64,000 nt of DNA from the IMG/VR virus record IMGVR_UViG_3300046779_002065, positions 64,276 to 128,275 of that record; one strand, written 5' to 3'. The DNA is from a virus. Of the stretch, positions 1 to 64,000 are shown piece by piece; positions within the stretch are counted from its first letter, which is position 1, and the number at the start of each line of letters is the position of its first letter. The translations under genes and the position numbers were made by a program. The notes beneath the pieces were generated by a model. It had not been told where the DNA came from. It saw only the letters and a list, made by a program, of their open reading frames with translations, and made no database searches.

Positions 1-332
1 CTCTCCAGGCGAGCTTTCTCTTCTTCGTACGTTACGGCGTCTGCACTCAGGTTGTAATTAATCCCTGACATGTCTTTCATTCCGGCAACATAGCCGACAA
101 CGGGTTCACCGTTCTCGTCCAGGTTAACCAGACTCTCCCCGTTTTCCCAGTCGCCGTGACGGTTTTTAAACTCCGGAGTGTACGCAATTGCCCACATCCG
201 CAGTGCTTGTTCTTTGTCCCCAGCAAGTGCTGGAAGTTCCATGATGTCTTTGAACAGGATAGAGTCCTTGCTGTTTGGTGCAAGAACTCTTGAAATTTCT
301 CCTGATTTGTTACGTATAATACTGCAAGCCAT
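1..332 (-). CDS. N-terminus of a large virion cargo/ejection protein, truncated by the window edge
   Basis: Not in the ORF track. ATG at 332 opens MACSIIRNKSGEISRVLAPN...YTPEFKNRHGDW...LDENGEP with no stop before base 1. It starts 8 nt after the vRNAP stop. The TPxFKxxxGDW..DENGEP motif is common in large phage polyvalent/ejection proteins. Confidence 0.75.
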   Translation of the reverse strand, partial: MACSIIRNKSGEISRVLAPNSKDSILFKDIMELPALAGDKEQALRMWAIAYTPEFKNRHGDWENGESLVNLDENGEPVVGYVAGMKDMSGINYNLSADAVTYEEEKARLE

Positions 333-340
333 TTTTAGTG

Positions 341-3300
341 TTAGTTACATTTTGTTGATTCATCAGTCTTAGACTGAAGTACTTTATCTACCGAGTCAGT
401 TTTGAAGAGCTGACTAAACTCATTAAATATTCCACGGTTCTTTGCTGCCTCATCTGCTGCATCGTTCATCTTGTGACCGCTGTGACCTTTAACCCACTCA
501 AGTTTGACACTTCCGCCGTTTGCCTCGATCATCTCGATGCGCTCGATAGCTTTCTGTACGAGGTATTGGATGTATGGTTCTTTTGCTTTCCAAGGTTTTG
601 GTTCACGCTGAAGAGATCCTTCACTGCGCTCCCAGAGAGCACCGTAGTTTACAGCACCTTTGTAGTCCTGGCGGATAACAATATGTTCGCTGCTGTTCTT
701 AAATGAATCCAGGGTCATCACCAGACCAAGCATCTCCATGGTAGGATTGGAGAACTTAGTTCCAGGAAAGAGAGCTTGAAACGACTTCATAGCTTTGCTT
801 TCCTCTGTTCCGCTCATCTTGTACATCTGACCGTTGAACTCAACAGCTGCTCCATATCCAAGTTTACCGGTCCCTTTAATGTCGCTTCCGTCTACAAAGA
901 TTTCCAGTGGAGTTGCTGGAGTAGAAAGTATTACAGGAGTAGACTGTTGAGGTTGAGTTGCAAGTTGATCCATTATTTTAGCATACTCTTCTTTTGGATT
1001 AACACCGCCTCTTGACAAAATGTGTTTCATTCCTTCTACTGATTGAAACCCATTTTCTTTAAGTTTATTGATAAACGGCAAATATTGTCTGTTTGTTAAA
1101 TCTTCAGCAACAAATACAGCATACTGTAATCTGCCTTCAATTAAATCATTTACTCTATCATTGAAAGACTCAATTTGACTTTTTCTTAATACTTGTGAAT
1201 TACTTATAAAAGTAAAAGAGGTTTTGTCTGCATACTCTTTTAATGTTGTAGAAGAATTAAATTGAGTGTTTAGTACAGCTTTACCTAAGAATGACAGATC
1301 TATTCCTGGATAGAGTTCACCCAACGCTGCGCGATTCACCCGGTCTTCATACTGACCATAGTTTTCACCGACTTGTTTTGGACCCAACACAGCATGCTGA
1401 CGTTCATGTTCCATAACAAAGGTTTCCCACTCTTCATACGATTTAAAAATATCTTCAGGGAATGCCGTTGCATAAGAATTATCACGTTGCTTCAGCGGGT
1501 TTGTCCAAGCTTTGTCGTAGTATTTCTCTCTTAACAAATTACGGTTAAGCACAATGGTGTTATCACCTCTTCTGAATTTAGCACCACCAGGTTCGTTGCT
1601 TCCTTCACGCTCAAGAGATTTTGAATCAATCACCGTGATACCTTTATAAGTACCACCTGTTTCATCAATGCTGTTTATCTCAGGTTTAGCAGTACCTCTA
1701 GCATATTCATTCAGTTTGATTGCCTCATCTACTTCAAACGCAAGTGGATTGATATTAGAGTCACCCTGACGGCTTACTAACTTATACACTGCTTTGTTTC
1801 CGACAAATGGATTGGATGTGTTTACATCTGCTATATCCGCCTGGTCAGGATTTGCTTTGTTGTAGATCTGATCAAGTAACTTAGAACCTAATCCTTTGTC
1901 ATCAACTTCACTGAGGATTAATAAATCTCCATAGGTGTTGGTAACAAACAATGGGAAGCTGTATTTCTTTTCTCCAGTTTCCTTATTTGCTTTACGAGGG
2001 AAAATCTTGTAATGCATTGCAATAGCATCCTGAACCTGTTGTTCTTTAGCATCAGCAGGTTTCATGGAGATCATTACTTCATTGTTTTCATCAAGCAAGA
2101 ACAGGTCATTGTTAGACGGATTTGTTTTACCTTCTTTGACACTTCTGTCCTGGTTTGTCTTATATTCACGTTTACGCTCTGTAAACGGATCATTGAGGTT
2201 CTTTGCTTCAGCAATAATCTTTTCACCCATTCCAGGACGAATGCTTTTGATTGCTGCATGCATAGCTGCTTCACCATACTCCGTAAACTTGCCACGGTCA
2301 TTGCTGTAGTTTAATACTTTCACAGCATTCTCATCTGGTACAGGATTGTAAATACTTACTGCTTTTTGAACAACGTCATCAATCAGTGTATCTACATCAC
2401 CCTTTTCATCTAGAATACTTGCAAACAAACTATTAAACTTGCTTTTGTATTCCGCTTGGTTCTGTGCTTTGGTTTTGCCAAACTCATCCAGTTCATTAAA
2501 CGCTTTCTCAATCTTCTTGAGTTCACCGCTGATTTCTCTAAAGTTATCAGGGTTTAGGAATGGACGCAAGCTGTAAGGTGCTGCTCCCATACCGTCTTTG
2601 ATGATTGTATAATAAAACATCTGGTACGCTGCCTCACGAACTGTCGGATCTGCATTGGTAAGAAGTTGGTCCAGTCCGTTCATGATCATGGTCTGACGAT
2701 CTTTTGACAGCTTCACTTTACTGATGCTGCGCATGATCTTTAACCCTTTGTCAGTCTTATGCGGAACAATAGATTTGATAAATGCGTTTTCAGGAAACTG
2801 AGACTTTAAACGGTTCATGATGTTAAACATGTCGTTGTTGTACCAGTAGTCTGCTTTAAGCATTTGCTGGAAACTCTTGTAACGTGCATACACTACAGGA
2901 GACTTCTCTTTGAACGAAGGATCCGCCAACGCTTTGTTGATGGTATTCTTCAGTGCATTGAGTGCTAAATAGTTCTTGATATGACCAGCTATCTTATCTG
3001 GAGTCGCTTCAAAGATGGCAGCATTTAACTGTCTGCTCAGTTCTTTGATGATAGGACTTCTCTCCAAGAACATCTTACCCAGTACTTCATCCATCAGTTC
3101 AACACTAGCTCCTAGTTTGTTATACACCGGACTTTCGCTAAAGATGTTGTTAAACCCTTTAAATGAACTTGCGTTTCTGTCTCTGCTGTAAGTTTCCATT
3201 AAACGATCTACGGCATTGAAGTCAGGTGCTAGAGATTTCTGTGCGTCGGTTAATGGAGTTAACTCAAAGCGGATTGCTTCAGCCTGTTCGTACTGCTTGA

Positions 3301-6300
3301 TATATGCTGCAAGAATTACGACGTCTTTCATCTCTTGAGTAAGGATGCTTCCGTCATTAGCAACAATCTTTAATCCCAAAGAATCTACGGTAGGATTGTC
3401 ACTGTTTGCTACGTTTGCATCGACATTGTTTACATCGAATTCAAACGTATAGTCACTTAAATCAAATGATTCAGCAAATTCAATCAGACCGAAGTTAGTT
3501 GCCTTTTCCGTCTTTCCCTTCATCTCCAACAGACGTTTAGTCAACGCGTTGTTCATGTAGGTACCCAATGCCATACCATGCTTTCTACTACGACGAACAG
3601 AACCTTCTGTCTCCGCCATGTATTTATCAATGGTGCTTTTTACACTAGGCATCAAATTAATGTAGATGCTCAGGTATGGATCAATACCCAATGATAACAT
3701 CGTAGCTGTTACTCCCATGTTGTACTGGTTAAGAGACAACACGGCAGGATAAGGTTTCTTAGCAGCATCGGCACTCATACCCAGAGAGTTTCCAATCAAT
3801 GCGTGTGCACGCTCTGCGCTTGGATCGGATTTCTCCGGAGTAAAATTCTCATAAACCTTACCGTTGATATTCCACAATGGTTCAGTTAATTCCAATCCAT
3901 GTTTAACGGCAACACTCAATGCTTTATTAAACGCGGCAAAGATTTCAATACCACGCTTTGCACTTTTGTTGGAGTCACGAACATTTGCTACAGACGTAAT
4001 CGTTGCAAAGTTGCTTTGTCCAATCGTATCTTTTTCATCACGACCCAGTGTCTCTACAGCATTCTTATAGATATCTGCGTTGGAAGATTCTTTACTGTAC
4101 AGATTATCAAAGACGTGTTTGTGTCCAAGAATCTGATTCATCGTTTTGGTAATCTCGTTCTGGATATTGGGAATTACCGGAGAACCATTTACTTTCTCGT
4201 AGCTAGCCAGGTCATCGGCAGTCACCGGCATTCCAGAGTTCTGAAGCACGTTTACTACGGCAGCTACCTTCTCCAGGAGACGAAGCTGACGCTGTAGTTC
4301 AACACTTTGTTCATCCTGCTGGGTTTCCATGACCTGTGCAAGATCTTCCAGGGACGTAAATGTCCTACCCAGTGGTGCAATCTTCTTATCGGAAAGCAAA
4401 TCACGGTAGCGGTTCTCCATAGATTTCTCTATGTCAGCCATGGATTGGTTGAAGAACTCCTGCACTTTAGGACCAAACATTGCAGAACTTTCTTTCAAGT
4501 TCTCAATCTGGTATTCCTTATCCTCGCGCATACGACGCAGCTCTTTGCTCACCAGTGGACCAAAGAACGGATCGTCCATCATGTAATGGAGATACTCAAC
4601 GAATTTTGCAGTCTTGGTATCTAACCCATAGCGGTTCTCATATTCAGAATAATCACCATAGATGTTTAGCTCACCCAATACGTTCTCGTACGTACCCATT
4701 ACACGGGCGTACAATGCATCGATATCTTTATCAGAACCAGAGAGGTAATGCACCTGTTCTGGAACAACAATCGTATTGATATAGGTCGCATCAATGTATC
4801 CTGCTACTTTCACGCGCACCATCGAACGTTTATCCTCTGTAGGAATACGTGTTGCAAAGAACTCCTCCATGGATTTCTCAATGACTCTGAGTTTGCTTGG
4901 GTTGGTAGTAGTAGGACGAGGAATCAATACTTCCACGTAATAGTCTTCGTTACCATTTTCGTCAACTGTTTTTCTAAAAGATGGGTAACGGGTTTTGTAA
5001 TTTTTGTATTTACCAGGGTTCTTACGAATCAGGTAGTCTGGAACCGGCTGATCGTTTTCATCCACAATGATTTTATAACCAAAAGAAGAACCGTGGTAGA
5101 ATTTGAAACCAGGTGCTTTTGGTTGGAACATGGTAGAGTTTGCCATGGAGAACACATAGTACTTCAACGCCTCGGTGATCCCGTTCAAGTTGGTACTGTG
5201 TACAGGCTGACCATCCACTACATCCCACATCTTGAGCATGTTTTGTGGTGCACCCTGTTTCTGCAACGACTCTTGGATTAGTTTAAAGAAGCTGGCAACA
5301 TCGATTTCTCCGTCTTGCTTTACAATACGCTCAAACTTCATCCGTGCGTTAAACGACATGTCGCTCAACAGCTTACGATACTTGATCACCAGGTCTTTTA
5401 AGTCTTGAGGAACATTTGGATCCTTTAAGTCTAAGTCTGTATCGATCAACAACTTAGGTTGAATAGAGTCCGTCACATCATGGTGATGCGCTTCCGTAGC
5501 TACCTGGTTATAAGCATAACTCATTGGAATGGTTGCCACGTTGTTTCCTAGATCCCAGTACCCGCTAGCATTTTCAAGTTCTTCTACGCTGGTTACGTAC
5601 GGAATAACGGTACCACGCTTGGAAGCACTGTTGTCAGATACTTGTCCAAGACGGTGGAATTCCATATTGTTCAAAATGCTGTGCAGCATTTCTCTTCCGT
5701 TTATAGGAACAAACTCCTCGTGAATCTTAGTGATTGTATCACGGTAAAGCTGCTCTATTGACTCATTGTTCTCGTTTACTTCTTTTCCCATGTCTAGCTG
5801 ACCTTCATAGAGATCGGCTAGTTTGTATAACTCTGCTACGCGTAAACGCGCTGCTTTGGTATTTGAATCCTTGTAATAGCTTACAGTAAAACGGTTAATG
5901 TAATGCTCACTCATCTTGAGGTAATGAATCGGATGAGCAGTTACCGTCTTCTGTGGATTTAACTGGATACCACGACCATTTAAATATTCAATGTCTTCCC
6001 AGGATACTTGTTTGTAGCGAAGGGAACGAATGATGCTGTCGGCACGTGCGTCTTTTTTACCTTCTGCATTCAAGAAGTTCAAACGGTGATTGAGTCGTTG
6101 GTATACGTGACCATCCAGGATAGAAAACTTCTCTGCATTCTCTACATCGGATTGATTATGAGACTGCGCTTTGGTGATGTCATTTTTATCAAAGAACACC
6201 GGCATCTCTTTTTCTACATCCTTTGCACCTGCAATAGTGATAACAGCGTGTCGGTAGGTAATGTTACCTGCCTGGATCAGCATGCTTGCTGCCTCAGCGT

Positions 6301-9300
6301 TTTTACCAGCTGCCGCCTGAGATTTCAAACGCTTGTAGTAATCTACCGCATTTGCAAGACCCAGTGCTTTGTCACCGTCAAATAACTGATTAACCAACAA
6401 TCGGTTAACCCAGTCATTGAAAAAGTAATCTTTTAAGAACTTATCAGTAGTAGTAATTGAGTTCGCTTTAGATACACCGTTCTCCTTGTAGTTTGTATCA
6501 AAGAATTCACTGCTGTATCCTTCTTTTGTCTTGTTGACGATTTTAGCTTTCTCCATGCTCTCCATGAAGAAATCAAACTCATCCTGAGCATACATATCTA
6601 ACTGCTCAAATAAGCTTGACATGGCAGGCAATGCTAATGCTTCTTCAAAAGATTTACCTTCTTTAGCAGCAGCAATCAGCGTCTCACGCATCTGCGTTCT
6701 GGCAGCTACGTTTTCATCACTGATCGATGTGTCTGTTGGATCAATATCGTTTAAGAAGAAGCTGTCCAATTGATGGAACTGGTATGCTCTGAGTTTAGCA
6801 CTTTCAGTATCCACCGTGTTGTCAGACAAAAGAATACCGTTATAATCTTTGTAACGGAGTTTGTTTTCATGACGTGACGCCCACTGATTACCAATACGAC
6901 TGTACTCTTGTTTAATCAGATCACTAAGACGTTTGCTGATTAAGCTGACTTTCTTGGAATTAACTTCCGTCTTTACAGCTGCATTATTGGTGGTGTACTG
7001 CTCATAGCGACCGGTTGTGTGAAACAACGTTCCGGTAGCGTCATTCTGAGACGTAATACGTTTAAAGGTTTTTAATTCTTTACCTCCGCGTTTGTACGAT
7101 TTACGATCTGTAAACAACGCAAGGTTGGAAAGATGAATACCAATCTTGTCAAGATCTGCGGCATCTGTGTTGATCGATCCGGTGTCGTCGATATTTTGAG
7201 AAAGACCACCGAGGTATCCAACTTTTAAATAATCCAGGAAGAGTTCTCCCAATCCATCCTCTGACAGATATGGGTTGTTATCAAACCAGCTTAGGAACTC
7301 AGGACCATATACCTCTAGGACAAACTGACGAAGTCCCTTTGATTGTACGTCCTGCACAACCTGCATGTTTGGAGAGTACAGGGTAAAGCGGTATATCTTG
7401 TTGCCTGTAGTGTTCATGACCACCGGCTGACCAATCGTTGAGTCATAGCGGGTGAGGTACGTCATGGAAGGTAAGAAACTGGCAACGACGCTTTTACGGG
7501 TTTTGTTATCTTTGTTTTCAAACAATGGAACAGACCCTGTGTAGCTAAACATGTACCACATAGCTTTCAGCATGCTGGTAGTCATGTATCCTTTTTCTTT
7601 AAAGATGTCGCTGTTTGCAAGCAACACTGCTCTGGCGTTGCTACCGTCAGGTAAACGATACCCGCTTTCGGTAATCAATGCCGCCAAAGAGAAATGGAAG
7701 AAGTGACGTGGAATACCAAGTCCTGCTTCTGCAGTGATTACATACAAGTCATCGGCAAACTTGTTCACCTTGGCGTCCGAGAACTCACCATTCTCCAGGT
7801 AAAACTCAGAGATGTTTTTACCATCGTCGCTTAACTCTCTGCTTAGAAGCGTTAAGTCATTCTGGATTTTCTGTTTGTCTTCTGCAGAAAGTGCTGTATA
7901 ATTATTGTTGTATCCGTCAATGATACGGTTGAGTGCCTGGAAGTTATCCTGGGACTGCACCATATCCACGGTGTTTAATTCACTCTTTATAGTGATACCA
8001 CTAATTTCAAAACTTCTGCTGGTTTTAACATCCACACGGGTAATCTCACCACTTGCTACATAGAACACGCTGTGAAACTGGTTGAACATTGCTTCAGAAC
8101 GGGTCGGTTTACCATCTACAATTCCGCAGGTGGTATCCAACATCTTCATCATCGCTTTAAGACTCTCTGCCAACTGATACACGGATTCATATTCCACCGG
8201 GTAACGATAGTTCATGCGACTACTCAAGCGACTCATATTAGACAAGTCTTCTTCCAATGTCTTAATCACTTGTCTGATCTGTGGAAGCAAGTCTTTCTTT
8301 CCAACATTTACCGTGATCTTTTTAACAGTGTCAAACAACCTGTCGGCATCTACCGGGCGACGCATGGTAACGCCAAACATGTCTTCCTGTTCATAAACCA
8401 GGAACTGGAAAATCTTACGGAACTCACGGTCTCCTTCCGAAGTACCTGTTTCCAGTAATCCAAGATCCGGATCCTTTGCACCTGATTCTTCTACATCATT
8501 GTTAGCTTTAGCAAACGCCTCTGCTGTATTCTCACCAGTAACCTGGTCTGAAGCAGCAGCCTGTTCTATCGTATCAATAACGTTCAGATTGTTGTACACC
8601 TCCAGGACCAACGCCTTCATCTGGCGGTAACTTTCTTCCGCACTTTTTGTGTAGGTTTCACCCGTCTCGTTTCCAATGTACTTGTTATCATAGTTTGGAT
8701 CACCTGTAAGGTTTGCTACCGGGAATTTCTCCCCAAGTTTCATAGAACCCAACACGTATCTAAAGTCACGGAGTTTGTTTTCATACGTCTCCCTGATCAC
8801 ACGTTCAGCACTTGGATTCTGACTGATAAAGTTCTCAATGTTATAGTATGACACCATGGTCTTTGCAATCTGATCGTACAAATCAGACGTAGTAATTCCA
8901 GCAGATTTACTACGGAGCATCTCATAGACCATCATATTGCGCAACTCCATCATCTCATCAGCGTTCATACTGTTAGGGAAACGAACAATTTTATCGTTTA
9001 GTAATCCCATGGTAGGAACTGTCTTGATCAATGCATACGCACCTTCGACACCAGTGTATTCTTTTACGGTTGCATTCTTGTAATATCCGTTATGAATACG
9101 GTCGAATGTTTTTTCGAGTTCATCCTTGTGCTTGGTAAAGAAGTCAAGCAACGACTGGATAAGGTTAAATAATTTCTGGTACCAGGTTTCTGCTTTGGTT
9201 TTCTTGGTCGCATACTTCTGGAATTTGTCTGCCATGCGTTCCTCCGCCATCAATTCAATGACTTCGGTGTTGCTCATGTGTGCAAGACCACGACGTTGCT

Positions 9301-12300
9301 TACGGAACTCCGCAATCTGAGATTCAGAGATGATTCCCATCTTCTCGTATTCACGACGTAATAAGTCAGCGCGCTCTTGTGGACTCAACAAATAACGGAA
9401 CACAGCATGGAACGCTTCATGGTAAGCAGTTCCTGGGTTGGAAAGATTCTTACTGAGGTAAATCACTTTGTCCTTGATATACCCCAACACGTTTCCTTCA
9501 GCATCCAGGTGACGGACAATCTTCTCCAAATCGTCAATTGCAATCCCTGCAGGCAGACGATCACGGATGTAATCTACCTGGCGTTGAAATTCATCCTGCT
9601 CAAAGGCAGAACGCTCCAGAGCAGTACCCAAAGAGAAGGTTCCATCAAACTCATCAATGTCATCCAATGGGGTGCTGCCTGCAGCAGGAGTATTGTTTGG
9701 TGCTACACTTGGTTTCTTTTTATCTTCAAATGAAACATTTTCCTCACCAAAGGACGGCAATACTTCATTTTTAGGCATTGTTGCTGCATCTTCCAATGCA
9801 TGCGGGAAGTTGTAATGCAGGTTAAGACGTGTCTTGTAGTGTGCTTTTACAGTGTAATAAGTATCGAGGTTACTGGATTTTGTCGTACGGTCATTAAGTG
9901 CCACAGACGGTTGCAATCCTTGTTTGGATACAAAGAGTTGTTGCATGAACTCTTTCTTGTCACCCATCATACGTTCTGCCATCTCGCGGACGGTAGCATC
10001 TTCGTTATTGAGTAAGGCGTCTATTTTCTTTTCAAAGTTCTTTAACAGTTTCTTTTCCAATGAACTGTACGCCTTTTCAATTTGCTGTTCCAGCATTTGT
10101 ACAGATTCTTTATCGCTGCCATACTTGAGTAATCCGTCCAATTGATCAAACATCTTCTCCATTCCTTCAGGGGTAGATGTATCAGCAGGAAGACCTTCTT
10201 TTTTAAAGAACTCTTCTACCGCGCTGGTGATGTCTTTAAGGACGCTGTCACCAACCAAGAAGCTTAACTTAGACGCATGCTCGTTGAAGAACTCTGCATC
10301 CGGGTGACTGTCCAATGCCGTAAACTGAACACCCAAAAACGTTTTACCGTCCTTGGTCATGTTGACAAAGAAATCAGGTTGGATCTTACGGATAACGTCA
10401 AATCCTAATATGTTGTTATTAAAGTTTCTGTAGTACGGAGTGGTTGCTGTAGTCTTATCAAATCTGCTATAAAACCCAAATAGAGACAACAACGCTTTTG
10501 CTTTGGTAGTTGCATTTGACGGTGTCTTGTCCCTCATTAATGGAACGACTGCATAGCTTCCTGTCCTGGAAGGAACAATCATGGCGTGTTTGTATCCAGT
10601 GAGCTTGCTCAAGTTAGCAATCACTTTACCAGCTTTGGGAAGTTCAAACTTCTCTACGTATTCTTTCCATTTGTATTTAACACCTTCTACCAGGATAAAT
10701 TCACCTGGTCCAAGTAATTCTACCGGCATGTAGGGTGCACCCTTTGTAGAAGACACTGCCTGGAAAAGAAGTGGTAAACGACGTTCCATCACATTACCCG
10801 GATCGTTCTCATTAATTACCGATACGGTAATACCACTCTCATGAGCAGCCAGGAACTGGTCCAGACGCTTGTCTTTTAAACGGTCTTCAAAGTTTACTTT
10901 ATCAGAAAAATCTACAGCATATACTGTATTGGTCAGTTCATAATATTTGTTGAAAAGCTCTGCAGGTATTTGGGTTTCTCCTTTGTCAAGCAATACTTGC
11001 ACTTCTGCTTTGAACTCTTTAAATCGACGTGCACCATCGCGAAGCATTTGAAGATCTTCCAGTGATGTTGGACGTATGGTGGTCTCTGTTGTACCTACGC
11101 CTCCACGCACCTGGGTGAGCGTAGCAAATAAACTCAAGTCTTCCTCATTCTCCAGGTCAAGTAAACGAGTCGTGTTATCCGGATAAACAACCACGTAGTT
11201 ATTAAAATCCATCAACGTTACAGTCTTACCGGTAGGAGAGACCATACGAATGGCAAACCCATCGGTCATACGACCACGCGTAAGAATGACCTTACCACTT
11301 TGTAATGCCATGATTTGTGCAGGCGTCTCCCGGGTCTCGATGGTACGGTTTGCTAAACTTGGGTATTGATCCGTAGCATTCTGGATCATTTGCATACGGG
11401 ATGCGTTACGCTGTGCACCCGTGCTATCAGCAATGATAGTAACCAGATTGGATGGAGAAACATTTGCACCGGAGAGTTCTTCCGTAAATGCGTCGACATC
11501 TTCCCCGATCATAACAAGTCCCGTGCGCAGTTCACCTGCGTCTACAAGAACAGTAGCACCGTCGTTTGCAATAAAACGCGTATTTGGTACATTAAGTTTT
11601 TTAGGTTTTGGATTGTTGTCAAGTACATAAAGCTCTCCTGTAGACTGGAGGTTCTCATCAGCATAGAAATATTCTTCCCCTTCACGGATCAGATCCACCA
11701 CGGTACCATCACTCAAGTACACCTCGTAGTGATTGGTTCCAAATCCTGGTAACGTACGCAAATCCACATAGCTTGCCATGTTGTTGCTATTACGAACCAG
11801 TGCAATGGCATCTTCTAACTTGCGTACAAAATCGCGTCTTACTCTTTTGTCCTCAATAGAGTTGTTTACTTTGTCCAGTGCGTTTCGTAAAATCTTTTCG
11901 CTGTTCAGTTCATTGGTTTCATTTAAACCAGCGTCCAGTACAGCACGCTCCCTGACAATCGTATCGATAGCATTCTTAACCGCACTGTGACGTTTGATCA
12001 CAGGGGATTCCAATGCTTCAGACAATTGTGCAGCAAGTTCTTTAGTACGTTTATTTTGGGTGGTCTCTTCGCTGCTTGTAATACCTAGGTGTTCCTGGAG
12101 AAGGTTTAACGCCTGGGTAAAACGATTTGCATCCAGACTGGTGTCATTTACCAGTGGATACACGGTCGCATCAATAAAACTATCCAGCTTGTTCAGTTCA
12201 AAGACTGTAGACTTCTTGGATAATTGTTTGTACAACTCGCTGTAAGCAATGATAATATTGCTCTTAGCTTCGTCGGTGAGATTAGTCAGCTTAACAATAT

Positions 12301-12400
12301 CGCGAACTGAATTTTCGAGATTGCGATATTTTTCGGGATTAGTACGAAGTGCTTGTTGCAGCGCGGTGCGCAGCACTTTAGAATCTATAGTGCAGGACAT
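341..12400 (-). CDS. Giant virion-packaged two-barrel RNA polymerase (crAss-type) with zincin motifs and a C-terminal RNase H domain
   Basis: 4019 aa. RIPT motif followed by catalytic GSDKDID (DxDxD, 4718-4732). HEAFH at 9407-9421 and HERQH at 1394-1408. RNase HI motifs at ~435-910. Lies among giant cargo genes as in Crassvirales. Confidence 0.88.
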   Translation of the reverse strand: MSCTIDSKVLRTALQQALRTNPEKYRNLENSVRDIVKLTNLTDEAKSNIIIAYSELYKQLSKKSTVFELNKLDSFIDATVYPLVNDTSLDANRFTQALNLLQEHLGITSSEETTQNKRTKELAAQLSEALESPVIKRHSAVKNAIDTIVRERAVLDAGLNETNELNSEKILRNALDKVNNSIEDKRVRRDFVRKLEDAIALVRNSNNMASYVDLRTLPGFGTNHYEVYLSDGTVVDLIREGEEYFYADENLQSTGELYVLDNNPKPKKLNVPNTRFIANDGATVLVDAGELRTGLVMIGEDVDAFTEELSGANVSPSNLVTIIADSTGAQRNASRMQMIQNATDQYPSLANRTIETRETPAQIMALQSGKVILTRGRMTDGFAIRMVSPTGKTVTLMDFNNYVVVYPDNTTRLLDLENEEDLSLFATLTQVRGGVGTTETTIRPTSLEDLQMLRDGARRFKEFKAEVQVLLDKGETQIPAELFNKYYELTNTVYAVDFSDKVNFEDRLKDKRLDQFLAAHESGITVSVINENDPGNVMERRLPLLFQAVSSTKGAPYMPVELLGPGEFILVEGVKYKWKEYVEKFELPKAGKVIANLSKLTGYKHAMIVPSRTGSYAVVPLMRDKTPSNATTKAKALLSLFGFYSRFDKTTATTPYYRNFNNNILGFDVIRKIQPDFFVNMTKDGKTFLGVQFTALDSHPDAEFFNEHASKLSFLVGDSVLKDITSAVEEFFKKEGLPADTSTPEGMEKMFDQLDGLLKYGSDKESVQMLEQQIEKAYSSLEKKLLKNFEKKIDALLNNEDATVREMAERMMGDKKEFMQQLFVSKQGLQPSVALNDRTTKSSNLDTYYTVKAHYKTRLNLHYNFPHALEDAATMPKNEVLPSFGEENVSFEDKKKPSVAPNNTPAAGSTPLDDIDEFDGTFSLGTALERSAFEQDEFQRQVDYIRDRLPAGIAIDDLEKIVRHLDAEGNVLGYIKDKVIYLSKNLSNPGTAYHEAFHAVFRYLLSPQERADLLRREYEKMGIISESQIAEFRKQRRGLAHMSNTEVIELMAEERMADKFQKYATKKTKAETWYQKLFNLIQSLLDFFTKHKDELEKTFDRIHNGYYKNATVKEYTGVEGAYALIKTVPTMGLLNDKIVRFPNSMNADEMMELRNMMVYEMLRSKSAGITTSDLYDQIAKTMVSYYNIENFISQNPSAERVIRETYENKLRDFRYVLGSMKLGEKFPVANLTGDPNYDNKYIGNETGETYTKSAEESYRQMKALVLEVYNNLNVIDTIEQAAASDQVTGENTAEAFAKANNDVEESGAKDPDLGLLETGTSEGDREFRKIFQFLVYEQEDMFGVTMRRPVDADRLFDTVKKITVNVGKKDLLPQIRQVIKTLEEDLSNMSRLSSRMNYRYPVEYESVYQLAESLKAMMKMLDTTCGIVDGKPTRSEAMFNQFHSVFYVASGEITRVDVKTSRSFEISGITIKSELNTVDMVQSQDNFQALNRIIDGYNNNYTALSAEDKQKIQNDLTLLSRELSDDGKNISEFYLENGEFSDAKVNKFADDLYVITAEAGLGIPRHFFHFSLAALITESGYRLPDGSNARAVLLANSDIFKEKGYMTTSMLKAMWYMFSYTGSVPLFENKDNKTRKSVVASFLPSMTYLTRYDSTIGQPVVMNTTGNKIYRFTLYSPNMQVVQDVQSKGLRQFVLEVYGPEFLSWFDNNPYLSEDGLGELFLDYLKVGYLGGLSQNIDDTGSINTDAADLDKIGIHLSNLALFTDRKSYKRGGKELKTFKRITSQNDATGTLFHTTGRYEQYTTNNAAVKTEVNSKKVSLISKRLSDLIKQEYSRIGNQWASRHENKLRYKDYNGILLSDNTVDTESAKLRAYQFHQLDSFFLNDIDPTDTSISDENVAARTQMRETLIAAAKEGKSFEEALALPAMSSLFEQLDMYAQDEFDFFMESMEKAKIVNKTKEGYSSEFFDTNYKENGVSKANSITTTDKFLKDYFFNDWVNRLLVNQLFDGDKALGLANAVDYYKRLKSQAAAGKNAEAASMLIQAGNITYRHAVITIAGAKDVEKEMPVFFDKNDITKAQSHNQSDVENAEKFSILDGHVYQRLNHRLNFLNAEGKKDARADSIIRSLRYKQVSWEDIEYLNGRGIQLNPQKTVTAHPIHYLKMSEHYINRFTVSYYKDSNTKAARLRVAELYKLADLYEGQLDMGKEVNENNESIEQLYRDTITKIHEEFVPINGREMLHSILNNMEFHRLGQVSDNSASKRGTVIPYVTSVEELENASGYWDLGNNVATIPMSYAYNQVATEAHHHDVTDSIQPKLLIDTDLDLKDPNVPQDLKDLVIKYRKLLSDMSFNARMKFERIVKQDGEIDVASFFKLIQESLQKQGAPQNMLKMWDVVDGQPVHSTNLNGITEALKYYVFSMANSTMFQPKAPGFKFYHGSSFGYKIIVDENDQPVPDYLIRKNPGKYKNYKTRYPSFRKTVDENGNEDYYVEVLIPRPTTTNPSKLRVIEKSMEEFFATRIPTEDKRSMVRVKVAGYIDATYINTIVVPEQVHYLSGSDKDIDALYARVMGTYENVLGELNIYGDYSEYENRYGLDTKTAKFVEYLHYMMDDPFFGPLVSKELRRMREDKEYQIENLKESSAMFGPKVQEFFNQSMADIEKSMENRYRDLLSDKKIAPLGRTFTSLEDLAQVMETQQDEQSVELQRQLRLLEKVAAVVNVLQNSGMPVTADDLASYEKVNGSPVIPNIQNEITKTMNQILGHKHVFDNLYSKESSNADIYKNAVETLGRDEKDTIGQSNFATITSVANVRDSNKSAKRGIEIFAAFNKALSVAVKHGLELTEPLWNINGKVYENFTPEKSDPSAERAHALIGNSLGMSADAAKKPYPAVLSLNQYNMGVTATMLSLGIDPYLSIYINLMPSVKSTIDKYMAETEGSVRRSRKHGMALGTYMNNALTKRLLEMKGKTEKATNFGLIEFAESFDLSDYTFEFDVNNVDANVANSDNPTVDSLGLKIVANDGSILTQEMKDVVILAAYIKQYEQAEAIRFELTPLTDAQKSLAPDFNAVDRLMETYSRDRNASSFKGFNNIFSESPVYNKLGASVELMDEVLGKMFLERSPIIKELSRQLNAAIFEATPDKIAGHIKNYLALNALKNTINKALADPSFKEKSPVVYARYKSFQQMLKADYWYNNDMFNIMNRLKSQFPENAFIKSIVPHKTDKGLKIMRSISKVKLSKDRQTMIMNGLDQLLTNADPTVREAAYQMFYYTIIKDGMGAAPYSLRPFLNPDNFREISGELKKIEKAFNELDEFGKTKAQNQAEYKSKFNSLFASILDEKGDVDTLIDDVVQKAVSIYNPVPDENAVKVLNYSNDRGKFTEYGEAAMHAAIKSIRPGMGEKIIAEAKNLNDPFTERKREYKTNQDRSVKEGKTNPSNNDLFLLDENNEVMISMKPADAKEQQVQDAIAMHYKIFPRKANKETGEKKYSFPLFVTNTYGDLLILSEVDDKGLGSKLLDQIYNKANPDQADIADVNTSNPFVGNKAVYKLVSRQGDSNINPLAFEVDEAIKLNEYARGTAKPEINSIDETGGTYKGITVIDSKSLEREGSNEPGGAKFRRGDNTIVLNRNLLREKYYDKAWTNPLKQRDNSYATAFPEDIFKSYEEWETFVMEHERQHAVLGPKQVGENYGQYEDRVNRAALGELYPGIDLSFLGKAVLNTQFNSSTTLKEYADKTSFTFISNSQVLRKSQIESFNDRVNDLIEGRLQYAVFVAEDLTNRQYLPFINKLKENGFQSVEGMKHILSRGGVNPKEEYAKIMDQLATQPQQSTPVILSTPATPLEIFVDGSDIKGTGKLGYGAAVEFNGQMYKMSGTEESKAMKSFQALFPGTKFSNPTMEMLGLVMTLDSFKNSSEHIVIRQDYKGAVNYGALWERSEGSLQREPKPWKAKEPYIQYLVQKAIERIEMIEANGGSVKLEWVKGHSGHKMNDAADEAAKNRGIFNEFSQLFKTDSVDKVLQSKTDESTKCN

Positions 12401-12419
12401 TATTCAAGGGGATGGATTA

Positions 12420-15400
12420 CTACAGTTTGCAGAAAACAGCTTCACCCAATGAATCAAACGGATTAGTATCCTCAGTATTTGACGCATTAGTAGAGATGGT
12501 TCCTACTTCAAATTTACGACTTTTTGTAGACTTTTTTGTAGATTTTTTTGTAGTCTCTACAGATCTTTCTACATAATTCACTAAAGGAGTGAACTCATCT
12601 ATGGCGGTCACTAAATCTGTTACGAGTGAATCCAACGTGCTGGTGTACTGTTCAACAGGGGTAACAGGCGTTACGTTCTTGTTTTCCGTTTGTACACGAG
12701 TCTCCGCTTTGGCGTCTTCAAATTGAAGTTCTAGTTGTTCGACGCTCTCCTGGAGAGAAGTCGGTTCACTTTTAGCTTTGCTATTACGCGGAGCTTTTTT
12801 TCCGTCGGCAACACCCGCATCATCACTAGATTGCTTACTAGCAGCTTTTTGCTTTCGCTTTGCTTTTCTGGATTTTTTGTCTTTAACAGTGGGGTCATTA
12901 GGTTTGTTATCAGGTGGGTACTTACTATTTAATTTGTTGAGGTCATAGTTTATATCGTCTTCAAGTTTATCCAACAATGGACCTTGAACACTGGATTCAT
13001 TTTTCAAAGTTAATGCATTGAGAAAAGAATTACGCAATGCTTCCACTTCTTCAGGAGTCAAATCCTCACGGAATAAAAACTTTAAATACGCATCAGCCGG
13101 AAATGTATCACTGATTTGTTTAACAGCATTAGCTTCTTTGGAATTGTTTTCCGCGTCAAGAAGTTCTTTTGCTAACGCCTCTTGTTCTTCTGCAGCAATT
13201 GCGTCATGCATTTCCTGTAATGAAGTGCTGACAGCATTGATGTATTGCTTGAATATACCATTACGTCCGACACGCTGTCCAGCTTTGGTCTGGTATGCAA
13301 GACCAGTGATCTCCCCGGTAGATTCGCTGCGTACAATGGTAAAATCTTTTCCGTCAATCTTGACAGTACTGCGATCATCGCTGGTAAACTCTACCGTAAA
13401 CACCTTGTCATCAACAGCAACAACCTCTCCATCATCAGTGCTTGCTTCAGGAGCTAGACTCAAACCAGGATATTCTTCCAGTAAACTGTCTTCCGGACCT
13501 AATGTAAGTTCTAAACCGCTGTCCAGTTTGACAAAATATAACTCAAACTCATCCTGGGTCTTTTGAATAATACCAGCTTCACCGTTATACATGACACGTT
13601 TACCTTCCTGCCACTTCAACTTTTGCTTCTCGTCCCGGATAGCATTCTCTTTTTCATCCTCTAATTGTTGCACTTCATTGTTTACAGCAGGTGCATCATT
13701 TACTGAATTAATGGAAGGACTATCTCCAGGAGCAGCCTCTGTAGGATCTCCGGGTTCAGGTATCAATGTAAACCACTGCTTACCATCTTGTTTTACTTTT
13801 GTATAGCTTACTTCACCGTTGTCTCCAGCTGCTATTTCTTCAATGACGTCACCGGTTTCCGGGTTAAACACTATAAACACATACCCATCAGGATCTTCAT
13901 CTAGTTCTGCAGTATTGCCGTCTTCAGTTTTAAACTGTCGACCGACAAGGTTTTTCAGTTTGCGAGCTTCTTTGAGAATAGTCTCATCAACAACAGATCC
14001 TTTGGTGTTTGATGTAAACAGTTCAGTTTCAAACTTGACAGCAAAATTGAAACAATCATTTTCGGTGATGTCCAATTCTCCTTCATGTGTTACCACTGGT
14101 TCTGGAACCCTGCTGTCTACAACACGTTGGAACGAATAGCGGTTCCCGGCAATCTGTTTAAAAATATAATGCTTGTTAACAAATGATACAACTTGTACAT
14201 CCATTCCCCGGTCCAGCATCATCTGCAGGTTCTCCGGTTCCAGTGCTTTGGGAGACGTGGTTATATTTCCTGTTTCATCTTTGTTTACGTTTTCAGAATC
14301 AGTAGTGTCTGCTGATTTCTTTGCTTTGTCGTTTTCAGGATTCTCAGTTTTCTTTTTCTTATCCTCCAGTGCTTTGGAAATCTTTCCTTTAAGTTCTGCC
14401 AGGTATGCAAACGCCTGGTTTGTAATCATAGGAGAGTCCGCAAATCGTTCTGCTTCTTTGATTAACTTTTCATTCTCATTGAGCAATCTTCCAAACACAG
14501 GATCCATCAACGCAAGGTGTCGGATCATCTGCACCATGTTGTTTGCGTGAGCACCAATACGAGCAGCCATTGCTGCATCCATTGTCTTGTTAAAAGCAAT
14601 AGGATCATTGAGCATGTTCAGTGCGTCAACCATCTTACGGTTTTCTTCACCCAACTCCATGTAGTCAACAATATCCTGCATCGCTGCATCAATGTCTTCC
14701 TGCTTAACGTTGGTGTTGATACGACCTTCCGCATTCTTGGAAACTAGGAAACGCTTGAATGCATCAGATGCTTTGGTTCTTTCTACGGAACTCTTCTGGC
14801 GAAGTGCTTCATTGTTATATGTGTAAGTGCTCGTCTCATCTTTTGATTGAGTCACTGTATACCCAATAGCTTCTGTCCAGTCATTAAGTGCTTTACGTTG
14901 CTCTTTCTTATGTTTAATCAGACGCTCTGTCTCTTCAGACTTCACTTCCTGTTGCTCAAGACTTCTGATTTCGTTATCCAAAATCATGCTCTCGTTCTTC
15001 AGCTCTGTAAGATTGGTCAGCTTATCAAACCCCGATGACACTGACTGTCCAATACTGTCGTACTGACTGATTTTGCTTTGAATACCGGCACGACGTTTTA
15101 CTGCGTCCTGCGCTTTATTTTCATGGAATGATACGGTCTCAATAGCGTCAAGCAATGAGGCACGTGCAATCTCAGATACAAGTTTCTTCTCCGGATCTTT
15201 GATGTATTTACCCAAGTCCAGGAAGTTTGCATACTTCTTCATATAGTGATCATAGGTCTCGCTGTAGCGTTCTATGTCAGAGGCAATCCTGGAGGTAAAT
15301 TCTGCAGGAGAGTTGTACCCTGCGTCTTTTGCTGTAAATCCAAATGCTTCTTTAAATGCTTGGTTATCAAATCCTTCCCCGTACGCGCGCACGGTGTCTA

Positions 15401-17324
15401 ATAACAATGGAAGATTTCCCAATCGTTTTGCAGAATGCACCGCTTGAATCAAATCGCTCTCACGACTGTTCAAGTAGTTAAACAAATCGTTCTCTGCAGC
15501 AGCACGCTGCATTTGATCTCCGTACGCATTATGTTCTTTTGTTTTACGGATATGCTCCTGTAACACCTTAGCATGATTGTTCATGTAGTTGTTAAAAGCT
15601 GCCACCGTCTTTGCCGTTTCTTCTTTTTGAGTACGGTATCCTTCACGGTCCTGGAGATACTCCATACCTTTAGAAGCTCGCATAATCAACGGACCGGTAA
15701 CGACACCCGTCATTGCTCCCATCATAAAGGTTTTAAGACCTTGCTTGTTCATTTGAGAGTCTACTGCTTCCTGGAATCCTTCACCCCAGGTACTTGGATC
15801 ATTGTTGTAAAGATCCTGGTAATGTTTCTTCAGACCGTGTACAGTTCCCTCCTGGATATTCTCCTGAAGACCTTCCCATACACTGAACTGTTTAAACCCT
15901 GCCACCAATCCTTTACCGAACTGTGCAGCAGCTACCCGGTAACCATTGTCAAATGTTGCTGCAATCTCCGGAAGGACACCTAATCGACCCATGGTTCCTT
16001 TTGTAAAGGTTTGAGCAGTATCAACGCCTCCGATCTTACCAGCAACGGTAATGTTATCCAATGCCTCATTTTTGAATGCACGAACAATTGCGTTATCGGG
16101 AACCATATTGCGCATGATGTTACCAAATTCAATTTTGTTCATCAATAACAATGTTCCCATATTCAGACCATACGAATCCGTAGCAGCAGTTTTTGCCAGC
16201 TCCCGCATCCGTCTGTCTTCTTCAGCATCCGGTTCTGCACCGTTTGCTTTGGAATATTCCTCGTAAAGATGGTTATACACTTCATTGTATGTACCACCCG
16301 CTTCAATAGCAGCCTCACCGGAAGCAGCCTGGAATTCACCATAAGCACGGCGAATACCACCAACACCAATAGAAGCGAGTTCACCCTTGGTCAACAGTCC
16401 GGTTTTGCCTGCCGTACGCATTATGTTACCTGTTTCTATCAATTCTCCTACTACAGGAATCTTGGTAGAAAACTTGTACAGGTTTTCTGATATTTTACTT
16501 CCAAACTGAACATCCCGGAGTTTACCCATTTCTGAAATAATCTCCGCTTGCTGTGCCATGGTTTTAGCACGTAATATATTTTGAGCACCCAATTCAGCTG
16601 TTCTTGCTTTACCAAGTCCGCCCAATGCTTCTCCTGCTGCAAAACCCACCTTTCGGACACCGTTTATGAATCTACCCCATCTACCTGCTTCAAATGCACT
16701 AGCAGCAGCAAGTGATGCACCACCAGCACCACCAGTAGCTCCCGTAAAAGCAGCTGCTAAAAAGTGCGTAGCAACGGTTTCTGTAGCAAGTTCCGCAAAT
16801 GTACCTATGGTGTAACCCGCGTTTTGCATCATCTCACCAGCAGCTTTCATACTGAAGATGTCATCACGCTCATCGGCAGTCATGTAGATTGGATTCTCAT
16901 TCTGGTTTTGCTGCTGTTCAAATTCTCCCATACGCATACCATACTCATCATCCATCATACCGTCTACACTACCGCTGAATATAGAACCAATCAATCGTGG
17001 CAACACCATTGCACTGGACGTGAATCCGTCTTTAATACCATCCCAGGATCCTTTTGTACCATTGTACAACGCTTCCCAACCACTCTGTGCTTGAGCTGCA
17101 GCAGTTTCATTATCCGCAAATGGATCAATCCACGGAGAGTAAATTGGACTGTTCTTGTACCTTTCTACCTTCTGTGGGTCAAAATATTCGTTTTGAAACG
17201 GATCTGACTTTACCGGGTTTGCTTGTTGGTACTGATTAAAGAATTGAGCAAATGAAGGTGCTGGTCCTGGAGAAGGAGTTGCTTGTTGATTGCCATTAAG
17301 GAGGTTTGCGAATTCGTCAGCCAT
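12420..17324 (-). CDS. Large virion cargo/ejection protein
   Basis: 1634 aa with a Gly/Ala-rich hydrophobic N-terminal part and coiled-coil and acidic regions. It directly precedes the vRNAP, matching crAss cargo synteny. Confidence 0.65.
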   Translation of the reverse strand: MADEFANLLNGNQQATPSPGPAPSFAQFFNQYQQANPVKSDPFQNEYFDPQKVERYKNSPIYSPWIDPFADNETAAAQAQSGWEALYNGTKGSWDGIKDGFTSSAMVLPRLIGSIFSGSVDGMMDDEYGMRMGEFEQQQNQNENPIYMTADERDDIFSMKAAGEMMQNAGYTIGTFAELATETVATHFLAAAFTGATGGAGGASLAAASAFEAGRWGRFINGVRKVGFAAGEALGGLGKARTAELGAQNILRAKTMAQQAEIISEMGKLRDVQFGSKISENLYKFSTKIPVVGELIETGNIMRTAGKTGLLTKGELASIGVGGIRRAYGEFQAASGEAAIEAGGTYNEVYNHLYEEYSKANGAEPDAEEDRRMRELAKTAATDSYGLNMGTLLLMNKIEFGNIMRNMVPDNAIVRAFKNEALDNITVAGKIGGVDTAQTFTKGTMGRLGVLPEIAATFDNGYRVAAAQFGKGLVAGFKQFSVWEGLQENIQEGTVHGLKKHYQDLYNNDPSTWGEGFQEAVDSQMNKQGLKTFMMGAMTGVVTGPLIMRASKGMEYLQDREGYRTQKEETAKTVAAFNNYMNNHAKVLQEHIRKTKEHNAYGDQMQRAAAENDLFNYLNSRESDLIQAVHSAKRLGNLPLLLDTVRAYGEGFDNQAFKEAFGFTAKDAGYNSPAEFTSRIASDIERYSETYDHYMKKYANFLDLGKYIKDPEKKLVSEIARASLLDAIETVSFHENKAQDAVKRRAGIQSKISQYDSIGQSVSSGFDKLTNLTELKNESMILDNEIRSLEQQEVKSEETERLIKHKKEQRKALNDWTEAIGYTVTQSKDETSTYTYNNEALRQKSSVERTKASDAFKRFLVSKNAEGRINTNVKQEDIDAAMQDIVDYMELGEENRKMVDALNMLNDPIAFNKTMDAAMAARIGAHANNMVQMIRHLALMDPVFGRLLNENEKLIKEAERFADSPMITNQAFAYLAELKGKISKALEDKKKKTENPENDKAKKSADTTDSENVNKDETGNITTSPKALEPENLQMMLDRGMDVQVVSFVNKHYIFKQIAGNRYSFQRVVDSRVPEPVVTHEGELDITENDCFNFAVKFETELFTSNTKGSVVDETILKEARKLKNLVGRQFKTEDGNTAELDEDPDGYVFIVFNPETGDVIEEIAAGDNGEVSYTKVKQDGKQWFTLIPEPGDPTEAAPGDSPSINSVNDAPAVNNEVQQLEDEKENAIRDEKQKLKWQEGKRVMYNGEAGIIQKTQDEFELYFVKLDSGLELTLGPEDSLLEEYPGLSLAPEASTDDGEVVAVDDKVFTVEFTSDDRSTVKIDGKDFTIVRSESTGEITGLAYQTKAGQRVGRNGIFKQYINAVSTSLQEMHDAIAAEEQEALAKELLDAENNSKEANAVKQISDTFPADAYLKFLFREDLTPEEVEALRNSFLNALTLKNESSVQGPLLDKLEDDINYDLNKLNSKYPPDNKPNDPTVKDKKSRKAKRKQKAASKQSSDDAGVADGKKAPRNSKAKSEPTSLQESVEQLELQFEDAKAETRVQTENKNVTPVTPVEQYTSTLDSLVTDLVTAIDEFTPLVNYVERSVETTKKSTKKSTKSRKFEVGTISTNASNTEDTNPFDSLGEAVFCKL

Positions 17325-20041
17325 TAGTTAAATATCTTGTTAATTGGAACCCAGTCACTTTTAGCTTGTGATCGTATGTTGTTATTTGCATTTGTCTTAG
17401 AAACATGCTTTGCATTTGCACGTTGTTCAACGTAAGCTTCAGCAGCGTTCTCTAACTGAACGGCTGTCTGTGGAGTAATTTCTGTAACACCTGTTGGTTC
17501 TTCTGCCGTTACGTTACCTTCCTTGTCATAGAATGTAATGTAGACTTGCCCGTCACTTAATGAGAAAGCACCGTCTACACCCTTGATACGCATATAGTCA
17601 GGGAATCGTACCGAAGAAGCACCCCGGTTTAGATTGAGTAATTCACTGGCAAAAGGATTTTCTTCTGCACTGTTTTGTGCAGTATTGATAATAGAAGAAC
17701 TACCATCAGGTCTGGAGATAACACTTCCATCCTGACCAACCACAAGTTTGTTGTTAAATCCAAGTTGCGCTGCTTTAGATGCTGGCACCATGAATGTAAT
17801 AGAACTCGAGATTCCCGCTTTTTCTATCACTTCTTTTGGTAAACCAAACGTACCTAATGCAAGATTTCCTTTTTCACCACTGCGTTTTAATGGAATAGTT
17901 ACACGGATCATCGGTTTACCCTTATAACGATCTCCCGGAGTAATACTGACGTTTGCATCTACAGAGTTGATCAGGTTTTGATCACCCATATGTCCCATCA
18001 CATTCTTTACCGCCTGAGCAGTTGTTTGGTCAAATTCATTGAACTTTCCAGTAGCATCAAAATATCCGATGTTATCTGCTTGCTGTACGGTACGAGTAAC
18101 ATGGGACATACCGCTCTTTTCAGGATTAACATTATAGGTTAATGTTGGTAATTTGTCACCCGCTGCATTTGTGTATTTTTCTCTATTGGGAACAATAGTG
18201 CTTAATACCGGATCGCTTACATGGTTACCTACACGTACCCATCTACCGTTAGCTTCCTGTTTGAAGTGTTCCGGATGTGAGCGTGCATGCGCCGCTAAAG
18301 TCTTTTGTTCTTCGATGTATAATTTATTTGCTTCCGCCATCATACGCATACCCTTGCTTAAGTTGCTGGTAGCGTTTTTATAAAGAGGATGATCTTCGTT
18401 TTGTTTTACTTCACTGTTGATGATTTGCTGAACCTGGTCAAAGCTTCTGAACTTTTGTCCAACGGTTTTGTCAGTGAACTCGTTAAGCACATTTATAGTT
18501 TCTTTTGATAATGGTTTTCCACGGTAAAAATTTAATTCTGCCTCGCGAATTGCATTCTGCAAAACACCTAAAGATCCTCCGGGAATTTTACCGCTGACTT
18601 TGCTACCTTCTGTAGGAAGATTCAACGCTACAGCCAAAACATCACGAGATGTCATTGCTTTAGCACTTTCACCTACTTTAGTCGTGATGTCCGTTTCATA
18701 TACTTCCATTGGAGTAGCGTTCTCGGTGGCGTATTCATTAACCCCTTGAGTAAGCATTCCCTGCGCATCAATCATTTTCTCCTGGATCTTTTCACTCATA
18801 CGGTATCGGTGTTCCAATGCAGCCTTACGCAAGTCATGTTCAAACTGTCTAGCCTGACGCGCGTTTTGTTGAGACTGCTGATACATTTCCAGTTTTACCT
18901 GGTCAGGACGTATTTCGGTCTCGCTGTGTACATCTGCATAAGAGTCTGCCCATTTCCTGGAGTCAGAGTTACGCATCAGATTTGCCTGGTAACCGTATGG
19001 ATTACGTACATAGTTTTGTACAACTTCTTGTACAGCTTCAGAGTACGCTTCCGGACGTTTCTTTGCATCATCGAGTTTACTTTGCAATGCTTTACGACGC
19101 TCTGCAATCATTGCCAGTTGATCAGCTACTTCCGGGGGTACAGTGTTTCCGTACTTGTTGATAGCCGAGTTTTTAAGTTTGTCAATCTGAGCAATGTTAT
19201 AGGATAAACTTTTGGTATAGTTCTCGTGACTCTTGTAGATCTCCGGTAAGGATTGTCTCCCAAGTTGTTCCAACGCCTGGTCTCTGGTAAATCCAGGAGT
19301 AGTTTGCAATTGCTGGTCAACCATCTTGTCCACCATAACAGAAGCAGCTCGGTTGTAGTATTCACCGTATTGACCGCTTCCCAGTAAACCGGACGCCCAT
19401 TCAGTAAAGTCTTTCTTAGCACCTTCACCGTTTTTCTGCTTGACAATGTACATTCCACTACCTTGTTCTCTGGTAATGACAAGTCCCTGTTCTTTTGCTT
19501 GCGCGTTGAGATAACTCATCGGATCCTCAATTGCCAGGTAATTTCGTACACCGTGATTAGGAATGTCATCAAACTTTGCTTTTTTCAATTCCTGCGCACC
19601 TCGCATTACATACTCCTCCATGAGAGGATTATACAGCTTACGAACTTTTTCATCCGTGCTGTTTTTGTAACCGTTGATTTGCTGCGCTTGTTGCTGATAC
19701 TGACGGGTGTAGTTCATATCTGCTATAAAAGATTTGTTTTCCACAAGTGGATCAAAACTTGACATAGCATTGCTGACGTTGCTGGAAACACTTAAATCAA
19801 CATGTGCATATTGCTTAAGCTGTTCGTTATTTTTTTGAAACCACATCTGACGCATTTTCTCTGTCTCTGGATTAGTGACAGGAGAATTCAGCAAAGAGCT
19901 GTACATCGTACGTAGTTTGTTGAAACCGACGTTGTATCGTTGAGTGAGCGCACCGAGTGCTGTTGACATCAGCTGGTAATTCGGTGCAGCGTAATCTATC
20001 TCAGGAAACAAGTCCGTGGAGTTCTGTAAGTAGGTTGCCAT
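17324..20041 (-). CDS. Virion cargo/structural protein
   Basis: 905 aa, helical and Gln-rich. TAATG overlap with the next gene. Function from synteny only. Confidence 0.55.
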   Translation of the reverse strand: MATYLQNSTDLFPEIDYAAPNYQLMSTALGALTQRYNVGFNKLRTMYSSLLNSPVTNPETEKMRQMWFQKNNEQLKQYAHVDLSVSSNVSNAMSSFDPLVENKSFIADMNYTRQYQQQAQQINGYKNSTDEKVRKLYNPLMEEYVMRGAQELKKAKFDDIPNHGVRNYLAIEDPMSYLNAQAKEQGLVITREQGSGMYIVKQKNGEGAKKDFTEWASGLLGSGQYGEYYNRAASVMVDKMVDQQLQTTPGFTRDQALEQLGRQSLPEIYKSHENYTKSLSYNIAQIDKLKNSAINKYGNTVPPEVADQLAMIAERRKALQSKLDDAKKRPEAYSEAVQEVVQNYVRNPYGYQANLMRNSDSRKWADSYADVHSETEIRPDQVKLEMYQQSQQNARQARQFEHDLRKAALEHRYRMSEKIQEKMIDAQGMLTQGVNEYATENATPMEVYETDITTKVGESAKAMTSRDVLAVALNLPTEGSKVSGKIPGGSLGVLQNAIREAELNFYRGKPLSKETINVLNEFTDKTVGQKFRSFDQVQQIINSEVKQNEDHPLYKNATSNLSKGMRMMAEANKLYIEEQKTLAAHARSHPEHFKQEANGRWVRVGNHVSDPVLSTIVPNREKYTNAAGDKLPTLTYNVNPEKSGMSHVTRTVQQADNIGYFDATGKFNEFDQTTAQAVKNVMGHMGDQNLINSVDANVSITPGDRYKGKPMIRVTIPLKRSGEKGNLALGTFGLPKEVIEKAGISSSITFMVPASKAAQLGFNNKLVVGQDGSVISRPDGSSSIINTAQNSAEENPFASELLNLNRGASSVRFPDYMRIKGVDGAFSLSDGQVYITFYDKEGNVTAEEPTGVTEITPQTAVQLENAAEAYVEQRANAKHVSKTNANNNIRSQAKSDWVPINKIFN

Positions 20042-20101
20042 GGGTACACTTATAATTTACAAAAAAAACTTTAAAAATTTATAAACTTCTAAAGTTTAAA
20101 C

Positions 20102-23100
20102 TTATTCATACGGAGTATAACCTCCTGTCATACCCGCAAGTGCTGCTTGTGGGTTTTGCTGTAAGTACGCACGACGACTAATATTGGACGATTGATGATT
20201 ACGGTTCATTTCATCTTTAGCAAATGCAGCAGCTTGTTTGGTTGCTTCATCCGGACTCATACCGCTGCTCATTAACTGCGATTTATATTTTTCAATAATA
20301 TCTTTGAGCTGACCAGTACTTGCTGTTGGTTGCGTTTGAAACGTACCTTCAGTAAAATCTTCTCCGTCAATAAAAGCATTTGCTCCGGTAACAGAGTTGA
20401 TATCATACATCGGATAGATTGCACGCATCATGTTTCTGTTTTGTAATCCCTGGAATGCATTGTTAAATGAGTTAGTAATCATTGTACGCTGCTTGTTAGA
20501 ACTGTTGACAAGGTTCTGTCCGTAGTTCATTGTCTCATCGTAGAACTGTTTACGCATTGCAGTATTCTTACCGTTCACATCATTTCTCATGTGAGCACGG
20601 TCTGCTGCAACAGCGTTGGTAGTATTGACGTTACGATTCTGAATATTAGCAATCTCATTAAGACCCGCTTGTCCAAGCTGACCAGCAACCGCTGCAATGT
20701 TTGCACGGGCAGTAGTAGGATCCGCAGACGCATTGATGTTACTCATGGCAAGAGACGCATCACTTTGCAACGACGCATTCTTTGCACTATACTCTTCAAG
20801 CTGTGGATCGTAGGTAGCACCATTCATTTGAAACATTGCTGGTTCACCATAGAATCGATCCATGTTCATAGCATTTGCTATACCTAGTTTATGCTGAATC
20901 CAAAAGTCATTGTCTTGAGGTTTTTGTTCAGGGGTAGTAGTATTGGTCTTACCAGCACAAGCGGTTTGACAAGCTGATAGACTGGTAAAATCAGACGCTG
21001 AAACAGCTTGATCTGCGGGAATCTGTACCGGTTGACAATCAGGACAACGATAAACAGTTTGTGGTCCAGGAGGTTTCTTGCCAATATTGATGGTAGGACG
21101 AGACCAAGTGTAGCGACCAAACAAACCGTCTTTTGCGTTTGGATCTTTACTATCAGCTATAAATCCAAACTTGTTTACATAACCTGTAGCTTCTTCTGGA
21201 CTATATCCCGCTTTAGTTGCCTGATTGTAAATATCATCATTGTACCAATTTTGGAATACACCAGAATCTTTTTTAGGATTGAAATTAGGATTTGCTGCAA
21301 CGAATCGTGCATGACGTTTCTTAAAATCACCAGAATTCTTATCATTCCAGTAATTTTGTGTACCATAAGTTCCACTGTCACCACGAGCACCCTGACGACC
21401 CTCGGTCATATCAGATCCAAAATTTGAAGCAAGTGATTCAGGTAAGGTAACATCAATACCATTCTTTTTCCAATCTTCTACATCTTTTGCACTGTATGTT
21501 TGGTAGTCATTTTCAATCTTGTGACTACTAACTACTTCGTTCTTTTCATCGTAGATAGTAACCGTGTTACCTTTGGTAACTTCTTTCCTTTTTTTACCGT
21601 CTTTGGTTTTATAGCTGTTCACATATTCTTTTTCACCAGTACCTCCACCATCGGCAAATACGGGAACCATCTTCCGTTGTACAGCGTCGTACTTGTATTT
21701 AGGTTGTTCGTACGCTCCACCATCCTGGAAGAGTTCACCACCCATTGCTTTATCTTGAAGTTGTTCTAATCTCCATTTTAAATACTCTTCATCACTCTCG
21801 TAAATTCTTTCTTTACTTTGTTGAGCTTTCAGTCTTGGAGGTGTTCCGCTAGTTTGCTGTCTTACGTTACCGGTAGCTTTCTGAATGTTTGGTTGTTTTC
21901 TTTCAGTTTTGTTTTCAGAGTAACCAGCTGGAGTCTCACTGTTTATCGATATTTGCAGAGGATTGCCACTAGCATCATATACCGTTCTAGTTGCTCCCAT
22001 TGATGCATTCGCTTCGGTTGTTGTACCAGCTTGTGTAAATGGTACAACACTACCGTCTTTATTTACTAGACCTAATTGGTTCTTTTTGTAATAAGACGTA
22101 ATGAGCTTTTTGTTTAAGTATTGAGTTTTACCAGCCGAGTCAGTAACTTTAATTACCGGTTCTCCTGCTGCTCCTTCCAACATTGCATCGACTACTTTAT
22201 ACTTTTGACTACCTGCTACAAATTCGGTACCTGGTGCAAACTGTAATCGATTGTTATTTTCTACTCCTAGAAGTGCAGCTTTGTGATTAAGGTCTTTTGC
22301 CGGAGTACTTCCGAAAAACATCGGTTGTATCTTTTTATAACTGACTTCATTTAAAAAATTGTTGTTTGCAAATGGAATTGGAGGACCACCTGGAATAGAC
22401 GGTAAATACTCTTTTTCAGTTCCAACAACACTTTTGTATGGTGAACTGCTTCCAAAATGTTTCTTAAAATCATTTAACGGAATCTTACTTACACCATTAA
22501 TAGGTTTTTCTAAATGAACGTAGTTGTCATCTATCCAATTGTCATCAATGGATTTAATCTTTGCTTTTTGAGATCCTACGTAGAACTGAAATCCAGGAAC
22601 AAGTAATGGAGATCCGCCACCTGTTTGCATTTTTGTCATCCCACCGTACGCCATTTCAAGTTCATCCATCATTGCAGGATCGGTTTGTCCCATCATTTCC
22701 GGATTCATCTGTGGAGGCATTGCTGCCTGAGACATTTGTGCACCACCATCTGGTAGCATTTGCTCAGACACAGCAGGCGGTTGCTTACCTTTCATTCCTT
22801 CCTGGTATGCCGCAAGTTCAGAAAGCTTTTGCATGTTGTTGTTCAACATACGCTCTGCGGTACGACGAGTAAACGGATCCGTTTGTGGATCGTTCACTTT
22901 CTTCATAAAATCGTTTAACTGGTATTGCTTTGCAATTTGAGCAGGAGTGTACCCTCCGGCTTTACCACCCATACCGAAATGTTTAAGAACCTCCGGGTCC
23001 TTAATTTTCATTTTCTTGGTATCAGAGAAGATAAAACTACCTCCAGGTACATTCAATGGAACACCCCCTTGTGTATGTCTTTTCCCGGTAATAGTCATGT

Positions 23101-23308
23101 GCTCGATGTTTCCATCGTTGTTGATATCACCTAATATAGTTTCACCACCCTCAGCTTCAATGTTTGCCATGTGGCGAGGTACAGCACCCATAGTATTTCT
23201 AGCTGCATTTGGGTCTTCTGAATTTGACGGAGACCATGGACGGTGGGTAGTTAACGAGTAATCGCGTTGATCACCGGTACGAGGGGTTTTCTTGATACGG
23301 ACTTTCAT
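20102..23308 (-). CDS. crAss-type internal virion protein (EAEGGE / H-x-x-GG N-terminal domain)
   Basis: 1068 aa. N-terminal NIEAEGGE...GKRHTQGGV...IFSD pattern typical of crAss-like structural proteins. Repeated xxxGG motifs. Confidence 0.6.
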   Translation of the reverse strand: MKVRIKKTPRTGDQRDYSLTTHRPWSPSNSEDPNAARNTMGAVPRHMANIEAEGGETILGDINNDGNIEHMTITGKRHTQGGVPLNVPGGSFIFSDTKKMKIKDPEVLKHFGMGGKAGGYTPAQIAKQYQLNDFMKKVNDPQTDPFTRRTAERMLNNNMQKLSELAAYQEGMKGKQPPAVSEQMLPDGGAQMSQAAMPPQMNPEMMGQTDPAMMDELEMAYGGMTKMQTGGGSPLLVPGFQFYVGSQKAKIKSIDDNWIDDNYVHLEKPINGVSKIPLNDFKKHFGSSSPYKSVVGTEKEYLPSIPGGPPIPFANNNFLNEVSYKKIQPMFFGSTPAKDLNHKAALLGVENNNRLQFAPGTEFVAGSQKYKVVDAMLEGAAGEPVIKVTDSAGKTQYLNKKLITSYYKKNQLGLVNKDGSVVPFTQAGTTTEANASMGATRTVYDASGNPLQISINSETPAGYSENKTERKQPNIQKATGNVRQQTSGTPPRLKAQQSKERIYESDEEYLKWRLEQLQDKAMGGELFQDGGAYEQPKYKYDAVQRKMVPVFADGGGTGEKEYVNSYKTKDGKKRKEVTKGNTVTIYDEKNEVVSSHKIENDYQTYSAKDVEDWKKNGIDVTLPESLASNFGSDMTEGRQGARGDSGTYGTQNYWNDKNSGDFKKRHARFVAANPNFNPKKDSGVFQNWYNDDIYNQATKAGYSPEEATGYVNKFGFIADSKDPNAKDGLFGRYTWSRPTINIGKKPPGPQTVYRCPDCQPVQIPADQAVSASDFTSLSACQTACAGKTNTTTPEQKPQDNDFWIQHKLGIANAMNMDRFYGEPAMFQMNGATYDPQLEEYSAKNASLQSDASLAMSNINASADPTTARANIAAVAGQLGQAGLNEIANIQNRNVNTTNAVAADRAHMRNDVNGKNTAMRKQFYDETMNYGQNLVNSSNKQRTMITNSFNNAFQGLQNRNMMRAIYPMYDINSVTGANAFIDGEDFTEGTFQTQPTASTGQLKDIIEKYKSQLMSSGMSPDEATKQAAAFAKDEMNRNHQSSNISRRAYLQQNPQAALAGMTGGYTPYE

Positions 23309-23383
23309 AATAAACTTTAAAAGTTTAAACTTGTTTTGCAGGGGTACTAATAGAATTTACGGATAAATTGTTAGGATTCCTAA

Positions 23384-25351
23384 TTACATGAACTCAACTT
23401 CGCCACCTGCAGCAAGGATCTGTTGAATTTCTTCTTCGGTTAAATCATATTCACCACCTTCTTCAAATTGACTCTGCATTTGCATACCAGTGTATTGAAC
23501 AGGAGTGTAGAGGTTTGGAGCTTGTGTTTGTCCAGGACCGGTGTTAAGCGTATCGTAACCCATCGGCATCCAGTTGGTATCATCAGGTTGGTAAGCAAAG
23601 TCTGACATACCCGCTTTGACAGCATTTTCACGTACAGACTTCATTCCTTGCTTGAAACCAAGTGCATTGTTAAACATACTGATACCGGCATTTGCACCTA
23701 AAGTGCGGTTTAATCCACCTTCCAGGTCAACAGCTAATCTGCTTTTTCCAACGTAGACAGGGTTTCCGTTTTGAGTATAGTCGGTAGGTTGAGGAGGTTG
23801 AGGGGTTGTTCCAGGAACTTGCATTCCACCACCAGCTTTAATCATTCCCCCATACGCTGCAGTACGATTTAAGTCAACAGCATTTGTATTCATTGGAGGA
23901 ACAATCGGAGGTTGTGCAGGAGGATTGACAGTGTTAGCAGCTTTACGTTGCGCTTCTTGTTGTACACTCTCCTGGTTTAAAGCAGCAGCATTTTTTGGAT
24001 CACTCCAATTCATTGTATTACCTGTCGCATTTGGATTAGTGTTTACTTCAGGTGTTGCATCAGGTTTGCGCGCTTTAAATCCTCTCCAGACATTATCTAA
24101 ACCGGTTGCTATACCGCTGACACCAGCAAGCGCACCAAGACCCATTTTCAGATAACCACTCAAACCGTTATCACTCATCATTCCAATAGCAGGATTGTAG
24201 AGCGGCATAGTTGCCAGGTCACTGATGTTTTTATACATCTTGTTACCAATCATCTGGTGCTTTGCTACTTCCTGCATCTTGTACTGACCAGGACCAAGTG
24301 TAGATGGACCGGTAGGTTTTGGAGCAGCTGGTGCAGGAGTACCTTTCTCAAAGTTGGATTTCGCCAGGTTTTCCGCTGTAGGTTGCCAAGCGTATGGTTG
24401 ACTTGCTTTTGAACCTTTACCTGTCATATCAATAGAAGAACCAGAAGTAGGAGCTGCACCTGTGAAATTTGTTTTACCTACTTCATTGTCAGCAACACGC
24501 ATAGTACCCGGTGCAGCATTTGGATCAAACGGTGTAGCAGATACCGGAGATCCACCTGTAAAATTTGTTTTTCCAGCTAAATTGTCAGCAACATGTATAG
24601 GAGCAGGAGCTGCGTTTGGATCAAATGTTGCCCCTGTTACTGGGAAGTTACCAGTAAGGTTAGGTTGACCCAGTGTAGGATCTGGAACTTTAATTGTTGG
24701 TTGTGGAGCAGGACCTTGCATCTTTTTGATGACCTGTGGATTGTTATACCAGTTGTTTTGAGTCATCGTAGGACCAGCAAACTGAAACTCAGGTAGCATT
24801 GGTCCACCATTTTCCAATTTTGGAAATCCTGCTGCTTTCCATTTATCATAACCACCTGGTCCGTATTTTGTGAAAAGCTTTTGTGTATCTGAAGTGCTTA
24901 GATTTAATATCCCTTCTCTTTTAGTTTGGTTGTCATCTGCAACTTTTTTACCTAATGTTTTTTCGGTTACATAATCTAATGCTGCTGGCAAAGCTTTACC
25001 TGCAAAACCAGGAGCAGCCATACCAATAATTCCCTGATTCATCTGAGTTTTATTGCCTGTTGCAGCACCGTGAACAATATCGTAACCATCAATGATATCA
25101 TTGATTCCAGGTACCATTGAGGGAACAATAGGTAACAAAGTCCGAGGTTCCGATGCAGGTCCACCATTTTGCATGATGTTTGTCTGGATAAAACGCGGTT
25201 GATTGTAGAACGCATTTAAGTCTACAGCACCACCGTGCTTCATCTGCATCGCTTCAGGATGTGCTGTGAAAAAAGCTTCCTCTGTAGGATACTTTTTATA
25301 AAATTCGCTTTCGGATGTTACACCCGCTATTTTTAAGAATTGTGCTTTCAT
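23384..25351 (-). CDS. Low-complexity virion-associated protein with xxxGG motifs
   Basis: 655 aa, Pro/Gly/Thr-rich. Contains MKHGG, MQNGG, LENGG and FEEGG and a 32-aa internal duplication. Confidence 0.55.
   Translation of the reverse strand: MKAQFLKIAGVTSESEFYKKYPTEEAFFTAHPEAMQMKHGGAVDLNAFYNQPRFIQTNIMQNGGPASEPRTLLPIVPSMVPGINDIIDGYDIVHGAATGNKTQMNQGIIGMAAPGFAGKALPAALDYVTEKTLGKKVADDNQTKREGILNLSTSDTQKLFTKYGPGGYDKWKAAGFPKLENGGPMLPEFQFAGPTMTQNNWYNNPQVIKKMQGPAPQPTIKVPDPTLGQPNLTGNFPVTGATFDPNAAPAPIHVADNLAGKTNFTGGSPVSATPFDPNAAPGTMRVADNEVGKTNFTGAAPTSGSSIDMTGKGSKASQPYAWQPTAENLAKSNFEKGTPAPAAPKPTGPSTLGPGQYKMQEVAKHQMIGNKMYKNISDLATMPLYNPAIGMMSDNGLSGYLKMGLGALAGVSGIATGLDNVWRGFKARKPDATPEVNTNPNATGNTMNWSDPKNAAALNQESVQQEAQRKAANTVNPPAQPPIVPPMNTNAVDLNRTAAYGGMIKAGGGMQVPGTTPQPPQPTDYTQNGNPVYVGKSRLAVDLEGGLNRTLGANAGISMFNNALGFKQGMKSVRENAVKAGMSDFAYQPDDTNWMPMGYDTLNTGPGQTQAPNLYTPVQYTGMQMQSQFEEGGEYDLTEEEIQQILAAGGEVEFM
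24457..24640 (-). repeat. Two-copy 96-nt (32-aa) intragenic tandem duplication
   Basis: FDPNAAPAPIHVADNLAGKTNFTG versus FDPNAAPGTMRVADNEVGKTNFTG. ggatcaaa occurs at 24522 and 24618. Confidence 0.85.
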
Positions 25352-25352
25352 G

Positions 25353-28300
25353 TCAATTATATTTGTTTAACCACCCTTGAGACTGTCCACCAAACTTTGC
25401 ATAATCCTGATTGGGTGAATCATTCTTTGCAAACAGATACATCATCTCGTTAATTTCGCTGTCAGATAAACCAGCTTTTTTAAGTTGCTCATATTGCTTC
25501 ATCTCCTCTGGAGTAAAACCTTTCTTATACTGTTCAATATCGTATCCAGGTGCTTGTAGTTTGTATCCCTGCTCAATAGAGGAATCTCTTAACGCACGAA
25601 GTCTTGCTTTTGCTTCCGAAGGATCCAGGAGGTAATCTGCTTCATTAAAATCTGTTTCAATATTCTCACCAACCGTCATGTCCTTTTTTAAACTAGAAGG
25701 TTGTCCCAGAAATTCCTGACTGTCCCTGGACATAGCATTCTTACCAAGTTGCTCGGTAAAGTATGGTCCCACTCCTGGATTAGGATTATCACCAAATGGT
25801 GCTTGGTCTCCTACATGAGAAAACTCATGCGAGTGAACACCTCGTTCTACAGGAGTAGAAGGAACGAACATGGTGTGGAAATTAGGATCGTAACCTGCTT
25901 TGATTCCTTTTGCTGACAGATCTGCGGTAACTAGATTAATGTTACCGAGGTTCTCCCTGCGCTGATTCAGAATGTCATCAATCTTGATTTTCTCACCATC
26001 AGTCAATTCATCGTAAGTAGTATTAGGTCCATAAAATTCTACAGCAAGTAAATCAGCATAGTCTGCACTTCTTGCATACTTCAATTCTTTATCTGCAGCT
26101 GCACGTACGTCATACTCCGATTGCAAACGTTTTTGACGCTGAACTCCTTTGTCATATAACCACTGATTCACTGAACCAGCATTCTCAGGCATTGGAGGTA
26201 AATCAGCAGGACGAGCTGGTCCACCGTCTTGGAAGTTGTTTAACCACCCTGTACTACCACCCATCTTTTTACCTGGAACATAATCACGGATAGAGAACGG
26301 ACTTGTATGCATATAGACTTTATCCCACATTTCAGGAGGGACACCTGCACGCTGCAAGTATTCCTGACGTGTCTTTTCATCCCAGTTAAGTAATGTGTTC
26401 TGTTCCGACCCCGATTTCATGGTAGGACTAAACATGTCCATAGTAACCGGTAAATACCCAGCTAAAGTAAACTCCTCTGGATTTTGAATTACAGGTGTGT
26501 ACTCACGCGAGTGCGGGATCACTAATCCCTTCTTATTAAATCTTGCATCACGCGATGCTACCAAAGCTTCTGCAAGAACGGGTGAAAACTGATCTTTTCC
26601 TAAATTGTCCAAATCAATGTTGTGCTCTTTAGCGTATGCAACAATCTCTGGATTATTACGCATCTCTACCAACATTTGCTGACCAAGTCTCCATGTTTCT
26701 CCAGTCGGACTTGGAATCACTTTTTCTGCTTTCTTCTGAACTTCCTCTGAACGTTTTTTGAATTCAAAAGCAGCTGGTGAAAAGTTTGGAGCAGCAGCTG
26801 ATGTTTGCTTGTTTTTAGGAGTGGTGTAGTATTCATCTCCACAATTCCCAGAAGCGCAGTGCAAGTCTTTTAATTGTTCCGCAACTTTTTCATCTTGACC
26901 CCACTGTGTGTTATGCTTGGGAGCAATAAAGTACAAGTAACGAGGATTTGTTTCAGGATTATAAGCTTCACTGTCACCTAACCATGGTCTTGACTTTTCA
27001 GACGGTGCTGACGTCCAGATACGATTAGGAGAATATCCTTCATAAATACCAGGTCCTTCAACAACCGGTAAACCACCAAAGGTTTTTCCAAGATTCTCTT
27101 TGTATTTTTCATCCAGTGGTTTGTATTGCTTTGTATCCTTGATTTCCTCGGAACGTTCAGCAGTTACAGGACCTGCTTGTACACCACGTTGTTTTGGATC
27201 AGCATCATGGGTGTCTTCGTAATATTCATTGTACTTTGGAATCCTGGAGAGAAGGTTTTTAAATTCGCTGAGTGTAGGGTTCAGCTTTTCCATGTTCTGC
27301 CAGTCCTGGAATCCATCTTCGTATTTGTTTTCCGTTTTTGCTTGAACACGTCCTTTCTCATCAATTCGGAACTGAAATCCTCCTTGTGTATTTTTAAACG
27401 TTTCCGGATCAATTGTACTGGTGACAGGTTTTTCCTGATTACCTACAAATTTGTCTACAGCTATTTGAGTGTCTTTACCCCAGATACCATCTTCGTCCAG
27501 GTACGCATTGTAATTATCGTTTATCCATTTTTGGTACTTCTGTACTTCAGGATCACCTTTCAGTTTACTATTAAACGCATAACGCTCCGCATCTAAATTT
27601 ACCTGTTCATACTTTGCGGGATCTGTTTCAGATTTCTGCCATTTGTAGCGATCCCAGAATGATTTGTCATATTTTTTTTCTCCACCGTCTTGATAATTAT
27701 CCATCCACCCAGTAACGCCACCAAACGCTTTTTCTTCTTTACGAATCTTGCGTTCCTGCTCAAGCATTTCTTTGGTAGGTTTCTTACCGCTACCCTTGTT
27801 TGCACGAATGTTATCCCAAAGTCCACGTTGAGAATATGAACCATCAGCACGACGAATCATTTCACCACCTTGTTTAAATACCTGCGCATCATGTAGAAAG
27901 TCAGTTGGATTGAATGAAACGTTCTCATCCTGAAAGTTTGACATCATGTATTTTGCCAATTCTTCGCGGTTTTTCTTGTCTTTAACCCTGCTGAGAATGT
28001 CAGCAACTCCTTCCAGCATTTCTTTGTCGTCACTGGTTTCCCCACCTTTCTCCCATGTCTTTCTTGCAAATGCACGGAAATACGGATTGTTCTCAAGATT
28101 TTTCTTATGACGAGCATAAAACGCTTTCTTACGTTCCGGGTCCTTTGGATGTTGACCAAGTTTAGAATCACCAAAATATTTTACGGTACCATCCGGTCCA
28201 GTAACCTTATGGGTTTTTCCTTTACGATCATTACTCCGGGTTACAATGTAACCACCGTTTTTCATGACCGGTTTCTCATAGACCATATCTCCAGGAAAGG

Positions 28301-28469
28301 TATACTCACCTCCCGGCATCATCATGATACTATGACCTGTATTATCTGTACCAAGTACAGGATAAGGTACTCCTTTCATGGTGATGTCACCAGAGGGTAT
28401 AATCGTATCTCTCCCTGGGTAATCCCATTGACCACGGGACGTTACTGGTACATTCTTCAGTTTTTTCAT
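25353..28469 (-). CDS. Mosaic virion protein with GG-delimited modules, a peptidoglycan-binding-like motif and an HExxH domain
   Basis: 1038 aa. VQKYQKWIN...DGIWGKDTQIAV resembles PG-binding-1. HEFSH at 25815-25829. Eight xxxGG motifs. Confidence 0.6.
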   Translation of the reverse strand: MKKLKNVPVTSRGQWDYPGRDTIIPSGDITMKGVPYPVLGTDNTGHSIMMMPGGEYTFPGDMVYEKPVMKNGGYIVTRSNDRKGKTHKVTGPDGTVKYFGDSKLGQHPKDPERKKAFYARHKKNLENNPYFRAFARKTWEKGGETSDDKEMLEGVADILSRVKDKKNREELAKYMMSNFQDENVSFNPTDFLHDAQVFKQGGEMIRRADGSYSQRGLWDNIRANKGSGKKPTKEMLEQERKIRKEEKAFGGVTGWMDNYQDGGEKKYDKSFWDRYKWQKSETDPAKYEQVNLDAERYAFNSKLKGDPEVQKYQKWINDNYNAYLDEDGIWGKDTQIAVDKFVGNQEKPVTSTIDPETFKNTQGGFQFRIDEKGRVQAKTENKYEDGFQDWQNMEKLNPTLSEFKNLLSRIPKYNEYYEDTHDADPKQRGVQAGPVTAERSEEIKDTKQYKPLDEKYKENLGKTFGGLPVVEGPGIYEGYSPNRIWTSAPSEKSRPWLGDSEAYNPETNPRYLYFIAPKHNTQWGQDEKVAEQLKDLHCASGNCGDEYYTTPKNKQTSAAAPNFSPAAFEFKKRSEEVQKKAEKVIPSPTGETWRLGQQMLVEMRNNPEIVAYAKEHNIDLDNLGKDQFSPVLAEALVASRDARFNKKGLVIPHSREYTPVIQNPEEFTLAGYLPVTMDMFSPTMKSGSEQNTLLNWDEKTRQEYLQRAGVPPEMWDKVYMHTSPFSIRDYVPGKKMGGSTGWLNNFQDGGPARPADLPPMPENAGSVNQWLYDKGVQRQKRLQSEYDVRAAADKELKYARSADYADLLAVEFYGPNTTYDELTDGEKIKIDDILNQRRENLGNINLVTADLSAKGIKAGYDPNFHTMFVPSTPVERGVHSHEFSHVGDQAPFGDNPNPGVGPYFTEQLGKNAMSRDSQEFLGQPSSLKKDMTVGENIETDFNEADYLLDPSEAKARLRALRDSSIEQGYKLQAPGYDIEQYKKGFTPEEMKQYEQLKKAGLSDSEINEMMYLFAKNDSPNQDYAKFGGQSQGWLNKYN

Positions 28470-31400
28470 CGAGGACTATGCAGCTTCTTAGTGGTAAACA
28501 TCTTGAGGAGCATTTTTACATTACCACTTATTTTGCGGATCAAAATAAATCGATCAGCGTAGTGACGAAACTTCTTACGCTCAAGAGGTGCTTTATTATA
28601 ATTTACGTAATCTGAGTTGATTTTCCGAACATAACCGTTACAATCAGTCAACCACATAGGCGTTCGGGTTGTTGTAAACTCCCCTCTGTCTTTGGTGATG
28701 TCCCAGAATTGATTAAAGCGATAGGTGTTTTCTTCTTTACTAAACAAGATATCAATGTTGTTTGCATTGATTCGTGGATAGGTAAGCATACCAATCGGAT
28801 CGCTTTTTGGTTTAAGAACCAGGTTCAACGCACCTGAGATCTGTTCGTTGTTATAGACGACAGCCTGGTCAAAGTTGTGATCCAGTACTTCATGCGCACT
28901 CATCCCGTCATTAGAGAAGATGTAGTTTTCCAGCACGTACTCTCCGTTGCGGATTGTCGTAATAGTGTTTGCCGTAGATGTTGGGAACTCTACCTCAAAA
29001 GGATAATCAACCCCATAGAAATTGCAGTAGCTGTCCCAGCGTTTGTTATGCTTGTACACACTTGGACCTTTTACCGTCATGAAGTGCTCATGAGGTTGAA
29101 TCATCAGATCCGGATGCCAGTCATGGAAGCTGATCCACATTTTGTTTTTCGGATCGTAGGAGATCGTCCAGGAGCAGCGGGTAAAGTATTGAGGATCATC
29201 CAGGGTCACGTGCCTGCGCTTGTACACTACTTTCTCAGTATCCGGTAACGTAACTTCTTGCACGGGTGCTGTCAATACGCGGCGGCAAATAGGAGTAGTA
29301 CAATTGCTTGCCAAACCAAGTGTGTAGTCAAGTGGGCAGATGTAATTGTTTGCAGTAAACGTAGTTTTATCTCTAGTGGTAAAAATTACGTTTAACATAC
29401 TATAACTGGTAGCAGCGATAATTTCAGATGCGGTATTGTCATAAATTTCAGCACCTATCATACCTACACTACCTGATTGATTCCAACCAATTAGTTCAAG
29501 CAAATGATTTCCCGCTTCAATTTCTATTGGGTAAATATGTAATCTTTGAAATTGAATACGTCCGTCAGATGGGTTAATATTATGATTTTCACACATTTGT
29601 GCAGCGTCGGCTTCCAAAATAATATTACCGTCTATTTTTAAAGTAAATTTATTATCACCAGTCAATGCTACATAATACGTTTTAGTTTGATTGATACAAA
29701 CGTTAAAACTAAATCCTCTTTCTCCAGGGGTGGTTATACCTGATGCATCCCATACAGAAAGCCTGTTTACAGGGTTTAATGTATAAGTAGTATTGTACCA
29801 AAAAGTATTAGAGTATGGTATTACGCTGTAACCGTTTGTATTTAATATTCCAGGAGTGTGTCCTGCACCCGTTCCATTCGAATTCCATCCTGTATCATAT
29901 ACAGCAGTACCGAGATATCCCCAATCAGGTCTTTGATAAGGTGTAACGGAATAGCTTGTTGGAACTTCAGTCGCAGTAACTGTCTCGATCTTTTCGCAAA
30001 ACTTAACACCGCTTGGTGTGGTTTTCAGGGTGTATCCGGCAGCACATCCAATAGTGGTCTCTCCGGGAACTTTAACAGTCACCGGGTACTCCGTATAGAA
30101 CCCGTAATCCGGATCATACTTTACTTCCGGATTTAGCGGAATGTAATCTACCTTACTGAAATACACCAACTCGTACTGCGGATCATACACTGTCTGAGCA
30201 CCAATACCTGCAACCGGATTATCAATACCTCTAAAGTTCGGATAACGCTGAAGCAATTTGCTTGGCAGGTATTTCTGGAACCAGTAATTCATTCCGTTGC
30301 GGGAAATCTCGTCAAGTCCACTGCCTGTGTAATTGAGGATTTTACCAGTTTCTTCTGAAACATAAAACGTTCCGTGAGGCGTATTGACCGCAGAACGTCC
30401 GCTTAGACAAGAACCATATTGCATGGTGTCATCAGCATTCACCAATGACTGCAATGCCTGGTTAAACAATCCACCATCACCGATGGTAATTTTTGTGCCG
30501 GCGTCCGTCTGTAATTGATCCACCCCTACAAATTGGGTAGGTTCTGCATCTTCATACAAAATGATAGCACCGGTCTTATTTATAGCTTTTATTGCAGAAA
30601 CCCTGCTGTTAAAATCTTTGTAGTTGTTTGCCAGGTAAACTCTCCAGTTGTCCTTTACTCCCTCTGCCTGACGTTGCAGTGAATACAACACGCGTTTTTC
30701 ACGGTTGGCAAAACAAGTTTGAGAAACGTACGGATCATACAACGATGGCAGCACGTATCCCCAACTGCCATATTGCTGGATAGATTTGCTGAAGCTCAGC
30801 GAATAATCATACTTGTAGTAGTTACCAGTAGCAACAATGTCACTTCTGAAGAGTTCATCCGTTGACGTAAATGTATAGCGATCATAGTGTCGCTCACTCA
30901 TTCTTTCACCCCAGTCACGATGTGCCAGGTTGACTTCGCTTTCTACAAAGAACTCACGGACCCCTGAATTGAACAAATAGAAGTACGCATTTTTAACACT
31001 GAACGTAAATCCGTTTCCAGACTTGCGGTTCAGGGATCGATAGTCACTTGGGTAGTTTAAGATATCACCGTTGTTTCCACCCAATAATCCTTCGTATTTG
31101 TTTGAATCTACCCAGTAACGAGGAAACGGAATGTTTACATTGGTACGGTAGTCAAAGGTGGTTCCATCCGGGTACCCGCATGCATTGGTATTGAAGAAGA
31201 ACATTGAGTTCTTTTCGGTGTATCGATTGATGTAAATGTCCCCTCCAAAGATTACCGGTGAAGAGAACTTTTTACGTTTTAACGGTTCAGTGCTGTAAAC
31301 ACACTGTGTCACAGGTACTTGCGAAATGTTTGCAATCTGACCGTACTGGTTTTGAAAATCAACTTTTAAAGACGTGTAGTAAGAGCTTACCGTTGTGGTA

Positions 31401-33874
31401 AAATCTTCTCCTACATTTTCATTGACATCGGTAATAAGACGACGCGAATTATCCGTCACTGAAGGATCAGCAACGTCGTTAGAAACTTCTACACCGACAA
31501 AGCGATTCCGAAACATATTATTGATTCGGTGCGTTCCGCCAAACTGCATGAGCGTAGGATCTACATAATTGCTTCTATTAACGCGTCTGCGCTTGTTTCC
31601 CGCAATGTTTTCTACAGATTGGTTATATTCTCCCACCTGATCTACTTGAAGCGCGTAATCGCGGTATTTTGACAAAAGCGTAATTGCCTGCAAAATGTTT
31701 TCGTTGATCATGTCAAATGCGCTAATCGCAAAAGCACCGGCAGCAAGGAGTTGACCTGGCAGTAACGAATTAGTAGAGACACCCACCATACCGTTTACTC
31801 CAGGAGAAAGGACGGTGGTCATTGGAATGTCGTCAGTTCCGCCAACAGTTACAGGAGTTTCCGAAATAATAGCGTTTGCAATAGCAATACCTGAAAGAAT
31901 ACTTGCCGTAATCAATGCACCGTTGTTTAATAATCTAAACTTAGGATGCTGGTATACATATTTAAAACGACCCGTAGACGTACCGTGCTCCACATGATGA
32001 AGCTTTAACTCATAAGTGCTTAAATATGGATTTCTGAAGTTGGTATCCGGACTATGAAAAGAAAACATGTCTTTCCTGTACTCCGTAAGCGCATCGTTAG
32101 AAGTATCATCATCTCCTCGACCACTGCTGTAAAACTCATCAAACGTTCCGTATTTACGATGAAAGCGATCTGCTCCCAAATCATTGAACGGATAGTTTTG
32201 GTATAATCCTTTGCTGCTCTTTCCTGGAATGGAATACTCGCGCATGTTGTTAATGAGACCTTTAGCAACAATGGTTCTGTTCCCTTCACGGGTTCCACGC
32301 AGGATTTCATATCCTACAATCTCAGCAATCGGATTACCAAAGAAATCAAGAGGATGTTCGATGCTTTCAAAGCGTACGCCCAGTACACGGATATTCTGAC
32401 CACCCTGGTCATGAATATTGGTAACGTCCGATCCATCTGTATAGGTATCTGGAAAACGGTGATGACGAATCTTCTTACCACACAGGTCTCCCCAGATTTG
32501 AGGTTTGTCTGCCGGGTATTGTTCCGTAGACTCCCAGTATCCCATGTCTCCTTCGGCAAGAACATACCCGCTGTCTGCCGCAGTAAGTCCTGGCGATAAA
32601 GCTGTCACGGTAGCAGTATTACGAACCTGCCATTCTTCTTTTTCTACACCGGTGTCTAGCACATCTCCATCAGTGGGAGACACTAACTTACGATCCACAG
32701 CATCAACCGGTGGACGTCCTGGTATGTGATAGCTGGCACTTTTGTGTCCGGTATTATACACCCAGCGAATGAAAAACGCATACTGCTCATCACGCATGTA
32801 ACTCATGATGTGTCCGCCTTTTACGTAATAATCACTTGGGTATTCTACACTCACCCACTTTGCGCGTATTTTATTTGCCAGTGGTTGGTAGTTAAAATCA
32901 GGTTTTGTAGTTACACCACTACGAAGAAGGTATCCGTTGAGCGAAAACATTTTACTACTCTTCTCATACACATTGTTCAGAAGAGGAATCAGTCGGTATG
33001 GAATGACTTCCAAAGACGCTGAATAGTTATCCAGTTGCACGGTCTTTTGAGACGTGCTGTAGTTTCCGATTTTACGCGCTGTAACGTTTTGGTTAATAAA
33101 ACCAATCATGACCAGTTCATACTCGTCAAACTGATCGTCCAGGTTTTCAATAACCACTTCCAGGGATCCCGCAACGTTTTCGTGCGTAAAGAGTCCCTGT
33201 GCATTGGAGGGTGTAAAATAATCCGTCACACGTAATCCATTCACCGAGTAAGCAACAGCTGCCTGGTAGGTGCCGTTTGGAAGCTGACCTGCTCCTTTAC
33301 CTTTTCGAAGGTCAATGCATGGACTTTTTAAATGAGGGTGTAATAAAAGCTTTTCGCAATCCAGTTGGGTACTGTACACCTTTGTCAAGCATCCTGGATT
33401 GTTTGGATCTTCTTTAACGGTGTATTTGTACGGAACGTGACTGAGGTTCATGAAGCGGTCCGGATTGAGTCCGTCTGCCCAGTATGCTGAATAGGTGCAG
33501 TCATAGTTTGATTTTACAGCACCTGTGATCAGGTTGCTCTTCTTAAAACCAAGACAGCGGTCATTAGCCAGTTTTACGTATTTGCAGGTTGCTTCCTGGA
33601 GAATACCAATCTCGCTGTCCGTGTCATTGGTTGACATGATCAACCATTCTCCCGGTTGAATGTCCAACACCCCGATGATGTCATAGGGAGCTGTAATGCA
33701 CAACTCATTACTTTGTTCGTTACCGAGTACACCCTGTTCTCCTAAATGAGAATTGTTGACTGCGTTACGTGCGTGTGTCCACAGACCATCTCCAACGAAA
33801 GAATCGTTGAGGTCTTTGAGCATCCCTTTGTTAAAGGAGTTGACTGAATTTATAGGATTAGATTGGGTAGGCAT
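28466..33874 (-). CDS. Tail muzzle / tail stabilisation protein
   Basis: 1802 aa. N-terminal FNKGMLKD...ARNAVN and C-terminal WTISYDP..KMWISFHDW are typical of P22 gp10-like/crAss muzzle proteins. Follows the ring genes. Confidence 0.8.
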   Translation of the reverse strand: MPTQSNPINSVNSFNKGMLKDLNDSFVGDGLWTHARNAVNNSHLGEQGVLGNEQSNELCITAPYDIIGVLDIQPGEWLIMSTNDTDSEIGILQEATCKYVKLANDRCLGFKKSNLITGAVKSNYDCTYSAYWADGLNPDRFMNLSHVPYKYTVKEDPNNPGCLTKVYSTQLDCEKLLLHPHLKSPCIDLRKGKGAGQLPNGTYQAAVAYSVNGLRVTDYFTPSNAQGLFTHENVAGSLEVVIENLDDQFDEYELVMIGFINQNVTARKIGNYSTSQKTVQLDNYSASLEVIPYRLIPLLNNVYEKSSKMFSLNGYLLRSGVTTKPDFNYQPLANKIRAKWVSVEYPSDYYVKGGHIMSYMRDEQYAFFIRWVYNTGHKSASYHIPGRPPVDAVDRKLVSPTDGDVLDTGVEKEEWQVRNTATVTALSPGLTAADSGYVLAEGDMGYWESTEQYPADKPQIWGDLCGKKIRHHRFPDTYTDGSDVTNIHDQGGQNIRVLGVRFESIEHPLDFFGNPIAEIVGYEILRGTREGNRTIVAKGLINNMREYSIPGKSSKGLYQNYPFNDLGADRFHRKYGTFDEFYSSGRGDDDTSNDALTEYRKDMFSFHSPDTNFRNPYLSTYELKLHHVEHGTSTGRFKYVYQHPKFRLLNNGALITASILSGIAIANAIISETPVTVGGTDDIPMTTVLSPGVNGMVGVSTNSLLPGQLLAAGAFAISAFDMINENILQAITLLSKYRDYALQVDQVGEYNQSVENIAGNKRRRVNRSNYVDPTLMQFGGTHRINNMFRNRFVGVEVSNDVADPSVTDNSRRLITDVNENVGEDFTTTVSSYYTSLKVDFQNQYGQIANISQVPVTQCVYSTEPLKRKKFSSPVIFGGDIYINRYTEKNSMFFFNTNACGYPDGTTFDYRTNVNIPFPRYWVDSNKYEGLLGGNNGDILNYPSDYRSLNRKSGNGFTFSVKNAYFYLFNSGVREFFVESEVNLAHRDWGERMSERHYDRYTFTSTDELFRSDIVATGNYYKYDYSLSFSKSIQQYGSWGYVLPSLYDPYVSQTCFANREKRVLYSLQRQAEGVKDNWRVYLANNYKDFNSRVSAIKAINKTGAIILYEDAEPTQFVGVDQLQTDAGTKITIGDGGLFNQALQSLVNADDTMQYGSCLSGRSAVNTPHGTFYVSEETGKILNYTGSGLDEISRNGMNYWFQKYLPSKLLQRYPNFRGIDNPVAGIGAQTVYDPQYELVYFSKVDYIPLNPEVKYDPDYGFYTEYPVTVKVPGETTIGCAAGYTLKTTPSGVKFCEKIETVTATEVPTSYSVTPYQRPDWGYLGTAVYDTGWNSNGTGAGHTPGILNTNGYSVIPYSNTFWYNTTYTLNPVNRLSVWDASGITTPGERGFSFNVCINQTKTYYVALTGDNKFTLKIDGNIILEADAAQMCENHNINPSDGRIQFQRLHIYPIEIEAGNHLLELIGWNQSGSVGMIGAEIYDNTASEIIAATSYSMLNVIFTTRDKTTFTANNYICPLDYTLGLASNCTTPICRRVLTAPVQEVTLPDTEKVVYKRRHVTLDDPQYFTRCSWTISYDPKNKMWISFHDWHPDLMIQPHEHFMTVKGPSVYKHNKRWDSYCNFYGVDYPFEVEFPTSTANTITTIRNGEYVLENYIFSNDGMSAHEVLDHNFDQAVVYNNEQISGALNLVLKPKSDPIGMLTYPRINANNIDILFSKEENTYRFNQFWDITKDRGEFTTTRTPMWLTDCNGYVRKINSDYVNYNKAPLERKKFRHYADRFILIRKISGNVKMLLKMFTTKKLHSPR

Positions 33875-33888
33875 TTAGGTTCTAAGAG

Positions 33889-34977
33889 TTAAGACTTAAA
33901 CATGTCGATGTACTTACTGGAAAGTGCTCGACGGTTCATTTCCCAGACATGACGCATTTCTTCAAAGTCAGGAGTGTTTACATAAGAAATGGCATTGTTG
34001 CGTGCAGCACGCATACGCATCTCTGTCATTTGGAGCAACGCACTGGTATTTTCTCCGGCATACATCATGTTTTCCAACACGCGCTGCTTTAGTGCATATT
34101 CGTAGTATTCGTTTACACGCTCCTGATCCATGACCAACAAGTTTCCGTCGTCATCTTCCATCAGGGACTGGTAGTTCAAATACACGGTTCCTTCATCGAT
34201 GTTCATGTCCAGGAACCCGTTTTTCAGTGCTGCCCTGTAAGGAGACGCTACGGCATGGTTCATGCACTCCGGTTGTACGTGCTTGCTTTTTTCAATCTGC
34301 AGGCGTACCGGGTGTTCATAAGAAGTTACACTGTGCAACTTTCTGTCAATGATCTTGGGACCTTCCGGTGTCCAGTCTAAATGCGTGGAACAGGTAGATT
34401 CACCTACGTTCCATTCAGCGGTACCAACACCGATGATAACCATACGAACGTTCATGATCGCAACATCCGCGTGGATCTGCACACGGTTTAAATCCACCGC
34501 TGTGTACTCAAACGCCAGGTTGGGTTCACCATCTTTGTGTAATTGGACAATGACGTCCATGGTACCCAGATTATGGGTAATTTCGTTTTCACCGGCAGAC
34601 AAGCTCACCGTTTTTAAGTATGTGGGAAGACGGTGTTTTTCCACCATGTCTTCCAGTTCATGGATCTTGTACTTAAGCAGGTTTTCACGAACCACCGCAA
34701 AGGTAGCTCCAGGTGTGTCCCAGGTCTTCTTTCCTTCACAGAGTACTGCAAAGTTCAGCACATGAAAATCCAATGGGAGTTTTGCTTTTCCCTTGTGAAC
34801 TTCAATGAGTTTTTCCCTGTTAGGATTAACCTTCAGACCAAGTTCGTAGTTGATATTGCGAGCGACTTTGATCAGTGCTTGCGGTTCAATCTGTCCTTCT
34901 GCGTCCTGGACACGCAGGTCCAAACGTACGCTGTCAAGCAGATCGTCAAAGGTTCTGTATTTAACTTCAGTCTTCAT
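33889..34977 (-). CDS. Tail ring/tubular protein with an inserted beta domain
   Basis: 362 aa. C-terminal Y..KNGFL..N..EGTVYLNY...DDDGNLLV pattern of crAss ring proteins. Contains an ITHNLG insertion. Confidence 0.6.
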   Translation of the reverse strand: MKTEVKYRTFDDLLDSVRLDLRVQDAEGQIEPQALIKVARNINYELGLKVNPNREKLIEVHKGKAKLPLDFHVLNFAVLCEGKKTWDTPGATFAVVRENLLKYKIHELEDMVEKHRLPTYLKTVSLSAGENEITHNLGTMDVIVQLHKDGEPNLAFEYTAVDLNRVQIHADVAIMNVRMVIIGVGTAEWNVGESTCSTHLDWTPEGPKIIDRKLHSVTSYEHPVRLQIEKSKHVQPECMNHAVASPYRAALKNGFLDMNIDEGTVYLNYQSLMEDDDGNLLVMDQERVNEYYEYALKQRVLENMMYAGENTSALLQMTEMRMRAARNNAISYVNTPDFEEMRHVWEMNRRALSSKYIDMFKS

Positions 34978-34980
34978 GGA

Positions 34981-35655
34981 TTACGGACGCATAATGTGTT
35001 TGTTGTCTTCCTGTGTATCACCAGGGATTGAAAGCGTTGTGCTCAGTTCTTTAAGTACGTTTGATTCCATTTCAGCAAAGAGGTACTCCGGAATCGGCAT
35101 ATTTGCATCCTGGCGGTACTGACAATCGTCTTTTGTATCACAGTTGAATTTGCTGATGTCATCCTCAAACAATGCTTCCAGGCGGATAGCATCCCACTCT
35201 ACGTTAGGCAGGTACAGGTGACCATCCAGAAACCAGGCATACTTGTGCTTGTTGTATTTAAAGAGTTTGGTTCTCGCCATTTGCTCCCAGTTCCTGGAAG
35301 AGGTAAGCAATACTTCCTGGGAATTGTCCAGGGAACTAATGCTGCGGATGAGCGGACCATAGTACCCCTCTACAATGCGAGGTAGCTTTTCCTTTGTTCG
35401 TTTGAATGTGCAATCCGTAGAAATGCAACGACACTGTGCTTCTACAGCACTGACATCGATTAAGTCAACGACGTCCAACGCCTGAAAGGAGTGGAACAGA
35501 CGCATGATCTTATTGCCGCCGTCTTCACGACGGATTAACCACTTGGCGTGCTTCATCGCCATACTGTAGAGAAAACGATCCGTAAGGAACGCATCCTGCG
35601 CAGTCGACTTGACTTGGTTACGTAAGCGATTAGTTATTTCACCTATGGTGTTCAT
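34981..35655 (-). CDS. Tail ring/adaptor structural protein
   Basis: 224 aa with a YAWFLDGHLYL...IRLEALFED pattern. Synteny with crAss tail genes. Confidence 0.6.
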   Translation of the reverse strand: MNTIGEITNRLRNQVKSTAQDAFLTDRFLYSMAMKHAKWLIRREDGGNKIMRLFHSFQALDVVDLIDVSAVEAQCRCISTDCTFKRTKEKLPRIVEGYYGPLIRSISSLDNSQEVLLTSSRNWEQMARTKLFKYNKHKYAWFLDGHLYLPNVEWDAIRLEALFEDDISKFNCDTKDDCQYRQDANMPIPEYLFAEMESNVLKELSTTLSIPGDTQEDNKHIMRP

Positions 35656-35663
35656 GATAGCGT

Positions 35664-36245
35664 TTAAATCTCTAGATCATTGTAGGTCTGGAGTTGTTCT
35701 TTGGTTTTCTTAATGACATACTCCTTTGCCTTCTGTTTGCGATAGAGCGCACTGATCTTCAGTGTGTGATCTATCAGCATGTAACGTTTCCAGTTTTCCG
35801 GAAATGTTTTTGCTACTGCCCGTTTGAATTGACGGATGGGAGTGAATCCCCAGAGTTCGTGGTGTTTGAACCTGTATTTGCTGGAGTAGTTGGTGTAGAA
35901 AATCTTTGCAATGTAATTGTCTGATTCCCAATTACGGTGCTGAATGACTTGAAGAAAATCCAGCGTCTTCTTGAAGTCTACGTTCTTTTTCACTTTAGGT
36001 TGACAGGTTCCGATGAACACCGTACCTAATTGCTCAGGTAATTCAATTCCGTCGCGCAGTTCAATGACGCTTTCCCAAATCAGACCATTGCAGTCGGTCA
36101 GGAAGCTTTTGATTTGCTTGTCGCTCAGGTCCCGGAGTTCGGGAACTTCCTTGCGGATGTGGTCATAACAATCTTTATTGAGGGTGTTATAAACGCCTAG
36201 ACGAAATCGAGGAGCTGTGAGGTCTGGTTTTCTTGCTTGTTTCAC
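35664..36245 (-). CDS. HU/IHF-like protein of the crAss structural module
   Basis: 193 aa, basic, GTG start. GIELPEQLGTVFI resembles the IHF beta arm. Confidence 0.6.
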   Translation of the reverse strand: MKQARKPDLTAPRFRLGVYNTLNKDCYDHIRKEVPELRDLSDKQIKSFLTDCNGLIWESVIELRDGIELPEQLGTVFIGTCQPKVKKNVDFKKTLDFLQVIQHRNWESDNYIAKIFYTNYSSKYRFKHHELWGFTPIRQFKRAVAKTFPENWKRYMLIDHTLKISALYRKQKAKEYVIKKTKEQLQTYNDLEI

Positions 36246-36290
36246 AAATATCCTACATTAAAAATTTACGAAAAAAAAGGCAGATTATCA

Positions 36291-37535
36291 TCACTTTCTA
36301 ATGATGTGGTTGAACTCTCCCAGCTTACCAAGGGAGTCATCATGTAATTCAAGAATTGCGGCGCGTTTATTTCCGGTAAACTTATTGTGATAATGCCAGT
36401 AGTCGGTGTGACTGAGCGATGGTAATATTTTAATCGAAAAACCATGTTCTTCATTTTCGGTTACGTATTCAGTTGTTTTCTTTTTATGAAAGTGTCCGGT
36501 ATATAATGTGCGGTATTGACTGTTTCCCCATTCTCTTGGAAACTCTGTAGCATACACCAGTGGTGTGTCTTTTTTGGAAACATCCCCGTGCTCAAAGCAA
36601 AACATGTTTACACCGACGGTGTGAACTTTACGTTCAGCATACTCGACATCAAAAGAGATATTTGGAATACCGTGAAAAGATCTGCTCAATGCATGCACTA
36701 AATGGTAGCTGGAGAGACGGTCGTGATTACCTGGAATGTACAGAACCTTCAGATGAGAAACGTATTGCTGGATTTGCTGGATAGCTTTGTGCATCGCCTC
36801 AAAAGCAGCTAGGTAAACATCTTGTGCAGGTGCAGCATTGTCAACAGGAGTTCCTTTGGTTGTAGTACCCAGGAACGTATCCATGTTTAAGAGGTCTCCA
36901 CCTACCACAAAGATAAGTTCTTTGATGTGATAATTGTTTGCACCTTTTAACAAAAGATCATGAATGCAACGCTGGAGTAGTTCATCCATATCTTCGTTAC
37001 CAGGTTTACCAAAGTGCATGTCTTGCAAAGACAGAACTCCAGTAACAAATTCCTTTGTTTCATTGATATATTGAGTTGTTTTAGGTGGGGTGTACTTTGG
37101 AAGTTTGACCTTAGAAAGTTGTTCAAGAAAGTTGCTCTCTGCAATCTCATGTCCAGGAAGACGGGAGACCAGTGCGCTGACATGCCAGGCACCTGCTTTC
37201 TCTTTATTCCAGTACTGTGACAATTTCCACTGACTGGTGTCAATTTTTAATAACCTGATAATATCTTCAGCACTGCGCGGCTGCACTGCCGTTACAACAG
37301 AGAGTCTATTGGTTCCTTCTTCAAGGTTACAGAAGTCTTCGCTAACAAGATCTTTATCAAATTTTTCATTACCTTCTAAGTAAGCATAGATGTGCTTCTT
37401 AAAATGCTTCATCATTTTCAATACCTCATGTTTCTTTTTGATATAATCCGAAAGAGGTAATCCTAAAATCTCTGCACCACGTTCATTGGAGGTTTTTTTG
37501 CAGATGATTTTGTAAACTTTTATGTTTATATGCAT
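36291..37535 (-). CDS. Calcineurin-like metallophosphoesterase
   Basis: All five motifs are present in order: DMH, GGD, GNHD, HGD, GHFH. Confidence 0.88.
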   Translation of the reverse strand: MHINIKVYKIICKKTSNERGAEILGLPLSDYIKKKHEVLKMMKHFKKHIYAYLEGNEKFDKDLVSEDFCNLEEGTNRLSVVTAVQPRSAEDIIRLLKIDTSQWKLSQYWNKEKAGAWHVSALVSRLPGHEIAESNFLEQLSKVKLPKYTPPKTTQYINETKEFVTGVLSLQDMHFGKPGNEDMDELLQRCIHDLLLKGANNYHIKELIFVVGGDLLNMDTFLGTTTKGTPVDNAAPAQDVYLAAFEAMHKAIQQIQQYVSHLKVLYIPGNHDRLSSYHLVHALSRSFHGIPNISFDVEYAERKVHTVGVNMFCFEHGDVSKKDTPLVYATEFPREWGNSQYRTLYTGHFHKKKTTEYVTENEEHGFSIKILPSLSHTDYWHYHNKFTGNKRAAILELHDDSLGKLGEFNHIIRK

Positions 37536-37598
37536 AAGGTCTTAAGCAAAGTTCGACTGAGAGTGCGGCGGTTGGTTGTAATTGTTGATTAAATGTTG

Positions 37599-37631
37599 AA
37601 AAATACAAACCCCGATATTTCTACCGGGGTT
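37599..37631 (-). terminator. Intrinsic terminator
   Basis: Minus strand AACCCCGGTA-GAAA-TATCGGGGTT followed by TGTATTTTT. Confidence 0.75.
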
Positions 37632-37689
37632 GCATAGCAGGGTCATTTTCAGGTAAACCAACAAACCAAAAACTTCCCCGCACGATTTT

Positions 37690-38307
37690 TTATGAAATGG
37701 ATGTCACGCAGCTGATACCTACATTGTAACTATCGTTTATTGGACTCGATAGGTTTGCTGGTCCGGCTTCAATAACCAGTTTGTAGTAGGTGACGCCTGG
37801 AGTACGCGCAATATTTAAGATACCGTTTGTTGCTCCAGACAAGGAAGATCCCCACGGACCTGCATACGAGGCGACACCTTTCCATCCGGTAGTTGCTACC
37901 AGGTTGCCGCTGTCGTCATAGACGCTAAAGCGGTTAGGTCTGTCTACCGCGTCGTAGCTGATGTTGAGCTGTGTAATGGCAGGATTAAAGCAGTCAATGT
38001 ATATCGCAGGATAGCTGTATGCATTTGAACCGGTGTAGGAATTGCTAAGGGATGCTCCGCACTGTACAAAAGAATAAGGAGACGCAGAACTAAACGCAGT
38101 GACTGCACTAAAGACACCATCAGCACAAGAAGCTTCAATGGTACCCTCATAGCTGACACCGTTTTCCAATCCAGTAATTTCCACAGGAGAAGAGGTTGGG
38201 TATGGAGATACCGTGTTCCAGGCGGTTGCACCCACTTTTCGATATTTAACCCTGTATCCTCCTGAAGGTGCAGGAGAGGGTGCTGTAAATGATACCGTTA
38301 ATTTCAT
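37690..38307 (-). CDS. Fibronectin type III domain virion protein
   Basis: GYRVKYRK...ITGLENGVSYEGTIEASC FN3 signature plus a second beta domain. Confidence 0.75.
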   Translation of the reverse strand: MKLTVSFTAPSPAPSGGYRVKYRKVGATAWNTVSPYPTSSPVEITGLENGVSYEGTIEASCADGVFSAVTAFSSASPYSFVQCGASLSNSYTGSNAYSYPAIYIDCFNPAITQLNISYDAVDRPNRFSVYDDSGNLVATTGWKGVASYAGPWGSSLSGATNGILNIARTPGVTYYKLVIEAGPANLSSPINDSYNVGISCVTSIS

Positions 38308-38311
38308 GATG

Positions 38312-38875
38312 TTATGATAATGAGGCGGTCACCGAAGTCGGAGTGCCACAGGTTGGAGCGACTGTTAGAAAATCAAATGTTGCGCAGTTTGTCAATGCAT
38401 ACGTTCCGACATAAGGAGTAATCATTATAACGTACACTGTCGCAGCTGTCAAACCCGTAAAGGTGTGACTGACTGTAGAACCCCCGGTAAATGGTCCGGT
38501 TTTATCTACGCTTGTGATTAACGTCAAGGGAGTCGTATTTGCGTATAATTTGATATTATACTTGGATACTTCCCCTCCTAAATGAGGAAACGATACGGTA
38601 GTAGATGTCGATGTTGGTGCGTTTGACGGGGTCACACACGTTTGATTAATTCCTTCTACATTGAAGGAAGCAATTTCACCACCGCTACAAAGGTTAACCA
38701 CCCGGAACTCATAGACCGTGTTATCAGCCAGTCCCGTAATAGTAGCAGTGTTCACGGTAGCACTGACAGTAGAAAACACTGTCCAGGATCCACCAACAGA
38801 TTTAACGCGGTATTCAACACGCTGCCCGGTAGAGGTTCCACCGGCAGGAGTCCAGTTTATAGTTGCACTTGCCAT
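38312..38875 (-). CDS. Tandem FN3 domain virion protein
   Basis: INWT...ITGLADNTVYEFRV and FTGLTAATVY. Confidence 0.78.
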   Translation of the reverse strand: MASATINWTPAGGTSTGQRVEYRVKSVGGSWTVFSTVSATVNTATITGLADNTVYEFRVVNLCSGGEIASFNVEGINQTCVTPSNAPTSTSTTVSFPHLGGEVSKYNIKLYANTTPLTLITSVDKTGPFTGGSTVSHTFTGLTAATVYVIMITPYVGTYALTNCATFDFLTVAPTCGTPTSVTASLS

Positions 38876-38877
38876 GA

Positions 38878-39534
38878 TTAGCTAAAAGTTAAAGTTGGGG
38901 TTGAAGGAGCATCACAGGTTGCAGGAGTAACAGGAGTCAGCGTAGTAAAGTCTATAGCTTCACTCCAAGAACTTTCGCTGCCATCTGAACAAACAGTCTT
39001 AAGACGTACCAAGAAATCAGAAGTTCCATTAAGTCCGGTAATGTTAACAGACACTGTTGATCCGCTAGGGTTTGCAATCAAACCGCCGATCTGGGTATAC
39101 TCTCCACTGGTCTCTTTAAGTTCCAGGTAGTATCCGGATACTCCGGCAATTTTTGCCCAGCTTACGGTAGCACCTGTAGCCGTTACGTTACTGATCACAA
39201 TTCCTGAAGGAATGTCACACAGTGTAATGGTGTTACAATCCACTGAACAAACAATTTGAGCAAACAACGTTTTAAGAGATTCGTTATCACGAATCATACG
39301 CAATAGTCCGCGAACAAATTCTTCGTTATAGCAGGTCCCCAGTTTATGGATCACTTCCTCTAAACGATCTCCGGTTTCAATTTGACGACATTCAATGGGT
39401 GCACCACTGTAGCGTATGCAGGAGGCGTCATATATTTCTACACATTTCTCTCCAGAGCAATTCGGAGGTGCAGGTTGTTCTACTGACGGTGTCTTTTGAC
39501 ACTCGTGGCAGTAATCATTAGGATAGATAGACAT
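38878..39534 (-). CDS. Cys-rich fibre-like protein with an FN3 domain
   Basis: N-terminal CIRYSGAPIEC motif shared with the 497-aa neighbour (CVVWNGPDIPC). C-terminal ATVSW...ITGL...VRLKTVC. Confidence 0.65.
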   Translation of the reverse strand: MSIYPNDYCHECQKTPSVEQPAPPNCSGEKCVEIYDASCIRYSGAPIECRQIETGDRLEEVIHKLGTCYNEEFVRGLLRMIRDNESLKTLFAQIVCSVDCNTITLCDIPSGIVISNVTATGATVSWAKIAGVSGYYLELKETSGEYTQIGGLIANPSGSTVSVNITGLNGTSDFLVRLKTVCSDGSESSWSEAIDFTTLTPVTPATCDAPSTPTLTFS

Positions 39535-39548
39535 TGCTTAGGATATTA

Positions 39549-41042
39549 TTAAGATACAGTGACAATTTTAATAGCAGCAGTTGCAGCACCACAGGTTCCA
39601 GCATAGGTAGGGAATACTTCTACTTTGTAGCTTCCCACACTCAAACCACTTAGAGATGTTGATACACCGGTAATGTTGTTTGAACTAACCAGGCTATAGA
39701 CACCTGAAACATCTTTGTAAACATTCACCGTGTAGAAACTTACAGGTACACCGATACCGGTTGGTGCAGTGTAGCTGATAGCAATCGTTCCAGCTCCAGG
39801 AGTGGTAGTCAATGCAGTTACCGGATTTTTGATACAAGGAAGAACGATTGTTTTAGTGCTGACTTTAGAGCAGGTAGACGACCCATTGACAATGTTTGCT
39901 TCCAGCGTCACTGTCAAATCCTTGGTAGTATCAATACCGTTTGACGTCAAGTTTACAAGAGTACCAGAAGAGTTTCCAGTCAATGCAACAAGATCTACGC
40001 TGACAGTATATGAATTTGTACCATCGCTGATGACAAAACGGTTTACTGTTCCATTTGACCATCCTGTAGGAATACTCATAAACCCGTAGGTTTTAAGCGT
40101 TGCCTGGGTTCTGTCTGTGCTGTAGGAGAAACTAAAATCAGGTTTGAAGTTATCGCACGCACTGTTTTTAGAAGTGATCATCAGCGTTGAGACCGCACTG
40201 CGCATGTCGCAAACAGTTAACCATAGGTTACTCATTGCATCCGCTCCGTTTACAGGAGTTGCGCTCCAGCCAGAGATGCTGCTCATAATACCCGTACCGG
40301 TTAGCTTATCGCTTGCCGCCAGACCTGCACATTGTTTTGCTACAGCTGCGCTGATTTGAGACGCTGTTCCGGTTGCTCCACGAAGTGCACAGAATGCTTC
40401 TTCAATCGCTTCTACAGCCGCATCAATGTCAGTGAGTCCACTACCAAGACAGGTCATATTCACCTGGGTAATTCCACCGGCACCTGTTATTGCTGCTTGT
40501 AAATCAGCTACATCCTGTTCCAGGGAACTTACACGGGTGTCCAGAGAGTTTACTGTGCTGTTGATAGCACATACTTTGTTTGCCACCAGGTACACGTATT
40601 CGTCTACCGGTAAACTTACAATGGTAGTCGATCCAGATGCATATTGAAGACATGCTGGAAGGTTTACCACAGGAAGTGTTTGTGTACCTCCGTTGCTGTC
40701 GTTTCCGCCGCCGTCGTTGATTAAATCCTGAAGGTTACAAACCTTGTTGATCAATAACTGAAGGACAATGCGAAGCGTCTTCTGTGGTTCAGGACAAGTG
40801 TTGCAGGATTCTACCAGGCAGCTTAAGTCCAGGGTAGAAAGGTTTAACTGCTCGGCAAGCTCACAGTGAGCTTTACCTAACTTGTAAACAACATCTTCAA
40901 TAGAATCTCCATGACAAAGATTCAAGCAAGGAATGTCCGGACCGTTCCAGACAACACAGCGAGAAGAGGTTTTTACGCAAGCAGCTTCTTTATTATGATC
41001 AATAGGTTTCATATTCAGTTTAAAGGGTTTGGATCCATTCAC
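39549..41042 (-). CDS. Cys-rich tail fibre/spike-like protein
   Basis: 497 aa with Cys-rich repeats, a coiled coil (VNSLDTRVSSLEQDVADLQ) and C-terminal Ig/FN3-like domains. Confidence 0.6.
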   Translation of the reverse strand: MNGSKPFKLNMKPIDHNKEAACVKTSSRCVVWNGPDIPCLNLCHGDSIEDVVYKLGKAHCELAEQLNLSTLDLSCLVESCNTCPEPQKTLRIVLQLLINKVCNLQDLINDGGGNDSNGGTQTLPVVNLPACLQYASGSTTIVSLPVDEYVYLVANKVCAINSTVNSLDTRVSSLEQDVADLQAAITGAGGITQVNMTCLGSGLTDIDAAVEAIEEAFCALRGATGTASQISAAVAKQCAGLAASDKLTGTGIMSSISGWSATPVNGADAMSNLWLTVCDMRSAVSTLMITSKNSACDNFKPDFSFSYSTDRTQATLKTYGFMSIPTGWSNGTVNRFVISDGTNSYTVSVDLVALTGNSSGTLVNLTSNGIDTTKDLTVTLEANIVNGSSTCSKVSTKTIVLPCIKNPVTALTTTPGAGTIAISYTAPTGIGVPVSFYTVNVYKDVSGVYSLVSSNNITGVSTSLSGLSVGSYKVEVFPTYAGTCGAATAAIKIVTVS

Positions 41043-41244
41043 TCATAACGGGTAAATCACAGCTTCCAGTAGACATGCAAAGAGGATTTAATTCTTTGTT
41101 ACGCAGGTATAGCTCACGCAGATCCGCCAGGTAATCCAGATCATATCGGATTGCACACTCACGCAACCCAAAGCGTTGGGATTGCAATTTTTTGTATGCG
41201 CTGGCAGCAAATGCTGAATCGAGTTTTTCCTGTAAAGCGTCCAT
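41020..41244 (-). CDS. Hypothetical protein
   Basis: 74 aa, co-oriented and overlapping its neighbours. Confidence 0.55.
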   Translation of the reverse strand: MDALQEKLDSAFAASAYKKLQSQRFGLRECAIRYDLDYLADLRELYLRNKELNPLCMSTGSCDLPVMSEWIQTL

Positions 41245-41420
41245 TATCTGGTGAATGTCTTCAGTGTAATTTTATCGAGGTCTGAGAGGTTTACTGTTTT
41301 CTTTGCTGTAATTGAATCTTCGTAAGAACTGATACAATTGGAACAAACTTGTTTTCCGTCGGTTGCTGTTCTTAATTGACAGCTACATCCTAGCTGGGTG
41401 TTGCAGTTTTGGCAAGTCAT
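41244..41420 (-). CDS. Small Cys-rich protein (58 aa), absent from the ORF track
   Basis: MTCQNCNTQLGCSCQLRTATDGKQVCSNCISSYED... It fills the gap exactly, has a TAAAACCAAT leader and a TAATG coupling to the next gene. Confidence 0.75.
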   Translation of the reverse strand: MTCQNCNTQLGCSCQLRTATDGKQVCSNCISSYEDSITAKKTVNLSDLDKITLKTFTR

Positions 41421-41435
41421 ATTGGTTTTAATCGG

Positions 41436-41990
41436 TTAGTGACAGTGTGAGCAACAGGTGTCATAGAACTTTGTAAGCAATTTGCTTGCATACGCATACA
41501 TCTCCATTCCCTGTTTGATTGCGTGGCAGGATTCTACCTGTGCTTTTGCAGCATCAATGTAGAGTTTGATTAAGCGGAGTTTGTGAAGATTAGCTTCTAA
41601 TTCAGCAGAAGGTTCGCAAGGTTCCAAACGAAGCTTGCAGAGGATTGTGAGGTATTGATTTACCTGATTGGTATTGCGCAGGTGGTAGTATTCCACGAAA
41701 GCGTAATCGTTGGGAGATACACTGTATTTGATGGTGTACACTCCATCCTGGAGAGCAACGGGTTCTGTATCCCCCAATTGTACCAGACCAAGATTTTCTG
41801 CAGACAAGTTCATTGAACTGGCTGCTTCGATGTTTTCAATAAAAACCGGAGCTGCAAACCCTGGCATAGTAATGTCTAATCGACCACAATCTACGCTTAG
41901 ACCGGGAGCATAAGTACTTACGTCAACTACACGGAGAACGTAAGGGTTTGCAGTTTCTGGGATATCGAGTGCTAGATTGTGTTTTGCCAT
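41436..41990 (-). CDS. Conserved structural protein (tail hub-like)
   Basis: 184 aa. The LQDGVYTIKYSVSP motif is typical of crAss-like tail-module proteins. Confidence 0.55.
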   Translation of the reverse strand: MAKHNLALDIPETANPYVLRVVDVSTYAPGLSVDCGRLDITMPGFAAPVFIENIEAASSMNLSAENLGLVQLGDTEPVALQDGVYTIKYSVSPNDYAFVEYYHLRNTNQVNQYLTILCKLRLEPCEPSAELEANLHKLRLIKLYIDAAKAQVESCHAIKQGMEMYAYASKLLTKFYDTCCSHCH

Positions 41991-42046
41991 GACGTAAGTG
42001 AGGAAACTCTCTAATAGAATTTACTACTTTTTTTTCGATTAAACAA

Positions 42047-42083
42047 CAAAACAAAAAGGGATCGCAAAATGCGACCCCCTTCT
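42047..42083 (-). terminator. Intrinsic terminator
   Basis: Minus strand AGAAGGGGGTCGCA-TTT-TGCGATCCCTTTTTGTTTT. Confidence 0.8.
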
Positions 42084-42105
42084 GTATATAAAAACCAACC
42101 GAGGT

Positions 42106-43443
42106 TTAGTGGAGAGTAGATGCGTCAGTGCAATCAATTTTGTTTCCGCCAAGTTCAGTGAACTTAGTGAACCAAGTTTCGAATGAAGGAACGAACGCAG
42201 TTACTACGATTCTGATCAAGTACTGATCGCTGTCCAACATACCGCTAGGGTTTGCGTTGCGAGGTACACTGTGCAAAATGTAGTATGATTTATACTGGGT
42301 GCTACGAGACACGTCTGTCAATGAAGTATCGTTCAATACCTCACGCATACGTGGATCTTGCTGCCAAGGTTCTTGCAAGTAACGTTTTTGTAAGATCAAC
42401 TCACGCAAAACTGTTTCACCTAAACCGTCTGAAATCACAGGAGCTTGAGTTTCTGTTACACAGAAAGCCAAAGAGCTGCATGGGTTACCAGACTCATCTA
42501 CCACTGAAGGATAGATTGCAATTGGTGCAACTTCCACGAAGTCTTTAGGATCGAATGAACAATCACCAAAGGTAGTGTCTTGGTAAGCAGCAGTCAAGTC
42601 CATGTGAGCTTGTACGTTCGGGATGTTACCTTGAACTGTTACAGGAACATACGTACCAGTAACTGCTTCAGTCCAGAATACTACAGCAGCAGTGGTACCA
42701 GCAGCGGTTGCCGCTTTACCAAAAGTGATAGTAGTTCCAGAAACGTTTGTTACAAACGTGTTGTTTGGAATACCAGTACCAGTCACTTTCTGACCAATTA
42801 CAATACCAGTAGCAGAAGCTACCACCATTGTAGTACCAGCGTTAGACCAGGTTGCAGTAGTAGCAGCAGTTTTGCTGTATACTTTTGGAGACACAAAGTT
42901 TTTCAAAATTGGGTCTGCAGCGATTTGGTCTTTCCATGCCAAGAAGACAACCGTAGGATCCACGATGTCAGTTGCAGTTGCGCAACAACCAGTGAAACCA
43001 TCTAATGTCTTGTACACGTTGTGACTCAAGAAACGCAACGCAGGCGATCCTTTGATGTCCAAACGTAAACGGTACGTTTTGTTACAAGATAAGCTGTAAG
43101 CAGCGTCACAACCAACTTTAACGATTTGGTTCACAGCAGACTGAGAGTCTACTTTGTAGAAACGACTAACAAAACGAGGACTGATACCTTTAGTTTTGAT
43201 AGACTCTTTGTAGCCACCATGGAAAGGTCCGATTTTGTCTACAGTGTGGAAGCTACCTTGTGCAAGGTAAACTTGTGGAATGTACGCACTAGGCGTAGTA
43301 GCAGGAGCATACGAAGTGTTTGCTTTAGCATCAAAGATACCAATTTGACCAGCTGTCAAAGTGCTTGATGCTTGACCCGCAGTAGTTAAAAATCCAGAAG
43401 TACCGATCAGGACTTTCTGAAATGCGTGTGGAAAATAAGACAT
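42106..43443 (-). CDS. Abundant structural protein (auxiliary capsid/decoration-type)
   Basis: 445 aa with strongly biased codon use and its own terminator, located in the head-tail module. Contains a Thr/Gly-rich beta insertion. Confidence 0.55.
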   Translation of the reverse strand: MSYFPHAFQKVLIGTSGFLTTAGQASSTLTAGQIGIFDAKANTSYAPATTPSAYIPQVYLAQGSFHTVDKIGPFHGGYKESIKTKGISPRFVSRFYKVDSQSAVNQIVKVGCDAAYSLSCNKTYRLRLDIKGSPALRFLSHNVYKTLDGFTGCCATATDIVDPTVVFLAWKDQIAADPILKNFVSPKVYSKTAATTATWSNAGTTMVVASATGIVIGQKVTGTGIPNNTFVTNVSGTTITFGKAATAAGTTAAVVFWTEAVTGTYVPVTVQGNIPNVQAHMDLTAAYQDTTFGDCSFDPKDFVEVAPIAIYPSVVDESGNPCSSLAFCVTETQAPVISDGLGETVLRELILQKRYLQEPWQQDPRMREVLNDTSLTDVSRSTQYKSYYILHSVPRNANPSGMLDSDQYLIRIVVTAFVPSFETWFTKFTELGGNKIDCTDASTLH

Positions 43444-43470
43444 GATATATAAATTGTTTTTAAGGGGTTG

Positions 43471-43893
43471 TTATGATAAAAAAAGAAGTTTGTACTTAGC
43501 GGTGTTGATGGTGCTTTTTGCTTCGTCGAGTTCATTTACAATCTCGGAGTAAGGAAGGATACCTTGGAGATTCTCGATTTTTACTTTCAGCTCTCTTAAA
43601 TAAGATAATGCTTCTTCGACACTTTGACAAGGAGTATTTTCATTTACTGCAGGGATCTCTAGTAATTTTTCTGCAGCACCTTGATATCCTTCTGCCAGCG
43701 CATCCGCATGACCTTTGATAGCGTCGTAAAAATCATTCAACGCTGCATGCGCTGCATAACTTCCAGGACCAGTAACTTTTAAATGAGTCTTGTGTAATTT
43801 ACTAGACGCACTTAAAAACTCCGCTACTAAAGCTGCAGTAGCTGTATCAACGTTGTTTCCCTGTGAGGGTCTTTTGAGTGAACTAGGTAACAT
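43471..43893 (-). CDS. Dps/ferritin-like protein
   Basis: Ferroxidase spacing H-x11-H-x14-D-x3-E (HLKVTGPGSYAAH...DALAE). Confidence 0.8.
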   Translation of the reverse strand: MLPSSLKRPSQGNNVDTATAALVAEFLSASSKLHKTHLKVTGPGSYAAHAALNDFYDAIKGHADALAEGYQGAAEKLLEIPAVNENTPCQSVEEALSYLRELKVKIENLQGILPYSEIVNELDEAKSTINTAKYKLLFLS

Positions 43894-44594
43894 TAGTTAT
43901 TTCTTTCTGTGGTTGCTTGACCTTTTTGTAACTGGGTGATGCTTTCAATGTCTCCTGCTAAAATCAGACAGGTCTCTTCAATTAAAAGTTCCATTACGTC
44001 ATCCTTGAACTCGCCTTCTACATCTGCTGCACTGGTGCCGCCTGTTACCAGGTTAACACATCCTGCAAACTCCACCTTGCGTGGTGTACGATAGTACATC
44101 AGCGAAATGGTGTCCATTGCCCAGTCTTCTTCACGATAAACTTTAAAACGGTTGTTTCCCATTACCGAGAAGGTTTCACCCCACTCCCAGGAGGGATTGC
44201 GATAGTTGTCCGCCAACAGGTCCATTACATCTGCCTGTTCAGCGATGTAGGTGTTGACACGGTGTGGAGGACAACAGTCTTTCGCAACCATCAGGTCAAG
44301 TCGTTTAAAGAACAGGTAATCTTTGGGAAGATCCTGCGTTTCATAATACAAATCGTATTTTGTAAACGTCAGTTCCTTCTCAGTGAGCAAACGCTGCAAA
44401 TCATCAATGAGCACTTTGGAGGACTCGTCTCCTTCTTTGCGCATGTTGTTACCATGCACCTGGCGACGAACCCATTCCACCTGCGCTTTGTTAAACGCCT
44501 CCAGGATCTGCCAGCACTCAAAATTATCATAGTCGAGTGAAGCAAGTTTATTGAGACGTTGCTTGATCTTTATTTGCAGTGTAGCGTTATTCAT
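43893..44594 (-). CDS. Head-tail ring/adaptor protein
   Basis: 233 aa with FNKAQ...DDLQRLL...LPKDYL...YYRTP, the pattern of the crAss ring protein found two genes after the MCP. Confidence 0.65.
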   Translation of the reverse strand: MNNATLQIKIKQRLNKLASLDYDNFECWQILEAFNKAQVEWVRRQVHGNNMRKEGDESSKVLIDDLQRLLTEKELTFTKYDLYYETQDLPKDYLFFKRLDLMVAKDCCPPHRVNTYIAEQADVMDLLADNYRNPSWEWGETFSVMGNNRFKVYREEDWAMDTISLMYYRTPRKVEFAGCVNLVTGGTSAADVEGEFKDDVMELLIEETCLILAGDIESITQLQKGQATTERNN

Positions 44595-44607
44595 TGATCA
44601 GTTCAGG

Positions 44608-45624
44608 TTATTGGTTCCAGTATTTTTCCAAGTTTTTGCTTAAGTCAATTAAGATTTCTTCGTTCAAAGGATTCTTTAAGTACTCAGTCACATCACTTGG
44701 GTTTTTACCTAGTACAGTGCTTGACTTCATGTGGTAGATAAATCCATCACCACGGAATGAAATCATTTTGTAGTAAGTAGAGTCCTTAACGATTGCACGC
44801 AATTTCAATGTTTCCATATCCAATCCGGCTACGTCCAGGAACGTTTGTGCTGCACGACGTTTGTTGGTCTCGATAGACTCACCATTGATGTAGCGGTCCA
44901 TGATGTCATACATAACATCGTTTGGCGTATTCTTACGGTATTGTGCGCTGTTAGGATCGATTACCTTACACACATACATAAGTTTATTAGGATTCTTGTC
45001 AAAGAGCTTCTGCAACTCAGCCAACGCTTTGTTACGTACTTTCTTCCATTCTGTTTTGGTTCCTGCAGTCTCCTCGTATTTGTCAAGGTAAAACTTAGGT
45101 GGTTTTGCCATCGTACGCGCGTGCTCAAGACTCTTAGCAACCAGGGAGAATCCTCCAGCTTCAATTGCTTTAAGTTTGATCAGATCGTAGGGATCTTTTG
45201 CCGGATCCAGGTACAGCGGATCATTACTCATTCTCAAGACAATTTTGTCCCAGAAATCACCGTTGTCCGGACGAAGCACTTTAACCTTATTCCAGAACTC
45301 TACATCAGTAACATCGATGACGTTTGATGCAAGCATTTTCTCAAGTGTCATAACCAGCGCGCGGATCTCTTTGATCTTCGCTAGTTTTTCTTCTTCAGGA
45401 AGCATCTGGATCTCAGGAGCGAACTCGTTCAGTCCAGTTACATACTGCTTAATACCGTTTCTTTCCAAACATGCTAACTGTTCTTCATGGAAAATTCCAT
45501 CATACAGTGCAAGGTTGTACTTTTCAAGACCCATGTTTGTAGAACCTGCTTCTACATAAGGTCGGATTGCTAATGCTGCCCCTCGCTTCGCGAAGGTTCC
45601 GCTTTCTACTATTGTAACGCTCAT
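44608..45624 (-). CDS. Conserved crAss-like protein downstream of the MCP
   Basis: 338 aa, assigned by synteny. AAACCAACCAACCA leader. Confidence 0.6.
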   Translation of the reverse strand: MSVTIVESGTFAKRGAALAIRPYVEAGSTNMGLEKYNLALYDGIFHEEQLACLERNGIKQYVTGLNEFAPEIQMLPEEEKLAKIKEIRALVMTLEKMLASNVIDVTDVEFWNKVKVLRPDNGDFWDKIVLRMSNDPLYLDPAKDPYDLIKLKAIEAGGFSLVAKSLEHARTMAKPPKFYLDKYEETAGTKTEWKKVRNKALAELQKLFDKNPNKLMYVCKVIDPNSAQYRKNTPNDVMYDIMDRYINGESIETNKRRAAQTFLDVAGLDMETLKLRAIVKDSTYYKMISFRGDGFIYHMKSSTVLGKNPSDVTEYLKNPLNEEILIDLSKNLEKYWNQ

Positions 45625-45655
45625 TGGTTGGTTGGTTTATCGCGTATCGCGATTT

Positions 45656-45701
45656 GCGAACTGCAGTGACTCGAACACTGTGGACACCGGCTGTCAGTTC
45701 A
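45656..45701 (-). ncRNA. tRNA-like element lacking an anticodon arm
   Basis: TGAACTG-ACAGCCGGTGTCCA-CAGTG-TTCGAGT-CACTG-CAGTTCG-C: 7-bp acceptor stem, 5-bp T stem and canonical T loop. Confidence 0.6.
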
Positions 45702-45738
45702 GGATATTTGCCGGGTAGCGAACTACCCGGCGTATCCT
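45701..45738 (-). promoter_or_regulatory. Strong hairpin after the MCP stop (no U tract)
   Basis: GCCGGGTAG-TTCG-CTACCCGGC, extended by AGGATA/TATCCT. Confidence 0.6.
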
Positions 45739-45749
45739 ATAGGGTCAGA

Positions 45750-47366
45750 TTACAAAGAAGTTCCAGTAACTGGGTTTCTCATAACAATCTTCAACACCTT
45801 CGTAGGGTCTTTCACCCAGATCGCTGGCATTGTTTGCGTCATGAACACTCTGTAACCGTTGAAGTTTCCAGAGCTGTTGAAACCTTGTGTACGTCCCATG
45901 TAGTCCATGGTACCGTTTTGGTAGAACCATTTCAATTCGTTATCCCATTTCAACTTCAACAAGTAGATGTTGTCGTTGGTGTTGTCGGTGATATCGAACA
46001 CGATGAAGTTGTAAGAAGACAATGGGAAACCATCAACGATTGGGTTTTCAATGTCGTTAGTATGAACGTTGTCAAACGCTGGGTTCAATACAAATTTCAC
46101 ATTCGCTAAGAACGGAATAGTGTAAGAAGTGAACGCAAAACCGAAGTTCAAGTCCATTCCTTTACCAGTGATTGCCCCGATGTCTGCAGCCTGTACAACC
46201 AAACCTGCACCTAAAGCTTCTTTCTTGATCGCTTCATTTACCATCTTCATACCAGCCATACCAGTTTGAACAATGATTTGACGCTTTGGATCTGGTCCTT
46301 TGAACTCAACCTTACCATTGTAGAAGTTGAAGATTTCAGAACGGAACAATTCCAATGTGAAAGAACCTTTGTTGTACACACGTTTGAACGCGTTGTCCAA
46401 CTGCTTCCAAAGACCCACTGATAAGCGGATATCATCTGGACCATCTTGCTTAACACGTCCACCTTGTCCCCACATTAAGTAGGTCTCGATGTCTGTAGCA
46501 ATCTTAGTCAAATGAGCTGCTTCCAAGTTGGTTACGAATGAACGAGACAAGTTTCCGTTTTCGTAAGCTTTACGAACGAATTCTTTACCCATCTTCTTAA
46601 CCATGTCGTCGATGCTGGTGATTGAAGGATCAACACTCTTGTCGAAGTTTCTCCAGATCTCTGTTACAGGAACAGTACCATCAGCATTCATTCCACCTTT
46701 CATCATCAACTCAGCACGAGAAGAGATTGAATAGTGTACGTGAGCTTCCGCACCGCCTACGAAGTTGTAGAACTCACGGAAACCTGCAGAGATTTCTCCG
46801 ATGTCAGAGAATTTCTCTCCATATTCACCACGAGCAGAACCTTTACGGAAATACTTAACACCTGGTTTTAAGTAGTTCTTGTCGAAATACTTGGTGTTGT
46901 CGTTGTTAACAATTTGAACTGTGTAGATGAAACCGTCACCAGCTGGAAGAATGTCTTCAGCAGTGATGTACAATTCCACACCATTGTATTTGTCGTAGGT
47001 GATGATATCACCGTGTCCGAAAATACGTTTGTTCATTTTGATTTTGAAAGAAGTACCATCAACACCTGGAGTGCTGTTAGTTTCCACGTCCTCAGTGATG
47101 TACGGAAGATCCTGTACTACAGGAACCTGCCATTTGTACTCACCACGAGCGTTGTCAACCATGATGGTGTTTTTACCACCGAATGATGCCATCTGGTAAA
47201 GAGGCATTTCTACCTTTTGTACCATTGCCCACAAGTCTACCGGACCTAAATCCATAGGTTCGCTTGACTTAAGCATGTTTACTAAGTGGTAGGAGTCCAA
47301 GTGTGACTGCACCTTGTACTGGGTGTCACGCAAGAACAGACCGTTGTTTAATACTGGAGTTGCCAT
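45750..47366 (-). CDS. Major capsid protein
   Basis: 538 aa with strong codon bias. Portal-X-MCP order and the C-terminal IWVKDPTK motif match crAss MCPs. Confidence 0.88.
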   Translation of the reverse strand: MATPVLNNGLFLRDTQYKVQSHLDSYHLVNMLKSSEPMDLGPVDLWAMVQKVEMPLYQMASFGGKNTIMVDNARGEYKWQVPVVQDLPYITEDVETNSTPGVDGTSFKIKMNKRIFGHGDIITYDKYNGVELYITAEDILPAGDGFIYTVQIVNNDNTKYFDKNYLKPGVKYFRKGSARGEYGEKFSDIGEISAGFREFYNFVGGAEAHVHYSISSRAELMMKGGMNADGTVPVTEIWRNFDKSVDPSITSIDDMVKKMGKEFVRKAYENGNLSRSFVTNLEAAHLTKIATDIETYLMWGQGGRVKQDGPDDIRLSVGLWKQLDNAFKRVYNKGSFTLELFRSEIFNFYNGKVEFKGPDPKRQIIVQTGMAGMKMVNEAIKKEALGAGLVVQAADIGAITGKGMDLNFGFAFTSYTIPFLANVKFVLNPAFDNVHTNDIENPIVDGFPLSSYNFIVFDITDNTNDNIYLLKLKWDNELKWFYQNGTMDYMGRTQGFNSSGNFNGYRVFMTQTMPAIWVKDPTKVLKIVMRNPVTGTSL

Positions 47367-47395
47367 TTTCTTTTAGGGTATGAGATTAATTGTGT

Positions 47396-48634
47396 TTATC
47401 GTTTGAAGAAGCTTTGTGTAGGACGTTGTATGGTTCTACGTGCGGGTTTGTTGTTATCGTCTTTGTCTTCTGTTGGGTTAGAAGAAATACGATTTTGTTG
47501 TTCAGTCTTGAGTTTTCTCACGGTGTCCTGAGTAGCTGCATTCTGACCTTGTTGTTTGATCTGCGCTTTGTACTCATCCGGACTGCTGAGTAACCACATG
47601 GCTTCAGCGATTAATCCGTAGTTCGGCTCAACGAACTGGTATTTTTCCAGGAGGTGACCAAGCAGGTTGACTTTCTTTCCGCTGATGGAGTCATACTTGG
47701 GAGTGGTCATTTCAGTGAAGATGAACGCCTGTGTTTTTTTGTCCAACTTGATTCCGTTGATCTCACCGGCTTTCACAGTCTCGTACACATTGTCTACATA
47801 CTGCTTCATGGCGTCTTCACGTTGCTGCTTCATTTGCTCTTGCTGAGCTAGCTGTGCCTGAACCATTTGTTCCTGCATGCGGTCCAACTTTGGTTTGAAC
47901 CCGCCTGCTTTCTTTTCAAGCACACCCATTTCATTCCACTCCTGGATTTGTTCAGCAATCTCATCTTCGGTTCCGAACTGAGTTGCCATCAGGTAGTGTC
48001 TTGCAATAGCGTCTGCGTCATTTTGTGGGTCCAGTGAACGAGACTCTTCGACAGAGGCAAGTGCACGGAACAAACCTCTTAGGTCTTGTCCACCGTCAGC
48101 AACATACTTGGCAGCATATTGTAATTCCTGGGGTAATGATTCAAAGAACTCTTTTGGAGTTTGCTCACGCACCTGGCGTTCGCGCTCCTGTATATTTGCT
48201 TCCAGAAGTTCTTCCCAGTCTTTCACTGAGTACTCTTCCAGTTTCTTTTCATCTTCAAAAGGAATGATGGTTCCTTTTTCGATTAGTTTGGAGAAGGTCT
48301 CTACCAAACCGCTTTTGTCAATCTTCTGACGACCAGGGGTTTTCTTTTGTCCTTCGGCATCGTCATCGTCATTATTTGTCAGGTCATCTAATACAGCGTC
48401 TGCATTGATTTCCTTTGCTTGCTTCTTCTTGTCAGGATCCGTGTTTGCATCATCATCGTCATTGTCATCATCGTCTGGATTGTCCAGGAAGGATGTGTCA
48501 GTCTGGGTGTTCGAAAACATATTTGGTTTCTTGTCCCCTTCATTTCCGGTGATGATGTCTTCCGCACCTGGTAGTGGTAAGAAGTCATCAATGTTCACTA
48601 CGTCTTCGGTAGTTGTAGTCGTGTTGGTTGTCAT
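47396..48634 (-). CDS. Putative scaffolding protein
   Basis: 412 aa with an acidic disordered N-terminus and coiled coil, between portal and MCP. Confidence 0.55.
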   Translation of the reverse strand: MTTNTTTTTEDVVNIDDFLPLPGAEDIITGNEGDKKPNMFSNTQTDTSFLDNPDDDDNDDDDANTDPDKKKQAKEINADAVLDDLTNNDDDDAEGQKKTPGRQKIDKSGLVETFSKLIEKGTIIPFEDEKKLEEYSVKDWEELLEANIQERERQVREQTPKEFFESLPQELQYAAKYVADGGQDLRGLFRALASVEESRSLDPQNDADAIARHYLMATQFGTEDEIAEQIQEWNEMGVLEKKAGGFKPKLDRMQEQMVQAQLAQQEQMKQQREDAMKQYVDNVYETVKAGEINGIKLDKKTQAFIFTEMTTPKYDSISGKKVNLLGHLLEKYQFVEPNYGLIAEAMWLLSSPDEYKAQIKQQGQNAATQDTVRKLKTEQQNRISSNPTEDKDDNNKPARRTIQRPTQSFFKR

Positions 48635-48765
48635 AATCTTGGTTGGTTTGCGACCGAGGTCTACATTAATAATCTACATATTTTTAAACGTTCGAGAGTT
48701 ATCTGTAGACCTTTATTTGGACAAACCCGTACTATATCGCTATGAAAACCATTTTGTTGATAACA

Positions 48766-48800
48766 GAAAATGAAAAACCCCGCCTCGGGGAGGCAGGGTC
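48766..48800 (-). terminator. Intrinsic terminator after portal
   Basis: Minus strand GACCCTGCCTC-CCC-GAGGCGGGGTT-TTTCATTTT. Confidence 0.8.
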
Positions 48801-48823
48801 TACAATTAGATACCTTGTGGAGA

Positions 48824-51550
48824 CTATTCTTTCTTAGTCTTGCTGTCGAATCGGTTCTTGTTTTCACGGGCGACCTGCACCTGTTTGTCTGCTATCTCCT
48901 TGCGGATTTGCAGCTCTTCACGCTTTAACTGATTCTTAGCTGATTCGGAGTTCTGACGATTGACGTTCTCTTCCCGGCGCAGGTTAATATCCTCCTGGTC
49001 TTTACGACGCTTGTCCAGGATATCCAGCGAATCCAGGTAATCATTCTGAGCGTTGTTGTTAAGGTCCTTCATGGCACCAAAACCAGCAGAACGTACTTCT
49101 GCGACATCCAACTCATTCTGACGATCCAGAGCTTTCTGTTCAGCTTCCCACTGAAGCTTCTGTTGCTGACGTTCACTTTCTGCCTGCTGACGCATTTCTT
49201 CCACCTGTTTAGCAGATTCCTGCGCTTGTTGCTGTTGCGCCTGCACCTTGGTTTCAACGTCTTTAAGCACATGTGTAATTTCAGCCATGCTTTCTGCTTT
49301 GATCAAGTTACCCAGATCATAGATCGATGCACCGCTGGTATTGTTACTCATTGCCAGCTGACGAATGTTTTCCATCACCTGACGCGTATTTACTTTCGTA
49401 GTACAGAAAATATTGAAGTCACGCATTAACAGGTCGGTTCCATTCATCTGGAAGTTAACCCGTTCGTCCATGGTGGTCATGTATTGCAGACGAACGCTTG
49501 GACGCTTGCTGTGGTAATACTGCGCCAGATCCGTACGCATCTGATGTACGCGCGGCATGAGGTATTCACAGTGCTGTACAAAGTACATCTCGGTTTGAGA
49601 ATAACTTTGGTTCATTGCCTGTTGCACGCCAGTAGCTGTTTCCTGTGCATTGACTGCACCCATACGTTGCGGAGTGATACCAATGGTTTCAAATGCTTGT
49701 TGCTTAAAGTAGTTTGCCAGCTGGATACGACTCATCAAACGCTGAGACTGCTCCAGGTTAAGTACCTGGTAGTGCTGGAAATTCAGTGCATTCTCTGTAT
49801 TGGTAATCGATGTATCAAGCGGTAACATCTGGAAGTCCTTCATTGCCACGTATGCTTTGGCAAAGTTGTTACGACCCCAGTCCTCTCCCATAGAATGCTT
49901 AGGAAGTGCGTTCTGATCCATCATGATCACCGTACCGAGTTCATCGATCAGGATGTCTGCAATCTGGTTATTGACCATGTTGTAGCCGATCTGGTAGGGT
50001 TTCATCTTGTCGACCATGGAAACACTCTTACTGTTACGATCTGAGAATACAGATCCCTCTACAGGAAGTTTGCAACCGTATAAGGTAAAGTCACCCTTAA
50101 ACTGGAAGGGTAACGGTTTTAAGTTGAGGTAAATAGGTTGCACCCCATTAACGTCTGCAGAACCATAGAAGCTTGGACGGTTAGGTCCGATCTTAATACC
50201 GCTCCACACCTGGTTAATCCAGATCCAGTCAATGTGCTCACCAAAAACCAGTGTCTCTGAATTTTTGTTCTTATTGAGCGTGGTATTGTAAATAGGTTTC
50301 TCTGTGATCTTGTAATCTTCGGTAACTACTTCCTGGATGACCATACCATCTTCCTGCACTTTTGTCAAGTGACCCACCATGCGCTGTGATTTCCAGTACA
50401 CGGTCGTAACTCGTAACATCTGGTAGGTACCATAGTCAAACAAGTCTTCACTTTGTGAGGTGATCTGCGTAATCAAATCGTCTCCCATGTTCAGGAAACT
50501 ATCCGTTACGCTCATGAACTGACGCATTCCCAAAGACGGCATGTTGGTGTTCCACTCGTAGGAGCGCGTAGCGTCATAGAAGGAACCATCATTTTGCTGA
50601 CCCAGGATTGGATAACCAGCTGATTTTACCGGGTAGATGTGTTCGAGTGCCTGGAGTTGTTCATCATCCATCATGTAACCATACTTGTCGATAATATCGC
50701 TCAGGGTGGCGAGTTCTACTTTACCTACCCAGTTACCTTGAGACACATAACGTACATCGGGAGATTTGTGGTAGAACGTTAATACAGGATTCCAAAGTTC
50801 CAGTTCGTAGTCTTCTTCGAGCATACGGAAGTGCCAGAACTCGCGATCTGTCACCAGCATGTCGCGGAACCCGGTAGTTTCCAATTCTTTTAAATAAAAA
50901 CGTTCTTCGTCTACCTTGTGCTGATGGGTTGCCCACTGCTCATACATGGAACGGTAGGTCTTGCTGAAAAACTGCTGGATCTCCGGTAGACTTTTTACCT
51001 GCTGGTCCATCTGCTCCTGGAACTGTGGATCATTTGGATCCGCTCCCTGAGCAATCATATTTTCCATTAACTTCTGCTCCGCCTGTGCAATAAGGTAGTC
51101 CTCAATCATAGCACGTTTCTCTTCCATCATTTCATTGTAGGACAAATCGTCCACAGCACGGTAGAGAATACGGTCAGTGCGTTTTGCAAACTCACCTACC
51201 ATTACGTTGACTACGTTGGGAATAATCGGATAGAACTTTAATTCCAACGCACTTTGATCTTCTTTAGTCAGAATCTCAATGAGTTCAGCTTCTTCATTAT
51301 CGTCACTCACCAGGTAGTCTGTTTTATCAATGAGACCATTGGCAAGTTTGTAGTTCTTCAGCAAGCGGCGTGCATTACGACGCAATTGCTTCAAACCTTG
51401 AAGTTCCAACCAGTCGACGTTCCACGCCGCCCATTCATCATCTTTATCCTTTTGCGGTAAAAACTGAACAGGTTGGGTTATTGTACCCATCTTGTTGTAA
51501 TCTGCTTTTGCACCGTTCTTGAGTTGCAGTGCGTTGTATATTTTAGGCAT
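48824..51550 (-). CDS. Portal protein
   Basis: 908 aa. YPIIPNVVNVMVGE, MKPYQ and IGITPQRMG motifs and a C-terminal coiled-coil barrel. Confidence 0.88.
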   Translation of the reverse strand: MPKIYNALQLKNGAKADYNKMGTITQPVQFLPQKDKDDEWAAWNVDWLELQGLKQLRRNARRLLKNYKLANGLIDKTDYLVSDDNEEAELIEILTKEDQSALELKFYPIIPNVVNVMVGEFAKRTDRILYRAVDDLSYNEMMEEKRAMIEDYLIAQAEQKLMENMIAQGADPNDPQFQEQMDQQVKSLPEIQQFFSKTYRSMYEQWATHQHKVDEERFYLKELETTGFRDMLVTDREFWHFRMLEEDYELELWNPVLTFYHKSPDVRYVSQGNWVGKVELATLSDIIDKYGYMMDDEQLQALEHIYPVKSAGYPILGQQNDGSFYDATRSYEWNTNMPSLGMRQFMSVTDSFLNMGDDLITQITSQSEDLFDYGTYQMLRVTTVYWKSQRMVGHLTKVQEDGMVIQEVVTEDYKITEKPIYNTTLNKNKNSETLVFGEHIDWIWINQVWSGIKIGPNRPSFYGSADVNGVQPIYLNLKPLPFQFKGDFTLYGCKLPVEGSVFSDRNSKSVSMVDKMKPYQIGYNMVNNQIADILIDELGTVIMMDQNALPKHSMGEDWGRNNFAKAYVAMKDFQMLPLDTSITNTENALNFQHYQVLNLEQSQRLMSRIQLANYFKQQAFETIGITPQRMGAVNAQETATGVQQAMNQSYSQTEMYFVQHCEYLMPRVHQMRTDLAQYYHSKRPSVRLQYMTTMDERVNFQMNGTDLLMRDFNIFCTTKVNTRQVMENIRQLAMSNNTSGASIYDLGNLIKAESMAEITHVLKDVETKVQAQQQQAQESAKQVEEMRQQAESERQQQKLQWEAEQKALDRQNELDVAEVRSAGFGAMKDLNNNAQNDYLDSLDILDKRRKDQEDINLRREENVNRQNSESAKNQLKREELQIRKEIADKQVQVARENKNRFDSKTKKE

Positions 51551-51553
51551 CTT

Positions 51554-51934
51554 TTATAATTTCTTTAAACTGTTAGCATCCACATAACCTGATAATCCGC
51601 CAGATAAAACACCTGTATCTGCTAGTAAGCTGATACCGCCAGGCAGTGTACCTGATGAATAACTCAAACCAGATGCTGCTTCATGTCTGCGAATAACTTG
51701 AGTATTGCTAGGAGGAGGGAATGGAGAGCTTGGTGTCTTTAAAAACTCTTCAATCAATCTTTGAACCATGTCTCTAGGTAATGCATCTGGTTGTGCTTCC
51801 GGAACTGGTGGATTGTTGATTAACAACTCCTGCTGCATAATGGACAGCTCGTCACTGGAGATGTGTCCGTTGTTGAACAATCGTCCCAGGATATTAATGA
51901 TGGTTTCTTTTGGAGAGAGGGTTGTCGTTTCCAT
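51554..51934 (-). CDS. Hypothetical protein between terminase and portal
   Basis: 126 aa, TAATG-coupled to the terminase stop. Confidence 0.6.
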   Translation of the reverse strand: METTTLSPKETIINILGRLFNNGHISSDELSIMQQELLINNPPVPEAQPDALPRDMVQRLIEEFLKTPSSPFPPPSNTQVIRRHEAASGLSYSSGTLPGGISLLADTGVLSGGLSGYVDANSLKKL

Positions 51935-54150
51935 TAGCGAAGGTTCTTATACGGATTGCGTTTGACTTTGTATTTCTCGTCGACACCAGGTCTGTATCGC
52001 TCGATGTTACGAAAGGGGGACATATTTAATTTACTCATATTATTTGACATTTGTGCTTTATTAGCATCTTCATATTCTACTTTTTTTGCATTACCTCTAT
52101 TTGACTGCTGCACTTTTGCAAATGCAATCAATGCACAATAAGCAACTAACCTATCGACGTTCATACCTTCACGGTATGCTTGCATCTCTTTGCATATCAT
52201 TAAATCAGGGATTCGTTCAATACCGTAGCGCACTTTTTTAATGTTACCCTCGGTATCAACCTCTTCATCAATCTTTTCACTTAAATATTGAATACCGTAT
52301 TCAAGAAGGTTTGTCTTAAAGATTGTTCCTACGTTACGCCATCCGTAATCCTGGAACACGTTGGTATTGCTACCTAAATCTTTGAGGAATGCAATCTGGT
52401 TTTTAGGAACCAGGTATTTTTGTTTACGTCTGCGAATCATGTGCTGAATAAATCCGGTAACGTTATTCTCGCACACGGTCCATGCATTGTATGCTTCGAT
52501 CAAGAGTTCACAGAGTTCATGGGTATCATTGATGTCATCAAACCTGCCACACCAGGTAGCAACAATCTTGTCCTGTTCAATGATGTGTTCAATCGTTCCA
52601 TCCTGTTTGTGAATGACACGTTCCAATGGATTTTTGTAAATAATCAGTGAACACAGTGAATCACTGGTGGTGGTTTTACCGTCACGCACCGGGTCCATAG
52701 AGGCGTAGTATGTTCCCCAGGGTGCGTCGGGTATCGGACGTTCGTACATCTCGATAGCACCTTCCTTGTTTTCGGTTTTAGGAGAGATCGGAAATTCCCG
52801 GATGGGAAGCTTGCGGGTATTCTTAATGACTACTTTTCCCTGGTCGTTGCGTTCCAGCTCCACGTTTTCGCTGAAATATTCTTTTTCCTCGATGCGTCTA
52901 AGTTGGTTGCTGACAAGATGTTGCGGAAACACACTTTGCTTTCGATACGCAAAAGCTTCTTCAATATTGGTCGGTTTTTGTGAAATACGAAGCTGGTAGT
53001 CACCCGGTTTCATCTTACGTTTCCACTCCTCCCGTTCAGCTTTGATCATGCGCAGAGCGTCTTCTACCTGGGAGTTACCGTAGGCATCGATGCAGGGAAG
53101 CATACTCCACTGCTCCGGGATAAACAACCCGCACATACCGATAGAACCTTTAGCGTCTACCAGGTTGGTTTCTACTGCAAGAATGTCTTTACTGTCTGGT
53201 TGAAGGATTAAATCTTTGAGCGGATCACACTGCTCCAGATCACCCACTGATCCTGCCACGGCAAACATCCCGGTATACACCATACCAGACTTGAGAGCTG
53301 GAAGCAGGTACTCCAGTGTTTCGTTCATCTTGGGAGCAATACCTGCTTCCTCGTGAAAGAAAAACTTACACGGACCACCGACACCATTGGTTGGATCTTT
53401 ATCCAGGGACAGACCAATGAGTACGGATTTGAGACCCACGTCCTTTTTTCGACCACCGGTGTTAACCTCAATCTTTTGTTCCCAGTTTAGTACTTTGTCC
53501 GGGTTACAGGGACGATACCAAGCAGTATGGGTGTTAAGGAAATTTCGGTATTCTTCCAGGAAACGCCAGGTACCTTTTTCGTTGATGTAATCCTTTAGCG
53601 ATCCTGCCATCTTGTTTACAGCACCTTCTTCAAACCAGAAGATGTTGATAATCTTTGCAGCGTGGTAATAGGAAGAAGCAATCTGACGCTTTTTAAGAAT
53701 AGCTACGTGTTTGTAACTCCATTCAGCGAGAGCTTCATAGAGCTGCATGTGGTACTGCGCATCCCGGATATCGGCAAACGTGAACTTACCGACCTCTTTG
53801 TTGTAGATCGGCAGAAAGTTTAACCACATGTAATAATCCCGGTTAAGAAACCAGCTCTGACCTTTGAGTCCCTTTACAATGATTCCTTTGCGGCAACGAT
53901 TTTTCTGTTCGTCCCAGTAGGTCATAAAGTCTTTAGAACGCACCGGTGCAATACAATACACCCCTTCTTTACGAAAGCGTACACCTTCAGCGTTAAATAT
54001 TTTGGATCCTTCGTCAAAATCGTATTGACCAGGTTCCTTCCAGATGCTCCACAGAAACGCTACAAAGTCTGCACGGCTGGCAAACGATGTAGTGCTCCAG
54101 CTTTCCGAGACAGCATCATAGGTAGGGATGTCTTGTATAAATTCACTCAT
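51934..54150 (-). CDS. terL: Terminase large subunit
   Basis: 738 aa. Deviant Walker A (LKKRQIASSY), Walker B (FFHEEAG) and nuclease motifs (ASMDP, ENN, DRL). Confidence 0.9.
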   Translation of the reverse strand: MSEFIQDIPTYDAVSESWSTTSFASRADFVAFLWSIWKEPGQYDFDEGSKIFNAEGVRFRKEGVYCIAPVRSKDFMTYWDEQKNRCRKGIIVKGLKGQSWFLNRDYYMWLNFLPIYNKEVGKFTFADIRDAQYHMQLYEALAEWSYKHVAILKKRQIASSYYHAAKIINIFWFEEGAVNKMAGSLKDYINEKGTWRFLEEYRNFLNTHTAWYRPCNPDKVLNWEQKIEVNTGGRKKDVGLKSVLIGLSLDKDPTNGVGGPCKFFFHEEAGIAPKMNETLEYLLPALKSGMVYTGMFAVAGSVGDLEQCDPLKDLILQPDSKDILAVETNLVDAKGSIGMCGLFIPEQWSMLPCIDAYGNSQVEDALRMIKAEREEWKRKMKPGDYQLRISQKPTNIEEAFAYRKQSVFPQHLVSNQLRRIEEKEYFSENVELERNDQGKVVIKNTRKLPIREFPISPKTENKEGAIEMYERPIPDAPWGTYYASMDPVRDGKTTTSDSLCSLIIYKNPLERVIHKQDGTIEHIIEQDKIVATWCGRFDDINDTHELCELLIEAYNAWTVCENNVTGFIQHMIRRRKQKYLVPKNQIAFLKDLGSNTNVFQDYGWRNVGTIFKTNLLEYGIQYLSEKIDEEVDTEGNIKKVRYGIERIPDLMICKEMQAYREGMNVDRLVAYCALIAFAKVQQSNRGNAKKVEYEDANKAQMSNNMSKLNMSPFRNIERYRPGVDEKYKVKRNPYKNLR

Positions 54151-54404
54151 TCTAGTTGTGCAATCTTTGCAGGAAGTAGTGTGTAAAGTTTCTTGCAGAG
54201 GTTTACAGAAAGCATTTTACCCTCCCATCCAGGACGTGGATCTGCAAAAAAGTCAATAACAAATGACACAATCTCAGGCGTCGACATTGTTTTTACCTTT
54301 TCGTAGGATAATGTGCATTGCTGACCTTCAGCGTTGAAAAGCATTTCTTTAAAAAGATTGTCTCCGATAATGGACAAGTCGTTGATGAGATCGGTTTGGT
54401 TCAT
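54147..54404 (-). CDS. Hypothetical protein
   Basis: 85 aa with ATGA overlaps on both sides. Confidence 0.65.
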   Translation of the reverse strand: MNQTDLINDLSIIGDNLFKEMLFNAEGQQCTLSYEKVKTMSTPEIVSFVIDFFADPRPGWEGKMLSVNLCKKLYTLLPAKIAQLE

Positions 54405-54604
54405 ATATTTTTTATCAGATCAGCTTCGCCTTTGGTTTGTTTAAGAATCTCCATCAGAGTTTTTGGTTCTTTGGATTTCAAAATGGGGTATTTAGTGTCT
54501 GTACCATTCCAGTATGCACTGTGATCTTCACGGTGAAACGCATACCATAAATTAGTGTGGTGGTTGTAATGAAATAACCAGTTATAAAATATATTCTCGT
54601 TCAT
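54401..54604 (-). CDS. Small aromatic-rich hypothetical protein
   Basis: Likely start is MNENIFYNWLFHYNHH at 54604, 1 nt after the upstream stop; 67 aa. Confidence 0.65.
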   Translation of the reverse strand: MNENIFYNWLFHYNHHTNLWYAFHREDHSAYWNGTDTKYPILKSKEPKTLMEILKQTKGEADLIKNI

Positions 54605-54605
54605 A

Positions 54606-55121
54606 TTACATTTGATCGTAAGAGAGTTGCGTTCCGCCACGGGTGTGACCTTTTTGTTCTTCCTGCAAGTCTTTGTAGGCACCTTTGAACGATGCACGAA
54701 TTGCTTCAAACTTTGCTGCAGCATTGACCAGCGAGTTGATATTACCATCACGACCGTGCTCGATAGGGGTATTTCCCATGTAGGTTGCCAATCGGTCAAG
54801 CATGGTTTTGATTCCCATGTATGCGCGCATGGTAGGGGTCTCATACAATTTTCTGCAGAATGCAAGAGCTTTAATGATCTCCAGATCTTCCAGACTGAAA
54901 TCCGCATCTATTTCTCGCATGATGATTTCTTCTTTATCCTGCTCGGGTAAATCAAAGAATGGATTGATTTCAGGAGACGGACAAGACATGTAAAACAGGT
55001 ATGCGTAGATTTTCATAAACTCATCCGGATAATGCTTCATTATTCCGTGCAGCGTCGGTAAGGTGTAGCAATGTTCCGTTGGAACCACTACACCGTTTTG
55101 TACATCAAAAAGTCTGATCAT
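54606..55121 (-). CDS. Conserved helical protein, possible terminase small subunit
   Basis: 171 aa just upstream of terL, ending in RGG. Function inferred from position. Confidence 0.45.
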   Translation of the reverse strand: MIRLFDVQNGVVVPTEHCYTLPTLHGIMKHYPDEFMKIYAYLFYMSCPSPEINPFFDLPEQDKEEIIMREIDADFSLEDLEIIKALAFCRKLYETPTMRAYMGIKTMLDRLATYMGNTPIEHGRDGNINSLVNAAAKFEAIRASFKGAYKDLQEEQKGHTRGGTQLSYDQM

Positions 55122-55957
55122 TTGCGTTTAGAAAATTTCTGTGGGTTGTCTTGTACCATGTGCATGATCGCAATCACTTCGTCTCTGAGATAAGGCATGT
55201 GGTATTCGATGACATCTTTGACGATCGGTTTGCCGTTCTCATCCTGGAGAGTAATGGGAAATCCGTACATGTCTTTTTGGTCCCGCTCTTCAAAGGTTAC
55301 ATGTCGGATAACCAGATCGCCAAACTCCAGTTTAGGATTGTGTTTGAGGATCATGTACATGTAAATGGAAAGCTGCAGGTTGTAATGATTGTAGTTGCAA
55401 TCGTCCAGGTGAGTTACCGGCGACAGCATTTTCTCGCTGATTCCTTCCCAGTTTTTAAAACTCTGACGTTTGATTTCCTTATTTGTCTTGTAGTCAGTGA
55501 TATAGACTTTTCCTTTGATTACTTCTACCAGGTCACTCTGACCACAAACACCAGCAGACTTTAAGTACACCATGTGTTCAGGATAGATACCATCCTGTAA
55601 TTTTTGTGTTGGTGCCATCTTGCGACCATCTCCGTCGAAGATGGGTGCGATCACGGGTAACTCAACACCTTGCTGAACAATGGTTTTAAAACTTAAGAGT
55701 TCTTCTTCCCGCTGGTTGTGGTAGTAGGTTCCCAGATCACATGCACGATCTGCTTCTGCTTTCCATGCTTTCTGAATGTCTTCTACTGACATTCCATACC
55801 ACTTGCTTTTAGCATTCTTTGCACTTTTGGTAGCAATGTTTTTGCCGTCAAATGGTTTTTTAAAATGAGAGAGAAGCGTCGTTACGCTGATCCATCGTTG
55901 ATCAGACTCCGTTGAAATATAGGAATGGGTTTCAGGTTCAAATATTAATGCGTCCAT
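55118..55957 (-). CDS. PD-(D/E)XK (Cas4/RecB-like) nuclease
   Basis: SVTT, GT..H, GQSD, DYKT and QLSIY motifs. Confidence 0.85.
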   Translation of the reverse strand: MDALIFEPETHSYISTESDQRWISVTTLLSHFKKPFDGKNIATKSAKNAKSKWYGMSVEDIQKAWKAEADRACDLGTYYHNQREEELLSFKTIVQQGVELPVIAPIFDGDGRKMAPTQKLQDGIYPEHMVYLKSAGVCGQSDLVEVIKGKVYITDYKTNKEIKRQSFKNWEGISEKMLSPVTHLDDCNYNHYNLQLSIYMYMILKHNPKLEFGDLVIRHVTFEERDQKDMYGFPITLQDENGKPIVKDVIEYHMPYLRDEVIAIMHMVQDNPQKFSKRK

Positions 55958-55970
55958 AGGGTTGGATTAG

Positions 55971-56041
55971 TTGTCCCGAGAGGATTCGAACCTCTACGCT
56001 CTGAGTCAAAGTCAGATGAACTGCCGTTATTCTACAGGACA
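55971..56041 (-). tRNA. tRNA-Gln(TTG)
   Basis: Acceptor TGTCCTG/CGGGACA, anticodon arm TCTGA-CTTTGAC-TCAGA, T arm AGAGG-TTCGAAT-CCTCT. No encoded CCA. Confidence 0.92.
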
Positions 56042-56044
56042 ATG

Positions 56045-56121
56045 TGGTTGCGGGAGTGGTAATCGAAACCACCTAGTGGAGCTTATGAGACTCCCGAGTG
56101 CACCAGCTCTACTTTCCCGCA
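56045..56121 (-). tRNA. tRNA-Met(CAT)
   Basis: Acceptor TGCGGGA/TCCCGCA plus ACCA, anticodon arm GGAGT-CTCATAA-GCTCC. D arm is atypical. Confidence 0.82.
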
Positions 56122-56153
56122 ATGTATCCCGGATCACTGCTCCGGGAAGGCAG

Positions 56154-56471
56154 TTATTCTTTGGGTTCCATGACAATCTGCGTCTTGGATGCAAGCTTAT
56201 AAAGAGCAATAAACGCATGAGGTGAAAACACCTCCAGCTCACCACCTTTATGTTGCACAATCCAATCACCATGCGTCACGGTCACAATTCCTGTTTTCGT
56301 AGGGATGTCGTACTCGTACTTTTTACCCACTACACGGATCTGATAGTCTGTGTTACAAGCTTCCAGGAAATTGCTTGTGTGTGTAGTATTGTTTCCCGTG
56401 AACTCGTGTGCAGCCACTCGTGTTCTGGACAGTCCACTAGGGACGATTCTACGATACTGGAAATAGAACAT
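56154..56471 (-). CDS. PGDYG-like small phage protein
   Basis: IPTKTG.VTVTHGDWIV..KGGELEVFSPHAFIALY resembles the widespread GDWII..GE.YPC.P..F..TY phage family. Confidence 0.6.
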   Translation of the reverse strand: MFYFQYRRIVPSGLSRTRVAAHEFTGNNTTHTSNFLEACNTDYQIRVVGKKYEYDIPTKTGIVTVTHGDWIVQHKGGELEVFSPHAFIALYKLASKTQIVMEPKE

Positions 56472-56472
56472 G

Positions 56473-56802
56473 TTATTTTACAATTACCCAATCTTCGCTG
56501 AGCATATCTGTTTGAGATGCTAACCATCCCATTAAGATTTTGTCATCAGCCGTTTTAAACAAAATGTAGGGAAGTACATCTGCTGAACCTCCATTGCTTT
56601 CTGCAAACGCTTTTGAATGTTCGTTCCAAAATCCTTCGGCAGGTAATTTTGGTTGACCTTTTCCAAGAGCGATCCACATGTCTTTACCGTTCCAGCCTTG
56701 TCTGGCAACTTTGTGTCCTTGCTTGATCAGACGAATTGCCTGACCAAAGTCAAACTGACCACCGTTTAGAGGTTCTTGATCTGTGTATAGTTCTGTAGTC
56801 AT
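56473..56802 (-). CDS. DUF2829 / Tad2-family anti-defence sponge
   Basis: FGQAIRLIKQGHKVARQGWNGKDMWI...PYI...GWLASQTDMLSEDW. Likely start at 56802. Confidence 0.85.
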   Translation of the reverse strand: MTTELYTDQEPLNGGQFDFGQAIRLIKQGHKVARQGWNGKDMWIALGKGQPKLPAEGFWNEHSKAFAESNGGSADVLPYILFKTADDKILMGWLASQTDMLSEDWVIVK

Positions 56803-56806
56803 AGTC

Positions 56807-57094
56807 TTACCAAATAATGGAGATATCGCGTTCGCCAATCATCAGCTTTACACTATCATCGATAATAACCTTATCGGCGTGTACAAGAATCTGTGGTGTT
56901 ACATACACGTCGTCTCCGGGTTTAACTTTAGTTACATCTTCACCGACAGCAAACACTTCAAGTGATTTTAACTGTGCGATGAATTCTTGCTGTACTCTAG
57001 TTTTTACTTCGTCAGTTAATTCAATAACTGAAGGTTCTGGTGCAGGAGGAATCGTTAACAAGATTCTACTTCCTAATATTTTCATTTCACTCAT
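56807..57094 (-). CDS. groES: GroES-like co-chaperonin
   Basis: LGSRILL...EVFAVGEDVTKVKPGDDV...MIGERDI. Confidence 0.78.
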   Translation of the reverse strand: MSEMKILGSRILLTIPPAPEPSVIELTDEVKTRVQQEFIAQLKSLEVFAVGEDVTKVKPGDDVYVTPQILVHADKVIIDDSVKLMIGERDISIIW

Positions 57095-57097
57095 GGT

Positions 57098-57352
57098 TTA
57101 CTTTTGCCAGGTTGCTGCTTTTACTGCCCACATTTGAGCTGTCTGTGCTTCTGTGATAGCGATGGAACACATGCGCTGTACTTCAGGGTCCCTGGAGCTT
57201 TCGCGAATAAAGTTGATGTGATCAATAGCGGTCGCAAAGTCCTTCTTGATCTCATTGACTGTAGGATGTCCTCCAGGATTGAAAGACAATCCAACCGCCT
57301 TTTCACCGTAAGTCAACTCACGGTTGGTTGTTGGTAATGTTTCTGTTGTCAT
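57098..57352 (-). CDS. Acb2/Tad1-like cyclic-nucleotide sponge
   Basis: 84 aa from ATG 57352. Helical hairpin ending R.CSIAITEAQTAQMWAVKA, with an N-terminal FNP motif. Confidence 0.72.
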   Translation of the reverse strand: MTTETLPTTNRELTYGEKAVGLSFNPGGHPTVNEIKKDFATAIDHINFIRESSRDPEVQRMCSIAITEAQTAQMWAVKAATWQK

Positions 57353-57368
57353 AATGTTGGTTTTATGT

Positions 57369-57443
57369 TGGAGCTTCTTCCTGGAGTCGAACCAGGTTAT
57401 CATGATTACAAGTCATGCGCATCGCCGTCAATGCTTAAGAAGC
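57369..57443 (-). tRNA. tRNA-Thr(TGT)
   Basis: Acceptor GCTTCTT/AAGAAGC plus TCCA, anticodon arm CATGA-CTTGTAA-TCATG, T arm CCTGG-TTCGACT-CCAGG. Confidence 0.95.
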
Positions 57444-57586
57444 GTGTAGGAAGCACTCAAAACTTCCTGTTGGTGGTTTATCTGATAGTATATCAAAAGG
57501 ACATTGACTCCAGATCAGGTTCTATGGTTACTTACCATAGCGGGGATAGGCAGCGCACCACTTTCACCTGTAACGCCGAACGAGTT

Positions 57587-58015
57587 TGGTGGAGATGGGC
57601 GGTATCGAACCGCCGTCCAGATAAAGCAGCAGATATGTACAGTTATTTACATGCTTAGCACTGAATCAAACTTCTCGCGTCCAAATGGTTATGGACCGTG
57701 GTGTTTCATTCTGCACCGTAAAGGGTTGACCGAAGTCAAATTCCACCACCTGGTTTTAGCTATCAAGTGTGAAACCAGGAAAGTCCACTTCGAGCAGGGA
57801 CACCCTGCTCCGCTTGTCATTTTGGATCAGGGATGACTCCCCGTGACTTAGGCTGCCATGTCGTATTCGTTCACGAATTCGATTGCATCTTCAAAAGTCA
57901 TTTCAGATAATTCTACGTTGCCGTTTAATTGTTTAATACGTGATTAAAGAGAACAGTATCATCTCTCTGCATGTGTACATGTCCCCGACAATCCTGTCGA
58001 ATCCATTTCATCCCC
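57587..58015 (-). ncRNA. ssrA: tmRNA (429 nt)
   Basis: 5' GGGGATGAAATGGATTCGAC and 3' GGCGG-TTCGATA-CCGCC-CATCTCCACCA, with a G3:U Ala identity pair. Tag frame 57922-57848 encodes GNVELSEMTFEDAIEFVNEYDMAA*. Confidence 0.93.
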
Positions 58016-58041
58016 ATAATTCAAAGAACGTGTTGGTTGGT

Positions 58042-58356
58042 TTAATCTGTCAACCCCAGGTTTTTGTTAATCATGTCCTCTTCTTCCTGGCTGACTTCTG
58101 CCTTCCATTTTCCAACAGGACATTCACTTGCAAGTGATCTAGTTTTCCAGCCGAGTTTGCAACCACACTTAGCGCAGCAGGGTTGTGTTCCGGGAACCAG
58201 GCAGTTACCGCCTTTGGTATCCAGGTGCTCACACCCTTCACACACGTTCATGCGTGCTTCAGCAATGATTTCTACATCCTGACGACTGAAGATGCTGTTC
58301 TTGATTCCCTCAAGAATGTTACCTTTCTCTTTCCAGATAGTGATTAGTGATTTCAT
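58042..58356 (-). CDS. Cys-rich metal-binding protein
   Basis: R..VCEGC...C...CCAKCGC...KTR.....CPVGKW. Confidence 0.7.
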   Translation of the reverse strand: MKSLITIWKEKGNILEGIKNSIFSRQDVEIIAEARMNVCEGCEHLDTKGGNCLVPGTQPCCAKCGCKLGWKTRSLASECPVGKWKAEVSQEEEDMINKNLGLTD

Positions 58357-58718
58357 AAGTATTTAGATTCTTTGAAAGTCTTTTTGTTGTCTTTTTCTTC
58401 CTCTAGCAACTCTTGCATATTTTGCAAGTTTTGATAATCGTGCTCCTTGTCTTTAAGGATTGCATAACTACTGGTGGAGTTTTGAGGAAGGAGGTATTGA
58501 ATGTATTTACTCAGTTCTTTAATGCGTTTGTCCAGACTCCATGGTTTAACGGTAAAGGTTCCCAGGTTTGGGACCATCACCCTTGGGTGGTCCAGCGTTC
58601 CCAGCTTCTCCCGGATGAAGGACCAATATGCACGCAACATTTTGTCTGACTGTTCAGCAGTCAATCCATGCTTGTGTGCTACAGGTGATATGATGTCCTT
58701 TACTCTGGTAGGTTTCAT
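58353..58718 (-). CDS. HU/IHF-like DNA-binding protein
   Basis: IISPVAHKHGLT...RVMVPNLGTFTVK. Confidence 0.65.
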   Translation of the reverse strand: MKPTRVKDIISPVAHKHGLTAEQSDKMLRAYWSFIREKLGTLDHPRVMVPNLGTFTVKPWSLDKRIKELSKYIQYLLPQNSTSSYAILKDKEHDYQNLQNMQELLEEEKDNKKTFKESKYL

Positions 58719-59101
58719 GGTTCCACACTTAAAAACTGGTAGTCAAGTAAAATAGCACCACTGTCTGAGCGTATCAGTTCAGGAGTGACCATCACTTGTT
58801 TCTTACCTTTCTTTTGTTTGATCATCAAGCCGCGTTTTTCAAGCTTGACAACCCGGTTACGTACGTTTTGCGAACGCTTAGGGAGATCATAAGGGTCTAC
58901 ATCGGTGTAGATATGGTTGGCAGCTTTCTCACAGAAGGCTGTCAAATCCATAGGACCCCACAATGCAAGCAACGTGAGGAACTCCAGATCACTGGGGATC
59001 ACGTGTTCCTTGCGTAGAAACGCAATCTCCATAAGCAACTGACACCGCAACATGTCCTGTCGCGATACCCTTAGCTTTTTTGAGATCTTCGTTACCTGCA
59101 T
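58715..59101 (-). CDS. Winged-helix DNA-binding protein
   Basis: SQNVRNRVVKLEKRGLMIK is a wHTH recognition helix plus wing. Confidence 0.6.
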   Translation of the reverse strand: MQVTKISKKLRVSRQDMLRCQLLMEIAFLRKEHVIPSDLEFLTLLALWGPMDLTAFCEKAANHIYTDVDPYDLPKRSQNVRNRVVKLEKRGLMIKQKKGKKQVMVTPELIRSDSGAILLDYQFLSVEP

Positions 59102-59137
59102 CGGTGTTGGTTTATGGGTCCTGTGTTGGTTTTTCTA

Positions 59138-59218
59138 TTACTTTTCTTCATCATGTCCAAGCACAAGTGCTAGTACAACAAATAGAACGACTACCAGAGG
59201 TGTATACTCAAGAGACAC
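59138..59218 (-). CDS. Possible 26-aa single-pass membrane microprotein
   Basis: GTG start, MSLEYTPLVVVLFVVLALVLGHDEEK*, filling the gap between two genes. Confidence 0.35.
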   Translation of the reverse strand: MSLEYTPLVVVLFVVLALVLGHDEEK

Positions 59219-59456
59219 TTTCTTCAGTGGTTGAAGCATCTTCCTGCTCCTGTTGGTTTACTGGAGATTTTGCTGCCGGAGGGTTGGTGAAATAGGCATA
59301 CTTAGCAACTGCTTCAATGCGTTTGGTTTCTTCTTCCTGGATTTCTCTGCGGAGGATAGCATATTTTAATTGGTACTCCAACAAAGTGATCTGTTCCTTG
59401 TAGTGAGCAACCATCTCCGCGACGGTTGGGATCTTTTTTTCTGATTCAGTAGTCAT
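59208..59456 (-). CDS. Hypothetical coiled-coil protein, first gene of the leftward unit
   Basis: 82 aa with an AAAAACC-ATG leader. Confidence 0.65.
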   Translation of the reverse strand: MTTESEKKIPTVAEMVAHYKEQITLLEYQLKYAILRREIQEEETKRIEAVAKYAYFTNPPAAKSPVNQQEQEDASTTEESVS

Positions 59457-59541
59457 GGTTTTTGTAAGGTCTACAATACAAATCTACAAAAAAAGTTTAA
59501 ACTCTACAAATTTAACCTTAAAGTTCTTTAAATTTGTAGTT
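59457..59541. promoter_or_regulatory. Divergent promoter region
   Basis: Inverted repeat CTACAAATTTAA (59504-59515) / TTAAATTTGTAG (59528-59539); each arm gives an outward-facing TAAATTTG matching the Bacteroidota TAnnTTTG -7 box. A further TAGATTTG lies on the minus strand at 59479-59486. Confidence 0.65.
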
Positions 59542-59931
59542 ATGGAAAAGGTAGACCAATTACTATTCGTACCTGCTGCAAGTGGGACGATTCTGGAGAG
59601 CCTGCACGGACACTGTCCAAAGTGCGGTGATAACTTACAAGGTCCTGATGTAAAGACTTATTTTATTGAGGACTTGATTAACAGAAAATATGAGGGGGAT
59701 GTGCATGCAGAAGCAGAGAGACTTGCCGCATTATACGGCTGGACAAAAGAAGCTCCGGTACATTTTAGCAACATTATAGGGATTGCCCTGCCGGGTAGTC
59801 CCGATGATTTTATACTACACCAGTGTCCAACTTGCGAGACGACCTGGGATAAATTCACCAAACGCGAAGGAACCTATGAAATTCCTGGTCCCGAAGTACC
59901 TAAAATATCTACAGAAGATGTCCAAGAATAA
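59542..59931 (+). CDS. Zinc-ribbon protein
   Basis: CPKC...CPTC. Likely start MEKVDQ at 59542. Confidence 0.65.
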   Translation: MEKVDQLLFVPAASGTILESLHGHCPKCGDNLQGPDVKTYFIEDLINRKYEGDVHAEAERLAALYGWTKEAPVHFSNIIGIALPGSPDDFILHQCPTCETTWDKFTKREGTYEIPGPEVPKISTEDVQE

Positions 59932-60445
59932 GTTTATTGATTTTTACACAGAGCATGATACCATCTATCAACTCTGTCAGTTGATCTACAACCGCAGCCG
60001 GGAGAACTTTACCCCTTCCAATACGGTGATCTTAAATGTCAGTCCGGATTACTCCAGCATTTTTGCGATGCGCCTGGCGCACTACATGAGTGCAGAAGGA
60101 GAAGTGATGGAGATGGTTAACGTGGACGTTCCATATCCCGATGAGCTGGACATGGTTTACAAGCAGGAGTTTTATTTAACTCTTAGAAATTTAAAACGTC
60201 GGTTTAAGAAGTTCATCCTGTGTGAAGCAGCGGTGCTGACGGGTAAGAACTACACCTGGATGGTAGAGATGATGGTTGCTGAAGGGATCCAACCTGAAGA
60301 CATCATGACCACGGCATTGTTCCAACGTCATGACAGCATTTTTGATACGCAGTATGTGGGTCAGCTGTTCCAGGAGGACATGATTGAATTTCACTGGGAG
60401 AAGTATAACAAGCACTGGGATGAGCAACGTACAGAAAAAGATTAA
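59918..60445 (+). CDS. Phosphoribosyltransferase-fold protein (degenerate PRPP loop)
   Basis: KKFILCEAAVLTGKNY resembles VLIVDDxxxTG; C-terminal YVG...IEFHWE. Likely start at 59918. Confidence 0.55.
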   Translation: MSKNKFIDFYTEHDTIYQLCQLIYNRSRENFTPSNTVILNVSPDYSSIFAMRLAHYMSAEGEVMEMVNVDVPYPDELDMVYKQEFYLTLRNLKRRFKKFILCEAAVLTGKNYTWMVEMMVAEGIQPEDIMTTALFQRHDSIFDTQYVGQLFQEDMIEFHWEKYNKHWDEQRTEKD

Positions 60446-60842
60446 ACCGGTGTTTGCCTGGGCATGTGCAGAGATATACAAGCAGAATCTTTGGATATCG
60501 ATTGGACAGAGCGACAAGCAGTTTTACAATTCTTTGATGAAGAATGTGATGAACCTGTCTAAAGAAGAAGCACAGGAAGTTGTCCTTGAAATGAAACAAC
60601 GCACGTCTCGTCACCATGGATTGTTCATGGGTAGTCAGGGGTTGCACCTGATCCGACTGTATATACCTGCAGACATGAATAACCCATCTTTTCATGGGGT
60701 ATTGGCACATGAAGTGCTGCACGCTACTTGTCACCTACTCCGGGAAAGAGGTATGGAATTGTGTGAAGAAAGCGAAGAAGCATACACCTACCTCAATGAC
60801 TTCTTCATTACCAAAATTTATAGCGCATTAGTAAAAAAATGA
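60420..60842 (+). CDS. Zincin-like HExxH metallopeptidase
   Basis: LAHEVLHA...EEAYTY. Confidence 0.7.
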   Translation: MSNVQKKIKPVFAWACAEIYKQNLWISIGQSDKQFYNSLMKNVMNLSKEEAQEVVLEMKQRTSRHHGLFMGSQGLHLIRLYIPADMNNPSFHGVLAHEVLHATCHLLRERGMELCEESEEAYTYLNDFFITKIYSALVKK

Positions 60843-61252
60843 AATTATTATCTACACATCCCGTCAAGAAACTTGATTTAGGGTTTCATGGAAATCTTTT
60901 TGGCGGACAATTATTATCCTGGATTGATGCTGCTGCCGCAGCATACGCAATGGAGTACTGTCACTCCAAGAACATGGTCACGATTGCCATTGACAAGTGT
61001 GTCTTCAAGAAACCTGCAAAAGAAGGTAACCTGGTAAAGATCTACGCTGAGATGGTAAAGATTGGCACCACCAGCTGCATCTTTGAAGTGCAGGCACGCG
61101 TGTACAATGTATTCACCGGAGAGGAAACACCTATCTTAACCACCAACATCAGCTTTGTACGTATCGATGATGAGGGAGGACCCATTCCGATCAGTGACCA
61201 GGTACGTCGGAATTTTCAAGCATTAATGGACAAAAAGGAGGTTACTGAATGA
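60839..61252 (+). CDS. Acyl-CoA thioesterase (HotDog, YciA-like)
   Basis: HGNLFGGQLLSWIDAAA...VTIAID...FKKP...GTTS...FVRID..G.P. Confidence 0.9.
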   Translation: MKLLSTHPVKKLDLGFHGNLFGGQLLSWIDAAAAAYAMEYCHSKNMVTIAIDKCVFKKPAKEGNLVKIYAEMVKIGTTSCIFEVQARVYNVFTGEETPILTTNISFVRIDDEGGPIPISDQVRRNFQALMDKKEVTE

Positions 61253-61662
61253 AACATGCAACATTATACATGGACCTGGCAACCCGTATTTCTCATGAAT
61301 CAAAATGCACCCGGTTGAATGTGGGTGCTGTAATTGTGAAAGAGAAAAACATCATAGCGTTCGGCTGGAACGGAATGCCTACCGGATTTCCCAATGCTTG
61401 TGAAGTGGACAACGTTACCAACCCCGAAGTGATCCATGCCGAAGCAAACGCAATCCTCAAAGCTGCCCGATCTACGGAGTCAACAGAGGGAGCAACTTTG
61501 TTCTGCACGCATAGCTGTTGTGTGGAGTGCGCCAAGATGATCATCCAGTCCGGGATAAGCAAGTTCATCTACCAGACTCAGTATCGAGACGACGCTGGGT
61601 TGAGATTACTTCATCGTGCTGGTATTGAAGTGGAGCAATTTGACCCACCCTGTATCCTTTAA
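61249..61662 (+). CDS. dCMP deaminase
   Basis: VGAVIV, GWNG, HAEANA and CVECAK. Confidence 0.92.
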   Translation: MKHATLYMDLATRISHESKCTRLNVGAVIVKEKNIIAFGWNGMPTGFPNACEVDNVTNPEVIHAEANAILKAARSTESTEGATLFCTHSCCVECAKMIIQSGISKFIYQTQYRDDAGLRLLHRAGIEVEQFDPPCIL

Positions 61663-61685
61663 AAATACTACCCCTATAGTTACTC

Positions 61686-61712
61686 AACCCCTGGTACCCC
61701 CGGGGGTTTTTT
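61686..61712 (+). terminator. Intrinsic terminator
   Basis: AACCCCTGG-TACCC-CCGGGGGTT followed by T4. Confidence 0.7.
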
Positions 61713-61886
61713 ATGTCCCCCCTGGTATCCGGTACAGCATGAATGGTCACTGGAATGTTATGGGTGAGAGAGGGGTAGTACCACCTAGGTGACTGCGTCC
61801 CCCTCGGAGTATGCTAGACCCCACCCCCCGTGTTTTGCTACTACGCTTCGCTGCGTAGCTGCAACAACGGTGTGTGTGCGTCAACT

Positions 61887-61916
61887 AAAAACATCAGGCT
61901 GCGCCGTGATGTTTTT
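61887..61916 (+). promoter_or_regulatory. Candidate hairpin early promoter 1
   Basis: AAAAACATCA-GGC-TGC-GCC-G-TGATGTTTTT. Confidence 0.6.
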
Positions 61917-61967
61917 TGGGTAGATAGTATGACATCGTCATATCTACACATTTAAATAGTATTAGAC

Positions 61968-62351
61968 ATGAGTACAATCAAATTGAAAGCGACATTCGAG
62001 CGCACGACGAAAACCGGTTACCTTTACACCGTATCATCATTTAGCCGCGATGCTAAGACAGCACAAGCGGACATGGATTTCTTTCACGAGAACTACACCG
62101 AGTTGAGCACAACTGGTTCGCGTGCTGAAGGGTGCTTCTATTCGGACGAATTATTTCCGAAGAAGTTCGGATCAGCGACGTTGACCTACGATGAGAACAC
62201 TAAGACGGGTAAATCGTACTGGAACATCAATGCTCCGGATGCATTACTCGAAGAGGCAGCGATTCACAAGATGCTGAATCGTAACTCGAACCGTAGTGCT
62301 GCGCCTGTTCGCAAGCAAGCCGAGATCGAGCAAGACGCTGACCTCGATTAA
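61968..62351 (+). CDS. Early protein, possibly SSB-like
   Basis: 127 aa, beta- and aromatic-rich, with an acidic tail EIEQDADLD. Confidence 0.55.
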   Translation: MSTIKLKATFERTTKTGYLYTVSSFSRDAKTAQADMDFFHENYTELSTTGSRAEGCFYSDELFPKKFGSATLTYDENTKTGKSYWNINAPDALLEEAAIHKMLNRNSNRSAAPVRKQAEIEQDADLD

Positions 62352-62358
62352 TTAGAAC

Positions 62359-62388
62359 GCACTCTCCTTCGGGGGAGTGCTTCTTTTT
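62359..62388 (+). terminator. Intrinsic terminator
   Basis: GCACTCTCC-TTCG-GGGGAGTGC-TTCTTTTT. Confidence 0.85.
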
Positions 62389-62419
62389 CTCTCATGCTAT
62401 TACTACCTAACTAAGACCT

Positions 62420-62653
62420 ATGAAAACAATGATAACATACTTCGGAAAGGCACTACTTCTCATCGTAGTACCAGTAACATTTTGCTTAATCTTAGTAATT
62501 GGTTTCAGTGCATTGATTGCATTCGTTGACCAATTCGATAAGAACACAGTATTCGTTGACACATTCAGAGAGATGATGAAACATGGTTTCATCTGGATAG
62601 TGTCAATATTTGCTACACTAGGTTTCACTGCACTCTTTTTCTCTGAGCATTAA
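62420..62653 (+). CDS. Two-TM membrane protein
   Basis: 77 aa with two hydrophobic segments. Confidence 0.65.
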   Translation: MKTMITYFGKALLLIVVPVTFCLILVIGFSALIAFVDQFDKNTVFVDTFREMMKHGFIWIVSIFATLGFTALFFSEH

Positions 62654-62695
62654 GAGTTGCAGTGCAACAGCGTTAAACTATTAACGCTTTCATGG

Positions 62696-62719
62696 GAAGC
62701 AAGGCTGCGCCGTTGCTTC
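62696..62719 (+). promoter_or_regulatory. Candidate hairpin early promoter 2
   Basis: GAAGCAA-GGC-TGC-GCC-G-TTGCTTC. Confidence 0.6.
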
Positions 62720-62765
62720 ACCTAAAAAATATAACATGGTTATAGTCACACCTATATGTTATACT

Positions 62766-63092
62766 ATGAAACCTACAGATATCTACACATCAAAACCGTA
62801 CTTTACTGGCAAAGAATTAGGTATAAGTAAATACCTAATCATATCTCATGATAGTTTCAGTTTTATCAGCAATGATTGCAGTAACAACTTATACGTAACA
62901 ACATCACGTAGTTATCACTATGAGGACATGAAAACTTCTTATGCTGAAGTAGTGCATGCTTATGTTACTAAATCCTGGGATGATTTCTGTCTATACATAG
63001 ATGAACTCTTAGAGATTCATGCACATGATGAAATTGCATACATCATGCAACGTGAGTACGAAGACTATTACGCGGATCAGGACGATGATTAA
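62766..63092 (+). CDS. Hypothetical early protein
   Basis: Likely start MKPTDI at 62766; acidic C-terminus. Confidence 0.6.
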   Translation: MKPTDIYTSKPYFTGKELGISKYLIISHDSFSFISNDCSNNLYVTTSRSYHYEDMKTSYAEVVHAYVTKSWDDFCLYIDELLEIHAHDEIAYIMQREYEDYYADQDDD

Positions 63093-63096
63093 CCAC

Positions 63097-63131
63097 AGCA
63101 CAGAGAACAATCTCTCTGTGCTTTTTCTTTT
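63097..63131 (+). terminator. Intrinsic terminator
   Basis: AGCACAGAGA-ACAATC-TCTCTGTGCT-TTTTCTTTT. Confidence 0.85.
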
Positions 63132-63134
63132 CAT

Positions 63135-63160
63135 TGAAGCAAAGCTGCGCTGTTGCTTCA
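63135..63160 (+). promoter_or_regulatory. Candidate hairpin early promoter 3
   Basis: TGAAGCAA-AGC-TGC-GCT-G-TTGCTTCA. Confidence 0.6.
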
Positions 63161-63212
63161 CTTGAATATAGAGTATTGCATAGTCATAGTCACACAATTA
63201 AAAAGCAGAAAC

Positions 63213-63737
63213 ATGGAAAAACTTATTCAATTCGCATTAGCGACCAAATTTGGTGAAGACAACGTTAATTTTATCATGCAAGTTATCACAGCAACTCCAA
63301 GTCCTGAAGTTGCTACTGAAATACTATTAGGACTTTATGAGAGACCTGAAATTGATCGCACAGATGAAGTATTACATTATGCAGGTGACGATAAGACTAA
63401 CATTCGTTACAGCATGTATGATGACTTCACCAAAGAGGTTCATTTCTCTTACCAAAGAATTATTAAAAGTTCTGCATGGTTTGAGAAGAATCCTTCAGGA
63501 GTGGTTATCACTTCTGAAGAGAAAATCATCAGCGACAAGTATTGGGCAGAGGATGCTGCACGAGTATTGAAGATGAGCACTGAAGATTTCAATGAGAAAT
63601 ACGAACGTCTCGTATATCACACTGAAGTTGAGAAGCACGCTCGCAATGCTACTAAATCTGTTACTGATTGGAACGAGTACGTTCAGAAGTGCGAGACATT
63701 CTCACACGTTGAGGTAACAGGCGGCGTCATGCTTTAA
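63213..63737 (+). CDS. Hypothetical early protein
   Basis: Likely start MEKLIQ at 63213 after an A-rich leader. Confidence 0.65.
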   Translation: MEKLIQFALATKFGEDNVNFIMQVITATPSPEVATEILLGLYERPEIDRTDEVLHYAGDDKTNIRYSMYDDFTKEVHFSYQRIIKSSAWFEKNPSGVVITSEEKIISDKYWAEDAARVLKMSTEDFNEKYERLVYHTEVEKHARNATKSVTDWNEYVQKCETFSHVEVTGGVML

Positions 63738-63742
63738 CACCG

Positions 63743-63773
63743 AACAGAGAGGGTAACACCTCTCTGTTTTCTT
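63743..63773 (+). terminator. Intrinsic terminator
   Basis: AACAGAGAGG-GTAACA-CCTCTCTGTT-TTCTT. Confidence 0.8.
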
Positions 63774-64000
63774 CTTCGCTTTCACACAATGGTCTCGCTT
63801 CGCTCGGGTTTATTTCCACGGTGCAAACAAGTTTGCTAACCGTGGTCCAGCACAGCTTTCTCCAGCATCGATTTCCCCAGCACCGTTGTCCGGGTACGCA
63901 GCGCGTACGGGTCCGAAGTCGATCCTTGTCCGTCCAACGGAGTACGCTTCGGTTACTTGTCGCGGCAGCGCATCGTCGGAGTTCTCTCCAGGAGAAGTAA

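Follow-up and report, generated by a model that had tools for sequence, protein, structure and literature searches.

An optional RNase HI cassette in a giant crAss-type virion RNA polymerase polyprotein of an uncultured freshwater phage

Virion RNA polymerases and the giant protein P0001

When a phage genome enters the cell, virion RNA polymerases are the enzymes that act on it first; how they handle template structure and release their transcripts is only partly known, even for phage N4. On single-stranded templates, the N4 virion RNA polymerase (vRNAP) generates RNA:DNA hybrids, with EcoSSB mediating template recycling (PMC4496689), in agreement with a premise of the initial annotation of this locus, that the N4 enzyme needs host SSB. 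Its companion premise, that the vRNAP of the crAss-like phage phi14:2 transcribes ssDNA, is borne out by the gp66 preprint. This enzyme, gp66 (6VR4), is a protein of 2180 aa without an RNase H, and the available text of the preprint makes no mention of one. According to the same source, crAss-like RNA polymerases carry Ile (or Val) at the fourth position of the DxDxD motif, and orthologues of gp65 contain a zincin-like protease and are in some cases fused to the polymerase. In crAss001, RNA polymerase-associated proteins were identified as virion cargo by mass spectrometry (PMC10172136).

The polyvalent proteins (Iyer et al., 2017; PMC5512222) are similarly giant, are predicted to be co-injected with DNA, and carry variable enzymatic modules. 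The fusion partners described there for N4-like RNA polymerases are MPTase, lysozyme, PBECR RNase, and ART, with RNase H not among them; the available text contains neither 'RNaseH' nor 'crass' (0 occurrences each), and its mentions of 'RNase' name no RNase H. A phage RNase H has been described in Goslar (Chimalliviridae), where depletion of Rhc lowers the transcription of some genes, an effect read as R-loop resolution (10.64898/2026.10.01.755736). We found no literature description of a virion polymerase, crAss-type or N4-type, that carries an RNase H, and the available text of PMC7886860 mentions no such domain, although the domain maps of Yutin et al. (2018) could already show one.

The DNA analyzed here, termed the window, is a stretch of 64,000 nucleotides from the 128,275-bp metagenomic genome of an uncultured freshwater crAss-like phage (IMG/VR record IMGVR_UViG_3300046779_002065). 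At one end, it encodes the giant protein P0001, with the following features in its larger part:

341..12400, minus strand: giant ORF P0001 (4019 aa), predicted crAss-type virion RNA polymerase polyprotein with a C-terminal accessory cassette, in a single open frame
1670..12400, minus strand: conserved body (aa 1-3577), common to the closest relatives without RNase H (BLASTP)
9407..9421, minus strand: first HExxH motif (HEAFH, aa 994-998), in a putative zincin-like module of the N-terminal part
4238..5968, minus strand: RNA polymerase core (aa 2145-2721), matched by a custom core HMM
4718..4732, minus strand: catalytic DxDxD motif (DKDID, aa 2557-2561), in the same frame as the RNase HI domain

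The frame is uninterrupted, with zero internal stops across 4019 aa, so that the DKDID motif and the RNase HI domain lie within one ORF, as the initial annotation had proposed. Several comparisons identify the body of P0001 by sequence as a crAss-type virion RNA polymerase. A tblastn search with the core matched 29 records, all 29 from crAss-like phages and annotated as RNA polymerase catalytic subunit (best E 4e-14), and a profile built from the P0001 core and eight relatives (A4) retrieved chain A of 6VR4 from the PDB at E 4.1e-38. This match places P0001 and gp66 in the same polymerase family; it spans gp66 residues 1048-1792, including GSDFDIDK, and aligns DKDID with DFDID, so that both proteins have Ile at the fourth position. 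Only the profile succeeded: identity to gp66 is too low for a single-sequence match, and phmmer of the core (aa 2100-2800) gave 0 matches in the PDB at E<=10. The pattern [GS][SFT]D.D[IVLG]D is present in the core of 62 of the 72 crAss-type giants that carry an RNase H (see below). Neither PHROG 2206 nor a custom N4-type HMM, both representing the N4 vRNAP family, matched P0001. Unlike gp66, P0001 has a putative zincin-like N-terminal part fused to the polymerase and an RNase HI cassette at its C-terminal side. Approximately 200 aa around HEAFH are conserved in 40 of 66 other RNase-H giants (BLASTP), and this region has no Pfam match.

The P0001 gene is situated downstream of the TerL-portal-capsid block and adjoins other giant cargo genes, an arrangement shared with the gene for gp66; it belongs to the late structural and cargo block and lies outside any replication block. 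The five giant proteins encoded at 341-28469 contain 0-0.37% Cys, whereas most of the remaining window proteins have 0.59-5.5%, and P0001 itself has only three Cys residues, at positions 3, 1425, and 4018. This composition fits translocated cargo. No PHROG family could be assigned to the five neighboring giant proteins at 12420-28469. By analogy with described crAss-like phages, P0001 is most likely packaged and injected into the host.

A type-1 RNase H domain

The initial annotation had placed an RNase HI domain at nt 435-910, at the C-terminus of the polymerase ORF, with all four acidic residues in order. The domain and its catalytic residues are located as follows:

416..928, minus strand: RNase HI domain (aa 3825-3995; Pfam envelope aa 3832-3988, nt 437-907), delineated by Pfam, PHROG, phmmer, and AF2
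890..892, minus strand: D3837, equivalent to E. coli D10; Asp in 92/93 RNase-H giants
734..736, minus strand: E3889, equivalent to E. coli E48; Glu in 92/93
665..667, minus strand: D3912, equivalent to E. coli D70; Asp in 93/93
482..484, minus strand: H3973, equivalent to E. coli H124; His in 89/93
452..454, minus strand: D3983, equivalent to E. coli D134; Asp in 92/93

Pfam family PF00075 (RNase_H) matches the whole of P0001 with 41.5 bits against a gathering cut-off of 25.8, and the last 219 aa alone with 47.4 bits, the same score as in a six-frame search of the genome; such a match goes well beyond chance. PHROG 531 ('RNase H') is the sole PHROG match of P0001 (E 6e-18), and phmmer against PDB sequences matched E. 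coli RNase HI at 2.4e-6. Alignment to the E. coli enzyme pairs D10, E48, D70, H124, and D134 with D3837, E3889, D3912, H3973, and D3983, as verified by re-reading the codons; the four acidic residues are therefore present in the order first described, together with the catalytic-site His. The motifs IFVDGS, SNPTMEM, IRQDY, WVKGHSG, and MNDAADEAA start at aa 3834, 3884, 3909, 3969, and 3978, respectively, and occupy nt 443-901, inside the range originally given. The assignment to the C-terminal region also stands, but the domain is not at the very end of the protein, as a conserved tail peptide of 24 aa (...KCN) comes after it. The complete DEDD tetrad is retained in 92 of the 93 RNase-H giants, and the tetrad and His are invariant in the clade alignments A1 and A2.

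An AF2 model of the domain (pLDDT 90.9, pTM 0.82) has the topology b1-b2-b3-(extra helix)-aA-b4-aB/C-aD-b5-aE, in which a five-stranded mixed sheet with flanking helices constitutes the RNase H fold. The top Foldseek match of the model is E. coli RNase HI (6.5e-10), and a VIA comparison with 2ehg (RNase HI) aligned 133 residues with a Z score of 15.1 and an rmsd of 2.5. Across cellular type-1 RNases H, including E. coli rnhA, fold and catalytic residues are the same (Z 14-15, rmsd 2.5-3.1 over 125-133 residues). In contrast to the free-standing E. coli enzyme, to which it is ~25% identical, the P0001 domain is embedded in a 4019-aa phage protein, and an additional helix (model residues 69-77) separates its strand 3 from helix A. 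Residues 80-100 of the E. coli enzyme, the basic protrusion or handle with which E. coli-type enzymes bind the DNA strand, align to the P0001 domain only with gaps, and the site of the protrusion holds a clade-specific, invariant Trp/Lys-rich loop, LW..S.GS.QR..KPW. By family and by modeled fold, residues 3825-3995 are thus confirmed as a complete type-1 RNase H (RNase HI).

RuvC, transposase, PIWI, and exonuclease folds were considered and rejected: in sequence and structure comparisons alike, the top matches were without exception type-1 RNases H, and P0001 retains the His and Asn of this family. Retroviral RT is likewise a polymerase with a C-terminal type-1 RNase H, and the RNase H of HIV-1 RT matches the model at Z 13.7-14.0; however, its RNase H is obligatory, whereas P0001 is a predicted DNA-templated, two-barrel RNA polymerase in which the RNase H is optional. 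A retroelement origin was rejected because P0001 has no RT domain in Pfam. Goslar Rhc, likened here by description only, differs in that it is a separate protein, not carried in the virion or joined to an RNA polymerase, and acts as a DNA polymerase subunit inside the phage nucleus.

The cassette slot and its distribution

The RNase HI domain is preceded by two further modules and followed by the tail peptide:

1226..1669, minus strand: cassette module 1 (aa 3578-3725), with a second HExxH motif (HERQH, nt 1394-1408); absent from P0198 and P0199
929..1225, minus strand: cassette module 2 and Pro/Thr-rich linker (aa 3726-3824); no Pfam match
344..415, minus strand: conserved tail peptide (aa 3996-4019), ending in ...KCN, with Cys4018 at nt 347-349

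In BLASTP comparisons, P0001 aligns to two close relatives over aa 1-3577 (P0198) and aa 1-3569 (P0199), at which point the alignments end; both relatives possess the body and the tail peptide, and aa 3578-3995 are absent. The tail peptide is also retained in P0002-P0004, and a Cys occurs within the last 12 residues in 77 of 94 giants. By these alignments, the RNase HI occupies a variable slot between a conserved body and a Cys-bearing tail and is not integral to the polymerase. Such a slot is where crAss-like phages would swap cargo enzymes, and recognizing it aids in reading other cassettes. P0198, which lacks the domain, is sister to the RNase-H-bearing P0002 (SH-aLRT 100%), a placement by which the RNase HI is read as lost in the sister lineage of P0002.

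Nothing in Pfam matches aa 3578-3830, even at E<=10. The AF2 model of module 1 (pLDDT 79.8, from nine alignment rows) gave weak fold matches, nearly all to zincins, the best being Z 7.0 to 1oz9 and a Foldseek E of 0.16 to selecase, with no Foldseek match at E<=0.001; leads in the ESM Atlas fell below the 0.9 mark ('Zinc-binding metallo-peptidase', 0.88; LPD23, 0.86). Module 1 is probably a small zincin-fold metallohydrolase, a reading that remains a lead because the fold matches are weak. A stretch resembling module 2 and the linker precedes an RNase H in P0078, a protein of 496 aa.

The relatives carry further modules, namely NADAR, 2OG-FeII_Oxy_2 (AlkB-like), HD_4, PIF1-like helicase, Kinase-PolyVal, ART-PolyVal, LPD23, and SprT-like. 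NADAR adjoins the RNase H in all four NADAR-bearing relatives scanned (P0006, P0035, P0050, and P0034), the last of which also contains the PIF1-like helicase, and the 2OG-Fe(II) oxygenase adjoins it in P0018; these neighbors are modules that act on DNA, in keeping with a hybrid-clearing role. P0001 has no Pfam module with a PolyVal name. Nevertheless, it resembles the polyvalent proteins in joining a polymerase, two HExxH modules, and an RNase H in one polypeptide with an architecture that varies among homologues, and RNase HI would join the list of modules found on such injected proteins.

In order to gauge how widespread the fusion is, related sequences were surveyed at several levels. Of 80 related phage records in IMG/VR, just 2 contain any RNase H, both times within a giant ORF, and among the 21 that are at least 90% complete just 1 does; precomputed PF00075 matches occur in 4 of 107 core homologues. 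A separate IMG/VR search with a single 586-aa C-terminal query found no relative. By contrast, the same RNase H clade was recovered in 93 giant proteins in a survey built on metagenomic gene calls, of which custom HMMs assigned 72 a crAss-type core, 8 an N4-type core, and 13 neither. The fusion first noticed in this one phage is recurrent among crAss-type giants, yet rare among related records. The RNase H lies downstream of the core in 65 of the 72 crAss-type giants and upstream in 7. Two proteins, P0035 and P0053, match PHROG 2206 'virion RNA polymerase' (E 3e-168 and 5e-159); phmmer of P0035 against the PDB returned NADAR relatives only and did not match the N4 vRNAP, and its identity was settled by PHROGs. 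Among 42 representatives from a search across all lengths at E<=1e-30, 27 are at least 2000 aa long, and several of the short ones are fragments of giants.

These searches delineate a distinct RNase H clade that, as sampled, is almost confined to giant phage proteins. In the RNase H tree, which was built in 'quick' mode from 176 columns and has several long branches, the starred branches force at least three changes of the N4 label. As judged from this tree and the survey, the RNase HI is an optional element that passes horizontally among giant proteins, even from one kind of virion polymerase to another, unrelated kind. The low frequency of the cassette and its loss from a sister lineage indicate that the polymerase does not need RNase HI, and its presence on the unrelated N4-type polymerases suggests a stronger link to injected polymerases, or injected cargo, generally.

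Proposed function and alternatives

On this evidence, we consider it highly probable that the RNase HI cassette of P0001 is real, competent in catalysis, and borne as cargo. With rather less assurance, we favor the reading that this optional and horizontally mobile enzyme is injected and serves to clear RNA:DNA hybrids at an early stage of infection. The initial annotation had suggested such clearance as one possible role, along with primer processing and attack on hybrid-based defenses. The domain would be packed into the particle together with the polymerase, ejected into the cell ahead of or alongside the DNA, and refolded there, and it would hydrolyze the RNA strand of RNA:DNA hybrids in the first minutes of infection. 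The likeliest substrates would be persistent hybrids or R-loops left by the virion polymerase on the incoming phage DNA, because the templates of both polymerase types are single-stranded or melted and the N4 enzyme leaves its transcript annealed. Given a real and competent cassette, we place slightly less than even confidence in the phage's own transcription hybrids as the main substrate. Once they are removed, the template could be used again and the DNA would be open to later transcription and replication; the phage would also rely less on the SSB or RNase H of its host.

Several considerations temper this proposal. As RNase H destroys the RNA of a hybrid instead of releasing it, templates would be recycled and R-loops removed, but transcripts would not be rescued; acting on nascent annealed transcripts, the enzyme would destroy early mRNA, so that the benefit is not self-evident. 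Hosts normally supply their own RNase HI. The 78 of 80 related records without an RNase H imply that hybrid clearing is no general need of these polymerases, and the 13 of 93 giants in which the HMMs detect no polymerase core suggest that the link may be to injected cargo generally and not to transcription. The apparent repeated recruitment of RNase HI onto two unrelated polymerases nonetheless raises a testable question, namely whether pre-early transcription makes hybrids that need removal, and by whom.

A bolder version, which we regard as possible but doubtful, is that the crAss-type two-barrel and N4-type T7-like polymerases have repeatedly captured one RNase HI cassette as a portable 'hybrid remover', part of a template-care kit. 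On this view, the two enzymes share the habit of transcribing melted or single-stranded DNA to which the RNA product stays annealed. Pre-early transcription would then need neither SSB nor RNase H from the host, and the RNase HI, together with neighboring NADAR, AlkB-like, and helicase modules, would make up the injected kit for the naked incoming genome. In a still bolder variant, the same activity would disarm RNA-guided or reverse-transcriptase-based immunity upon entry.

The most serious alternative to clearance of transcription hybrids, although an unlikely one in our estimation, is a counter-defense effector, an injected RNase H that attacks hybrid-containing host immune intermediates before the phage genome is exposed. 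Candidate targets would be retron msDNA and its precursors, the cDNA of defense RTs, R-loops of CRISPR effectors, and Argonaute guide-target duplexes. An optional, patchy, and horizontally traded cassette follows the usual pattern of counter-defense genes, and its company in the relatives (Kinase-PolyVal, ART-PolyVal, LPD23, NADAR, HD_4, and SprT-like modules) also fits this alternative, but P0001 itself lacks any PolyVal module. Polyvalent proteins have been proposed to counter restriction and CRISPR at entry (PMC5512222), and retrons require host RNase H1 to function (PMC8989520). However, no defense system was linked to the cassette in this analysis. Since hosts usually own an RNase HI, hybrid-based defenses must already tolerate such activity, and capture by two kinds of virion polymerase is more simply explained by a role linked to transcription.

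We consider a role in replication improbable. Here, the RNase H would trim transcripts of the virion polymerase into origin primers, or remove RNA primers, and fusion to the polymerase would merely secure its early supply. Apart from this domain, PF00075 has no match in the 128,275-bp genome, in which no other primer-removing nuclease is recognizable by Pfam (no match for the 5'-3' exonuclease PF02739 or for a family A or family B DNA polymerase), although Pfam negatives in divergent phage genomes are weak evidence. Primer removal by a jumbo-phage RNase H1 and primers made by RNA polymerases have been discussed (PMC7824862) and were shown for Goslar Rhc (preprint 10.64898/2026.10.01.755736). 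On the other hand, replication proceeds without a phage-encoded RNase H in 78 of 80 related records, bulk primer removal would be poorly served by a few injected copies, and the location of the gene among late structural and cargo genes is not that of a replication gene.

Host shut-off or takeover, in which the enzyme would degrade RNA primers or R-loops of the host (such as those at stalled transcription complexes or at the origins of plasmids or the chromosome) and so perturb host replication in favor of the phage, appears very improbable: its sole basis is the general notion that polyvalent proteins bring in enzymes that modify the host, cells both tolerate and need RNase HI, such that extra copies are not obviously harmful, and the sequence holds no hint of targeting to host structures.

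Weaker still is the notion that the domain has no nuclease function and is decaying, purely structural, or an assembly chimera, for which the sole argument is that the window is a metagenomic assembly, and against which stand the catalytic residues, all kept in P0001 and in 92 of 93 giants. The initial annotation had raised a stop codon or misassembly between polymerase and domain as a possible objection, and neither was found. A chimera was rejected on two grounds. An 81,043-nt Logan contig from run X1 covers 341-2400 of the window, crossing the junction, with 0 differences; as X1 may be the source sample, this contig is not independent support. Relatives from independent assemblies of several sources (P0002-P0004) have the same collinear architecture. 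Contigs from X3, X4, and X6 cover parts of 341-2400, with the stretch 962-1168 uncovered; one X3 contig ends at nt 910, and upstream of its RNase H the X3 strain may have another cassette, although a single contig end proves nothing. One listed RNA run contains next to none of the window's words and says nothing on expression. Within the RNase HI domain, 17 of the 19 differences between the window and the contigs of two other samples, X3 and X4, fall at third codon positions, which argues against decay. For practical use, the clade may also offer compact RNase H domains with an apparent tolerance of unfolding and refolding.

Identity of the RNase HI domain and of its polymerase

P0001, the virion RNA polymerase encoded on the minus strand at 341-12400, is an uninterrupted frame of 4019 codons and the largest ORF in the window. 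As the initial annotation proposed, it carries an RNase HI in frame with a DxDxD polymerase: the RNase HI motifs lie at residues 3834, 3884, 3909, 3969, and 3978 (window nt 443-901), and DKDID occupies residues 2557-2561 of the same frame. The claim of a C-terminal fusion holds for the presence of the domain, not for its placement at the very end of the protein, as a conserved 24-aa tail comes after it. PF00075 (RNase_H, Pfam) covers residues 3832-3988 with 41.5 bits for the whole protein and 47.4 bits for the last 219 residues (curated cut-off, 25.8 bits), and PHROG 531 ('RNase H') matches P0001 with an E of 6e-18. Among PDB sequences, phmmer matched E. coli RNase HI and mutants of it and nothing else (best E 2.4e-6); the alignment pairs the following residues:

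D3837 with E. coli D10
E3889 with E. coli E48
D3912 with E. coli D70
H3973 with E. coli H124
D3983 with E. coli D134

An AlphaFold2 model of the last 219 residues, computed from a 44-row alignment, has a mean pLDDT of 90.9 and a pTM of 0.82, with strands and helices ordered as in RNase HI. The best Foldseek matches of this model in the PDB were E. coli RNase HI throughout (E 6.5e-10, probability 1.00), and superposition with VIA-align gave a Z of 15.1 for an archaeal RNase HI (rmsd 2.5 Å over 133 residues) and 14.2 for E. coli RNase HI. Motifs, Pfam and PHROG 531 matches, the phmmer alignment, the model, and both structural comparisons thus confirm the RNase HI; every testable feature places the domain among ordinary type-1 RNases H, with predicted activity.

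The polymerase core, used as a single sequence, had no match in the PDB. A profile of the window's core and eight relatives matched 6VR4, the structure of gp66 (the virion RNA polymerase of Cellulophaga phage phi14:2), with an E of 4.1e-38 over gp66 residues 1048-1792, with GSDFDVDK aligned on GSDFDIDK. In a tblastn search of 50,697 phage records, residues 1001-3000 of P0001 matched 29, all crAss-like, at residues ∼2218-2680 with 23-27% identity (best E 4e-14); where annotated, these are called RNAP catalytic subunits. By motif and profile, P0001 is assigned to the crAss-type virion polymerase family. The record, a virus genome of 128,275 bp, has direct terminal repeats and is present in runs labelled freshwater metagenome. 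Upstream of P0001 in the direction of transcription are encoded:

terminase (PHROG 6681, E 8e-57)
portal (PHROG 6547, E 3e-92)
major head protein (PHROG 11589)
a virion protein of 1802 aa
five giant proteins, no family matched

With its counterparts in gut crAss-like and Flavobacterium phages, the terminase shares 23-25% identity. By analogy with its homologues, P0001 is a candidate for packaging in the virion: gp66 and its neighbours are virion proteins according to the gp66 preprint, and mass spectrometry found gp47, gp49, and gp50 of crAss001 in virions (PMC10172136). The first HExxH of P0001, HEAFH at residue 994 (window 9407-9421), lies ∼1150 aa upstream of the polymerase core. The layout of P0001 suggests that a gp65-like zincin protein and a gp66-like polymerase of the phi14:2 kind are fused into one polyprotein; fusions of the gp65/gp66 type occur in some phages, as the same preprint describes.

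A variable slot ahead of the C-terminal tail

The RNase HI occupies part of a slot (residues 3578-3995) situated between the conserved body and the Cys-bearing tail. The slot contains, in order:

window 1226-1669, minus strand: a 148-aa module with HERQH (1394-1408), no Pfam family
window 929-1225, minus strand: a ∼100-aa stretch, no family matched, with a Pro/Thr-rich linker ahead of the RNase H
RNase H, the last element of the slot

P0198 and P0199, the nearest relatives that do not carry the RNase H, align with P0001 from residue 1 to residues 3577 and 3569, respectively, continue into a short unrelated stretch, and end in the same C-terminal tail peptide as the RNase-H bearers (...KSKEEQSKDCNKGN.). 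The cassette is placed just upstream of a tail that is kept with or without it. In a quick tree of the conserved body (ten rows, four outgroups), P0198 is sister to the RNase-H-bearing P0002 with 100% SH-aLRT, within a 100% clade of five to which P0199 is basal. In either case, gain or loss of the cassette happened inside a narrow group.

The contents of the slot vary among relatives: P0002 has one more module, P0006 a NADAR domain, and P0018 a 2OG-Fe(II) oxygenase. A model of the HERQH module (pLDDT 79.8, nine rows) is weakly similar to small metallohydrolases of the zincin fold, of the YbeY and mini-zincin types (best Z 7.0, Foldseek E 0.16), and the module could act as a nuclease or as the peptidase that releases the RNase H. 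In P0054 and P0058 it immediately precedes the RNase H; P0002-P0004 and P0025 have it farther upstream. The ∼100-aa stretch resembles the region ahead of the RNase H in the 496-aa P0078, in a different context. Contigs from X3, a sequencing run of another sample, match the RNase H (341-910) and the body (1426-2400) with 90-99% likeness and leave the stretch between uncovered; one of them carries on past nt 910 with sequence unlike the window's. Strains may differ in what the cassette contains (window 910-1425).

An RNase HI cassette on two virion polymerase families

The fusion exists among homologues and is rare. PF00075 was found in four of the 107 giant proteins retrieved by a polymerase-core search, namely P0001 and its relatives P0002-P0004. 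When whole records were searched for the best 80 of 118 confirmed IMG/VR loci encoding a core relative, two contained PF00075, both within ORFs (3928 and 4245 aa); for records at least 90% complete in this set, the count was 1 of 21. Fusion-less relatives among these best 80 loci thus have no separate RNase H and lack the activity altogether. The domain in P0001 is the sole PF00075 match in the window's genome.

Searches with the domain itself gave a wider distribution. A word-indexed search confined to proteins of 2210-7034 aa returned 66 other giants, and an exhaustive HMMER search (1.84 billion entries, all lengths) returned 216 representatives at E ≤ 0.001 and 42 at E ≤ 1e-30. At least 2000 aa long are 27 of these 42; several of the 15 shorter proteins share the Cys tail at their end or begin within a giant's sequence, and are for that reason fragments. 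Lower-ranking matches are the first to include free-standing RNases H (150-280 aa).

We classified the 93 RNase-H giants of at least 2000 aa with our own HMMs for the crAss-type core and the N4-type polymerase part: 72 have the former (including two with partial N4-seed matches in non-polymerase modules, counted as crAss-type), 8 the latter, and 13 neither. PHROG 2206 ('virion RNA polymerase') confirmed the N4 type for P0035 (E 3e-168) and P0053 (E 5e-159). Of the 72 crAss-type giants, 65 have the RNase H on the C-terminal side of the core and 7 on the N-terminal side; all eight N4-type giants have it N-terminal to the polymerase part. These carriers (P0035, P0053, P0031-P0033, P0051, P0089, and P0119; 3715-5178 aa) hold it in their N-terminal half, flanked in P0035 by a DprA-like module and NADAR.

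The RNase H of the window shares 47-87% identity with that of 63 of the 66 other giants. Polymerase cores outside the immediate clade share 21-40% identity. A quick tree of 86 RNase H domains (72 crAss-type, 8 N4-type, 6 free-standing outgroups), with several long branches, requires four changes of the N4 label, of which the starred branches force at least three; shuffled labels require 7.7 on average, and none of 500 shuffles was as low. These comparisons establish the predicted RNase HI as an optional, mobile cassette that recurs on two unrelated virion polymerases.

Two observations bear on selection. All four carboxylates are retained by 92 of 93 giants and by all 94 shorter proteins, and the His by 89 of 93 giants. 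Between the window and a related strain (X3 contigs and one contig of X4, another such run), 17 of 19 listed differences at nt 341-910 are in third codon positions.

Such an architecture agrees with the polyvalent-protein concept, which already covers N4-like virion polymerases fused to metallopeptidase, lysozyme, PBECR RNase, or ART (PMC5512222); P0001 differs in joining a crAss-type polymerase to RNase HI. In the literature searched, we found no description of RNase HI as a polyvalent module, of RNase HI on crAss-type polymerases, or of its exchange between crAss-type and N4-type polymerases.

Possible roles of the RNase HI and the cysteine pattern of the cargo proteins

By sequence and model, an intact predicted RNase HI is sited in a cargo polymerase. 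We favour a role in which this putative enzyme would clear the polymerase's own hybrids and R-loops from the incoming genome, because capture of the same cassette by both polymerase types is most simply explained by a hybrid problem that they share. Modules adjoining the RNase H in relatives include NADAR, a 2OG-Fe(II) oxygenase, a PIF1-like helicase, and a DprA-like module. The four NADAR-bearing relatives scanned with Pfam (P0006, P0034, P0035, and P0050) all have NADAR immediately beside the RNase H, on one side or the other. Such neighbours, too, act on DNA, not on host proteins, which fits a 'template-care' kit. Against hybrid clearing, however, the cassette is rare, hosts possess their own RNase HI, cutting would destroy annealed transcripts, 13 RNase-H giants show no polymerase, and other neighbours (Kinase-PolyVal, ART-PolyVal, LPD23, and HD_4) are classic conflict modules. 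For these reasons an anti-defence role of the injected RNase H remains a serious rival to hybrid clearing, if an unlikely one. Pfam found no family A or family B DNA polymerase and no 5'-3' exonuclease N-domain (E ≤ 0.001) in the whole 128,275-bp genome; its replication genes either have diverged strongly or belong to a different kind. A part in replication would suit a genome that, by Pfam, shows no further primer-removing nuclease, but is improbable given that 78 of the best 80 of 118 loci do without any RNase H.

Cysteine occurs just three times in P0001 (positions 3, 1425, and 4018). The residues near the protein ends, and those facing them in the adjoining genes, lie at:

window 12429-12431: Cys1632 of the upstream 1634-aa protein, which ends ...FCKL
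window 12392-12394: Cys3 of P0001
window 347-349: Cys4018 of P0001
window 324-326: Cys3 of the downstream ORF 3..332, which starts MAC

The facing termini of three consecutive cargo genes thus bear Cys (...FCKL / MSC...KCN / MAC...). Of 94 giants, a Cys falls within the final 12 residues in 77 and within the initial 8 in 41, compared with a chance expectation of ∼1% from Cys content; the pattern was not seen in N4-type giants. The five giant proteins that follow the 1802-aa virion protein (window 341-28469), for which PHROGs gave no family except for the RNase H domain, contain 0-0.37% Cys, and most other window proteins 0.6-5.5%. Low Cys content fits proteins that have to unfold for passage through the tail.

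Follow-up and report, generated by a model that had tools for sequence, protein, structure and literature searches.

A conserved hairpin at the end of a tail-gene transcript in crAss-like phages: a putative antisense RNA for head-module genes

Introduction

Base-pairing small RNAs (sRNAs) derived from the 3′-UTRs of mRNAs are established in enterobacteria (the CpxQ, SroC, DapZ, and MicL type). Phages offer two examples, the c4 antisense RNA of P1 and P7 and the CI RNA of satellite phage P4, both of which serve to maintain immunity or lysogeny and have their targets among neighboring genes within one operon. The RNA element described here, from the genome of an uncultured phage, resembles the enterobacterial sRNAs in lying after a stop codon in sense orientation, in sharing the intrinsic terminator of its parental mRNA, in having a short single-stranded seed as its most conserved part, and in having several translation initiation regions as predicted targets. 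It differs from them in being encoded by a lytic phage and predicted to act on that phage's own head-module genes, in presenting the seed in a hairpin loop instead of a linear 5′ end, and in belonging to a host class mostly devoid of Hfq and without Shine-Dalgarno (SD) pairing (SD-like words occur in 2–7% of leaders). Like c4 and CI, it would be a phage RNA cut from, or ending, a transcript, with a loop complementary to boxes near the phage's own ribosome binding sites. Unlike c4 and CI, it occurs in a virulent-type crAss-like phage, 8–11 kb from its main predicted targets and with a terminator in between, and these targets belong to the structural module. No homology to c4 or CI was found by sequence or structure (no Rfam match). 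By analogy, the element probably works like the 3′-UTR-derived sRNAs and the c4/CI antisense RNAs, from outside every curated RNA family.

Bacteroidota do not use SD pairing; their leaders are open and A-rich, and Hfq is mostly absent from them.

The sole crAss-like phage whose transcription has been studied is phi14:2, which was described at the level of promoters and temporal classes only: middle and late genes are transcribed by the host RNA polymerase from a tripartite promoter, and the injected RNA polymerase of the one relative studied, for which no promoter motif is known, transcribed only single-stranded or denatured DNA in vitro (bioRxiv 10.1101/2020.03.07.982082). The passages of that paper on promoters, motifs, and consensus sequences mention no hairpin of the kind reported here, and the word "terminator" occurs in the paper 0 times. 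Likewise, full-text searches, supplementary files aside, found no description of such an RNA element in crAss-like phages.

Results

Layout of the locus

The sequence analyzed (the window) comprises 64,000 nucleotides, positions 64276–128275, and is the second half of a virus record that measures 128,275 bp and has direct terminal repeats. Its gene layout is that of a crAss-like phage, from which we take the host class to be Bacteroidota. Neither a blastn search of GenBank phages with the region 36200–38400 (no match) nor a tblastn search with the exonuclease-like protein encoded there (matches of less than 30% identity only, in unrelated phages) pointed to a close cultured relative, so that, by sequence, this phage has none among GenBank phages. 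The genes relevant here are the following:

51934–54150, minus strand: terminase
48824–51550, minus strand: portal
47396–48634, minus strand: gene A, 412 aa, between portal and capsid gene
45750–47366, minus strand: major head protein (capsid gene)
44608–45624, minus strand: gene B, 338 aa, after the capsid gene
41244–41420, minus strand: gene C, 58 aa, in the same transcription unit as the hairpin
37690–38307, minus strand: fn3-domain tail/fiber-like protein, 205 aa, upstream of the hairpin (PF00041, E = 1.5e-5)
36291–37535, minus strand: metallophosphoesterase/"DNA repair exonuclease"-like protein (exonuclease-like gene), 414 aa, downstream of the hairpin (phrog_704, E = 4.3e-47)

Along the minus strand, gene B is followed by a Dps/DUF5856-like gene, several fn3 tail-type genes, the exonuclease-like gene, and giant virion proteins, the largest of which has 4019 aa.

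Hairpin and terminator behind the fn3 gene

The fn3 gene ends with TAA at 37692–37690, and the hairpin begins 8 nt further on along the minus strand. Two structures were assigned there:

37637–37681, minus strand: hairpin 1, with outer stem GCGGGG/CCCUGC, a weak inner stem, and a 10-nt minimum free energy (MFE) loop, UUGUUGGUUU (RNAfold and homologous hairpins)
37598–37631, minus strand: intrinsic terminator, AACCCCGG-UAGAAAUA-UCGGGGUU followed by UGUAUUUUU (10 pairs, 5 of them G-C)

The hairpin arms are GCGGGG (37681–37676) and CCCUGC (37642–37637). Between them lies UUUUUGGUUUGUUGGUUUAC, also read as AAGUUUUUGGUUUGUUGGUUUACCUGAAAAUGA, which contains the TTGGTTTGTTGGTTT (37669–37655) that had originally drawn attention to the locus; the MFE loop (37664–37655) is the conserved part, hereafter the anti-box. 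After a spacer of 5 nt follows the terminator, whose helix spans 37631–37608 and whose T-run (TGTATTTTTC) extends to about 37598, the makeup that defines a Rho-independent terminator. RNAfold predicted two adjacent hairpins at −34.9 kcal/mol (z = −3.34; 1 of 200 shuffles folded as well). Thus, the order noted in the original prediction, a minus-strand stem GCGGGG/CCCTGC around the anti-box and directly before a terminator, was borne out by both reading and folding. The element has the position of a 3′-UTR-derived sRNA: it lies in sense orientation, behind a stop codon, and ends at the terminator of the mRNA itself, and the same succession of stop codon, hairpin, and terminator was found in most of 80 related loci (see below).

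When the region 30000–64000 was searched with the covariance models of Rfam 15 (E ≤ 1), a tmRNA, two tRNAs, and one chance snoRNA match were returned, and nothing at 37598–37681. That the site might instead be the leader of a plus-strand gene, an objection raised together with the original prediction, does not hold: only a 7-codon plus-strand frame follows it. An own promoter was also considered for this phage and rejected; the candidate word upstream, AATGTAGG, lies inside the fn3 gene and, by eye, is not kept in the related locus L002. Among the sequencing runs listed for this phage, one of unrecorded type contained the stretch; of three others, one recorded as RNA and two as probably DNA, each contained next to none of its words.

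The module is conserved among relatives, and its stem covaries

The exonuclease-like gene served as the syntenic anchor of the hairpin-terminator module. A search of viral contigs (IMG/VR) with its product yielded at least 102 relatives, and the best 80 of 102, with 44–69% identity, were taken (L-numbers denote related loci and G-numbers genomes; G000 is the genome of this phage). In all 80 fetched loci, the module lay a short way upstream of the exonuclease-like gene; which gene preceded the module varied from locus to locus. A simple pattern caught 72 of the 80 modules; the other eight were one-letter variants (UUUAGUUGGUUUU, UUUCUUGGUUU, and GGUUGGUUGGU) or lay further upstream. In relatives, the module consists of the loop, (U)UUGUUGGUU(U), a mostly A-rich spacer of 8–20 nt, and a G+C-rich hairpin, usually with a U-run. 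Across an alignment of 64 distinct sequences, the loop core U..UUGGU (columns T..TTGGT) was invariant, with loop length ranging from 10 to 19 nt. The stems, in contrast, differed by clade yet remained complementary (GGAGG/CCUCC, AGAGGG/CCCUCU, GUCAGG/CCUGAC, GUCACG/CGUGAC, GUAGAG/CUCUAC, GUUACG/CGUAAC, GAGUAAUG/CAUUGCUU, and others), amounting to at least 10 compensated types.

Four hairpins of equal length, each with a different stem type, were used to build a covariance model. A search of 524,456 bases with this model gave 36 matches at E ≤ 1, every one of them where the module was expected and on the expected strand. In these 36 hairpins (28 of them distinct), whose alignment was fitted to the model and hence favors pairing, 90.2% of the stem cells were paired, compared with 49.7% in column shuffles (0 of 500 reached the native value) and at most 56.1% in controls with slid partners; the covariation score was 0.949 versus 0.216 in shuffles, and 6 of 6 pairs changed on both sides. 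A strict test independent of the model, which demands around the core a Watson-Crick helix of 4 bp or longer that includes three or more G-C pairs, was passed by 48 of 64 native sequences versus 781 of 3638 chimeras joining the 5′ flank of one sequence to the 3′ flank of another. A permissive arm swap (helix of at least 5 bp; 59/64 native versus 2569/4032 swapped) was uninformative because U-rich loops pair with A-rich spacers. For the terminator helix, compensatory changes were seen in the alignment of relatives at 7 of 7 predicted pairs; this helix is all that MAFFT with RNAalifold recovered from the whole module because differences in loop length misalign the first stem. The covariation among relatives that had been proposed as a check is thus present, with covarying stems, an invariant loop, and the module in 80 of 80 loci.

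This phage's genome contains one sense-strand copy of the hairpin (37648–37671 in the window), which is also the best match to the model (21.1 bits), and the fetched relatives likewise have one sense-strand copy each, where the model could reach. Additional weak matches were reverse complements of leader boxes or lay antisense to coding sequence. A loose scan for hairpins around any TTGGT in this genome was uninformative, giving many matches, as did shuffles (56.3 on average). Other TTGTTGGT words in the 7-kb loci were set aside: all 15 inspected lay in what appeared by eye, with no reading frames called, to be coding-like sequence.

The setting of the module is not uniform. In L003–L005, the second hairpin lacks the U-run and the next AUG follows roughly 15–30 nt on, so that the element lies there inside the message and not at its 3′ end. 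In the G005 clade only, a promoter-like word, GTATATTAA, which resembles the TATATTAT motif of that clade, precedes the hairpin by about 22 nt.

The statistics obtained from the window alone are modest, and the proof that the element exceeds chance rests on the relatives. That the double hairpin is merely an ordinary 3′-UTR structure, stabilizing or terminating the tail-gene message with an unspecific U/G-rich loop, would fit those modest values (2 of 100 shuffles, given below, and z = −3.3) and the ample loop-leader pairing that composition alone yields; it does not fit an invariant loop core of six positions combined with at least 10 compensated stem types, and we regard this already disfavored possibility as very improbable indeed. 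A neutral sequence would not be expected to keep a 6-position core next to proteins diverged down to 44% identity.

Boxes complementary to the loop precede specific head-module genes

The anti-box is complementary to a leader box, AAACCAAC, which occurs 10 times in the window (4.27 expected, SD 1.95; 2 of 100 shuffles reach 10), twice on the plus strand (at the hairpin and at 42092–42100) and eight times on the minus strand. The exact 8-mer stands just 5′ of ATG in only three genes of the window (44608–45624, 47396–48634, and 58715–59101). The leader boxes considered are as follows, with their rank among 142 leaders for predicted pairing with the loop:

48637–48651, minus strand: leader box GCAAACCAACCAAG before gene A (predicted target, rank 2/142)
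45625–45640, minus strand: leader box AUAAACCAACCAACCA directly before the AUG of gene B (predicted target, rank 1/142)
41422–41429, minus strand: leader box AAAACCAA before gene C (rank 9/142; box in 3/6 orthologs)
59106–59132, minus strand: two AAACCAAC boxes before the gene 58715–59101, 128 aa (rank 3/142)

For comparison, 12 further records were fetched whole, among them five near-complete relatives (G001–G005), and genes were called crudely as the longest ATG frames. SD-like words are scarce in the leaders of the genomes compared (2–7%), in agreement with the SD-less host assumed in the original prediction. AACCAA(C) was enriched at −30 to −1, compared with coding windows, in G000–G003; in G000, AACCAAC was present in 6 of 142 leaders versus 1 of 675 coding windows. 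Only G000 and G001 have AACCAA as one of their most frequent leader 6-mers, and the dominance of TAAAAA-type words in the AT-rich relatives G002–G005 rules out the box as a general leader motif; it is gene-specific. ACCAAC was found within −30 to −1 in 42 of 55 distinct orthologous leaders of gene A and in 37 of 53 of gene B, where several misses arose because the start finder chose an upstream ATG and where ACCAA mostly starts at −5 to −25. The boxes of the gene 58715–59101 are lineage-specific, being flagged in G001 only among the listed blastp orthologs (G001–G005). Across orthologous late genes of 12–13 genomes, ACCAA was present before the start as follows:

Gene A: 10/12
Gene B: 8/12
Gene C: 3/6
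Exonuclease-like: 3/11
Terminase: 2/12
233-aa gene: 1/12
Portal: 0/12
Capsid gene: 0/12
445-aa gene: 0/12
184-aa gene: 0/11
497-aa gene: 0/13
Dps-like: 0/8

Thus, the original prediction was right that the motif is conserved before specific late genes, and overstated in placing it before many of them, as the exact 8-mer precedes just three genes of the window. Its notion of a late regulon shrinks accordingly to two or three genes on either side of the capsid gene, to which some lineage-specific ones can be added.

Genes A and B flank the capsid gene, which itself is never boxed, and this suggests gene-specific tuning within one message rather than a general enhancer. The same observation bears on a reversed reading, in which the box is primary: a translation enhancer read by the ribosome or a factor via an rRNA-like GUUGGU, with the hairpin as its mimic or decoy (sponge). 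The boxes do sit where a ribosome-binding signal would be sought (−5 to −25 in most gene-B leaders), SD-like words are scarce, and structural-module genes follow. A general enhancer would nevertheless hardly skip the most highly needed protein, the capsid protein (0/12), and to our knowledge, the 16S 3′ ends of Bacteroidota contain no GUUGGU, which also counts against an enhancer; this reading is improbable.

The box is oriented. In intergenic DNA, sense-strand AACCAA outnumbers UUGGUU by 79 to 28, compared with 578 to 469 in coding DNA, and orientation is strict at the sites of interest: in all 80 loci the anti-box lies in sense orientation, as do the boxes in the leaders of A and B. The distances from box to AUG and from box to promoter-like words are both variable, as would be expected of a single-stranded RNA element more than of a DNA site with a set position. 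A complementary pair of words is equally a pair of identical duplex sites, and a phage protein might bind the duplex AAACCAAC/GTTGGTTT either way around; alternatively, the hairpin might form in DNA as an N4-like promoter, an origin, or a packaging signal, a notion to which the in vitro requirement of the injected RNA polymerase for single-stranded or denatured DNA, as described for one relative in this phage order, lends some color. Against such DNA-level elements stand the strict orientation with its intergenic bias, the arms that covary around a conserved spacer, which is the opposite of a palindromic protein site, and the location at the end of late genes beside a canonical terminator, not before early genes. 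N4-type promoters, of which a genome has several, lie before early genes and combine a short stem with a loop of 3 nt and conserved flanking sequence; the present element, with a loop of 10–19 nt, one copy, and its place at the end of late genes beside a terminator, does not belong to them. We consider a DNA-level function distinctly improbable.

In one leader outside the window (genome positions 47663–47684), the box lies in a hairpin loop and the AUG in the stem, an arrangement that would permit loop-loop kissing.

A second anti-box does not belong to the conserved system

The original prediction counted a second copy of the anti-box, which was indeed found between a stop codon and a terminator:

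42092–42100, minus strand: second GGUUGGUUU (= GGTTGGTTT), between the stop of 42106–43443 and the terminator 42085–42051

No clear stem was found around this site. Of 11 other genomes, only 1, the nearest relative, G001, retains it at the orthologous position; it is therefore not counted in the conserved system, and its proposed role as a part of that system is not sustained. The strong terminator next to it (42085–42051) separates the A-capsid-B unit from the unit ending at the hairpin. Any pairing of the loop with A and B must therefore be in trans, whereas gene C shares the transcript of the hairpin; long-range pairing within one transcript, as originally suggested, is unlikely for A and B.

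Predicted pairing of loop and box

The consensus of 66 boxes is the reverse complement of that of 64 loops over 12 positions (AAACCAACAAAA), including three C/G positions beyond what composition alone would give. When the 20-nt loop region of this phage was paired with 142 leaders, the best predicted partners were gene B (−18.3 kcal/mol) and gene A (−16.1 kcal/mol), compared with a median of −8.2 kcal/mol, and gene C came ninth; the scan of start regions thus came out in favor of the proposed complementarity. A, B, or C was within the top five predicted partners also in G002, G003, G005, G011, and G014. Genome-wide, the number of leaders pairing at ≤ −8 kcal/mol was mostly no better for the real loop than for shuffled loops because composition by itself makes a U-rich loop pair with A-rich leaders. 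In this phage, 20 leaders reached the threshold versus 11.8 ± 4.6 with shuffled loops (7 of 100 shuffles attained 20); the real count was reached by 41 of 100 shuffles in G004, 72 of 100 in G005, and 100 of 100 in G013, and only G002 (0/100) and G014 (1/100) stood out.

Outside the core, the loop varies at one position, where the evidence that loop and box change together is mixed. A perfect 13-nt box, AAAACCAAUAAAA, precedes gene A in the A-loop phage L072, but ACCAAU also stands before gene C in its G-loop sister L228. Two C-loop genomes have ACCAAA/U boxes and not the compensated ACCAAG, and in two G-loop phages, G017 and G018, gene A is preceded by ACCAAA. AACCAA is followed by C in 26 of 45 boxes of seven genomes classed as G-loop (G000, G001, G003, G004, G005, G009, and G014) versus 1 of 9 in three non-G-loop genomes, a comparison that covers few lineages. 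Together, the invariant loop core and the conserved complementary boxes before A and B constitute, by computation, a seed of the kind that 3′-UTR-derived sRNAs have. Judged by comparison of sequences, then, the hairpin is a genuine RNA element whose structure is conserved, as is its set of complementary partners.

Loss of the hairpin in one clade, and a possible role in cis

Two genomes, G006 and G010, have neither the exonuclease-like gene nor the hairpin, and a plain terminator ends their tail genes. The leaders of A, B, and C are boxed in 1 of 6 cases there versus 22 of 28 in the 10 hairpin-bearing genomes examined; the box retained is AAAAACCAAAAAA before gene A of G010. This co-loss of hairpin and boxes concerns one clade and is a single event. 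A UUUAGUUGGUUUUU before the terminator of G006 was dismissed as a relocated copy, given that it lacks a stem and that only UGGUU remains of it in the sister G010.

The absence of the hairpin where the exonuclease-like gene is absent is also what one would expect if a phage or host protein read the loop on the nascent RNA in cis, with the match to the boxes being incidental. Such a hairpin could control read-through of the terminator into the exonuclease/virion-RNA-polymerase block (in a nut/boxB-like or attenuator-like manner) or protect the 3′ end of the late message. The short, fixed distance between hairpin and terminator (8–20 nt) would suit this, as would the position at the boundary of two gene modules and the linkage to the downstream gene in all 80 loci. 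A small hairpin with a covarying stem and conserved loop, before a terminator and at the boundary of temporal gene blocks, is also reminiscent of boxB, the target of N in the nut sites of phage lambda, and a covarying stem around a conserved loop is typical of protein-binding hairpins in general. Unlike lambda boxB, the element occurs at one site per genome, lies 8–20 nt from the terminator, and has a loop with conserved complementary partners elsewhere; no boxA-like partner was noticed by eye, and the alignment of 64 sequences contains no conserved linear element 5′ of the hairpin. Judged by copy number, lambda-type nut sites being several per genome, and by this alignment, it is not a nut site of the lambda type. 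An alternative fold, in which the 5′ part of the loop pairs with the spacer and the terminator foot, is available to one clade and was preferred by RNAfold in about 10 of 64 sequences, but this antiterminator-like pairing is limited to that clade and occurs neither in the window nor in modules with stems of the GGAGG and AGAGGG types. In most relatives, moreover, the terminator and the gene that follows lie apart, at a variable distance of about 45 to 400 nt, with a promoter-like region in between, which counts against a role in cis. Such a role also leaves unexplained why the exact complement of the loop is conserved gene-specifically before A and B, and why these two leaders rank first and second as predicted partners. 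A cis-acting hairpin for protein binding or termination control is the main rival explanation, and we deem it unlikely.

Discussion

The reading we prefer, as the probable though by no means certain one, is that of a putative phage antisense RNA tuning the translation of head-module genes, with two or three targets. Hairpin and terminator would form the body of a small RNA of about 85 nt (37681 to about 37598), which in this phage may be released as the stable 3′ fragment of the tail-gene transcript; a separate start, from the promoter-like GTATATTAA, may apply in the G005 clade. The stem would serve only to present the single-stranded loop, UUUGUUGGUUU, and the loop would pair in trans with the box, AAACCAAC(AAA), 4–25 nt upstream of the AUG of A, B, and a few other genes. 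We infer both the accumulation of this RNA and the pairing of loop and box in vivo. A duplex in an SD-less leader would most likely block loading of the 30S subunit, and the output of A and B would be lowered relative to that of the unboxed capsid gene on the same message, i.e., control within the operon would be discoordinate. The effect would thus most likely be repression, with activation or stabilization of the message as conceivable alternatives.

A more far-reaching version is that an anti-leader RNA at the end of the tail operon kisses the AAACCAAC tag on both capsid-flanking messages, couples tail transcription to the stoichiometry of head proteins, and so replaces the SD-based translational control used by other phages. 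We put this forward tentatively, as conceivable rather than probable.

About a hundred records of uncultured phages from this clade thus contain a conserved element with a defined seed and defined predicted targets. Because its hosts do not use SD pairing, it touches on how Bacteroidota phages time and balance translation, and a loop core of 6 nt facing a box of 6 nt makes this question directly testable. If the proposed function is correct, this would be one of the few instances in which a virulent-type phage controls its own structural genes through a trans-acting RNA, and the pair of box and anti-box would provide a portable, orthogonal translation switch for Bacteroidota.

Putative promoters around the terminator and before operons

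The anti-box hairpin, which in this phage follows an fn3 tail gene and lies next to an intrinsic terminator, is succeeded, here and in the hairpin-bearing relatives, by an exonuclease-like gene. 3′ of the terminator, ∼15–25 nt before the ATG of this gene, the word TAACTTTAYACACCATATAC is strongly conserved (loci L007, L012, L014, L015, L022, L023 and others). The −7 promoter element of Bacteroidota is TAnnTTTG and, because of its likeness to this element, TAACTTTAYACACCATATAC is probably the promoter of the module downstream of the terminator. The exonuclease-like gene is absent altogether from three near-complete relatives (G006, G007, and G010; loci L159, L163, and L178); the end of the tail genes, inspected in G006 and G010, carries a plain terminator only.

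Another promoter-like word, (TTTTG)TATATTAT(A) or TAGATTAT, recurs in intergenic regions of the phage itself (G000) and of its relatives G002, G003, and G005, where it is situated 25–45 nt upstream of many operon-first genes. It may be the counterpart of the "tripartite" promoter for middle and late genes that the study on the crAss-like phage phi14:2 reports (bioRxiv 10.1101/2020.03.07.982082). The window contains an example before gene A, one of the two box-bearing genes flanking the capsid gene, and also harbors, immediately upstream of the packaging genes, a cluster of one tmRNA and three tRNAs.

Features in the window
48669-48662, promoter-like word TAGATTAT before gene A
Within 55970-58015, minus strand, full-length tmRNA (RF00023, 90.7 bits; tag peptide GNVELSEMTFEDAIEFVNEYDMAA)
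Within 55970-58015, minus strand, tRNA-Gln, tRNA-Met, and tRNA-Thr, together with the tmRNA

Leader boxes associated with hairpins

Outside the window, the leader of a 95-aa gene (G000 genome positions 47663-47684; locus L312) folds as CAUAG-AAAAACCAACAC-CUAUG, with the box, i.e., the leader word (A)AACCAA(C), located in the loop and the start codon lying in the stem. From this predicted fold, loop–loop kissing with the anti-box hairpin could be possible. Upstream of a 606-aa gene of G002 (50391-50410; locus L090), GUUGGUUUAUACCAAC places box and anti-box in one small hairpin, and the leader box is thus self-sequestered.

Within window positions 45638-45738, in the gap separating gene B from the capsid gene, a hairpin, ATCGCG-n3-CGCGAT, is located directly 5′ of the gene B box. 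If the message were cut at this hairpin, the 5′ end of the gene B leader would fall right at the box.

Follow-up and report, generated by a model that had tools for sequence, protein, structure and literature searches.

An anticodon-less mini-tRNA with a conserved fold between the capsid gene and the next gene of a phage

The 125-nt spacer between the major capsid protein gene and the next gene of a phage contains a tRNA-like element of 45 nt (46 nt with C45656) that consists of an acceptor stem, a D-like hairpin and a T arm. Our analysis confirmed that this element is not a chance fold: in a close relative more than half of its stem positions are different and the pairing is kept. On sequence, it can be assigned to an RNA family that is uncatalogued in Rfam and is carried by phages and mobile DNA. 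We propose, with about even confidence, that the element is a mini-tRNA gene excised by tRNA enzymes, which would release a small RNA and split the transcript of the capsid gene and its neighbor.

Anatomy of the spacer and its element

The window analyzed here is a stretch of 64,000 nt (positions 64,276 to 128,275 of IMG/VR record IMGVR_UViG_3300046779_002065) and forms the second half of a complete virus genome of 128,275 bp with direct terminal repeats. A blastn comparison of the locus to 50,697 phage records found nothing, and tblastn matches of the capsid protein in annotated phages were distant only (at most 28.8% identity) and came from crAss-like, Cellulophaga and similar phages, which fits the assignment of this phage as crAss-like. 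All genes around the element lie on the minus strand, with the capsid gene directly upstream. The 338-aa gene downstream had no match in PHROG and is kept behind the capsid gene in most relatives.

The phage also carries its own tmRNA at 57587-58015 (-), scored at 90.7 bits by Rfam and assigned by ARAGORN a tag of 24 residues that ends in ...DMAA, and three tRNAs (Gln, Met and Thr) at 55970-57443 (-); the tRNA-Met was called by ARAGORN only, since the Rfam tRNA model fell below threshold there. CCA is encoded by the tRNA-Met, the tRNA-Thr and the tmRNA, and not by the tRNA-Gln or the mini-tRNA. Outside the window, at G000:C1:29481-29984, the genome codes for a tyrosine recombinase (PF00589, 61.2 bits) within an open frame of 398 aa.

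Table 1. Features of the capsid/next-gene spacer and the genes that border it, in the order of transcription. Positions are those of the window.
Feature	Position	Strand	Basis
Major capsid protein gene, 538 aa	45750..47366	(-)	phrog_11589 major head protein, E 9.3e-33
Hairpin 1: 9-bp G+C-rich inner stem, UUCG loop, 5-6-bp outer stem	45702..45738	(-)	fold
Anticodon-less mini-tRNA, 45 nt (46 with C45656)	45701..45657	(-)	sequence; Rfam mascRNA sub-threshold; covariance models R1-R3; covariation
Acceptor 5' strand UGAACUG	45701-45695	(-)	sequence
D-like hairpin ACA-GCCGG-UGU, 11 nt	45694-45684	(-)	sequence
Linker CCA	45683-45681	(-)	sequence
T stem 5' strand CAGUG	45680-45676	(-)	sequence
T loop UUCGAGU	45675-45669	(-)	sequence
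T stem 3' strand CACUG	45668-45664	(-)	sequence
Acceptor 3' strand CAGUUCG	45663-45657	(-)	sequence
Trailer C-A-A with discriminator-like C45656, no CCA	45654..45656	(-)	sequence; predicted RNase Z/trimming site after 45656
Hairpin 2: 6-bp stem AUCGCG-AUA-CGCGAU	45639..45653	(-)	fold
A/C-rich unstructured leader AAACCAACCAACCA before the ATG of the next gene	45625..45638	(-)	sequence
Downstream structural-module gene, 338 aa, MSVTIVE... start	44608..45624	(-)	open reading frame; homologous N-termini in relatives

The initial annotation had described a 7-bp acceptor stem, a 5-bp T stem with a TTCGAGT loop and a mini D-like loop, with no anticodon arm; this element is indeed present, as are both flanks named with it, a TTCG hairpin before it and ATCGCG-n3-CGCGAT after it. 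The acceptor stem, whose first pair is U-G, stacks directly on the T stem, and the anticodon arm is absent, the gap between the D-like hairpin and the T stem being only 3 nt. Because G45695 can form either acceptor pair 7 or a fourth pair of the D stem, the register is ambiguous between 7+3 and 6+4 pairs; in the 7-bp register, the base at position -1 of the acceptor is C. Hairpin 1 has no U tract, and its last base is the one before the acceptor stem. On the other side, a GCAAA trailer is common to the window, the close relative L001 and a family member in a tRNA array (L199), and the leader, which lacks a Shine-Dalgarno sequence and a TAnnTTTG motif, resembles ACCAAC leaders found in relatives. 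The complete 125-nt spacer folds at -42.7 kcal/mol compared to -28.6 +/- 3.3 kcal/mol for shuffled sequences (z -4.29), and none of 200 shuffles folded as well. For the element alone, ViennaRNA gave a minimum-energy fold of -11.6 kcal/mol compared to -10.4 kcal/mol for the tRNA-like fold, a gap of 1.2 kcal/mol.

Conservation in the capsid clade and in a wider family

The capsid protein has at least 597 relatives in viral contigs, from which 80 loci were retained, representing 65 distinct capsid/next-gene spacers. Only two of these spacers, those of the window and of L001, contain the element. A search of 72 sources with covariance model R1 likewise matched, among capsid loci, the window and L001 only; this model was seeded from a single sequence because MAFFT alignments placed the stems out of register. 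Since just 2 of the 65 distinct spacers carry the element, the operon does not need it, and the element is dispensable in this position. Relatives do not appear to use authentic tRNAs for punctuation in its stead, since a tRNA was sought in 60 capsid loci and found in none. Within the 128-kb genome itself, model R2 gave one strong match and five weak ones, all of 15.7 bits or less.

The L001 locus is syntenic with the window, encodes a capsid protein that is 96% identical and retains the tRNA-like fold. Four of the seven acceptor pairs and three of the five T-stem pairs are changed (L001 stems GGUAUUG/CAAUAUC and UAGGG/CCUUA), so that 13 of 24 stem positions differ from the window with the pairing kept. 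The D-like hairpin differs in 1 of 11 bases, the T loop in 1 of 7, the flanks of the element are nearly identical, and hairpin 2 is unchanged; the exact 17-mer of hairpin 2 was found in one viral contig only, that of L001. The inner stem of hairpin 1 is also kept, and its outer stem is wholly different, with both sides changed and still paired. Stem changes with kept pairing are a signature of selection on the RNA fold. The structural conservation on which the initial annotation had made its proposal depend is thus borne out, with compensatory changes in L001 and in the wider family described below. In the minimum-energy fold of L001:4667-4760, the partner of the acceptor 5' strand and of the bases preceding it can instead be the ACCAAACCAACC leader before the next gene; this pairing has no equivalent in the window and may be due to chance.

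Other members of the clade have different structured RNAs between the same two genes. In L013-L034, about 60-230 nt past the capsid stop (e.g., L013:4624-4815), a conserved spacer has, besides a G+C-rich hairpin and hairpins that vary, a single-stranded CUCCACCUCC-like motif that is invariant and a stem-loop of about 36 nt that is conserved; 12 of its 22 predicted pairs have changes on both sides, and it had no Rfam match. A third conserved structured type, about 90-170 nt past the capsid stop, occurs in L037, L040, L044, L048, L049, L056, L063 and L068 and has a closing stem of the type CCUAUUG...CAAUAGG; L037, L049 and L053 gave no Rfam match at E<=1.

Pattern scans for the D-like hairpin combined with the T loop, carried out over viral, metagenome and genome collections, returned 113 distinct sequences, of which 18 have a 5/5 T stem and an acceptor stem with 6-7 of 7 pairs; most of the others form few pairs. 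When 3' halves were swapped among sequences, 36 of 12,656 combinations (0.28%) gave full structures, which corresponds to about 0.3 expected compared to the 18 found. The features common to this candidate family, ACAGNCGGUGU, are a 6-7-bp acceptor stem, an N-ACA/UGU-N' hairpin with a GNCGG loop, a linker of 3-7 nt, a 5-bp T stem carrying a UUCGANU loop and the lack of an anticodon arm, and the window has all of them. In a 19-row alignment, 97.5% of cells were paired, whereas shuffles reached 62.7%, and changes on both sides were seen in 11 of the 15 pairs; for all members except L001, the pattern fixes the hairpin and the T loop and the sequences were then picked by their stems, so this pairing percentage is partly given by construction. 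The pair that flanks ACA...UGU was not imposed by the pattern, and it is formed in 17 of the 18 members compared to 34 of 95 non-members (Fisher p 2.8e-6), with five pair types (A-U, G-C, C-G, G-U and U-A). Its presence in 17 of 18 members indicates that the D-like hairpin is a 4-bp stem with a GNCGG loop. The tRNA-like fold is the minimum-energy fold in 12 of 19 members, the window being among the exceptions. Model R2 scored the window at 57.1 bits and 18 other sources at 36.9-54.7 bits.

In this pattern-based scan, the 11-nt hairpin is common to members whose element G+C ranges from 24% to 76% and whose stems are unrelated; the trailer is not conserved across the family. A relaxed hairpin scan, with at least 118 matches listed (117 distinct), added one new member and therefore says little on how variable the hairpin is. 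That member, L390, lies on a viral contig and has the same anticodon-less design with a G-C in place of the A-U first hairpin pair (GCA...UGC) and a U-A outer pair, which suggests that the exact-pattern scans overstate how fixed the hairpin sequence is. A full-text literature search of openly accessible articles gave no description of the family; PMC10690425, a 2023 catalog of candidate viral structured RNAs, mentions tRNA-like candidates, and its supplementary tables may list the family.

Family members occur in a range of genomic contexts. For example, the element of L199 ends 4 nt before a tRNA-Tyr in a tRNA array, and in L215 a member lies 138 nt after a tRNA-Leu. In L134 (G005:1-2145), an AT-rich mini-tRNA at 597-645 follows 159 nt behind a tmRNA (100-438, 132.5 bits), and a promoter scan of G005 called no promoter for this copy. 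Judging from these three placements, the family appears to be handled like tRNA. The AT-rich form of the L134 type is found with identical sequence in 21 loci on viral and metagenome contigs, some of which measure 0.3-1.9 Mb, and downstream sequences diverge about 100 nt after the mini-tRNA, as at a prophage junction. In addition, the member L083/L086 precedes an FtsK-like gene in a phage of about 46 kb with high G+C, and in L160 some 230 nt separate an intact member from a fragment of an integrase gene. Copies in L222 and L232 (metagenome) and L258 (a Lachnospiraceae genome) are broken right after the T loop, with unrelated sequence beyond, and several family copies lie at contig ends. These contexts suggest that, much like genes for tRNA and tmRNA, family members serve as targets of integration. 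Finally, four bacterial genomes have one strong copy each, and in one bacterial family only 1 of 121 genomes searched, namely the query genome, carries the element, so that in bacteria it looks like sporadic mobile cargo rather than a core gene.

Proposed excision of the element and competing explanations

On tRNAs, the stack of acceptor and T stem with its elbow is the part recognized by RNase P, by RNase Z and by the CCA-adding enzyme. If the element is a mini-tRNA gene that such enzymes excise, its stack and elbow would make the transcript a substrate of the host tRNA-maturing enzymes. RNase P would cut at the 5' end of the element, between 45702 and 45701 or one base further in, and RNase Z or 3' trimming would free its 3' end near 45656, thus releasing a small RNA and splitting the late transcript between the capsid gene and the next gene. 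Since hairpin 1 ends at the base before the acceptor stem, a cut between 45702 and 45701 would leave a capsid mRNA whose end is flush with a stem, which could serve as a protective 3' cap. Similarly, since hairpin 2 begins two bases after C45656, the downstream mRNA would start with a stem as a 5'-proximal cap, two bases in. The two halves of the transcript could then possibly have different lifetimes without a terminator-promoter pair. This local anatomy is consistent with excision by RNase P and RNase Z; the cleavages, the protection by the hairpins and any function of the released RNA are inferred.

The TAnnTTTG motif is a Bacteroidota promoter element. No such promoter-like motif was found in the spacer before the next gene; it is present in spacers of some relatives, and several short spacers combine it with a hairpin and a T run. 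Contigs from RNA runs, which are assembled and cannot show RNA ends, cover the capsid gene (X17, X18 and X20, from relatives about 90% alike); two of these contigs, both from one study, stop with loose ends some 10 nt beyond hairpin 1, and no part of these assemblies falls on 45164-45633.

The initial annotation had suggested that the cut sets the stoichiometry of the capsid and downstream products, or else that the element is a decoy for tRNA-targeting defenses. The local anatomy fits the stoichiometric purpose, which is weakened by the restriction of the element to 2 of the 65 spacers and by family contexts that offer no mRNA to cut. Since the element is dispensable and the family also occurs where nothing needs cutting, a function of the released RNA is favored. 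This argument leads to the main rival explanation, which we regard as possible and somewhat unlikely, namely that the released mini-tRNA acts in trans as a tRNA top-half decoy, a sponge or a ligand for a host or defense factor; its place behind the most heavily expressed late gene would then merely secure its supply, the messenger being cut as a by-product. Members in a tRNA array, behind a tmRNA and beside an integrase, where no mRNA needs cutting, speak for this explanation, although neither an aminoacylation identity element nor CCA is conserved. RNase P does not need a hairpin such as the D-like hairpin, as minihelices suffice. The recurrence of the 11-nt hairpin in elements of very different G+C and with unrelated stems therefore points to a trans function, but its invariance is in part an artefact of the search pattern, and L390 is a variant with a G-C first pair. 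The many stem differences between the window and L001 within near-identical flanks suggest cassette exchange or fast compensated change, and the sporadic occurrence in bacteria fits accessory mobile cargo; however, Ro60 and a CCA-adding enzyme were both sought in the phage genome and neither is encoded, and a decoy would face competition from all the tRNAs of the cell.

A bolder form of this explanation, which we consider improbable, is that the element founds a new and widespread class of phage and mobile mini-tRNAs that act as decoys or inhibitors against factors recognizing tRNA ends or elbows and are timed by the capsid gene. Defense toxins that modify tRNA 3' ends exist, and the capsid protein is a known trigger of such defenses. 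The conserved elbow and the free acceptor end might engage host factors by which tRNA ends or elbows are attacked or sensed, and with its gene behind the capsid gene, the decoy would be made exactly as capsid protein appears.

There is also little probability, in our view, that the element is a cis-acting structured spacer that tRNA enzymes leave uncut and that serves as a barrier to 3' exonucleases, as a site for RNase E or other processing, or as a regulator of read-through or translation. Within this clade, unrelated structured RNAs are concentrated in the capsid/next-gene spacer, many relatives having structured spacers of 190-470 nt without T runs and one group having a conserved fold as well as covariation, and hairpin 1 alone could protect a 3' end. 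Such a role, however, leaves unexplained why the precise architecture of acceptor stem, T arm and D-like hairpin with a canonical T loop is kept, and why the same architecture is found in tRNA arrays elsewhere.

Very improbable is a function at the level of DNA, in which the element would be a tRNA-gene-like site for attachment or recombination, or its scar. In favor of this, a tyrosine recombinase is encoded by the phage, and family members behave as integration targets, as seen from the integrase gene fragment near L160, from L222, L232 and L258, whose copies break off directly behind the T loop, and from the copies at contig ends. However, the recombinase gene lies about 80 kb from the element, which is inside a structural operon, and compensatory changes, as found in the 5' strand of the acceptor and in the pair of the D stem, are meaningful only in an RNA; together, the distance and this RNA-type covariation make an attachment site unlikely. 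Moreover, tRNA and tmRNA genes are integration targets too, yet they are RNA genes. Finally, a tRNA gene that has decayed by loss of its anticodon arm, or a chance fold, is disfavored and scarcely credible: the element does resemble a tRNA with an internal deletion and phage tRNA genes lie 10 kb away, but its stems are unlike those of the phage's own tRNAs, its fold is kept with compensation in L001, and 18 distinct members of the same arm-less design were found where about 0.3 were expected.

Comparison with known tRNA-like RNAs

Comparison with catalogued RNA classes indicated that the element is neither a tRNA nor a member of the mascRNA family, a Y RNA, a tmRNA domain or a terminator. Over the whole window, Rfam gave only the tmRNA and two tRNAs; at the gathering threshold there was no match on the element or on the spacers of relatives (19 loci), and at E<=1 (11 loci) there were only tmRNA and weak chance matches. 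The element does have a 7-bp acceptor stem on a 5-bp T stem with a 7-nt loop of the UUCRANY type, kept with compensatory changes, as in a tRNA. Even so, ARAGORN, which found three tRNAs and the tmRNA elsewhere in the window, called nothing at 45657-45701, and the tRNA model RF00005 had no match at E<=10 in 45300-46100. With respect to termination, no terminator-like site was found on the minus strand in 45625-45749, and stretches of four or more T are absent from the spacer.

The only Rfam match on the element was to the mascRNA-menRNA model (RF01684), which covered exactly 45657-45701(-) with 24.5 bits and E 0.017. This score and that of L131 (25.1 bits) are both below the gathering score of 42.5, and the anticodon-like stem of the model is absent, 15 model positions being represented by 3 nt here. 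The long RNA upstream of mascRNA gains its 3' end when RNase P cuts at the mascRNA 5' end, and the small RNA itself is set free by RNase Z. The two RNAs align end to end and have in common a 7-bp acceptor stem, a 3-bp D-like stem with a short loop ending in GG and a T arm. Since mascRNA is vertebrate and nuclear, its likeness to the phage element reflects convergence and not homology. The tRNA-like domain of tmRNA is a split acceptor/T domain around the tag reading frame, with a G3-U70 pair and an encoded CCA, whereas the element is contiguous, has no reading frame and no CCA, and its acceptor pairs 1-3 are U-G, G-C and A-U. The species 1 and 2 RNAs of phage T4 are also phage-encoded and non-decoding, have tRNA-like ends and are processed with tRNAs; they are set apart by description, being about 140 nt long and located in a tRNA cluster, whereas the element lies inside a structural operon.

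The Y RNA-like YrlA RNAs are likewise non-decoding mimics of acceptor, D and T arms that also occur in phages (PMC4201824). According to that article, a 7-bp acceptor is important for RNase P, and the YrlA of M. smegmatis, with an acceptor stem of this length, is an in vitro substrate of RNase P RNA and receives CCA (PMC4201824). Unlike the phage element, YrlA as described there is far larger, has a Ro60-binding module and lies beside rsr (PMC4201824). In the complete 128-kb genome, we found no PF05731 (TROVE/Ro60) domain, and no Y RNA model, that of YrlA included, matched the element.

Closest in arrangement are the t-elements of plant mitochondria, at which cleavage by RNase P and RNase Z forms mRNA ends (Forner et al. 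2007, PMC1920247). Like the phage element, these are non-decoding and tRNA-like, with a conserved T arm, and lie beside protein genes; their ends coincide with mRNA 3' or 5' ends, and the excised piece may accumulate and gain non-encoded C or A (PMC1920247). They are organellar, about 74 nt long and degenerate cloverleaves, share no sequence with the phage element and have no conserved mini D hairpin. Since the element also combines a tRNA-like fold and a conserved T arm with a position beside a protein gene, it can be said to resemble a t-element, one recognized in this case from its sequence. A bacterial precedent for such a cut is the secG-leuU co-transcript of E. coli, in which RNase P is reported to separate the mRNA from the tRNA and to define the end of the upstream mRNA (PMC2241853); the unit in that case is a working tRNA, whereas the phage element cannot decode.

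The ACAGNCGGUGU RNAs would represent a new family, with a mini D hairpin that is strikingly conserved across very different G+C contents and genomic contexts. If the element is excised, the phage would be borrowing the tRNA-maturation enzymes of its host to cut a structural-gene transcript and to cap both products with hairpins, which would make it a counterpart, in a bacterial virus, of mitochondrial tRNA punctuation and of MALAT1/mascRNA.

Follow-up and report, generated by a model that had tools for sequence, protein, structure and literature searches.

The locus described here raises a question of organisation: do the genes for two candidate signal sponges, a GroES-like and a PGDYG-related protein, three tRNAs and a tmRNA, gathered in a short stretch of a phage genome, work together as one counter-defence programme, or have they come to lie side by side as separable cargo? 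The window that was analysed is a stretch of 64,000 nucleotides (positions 64,276 to 128,275 of IMG/VR record IMGVR_UViG_3300046779_002065). The genome, complete at 128 kb and with terminal repeats, is that of an uncultured crAss-like phage, as seen from a Crass_capsid match (1.6e-34) together with terminase and portal genes. The reading that we favour, with moderate confidence, is that the locus is a cargo hot spot of this crAss-like phage in which separable modules, sponges and genes for the upkeep of translation, have been placed.

The minus strand carries eight elements, which follow one another as tmRNA, tRNA-Thr, Acb2-like, GroES-like, Tad2-like, PGDYG-like, tRNA(CAU) and tRNA-Gln (Table 1). 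The RNA genes were called with ARAGORN and, all but the tRNA(CAU), with Rfam as well; the proteins were compared with Pfam. All eight were found in the order and at the positions proposed in an earlier, sequence-only reading. Two of its labels, GroES and PGDYG, found no direct family match, and the tRNA(CAU) proved atypical. The parts are all of known kinds, and it is their combination in one slot that is unusual.

Table 1. Elements of the slot and its border genes, listed 5' to 3' on the minus strand, with window coordinates
Feature	Coordinates	Strand	Basis
Upstream border core gene, Cys-rich 104-aa protein	58042..58356	-	adjoins exonuclease gene in 39 related loci
tmRNA	57587..58015	-	ARAGORN; Rfam RF00023
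tmRNA tag frame, 24 codons plus stop, GNVELSEMTFEDAIEFVNEYDMAA	57848..57922	-	ARAGORN
tRNA-Thr(UGU), CCA encoded	57369..57443	-	ARAGORN; Rfam
Acb2/Tad1-hairpin protein, 84 aa, candidate signal sponge	57098..57352	-	Pfam PF24729
GroES-like protein, 95 aa	56807..57094	-	fold-level call
Tad2/DUF2829 protein, 109 aa, ATG at 56802, probable gcADPR sponge	56473..56802	-	Pfam PF11195
PGDYG-related protein, 105 aa	56154..56471	-	intermediate homologues
Hairpin between PGDYG-related ORF and tRNA(CAU)	56128..56146	-	folding; relatives' sequences
Low-confidence, atypical tRNA with anticodon CAU (Met, or Ile2 if modified)	56045..56121	-	ARAGORN only
tRNA-Gln(UUG)	55970..56041	-	ARAGORN; Rfam
Downstream border core gene, PD-(D/E)XK-type exonuclease	55118..55957	-	PHROG 298; Pfam PDDEXK_1

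In the whole 128,275-bp genome these are the only four tRNA and tmRNA genes, and a six-frame search rendered a single PF11195 match and a single PF24729 match, both within the slot. Such a concentration of all the tRNA, tmRNA and sponge-family genes of the genome in about 2 kb speaks against a scatter by chance. The spacers between the four ORFs, of only 1-4 bases, suggest that these form one transcription unit. The earlier reading had further placed the cluster ahead of the late genes, and this was borne out: it stands at the head of a strand that continues, downstream of it, into the terminase, portal and capsid genes and then into those for tail and giant virion proteins. No promoters or terminators could be placed with a tool that lacks coverage of Bacteroidota-type signals. 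Both the clustering and the location, on one strand, ahead of the terminase, portal and capsid genes speak for an explanation in line with that reading, namely a single co-ordinated counter-defence programme that takes in all of the cluster and is expressed shortly before late genes that set off immunity. In it the sponges would mop up CBASS/Thoeris signals, the tRNAs would replace those cut by anticodon nucleases, and the tmRNA would free ribosomes stalled by RNA-cutting effectors. We regard this explanation as unlikely; the relatives of this phage discussed below are among the points against it.

As far as sequence comparison goes, the assignment of the Tad2-like protein is solid. It matches Pfam PF11195 with 84.8 bits (cut-off 25, E 6.1e-24) and seven distinct PDB sequences with E from 4e-18 to 9.4e-12, including AcrIIA7 (4e-18), HgmTad2 (8.8e-18), SptTad2 (3.3e-16), SPO1 Tad2 (4.3e-13) and ModTad2 (8.8e-12). 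HgmTad2 (which is the same as AcrIIA7) and SptTad2 (PDB 8KBI-8KBM, 8WJD) belong to the same family, PF11195, and align with it across the whole domain (E 4e-18 to 3e-16). The insertion between the conserved halves is present here too, but with ca. 30 aa versus 41 aa in HgmTad2, and a 17-aa N-terminal extension precedes the matched domain in the 109-aa numbering from the ATG start.

The gcADPR pocket of HgmTad2, as given in the paper describing it, was scored at W21, N22, G23, M76, A78, T82, V84, W87, L88, S90, T92 and D93, residues being mapped through the PDB alignment with a chain offset of +1, which agrees with each of 20 residues named in the text. Eight of these 12 contact residues (W21, N22, G23, W87, L88, S90, T92 and D93) are identical here, and the remaining four are changed (M76 to F, A78 to T, T82 to K and V84 to L); all five residues whose mutation reduced gcADPR binding, according to the same paper, are kept. 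The pocket for cyclic dinucleotides found in the subgroup with a long insertion is not kept, since none of its four mutated residues and only one of nine listed contacts are identical: R31 is replaced by K, F70 by V and N85 by M, and K46 and S47 are both deleted. The earlier Tad2/DUF2829 call thus holds, through the family match, the solved Tad2 structures and the gcADPR-binding residues that are kept. The conservation of the gcADPR pocket implies that the protein most likely takes up gcADPR-type signals; it would most likely be oligomeric, soaking up such signals made by TIR proteins in Thoeris, and it is predicted to bind gcADPR without binding cyclic dinucleotides, the pocket for the latter not being kept.

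A different explanation for the slot would be that it holds no sponges, the DUF2829 and hairpin proteins being, for example, anti-CRISPR, structural or regulatory proteins, and that the Acb2-like, GroES-like and PGDYG-like proteins may form one multi-protein unit. AcrIIA7, the solved structure that the Tad2-like protein matches best, was first described as an anti-CRISPR, but a later paper failed to reproduce that activity. This, together with the retention of the five residues with binding-reducing mutations, goes against such an explanation, which we consider quite improbable even though the helical hairpin of the Acb2-like protein is a nondescript fold.

For the hairpin protein, the label Acb2/Tad1-like had been proposed, and it stands as a family label: the protein matches the curated model PF24729 (Acb2_Tad1_hairpin) with 41.1 bits (cut-off 27, E 2e-10; 40.8 bits in the six-frame search), and among its 2547 homologues the best 120 all carry PF24729. 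It is, on the other hand, remote from any tested Acb2, and neither the single 84-aa sequence nor a 72-sequence profile matched a solved Tad1 chain at E <= 10. With the Acb2 proteins T4 Vs.4 (PDB 7UQ2) and PaMx33 Acb2 it shares the Pfam model and, going by the descriptions of Acb2 protomers, a size of ca. 85 aa and two long antiparallel helices; the AlphaFold2 model (pLDDT 92) has one short helix followed by long helices 30-52 and 56-81. A C-terminal MWA..A motif is common to it and Vs.4, whereas a strongly conserved N-terminal segment, GEKAVGL.FNPGG, lies outside the alignment to Vs.4. The similarity to Vs.4 is only remote: the profile found it in the PDB at E 0.088, hhalign gave a probability of 36% against the single Vs.4 sequence and of 75% (E 2.5e-5) against a 38-sequence Vs.4 alignment, and Foldseek ranked it 22nd with E 4 and TM 0.38, no solved structure in the PDB being matched by the model at E < 1. 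The two best BFVD matches of the model (E 3.5e-4 and 8.5e-4) take their names from PF24729 itself and are therefore not independent evidence. According to the literature, ligand specificity varies among members within both sponge families, so that family membership does not fix the ligand; the Acb2-like protein would most likely act by sequestering a signal, either a cyclic nucleotide or one derived from ADPR, the identity of which is not readable from the sequence.

The 95-aa protein encoded next to it may have a GroES fold, a tentative call made at the level of the fold. The earlier label GroES was not borne out by Pfam: no Cpn10 (PF00166) match was found at E <= 1 for the ORF, nor at E <= 10 in a six-frame search of the genome, and the only Pfam match was to ADH_N "GroES-like" (E 0.05). 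Within its family, 12 of 15 members match ADH_N "GroES-like" at E <= 1 and a single one matches Cpn10, at 0.0099. What remains of the label draws on sub-threshold profile matches and on language-model and structure look-ups. The family profile aligned nearly over its full length, with E of 0.28-0.68, to GroES chains in the PDB; the Atlas look-up gave a feature score of 0.96 to viral clusters with Cpn10 in 14-20% of their members, and the Atlas's own model gave a TM of 0.67-0.69 to a viral cluster made up entirely of Cpn10 members. Compared with GroES and phage co-chaperonins such as T4 gp31, the protein is of similar size (ca. 95 aa), aligns weakly over its full length with GroES chains, and carries the AVG...V..GD..V motif typical of GroES-fold barrels, but its segment at the place of the GroES mobile loop is longer, and helical in an AlphaFold2 model that is itself poor (pLDDT 42). 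No tblastn match was found among 50,697 phage records. The protein could possibly serve as a co-chaperonin for the GroEL of the host.

The 105-aa ORF had been described as PGDYG-like, which was supported only through intermediates, no direct Pfam match, including PGDYG (PF14083), having been found at E <= 1. It matches PHROG 419 and 1810 at about 1e-8, and an exhaustive search rendered 5 relatives. Among these, P0016 matches residues 56-98 (E 3.1e-21) and is itself recognised by Pfam as PGDYG, in 21 stretches (5.2e-94); P0018 matches the ORF at E 3e-4 and is PGDYG at 1.4e-8, its PGDWII aligning with HGDWIV of the 105-aa protein. The nearest named Atlas cluster is PGDYG, but the score is only 0.80 and no more than 35% of that cluster's members carry the family.

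The tmRNA is a full-length, one-piece molecule (Rfam RF00023, 90.7 bits, cut-off 47, E 6e-34, model positions 1-374 of 374). Its CCA end is encoded, and its tRNA-Ala-like acceptor includes the G3:U pair, 5' GGGGAUG pairing with CAUCUCC, which ACCA follows. Orthologues are present in L001, L060 and L194. In all four related tmRNAs the length and the frame of the tag are kept, with 16 of 24 codons invariant and EY[D/E]MAA as the last six residues, and the tRNA-like ends are kept as well, in spite of large indels in the pseudoknot region. Contigs from RNA-library run X10 cover positions 57715-57863 and 57852-58002 of the tmRNA with 99-100% identity. Since no SmpB match (PF01668) was found in the phage genome at E <= 1, the SmpB of the host would be needed.

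Other phage tmRNAs, those of huge phages (Al-Shayeb et al. 2020) and of IMG/VR contigs, resemble this one in being phage-borne beside tRNA genes and in having identical tRNA-like ends: its 28-nt 3' end is common to 58 viral contigs, 56 of which carry a tmRNA, and its 22-nt 5' end is identical in 12 metagenome contigs. It differs from the 56 tmRNAs with the same 3' end in being one-piece, all of those being permuted, and its tag comprises 24 residues with a GN start and an MAA end, whereas the tags of the others are mostly AND...LAA of 10-13 residues. In comparison with the huge phages that are reported to carry tmRNAs, this phage, at 128 kb, is not huge, and it has no SmpB. That phage tmRNAs are as common as these numbers and the huge phages indicate would fit a passive origin, in which the tmRNA, without any function for the phage, was captured from a host or is left over from an attachment site, and the tRNAs only match codon usage. 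Such an origin seems very improbable to us, given that the tmRNA is complete over the Rfam model and that its ends and tag frame have been maintained in four phages while large indels changed the pseudoknots.

Codon usage is a point against such an origin and also against the reading that we favour, as neither ACA (26-28% of Thr codons) nor CAA (48-56% of Gln codons) is in particular demand. The tRNA-Thr(UGU) scores 52.5 bits with the Rfam tRNA model and folds at minimum energy into a cloverleaf (z -3.56), and the tRNA-Gln(UUG) scores 60.7 bits, its copy in L060 differing by one base. The tRNA(CAU) falls below the Rfam tRNA threshold, its best match in the clan being tRNA-Sec (26.1 bits, E 0.026), and it has a weak D arm and a minimum-energy fold that is not a cloverleaf; at the same place L001 and L060 carry a different, canonical tRNA(CAU) (65.3 and 57.3 bits). 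Just upstream of it, the hairpin CCCGGA-GCAGTGA-UCCGGG (-12.6 kcal/mol, z -2.46) is identical in L060, and in L001 it reads CCCACA-GCAGTGA-TGTGGG, with two compensatory pair changes and an unchanged loop. Nothing in the data identifies an anticodon nuclease directed against Thr, Gln or Met tRNAs, which is a point against the single programme. The tmRNA with its own long tag, acting with host SmpB, together with the tRNA-Thr, the tRNA-Gln and the odd tRNA(CAU), would sustain translation.

The distribution of these modules among relatives speaks for the cargo hot spot. The slot was compared in 39 related loci holding both border genes, of which the exonuclease (PHROG 298 exonuclease, 1.4e-25; Pfam PDDEXK_1, 0.002) is kept in the relatives. 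The gap between the border genes is of 82 nt or less in 21 of the 39, where the slot is empty, of 238-593 nt in 16, and above 1.2 kb in L001 and L060 only. L001 has every element except tRNA-Gln; L060, a close relative, has the tmRNA, GroES-like, PGDYG-like, tRNA-Met and tRNA-Gln genes, and neither sponge gene. Acb2-like, GroES-like and tRNA-Met genes are found at a different site of the genome in L002/3/5/62, where the tmRNA and Tad2 are absent, and L194 carries the tmRNA, tRNA-Thr, Acb2-like and GroES-like genes. The modules are thus found apart in relatives, RNAs without sponges in L060 and an Acb2-like gene without tmRNA or Tad2 in the L002 group, which counts against a single co-ordinated island.

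In 4 of 9 distinct contexts, and in one further, marginal case, the GroES-like gene directly follows an Acb2-like gene, and the same pair is preceded in L183 by a PGDYG-related N-terminal domain (HMM 17.8 bits); both facts would suit the multi-protein unit without sponges mentioned above. In another 4 of the 9 contexts the GroES-like gene has no Acb2-like neighbour, however, which weakens the multi-protein unit, and in L179, L187 and L188 it adjoins replication-type genes, again with no Acb2-like neighbour, which is a point against the single programme. In L181/L182, a deeply diverged lineage, a tmRNA (76.8 bits, tag DDTQEEASYEVELAVAA) adjoins the Acb2-like/GroES-like pair at another site, and this does favour a common programme. 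A more daring version can be built on that linkage, seen in two deeply diverged crAss-like lineages at two sites and with a PGDYG-related gene in some contigs: the tmRNA, with its unusually long acidic tag, would rescue ribosomes that RNA-cutting effectors have stalled, and the sponges would meanwhile remove the signals by which those effectors are activated. The GroES-fold protein would then be no chaperonin partner and the PGDYG-related protein no bystander, both being new anti-defence factors. We give this little credence.

Sponge proteins tested so far come mostly from phages of Bacillus, Escherichia and Pseudomonas. The slot, in which a gene of the Tad2 type and one of the Acb2 type are found together, offers two inexpensive candidates that could be screened for ligands, from an order of phages that has been little studied, and L060, without the sponges, provides together with L001 and this phage a set of natural variants that bear on whether the sponge genes are dispensable. 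The long tag of the tmRNA, kept in all four relatives, makes a testable case of a virus-borne ribosome-rescue RNA that would rely on host SmpB. These findings extend known kinds of genes to a new group of phages and do not overturn current views.

The sequence-only reading placed eight elements in a fixed order, and that order is exact on the minus strand according to ARAGORN, Rfam and the ORF coordinates, which are compiled in the table together with those of neighboring and related features. The four RNA genes of the cluster are the only ones that ARAGORN found in the whole genome, and six-frame genome searches rendered one Tad2-like and one Acb2/Tad1-hairpin match, both inside the cluster. 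Because the RNA genes of the genome and both matches to sponges (candidate immune-signal-sequestering proteins) are all located here, the grouping is real and not a chance scatter. The start of the Tad2-like ORF was set at an ATG four bases past the previous stop; a longer TTG-start frame reported by the ORF tool overlaps the preceding gene.

Coordinates of the cluster elements, of neighboring features in the window and of related features in other loci
Feature	Sequence	Coordinates	Strand	Remark
tmRNA	window	58015-57587	-	element 1; Rfam 90.7 bits vs cut-off 47, full model length
tRNA-Thr(UGU)	window	57443-57369	-	element 2; Rfam 52.5 bits
Acb2-like ORF	window	57352-57098	-	element 3; 84 aa
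GroES-like ORF	window	57094-56807	-	element 4; 95 aa
Tad2-like ORF	window	56802-56473	-	element 5; 109 aa
PGDYG-like ORF	window	56471-56154	-	element 6; 105 aa
tRNA(CAU)	window	56121-56045	-	element 7
tRNA-Gln(UUG)	window	56041-55970	-	element 8; Rfam 60.7 bits
Cys-rich protein	window	58042-58356		slot border; 104 aa
Exonuclease	window	55118-55957	-	slot border; PD-(D/E)XK type
Large terminase	window	51934-54150	-	PHROGs
Portal	window	48824-51550	-	PHROGs
Capsid protein	window	45750-47366	-	538 aa
Box AAACCAAC	window	57356-57363, 58036-58043, 59106-59113, 48642-48649, 45631-45638	-
Hairpin	window	56128-56146	-	between last ORF and tRNA(CAU)
Hairpin	L001	about 7077-7095
Hairpin	L060	about 7010-7028
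Canonical tRNA(CAU)	L001	7113-7184
Canonical tRNA(CAU)	L060	7034-7105
tmRNA	L181	1867-2291		one-piece
PGDYG/WDGH protein	L183	467-1087		206 aa
tRNA array	L010	5-2836
tRNA array	L011	567-3534

The phage genome is complete (128,275 bp, with terminal repeats), and the window is its second half. By its sequence the phage is crAss-like; the capsid product matches the Pfam family Crass_capsid at 1.6e-34. The minus strand holds most genes, from about 59456 down to the window start, including giant ORFs of 1634, 1802 and 4019 aa, and a plus-strand block begins near 59800 and runs on around the genome ends. From the coordinates of the strand blocks and of the terminase gene, the cluster therefore spans the stretch 1.4-3.5 kb inside the minus-strand block, with the terminase gene 1.8 kb downstream, so that the placement of the cluster ahead of the late genes holds as a matter of position.

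The cluster sequence has been sighted independently in two public sequencing runs: a 1479-nt contig of run X3 spans 56442-57917 with 22 differences and 3 gaps, and run X4 contains 56530-56910 with zero differences. A blastn comparison of the cluster region with 50,697 phage records returned two matches of 60-70 nt and nothing more, and an NCBIfam scan of eight proteins of the region gave no match above the cut-off. A repeat search of the region found short, chance-like pairs, with no flanking direct repeats. Sigma-70 promoters and terminators were counted at near the shuffled expectation, and the coding strand contains no terminator inside the cluster. The box AAACCAAC is located 3-8 bases ahead of several start codons, that of the Acb2-like gene among them. 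It also occurs upstream of the tmRNA, directly past the Cys-rich stop codon. It matches 10 times in the window, with 4.27 matches expected and 10 reached in 2 of 100 shuffles. Because the box precedes their starts, the Acb2-like gene and the genes flanking the capsid gene have a common leader.

The assignment of the fifth element to Tad2/DUF2829 is borne out by its match to Pfam PF11195 (6.1e-24) and to seven distinct solved sequences in the PDB, namely AcrIIA7 (4e-18), HgmTad2 (8.8e-18), SptTad2 (3.3e-16), SPO1 Tad2 (4.3e-13 and 4.9e-13), ModTad2 (8.8e-12) and another Tad2 (9.4e-12). The residues with which HgmTad2 holds gcADPR or cyclic dinucleotides are listed in the available part of 10.1101/2023.11.15.567273, and we mapped these lists onto the alignment of the Tad2-like protein with the PDB chain, whose numbering is shifted by +1 relative to the paper; this offset is consistent with each of the 20 residues that the paper names. 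Eight of the 12 gcADPR-pocket positions are identical (W21, N22, G23, W87, L88, S90, T92 and D93) and four are changed (M76 to F, A78 to T, T82 to K and V84 to L); all five residues whose mutation cut gcADPR binding, as given in that part of the source, are kept. The cyclic-dinucleotide pocket of HgmTad2 is not conserved (R31 to K, F70 to V, N85 to M, with K46 and S47 in a deletion), and the insertion that builds it is about 30 aa long vs 41 aa in HgmTad2. The Tad2-like protein is predicted to be a gcADPR sponge without the cGG/cGAMP site. Since other Tad2 members can bind His-ADPR, cUMP/cCMP or N7-cADPR, according to the portion of 10.1101/2025.08.24.671296 at hand, the list of candidate ligands is kept wider than gcADPR.

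For the Acb2/Tad1-like assignment, family membership stood. The protein matches PF24729 at 2e-10 (41.1 bits vs a cut-off of 27), and a word-index search rendered 2547 proteins at E <= 0.01, the best 120 of which all belong to PF24729. A model built from a 72-sequence alignment (pLDDT 92) has a short helix (15-20) and two long helices (30-52 and 56-81), which fits the two long antiparallel helices of Acb2 protomers described in the accessible text of 10.1101/2025.08.24.671296. A Foldseek search of the PDB with this model returned no match below E 1.3, and T4 Vs.4 came 22nd (E 4, TM 0.38). The family profile reached Vs.4 at E 0.088 and did not match Tad1 chains, and hhalign gave a probability of 36% against Vs.4 alone and of 75% (E 2.5e-5, 50 columns) against a 38-sequence Vs.4 alignment that we assembled from related viral contigs. 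Two significant BFVD matches (E 3.5e-4 and 8.5e-4, TM 0.76 and 0.69) are not independent support, because they are named from the same Pfam family. Homologues in cultured phages comprise 89 records, 78 of them from Flavobacterium phages and all annotated as hypothetical proteins. We place the protein in the Pfam family and treat it as a candidate sponge whose link to tested proteins is thin. The sequence points to no particular ligand, especially as Acb2 homologues vary in specificity between CBASS and Thoeris signals, as stated in the same accessible text.

The fourth element had been named GroES. Direct tests went against this name: there was no Cpn10 match in a Pfam search with the protein or in a six-frame search of the genome, no PDB match with the single sequence and no tblastn match in the 50,697 phage records. 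An AlphaFold2 model based on an alignment with 14 close homologues was of low quality (pLDDT 42). The indirect signs are mutually consistent and favor the fold. In the Atlas, the nearest clusters by features (score 0.96) have 14-20% of members with Cpn10 and, by structure, the protein shows a TM of 0.67-0.69 to a viral cluster in which all members (100%) have Cpn10. In a more diverse 15-sequence alignment, the 'GroES-like' domain ADH_N is matched by 12 members at E <= 1, the best reaching 0.0016, and Cpn10 by one (0.0099), and the family profile aligns with GroES chains over nearly their full length at E 0.28-0.68. The ORF probably has a GroES fold, to judge from profiles and models; a role as co-chaperonin is possible and unproven. 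A predicted complex of the Acb2-like and GroES-like proteins scored 0.00 vs a mark of 0.32, which counts neither way. Among genome contigs covering 185,579 species with one genome each, GroES-like homologues were found only in L187 and L188, two short contigs that belong to a single metagenome-assembled genome with the label Sphingomonadaceae and carry phage-like polymerase and methyltransferase genes. These contigs probably represent phage DNA that was assigned to a bacterial bin, and this genome was rejected as host.

The label 'PGDYG-like' for the sixth element was upheld through relatives and not by a direct family match. The ORF has no direct Pfam match and matches PHROGs 419 and 1810 at about 1e-8. 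An exhaustive representative search found five relatives, two of which are PGDYG members by Pfam: P0016 (3743 aa, 21 PGDYG stretches, 5.2e-94), which matches the ORF at 3.1e-21, and P0018 (PGDYG at 1.4e-8), which matches it at 3e-4. Since both are PGDYG members, the label stands by transitive homology. The motif reads HGDWIV in the window protein vs PGDWII in P0018. The giant P0016 gives further matches to Annexin and, at its C-terminus, to AAA_33 and to kinase models of the Zeta-toxin type. In the locus L183, Acb2-like and GroES-like genes come directly after the gene for a protein that joins a PGDYG-related N-terminal domain (17.8 bits, family HMM) to a WDGH domain (PF25311, 6.3e-33). A full-text literature search found no paper on 'PGDYG'.

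The tmRNA has a canonical tRNA-like domain (GGGGAUG pairs with CAUCUCC, with a G3:U pair and an encoded ACCA end) and a tag frame of 24 codons, GNVELSEMTFEDAIEFVNEYDMAA. Orthologues with the same tag length and frame were found in three relatives (L001, L060 and L194); 16 of the 24 codons are invariant, some of the variable ones (three) show synonymous changes, and the ends stay constant. Conservation is far stronger in the tRNA-like ends and the tag than in the pseudoknot region, which differs by large indels. Two contigs of the metatranscriptome run X10 cover 57715-57863 (149 nt, 0 differences) and 57852-58002 (151 nt, 1 difference); the tmRNA sequence is present in an RNA library, which falls short of proof of transcription. 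No near-identical X10 contig matched the protein genes of the cluster stretch, a result given no weight because absence cannot be read from contigs. No SmpB was found in the phage genome. Phage tmRNAs as such are already known, and huge phages carry both tmRNAs and SmpB according to the available part of Al-Shayeb et al. (2020). Judged by the listing alone, none of the 18 papers retrieved by a literature search deals with a crAss-like phage tmRNA, and the term 'tmRNA' is absent from Yutin et al. (2021). The tRNA-like ends recur letter for letter in other contigs (L120-L177, viral; L189-L200, metagenome): an identical 28-nt 3' end occurs in 58 viral contigs, in 56 of which ARAGORN finds a tmRNA, always permuted and mostly with an AND...LAA tag, and an identical 22-nt 5' end occurs in 12 metagenome contigs. 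Several tmRNAs with such ends are one-piece, marine, and have the tag ANDSNYSELALAA; some tmRNAs adjoin large tRNA arrays. These sequences hint that phages carry a tmRNA lineage whose tags can be exchanged.

The weak element of the cluster is tRNA(CAU), which falls below the Rfam tRNA threshold (best clan match tRNA-Sec, 26.1 bits, E 0.026), has a D arm of two to three pairs in the ARAGORN drawing and a non-cloverleaf minimum-energy fold. It is odd and differs in sequence from the canonical tRNA(CAU) that occupies this position in L060 and L001, yet the hairpin upstream and the tRNA-Gln downstream are nearly identical to their L060 counterparts. It looks as if a tRNA cassette had been swapped. 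The hairpin loop (GCAGTGA) is unchanged, with two compensatory pair changes in L001 (CCCGGA/TCCGGG in the window vs CCCACA/TGTGGG); the hairpin may be a processing, promoter or terminator signal. Codon usage showed no bias accounting for the three tRNAs: ACA makes up 26-28% of the codons for Thr and CAA 48-56% of those for Gln, with similar shares in the two strand blocks.

We retrieved 72 related viral loci with the terminase protein and mapped on them twelve window proteins and the tRNA/tmRNA genes. The conserved backbone comprises ORF128, an HU-like protein, the Cys-rich protein, the exonuclease, ORF171, terminase and portal, and the cluster occupies the slot between the Cys-rich and exonuclease genes; the exonuclease matches Cas4 weakly (TIGR00372, E 0.0066) and falls far short of the cut-off. 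The gap was estimated in the 39 loci holding both border genes and is up to 82 nt in 21, 238-593 nt in 16 and more than 1.2 kb in two. All seven distinct small cargo ORFs scanned from the middle class are without a Pfam family. The two large gaps are those of L001 (terminase 86% identical), with all the elements except tRNA-Gln, and L060 (79%), which keeps the tmRNA, the GroES-like and PGDYG-like genes, tRNA-Met and tRNA-Gln without sponges or tRNA-Thr. L194, a 1.5-kb metagenome contig, has the Cys-rich protein, tmRNA, tRNA-Thr, Acb2-like and GroES-like genes. In four further loci (L002, L003, L005 and L062), Acb2-like, GroES-like and tRNA-Met genes are located upstream of ORF128 instead; at this alternative site, about 2 kb upstream of ORF128, L010 and L011 have arrays of 16-17 tRNA genes. 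A second, much more distant crAss-like lineage (L181/L182) carries Acb2-like (34%) and GroES-like (40%) genes, a small ORF and then a tmRNA upstream of the same backbone; this one-piece tmRNA is very divergent (Rfam 76.8 bits, tag DDTQEEASYEVELAVAA).

The Acb2-like gene is directly upstream of the GroES-like gene in four of nine distinct contexts (window/L001/L194, the L002 group, L181/L182 and L183/L184), with a marginal case in L180. The GroES-like gene occurs without an Acb2-like neighbor in L060, L179, L187 and L188; in L179, L187 and L188 it adjoins replication-type genes. An obligate PGDYG-like/Acb2-like/GroES-like cassette was rejected on the basis of these four loci and of the marginal L180. 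The linkage of the pair is suggestive, not obligatory, and may reflect shared descent.

The slot is a hot spot for modular cargo, in which the sponge genes come and go, as would be expected of accessory counter-defence genes. The interpretation of the cluster as an anti-defence island is partly supported by the two sponge-family genes, one of which retains its ligand pocket, and is partly opposed by the split forms among the relatives; this wider story is plausible and unproven. The one paper found to mention crAss-like phages, anti-defense and Tad2 together draws no link among them in the passages available. Every part of the cluster is of a known kind; new are the occurrence of these kinds in a crAss-like phage, the particular pattern of the Tad2 pocket, the length and conservation of the tmRNA tag and the recurrence of the neighborhood.
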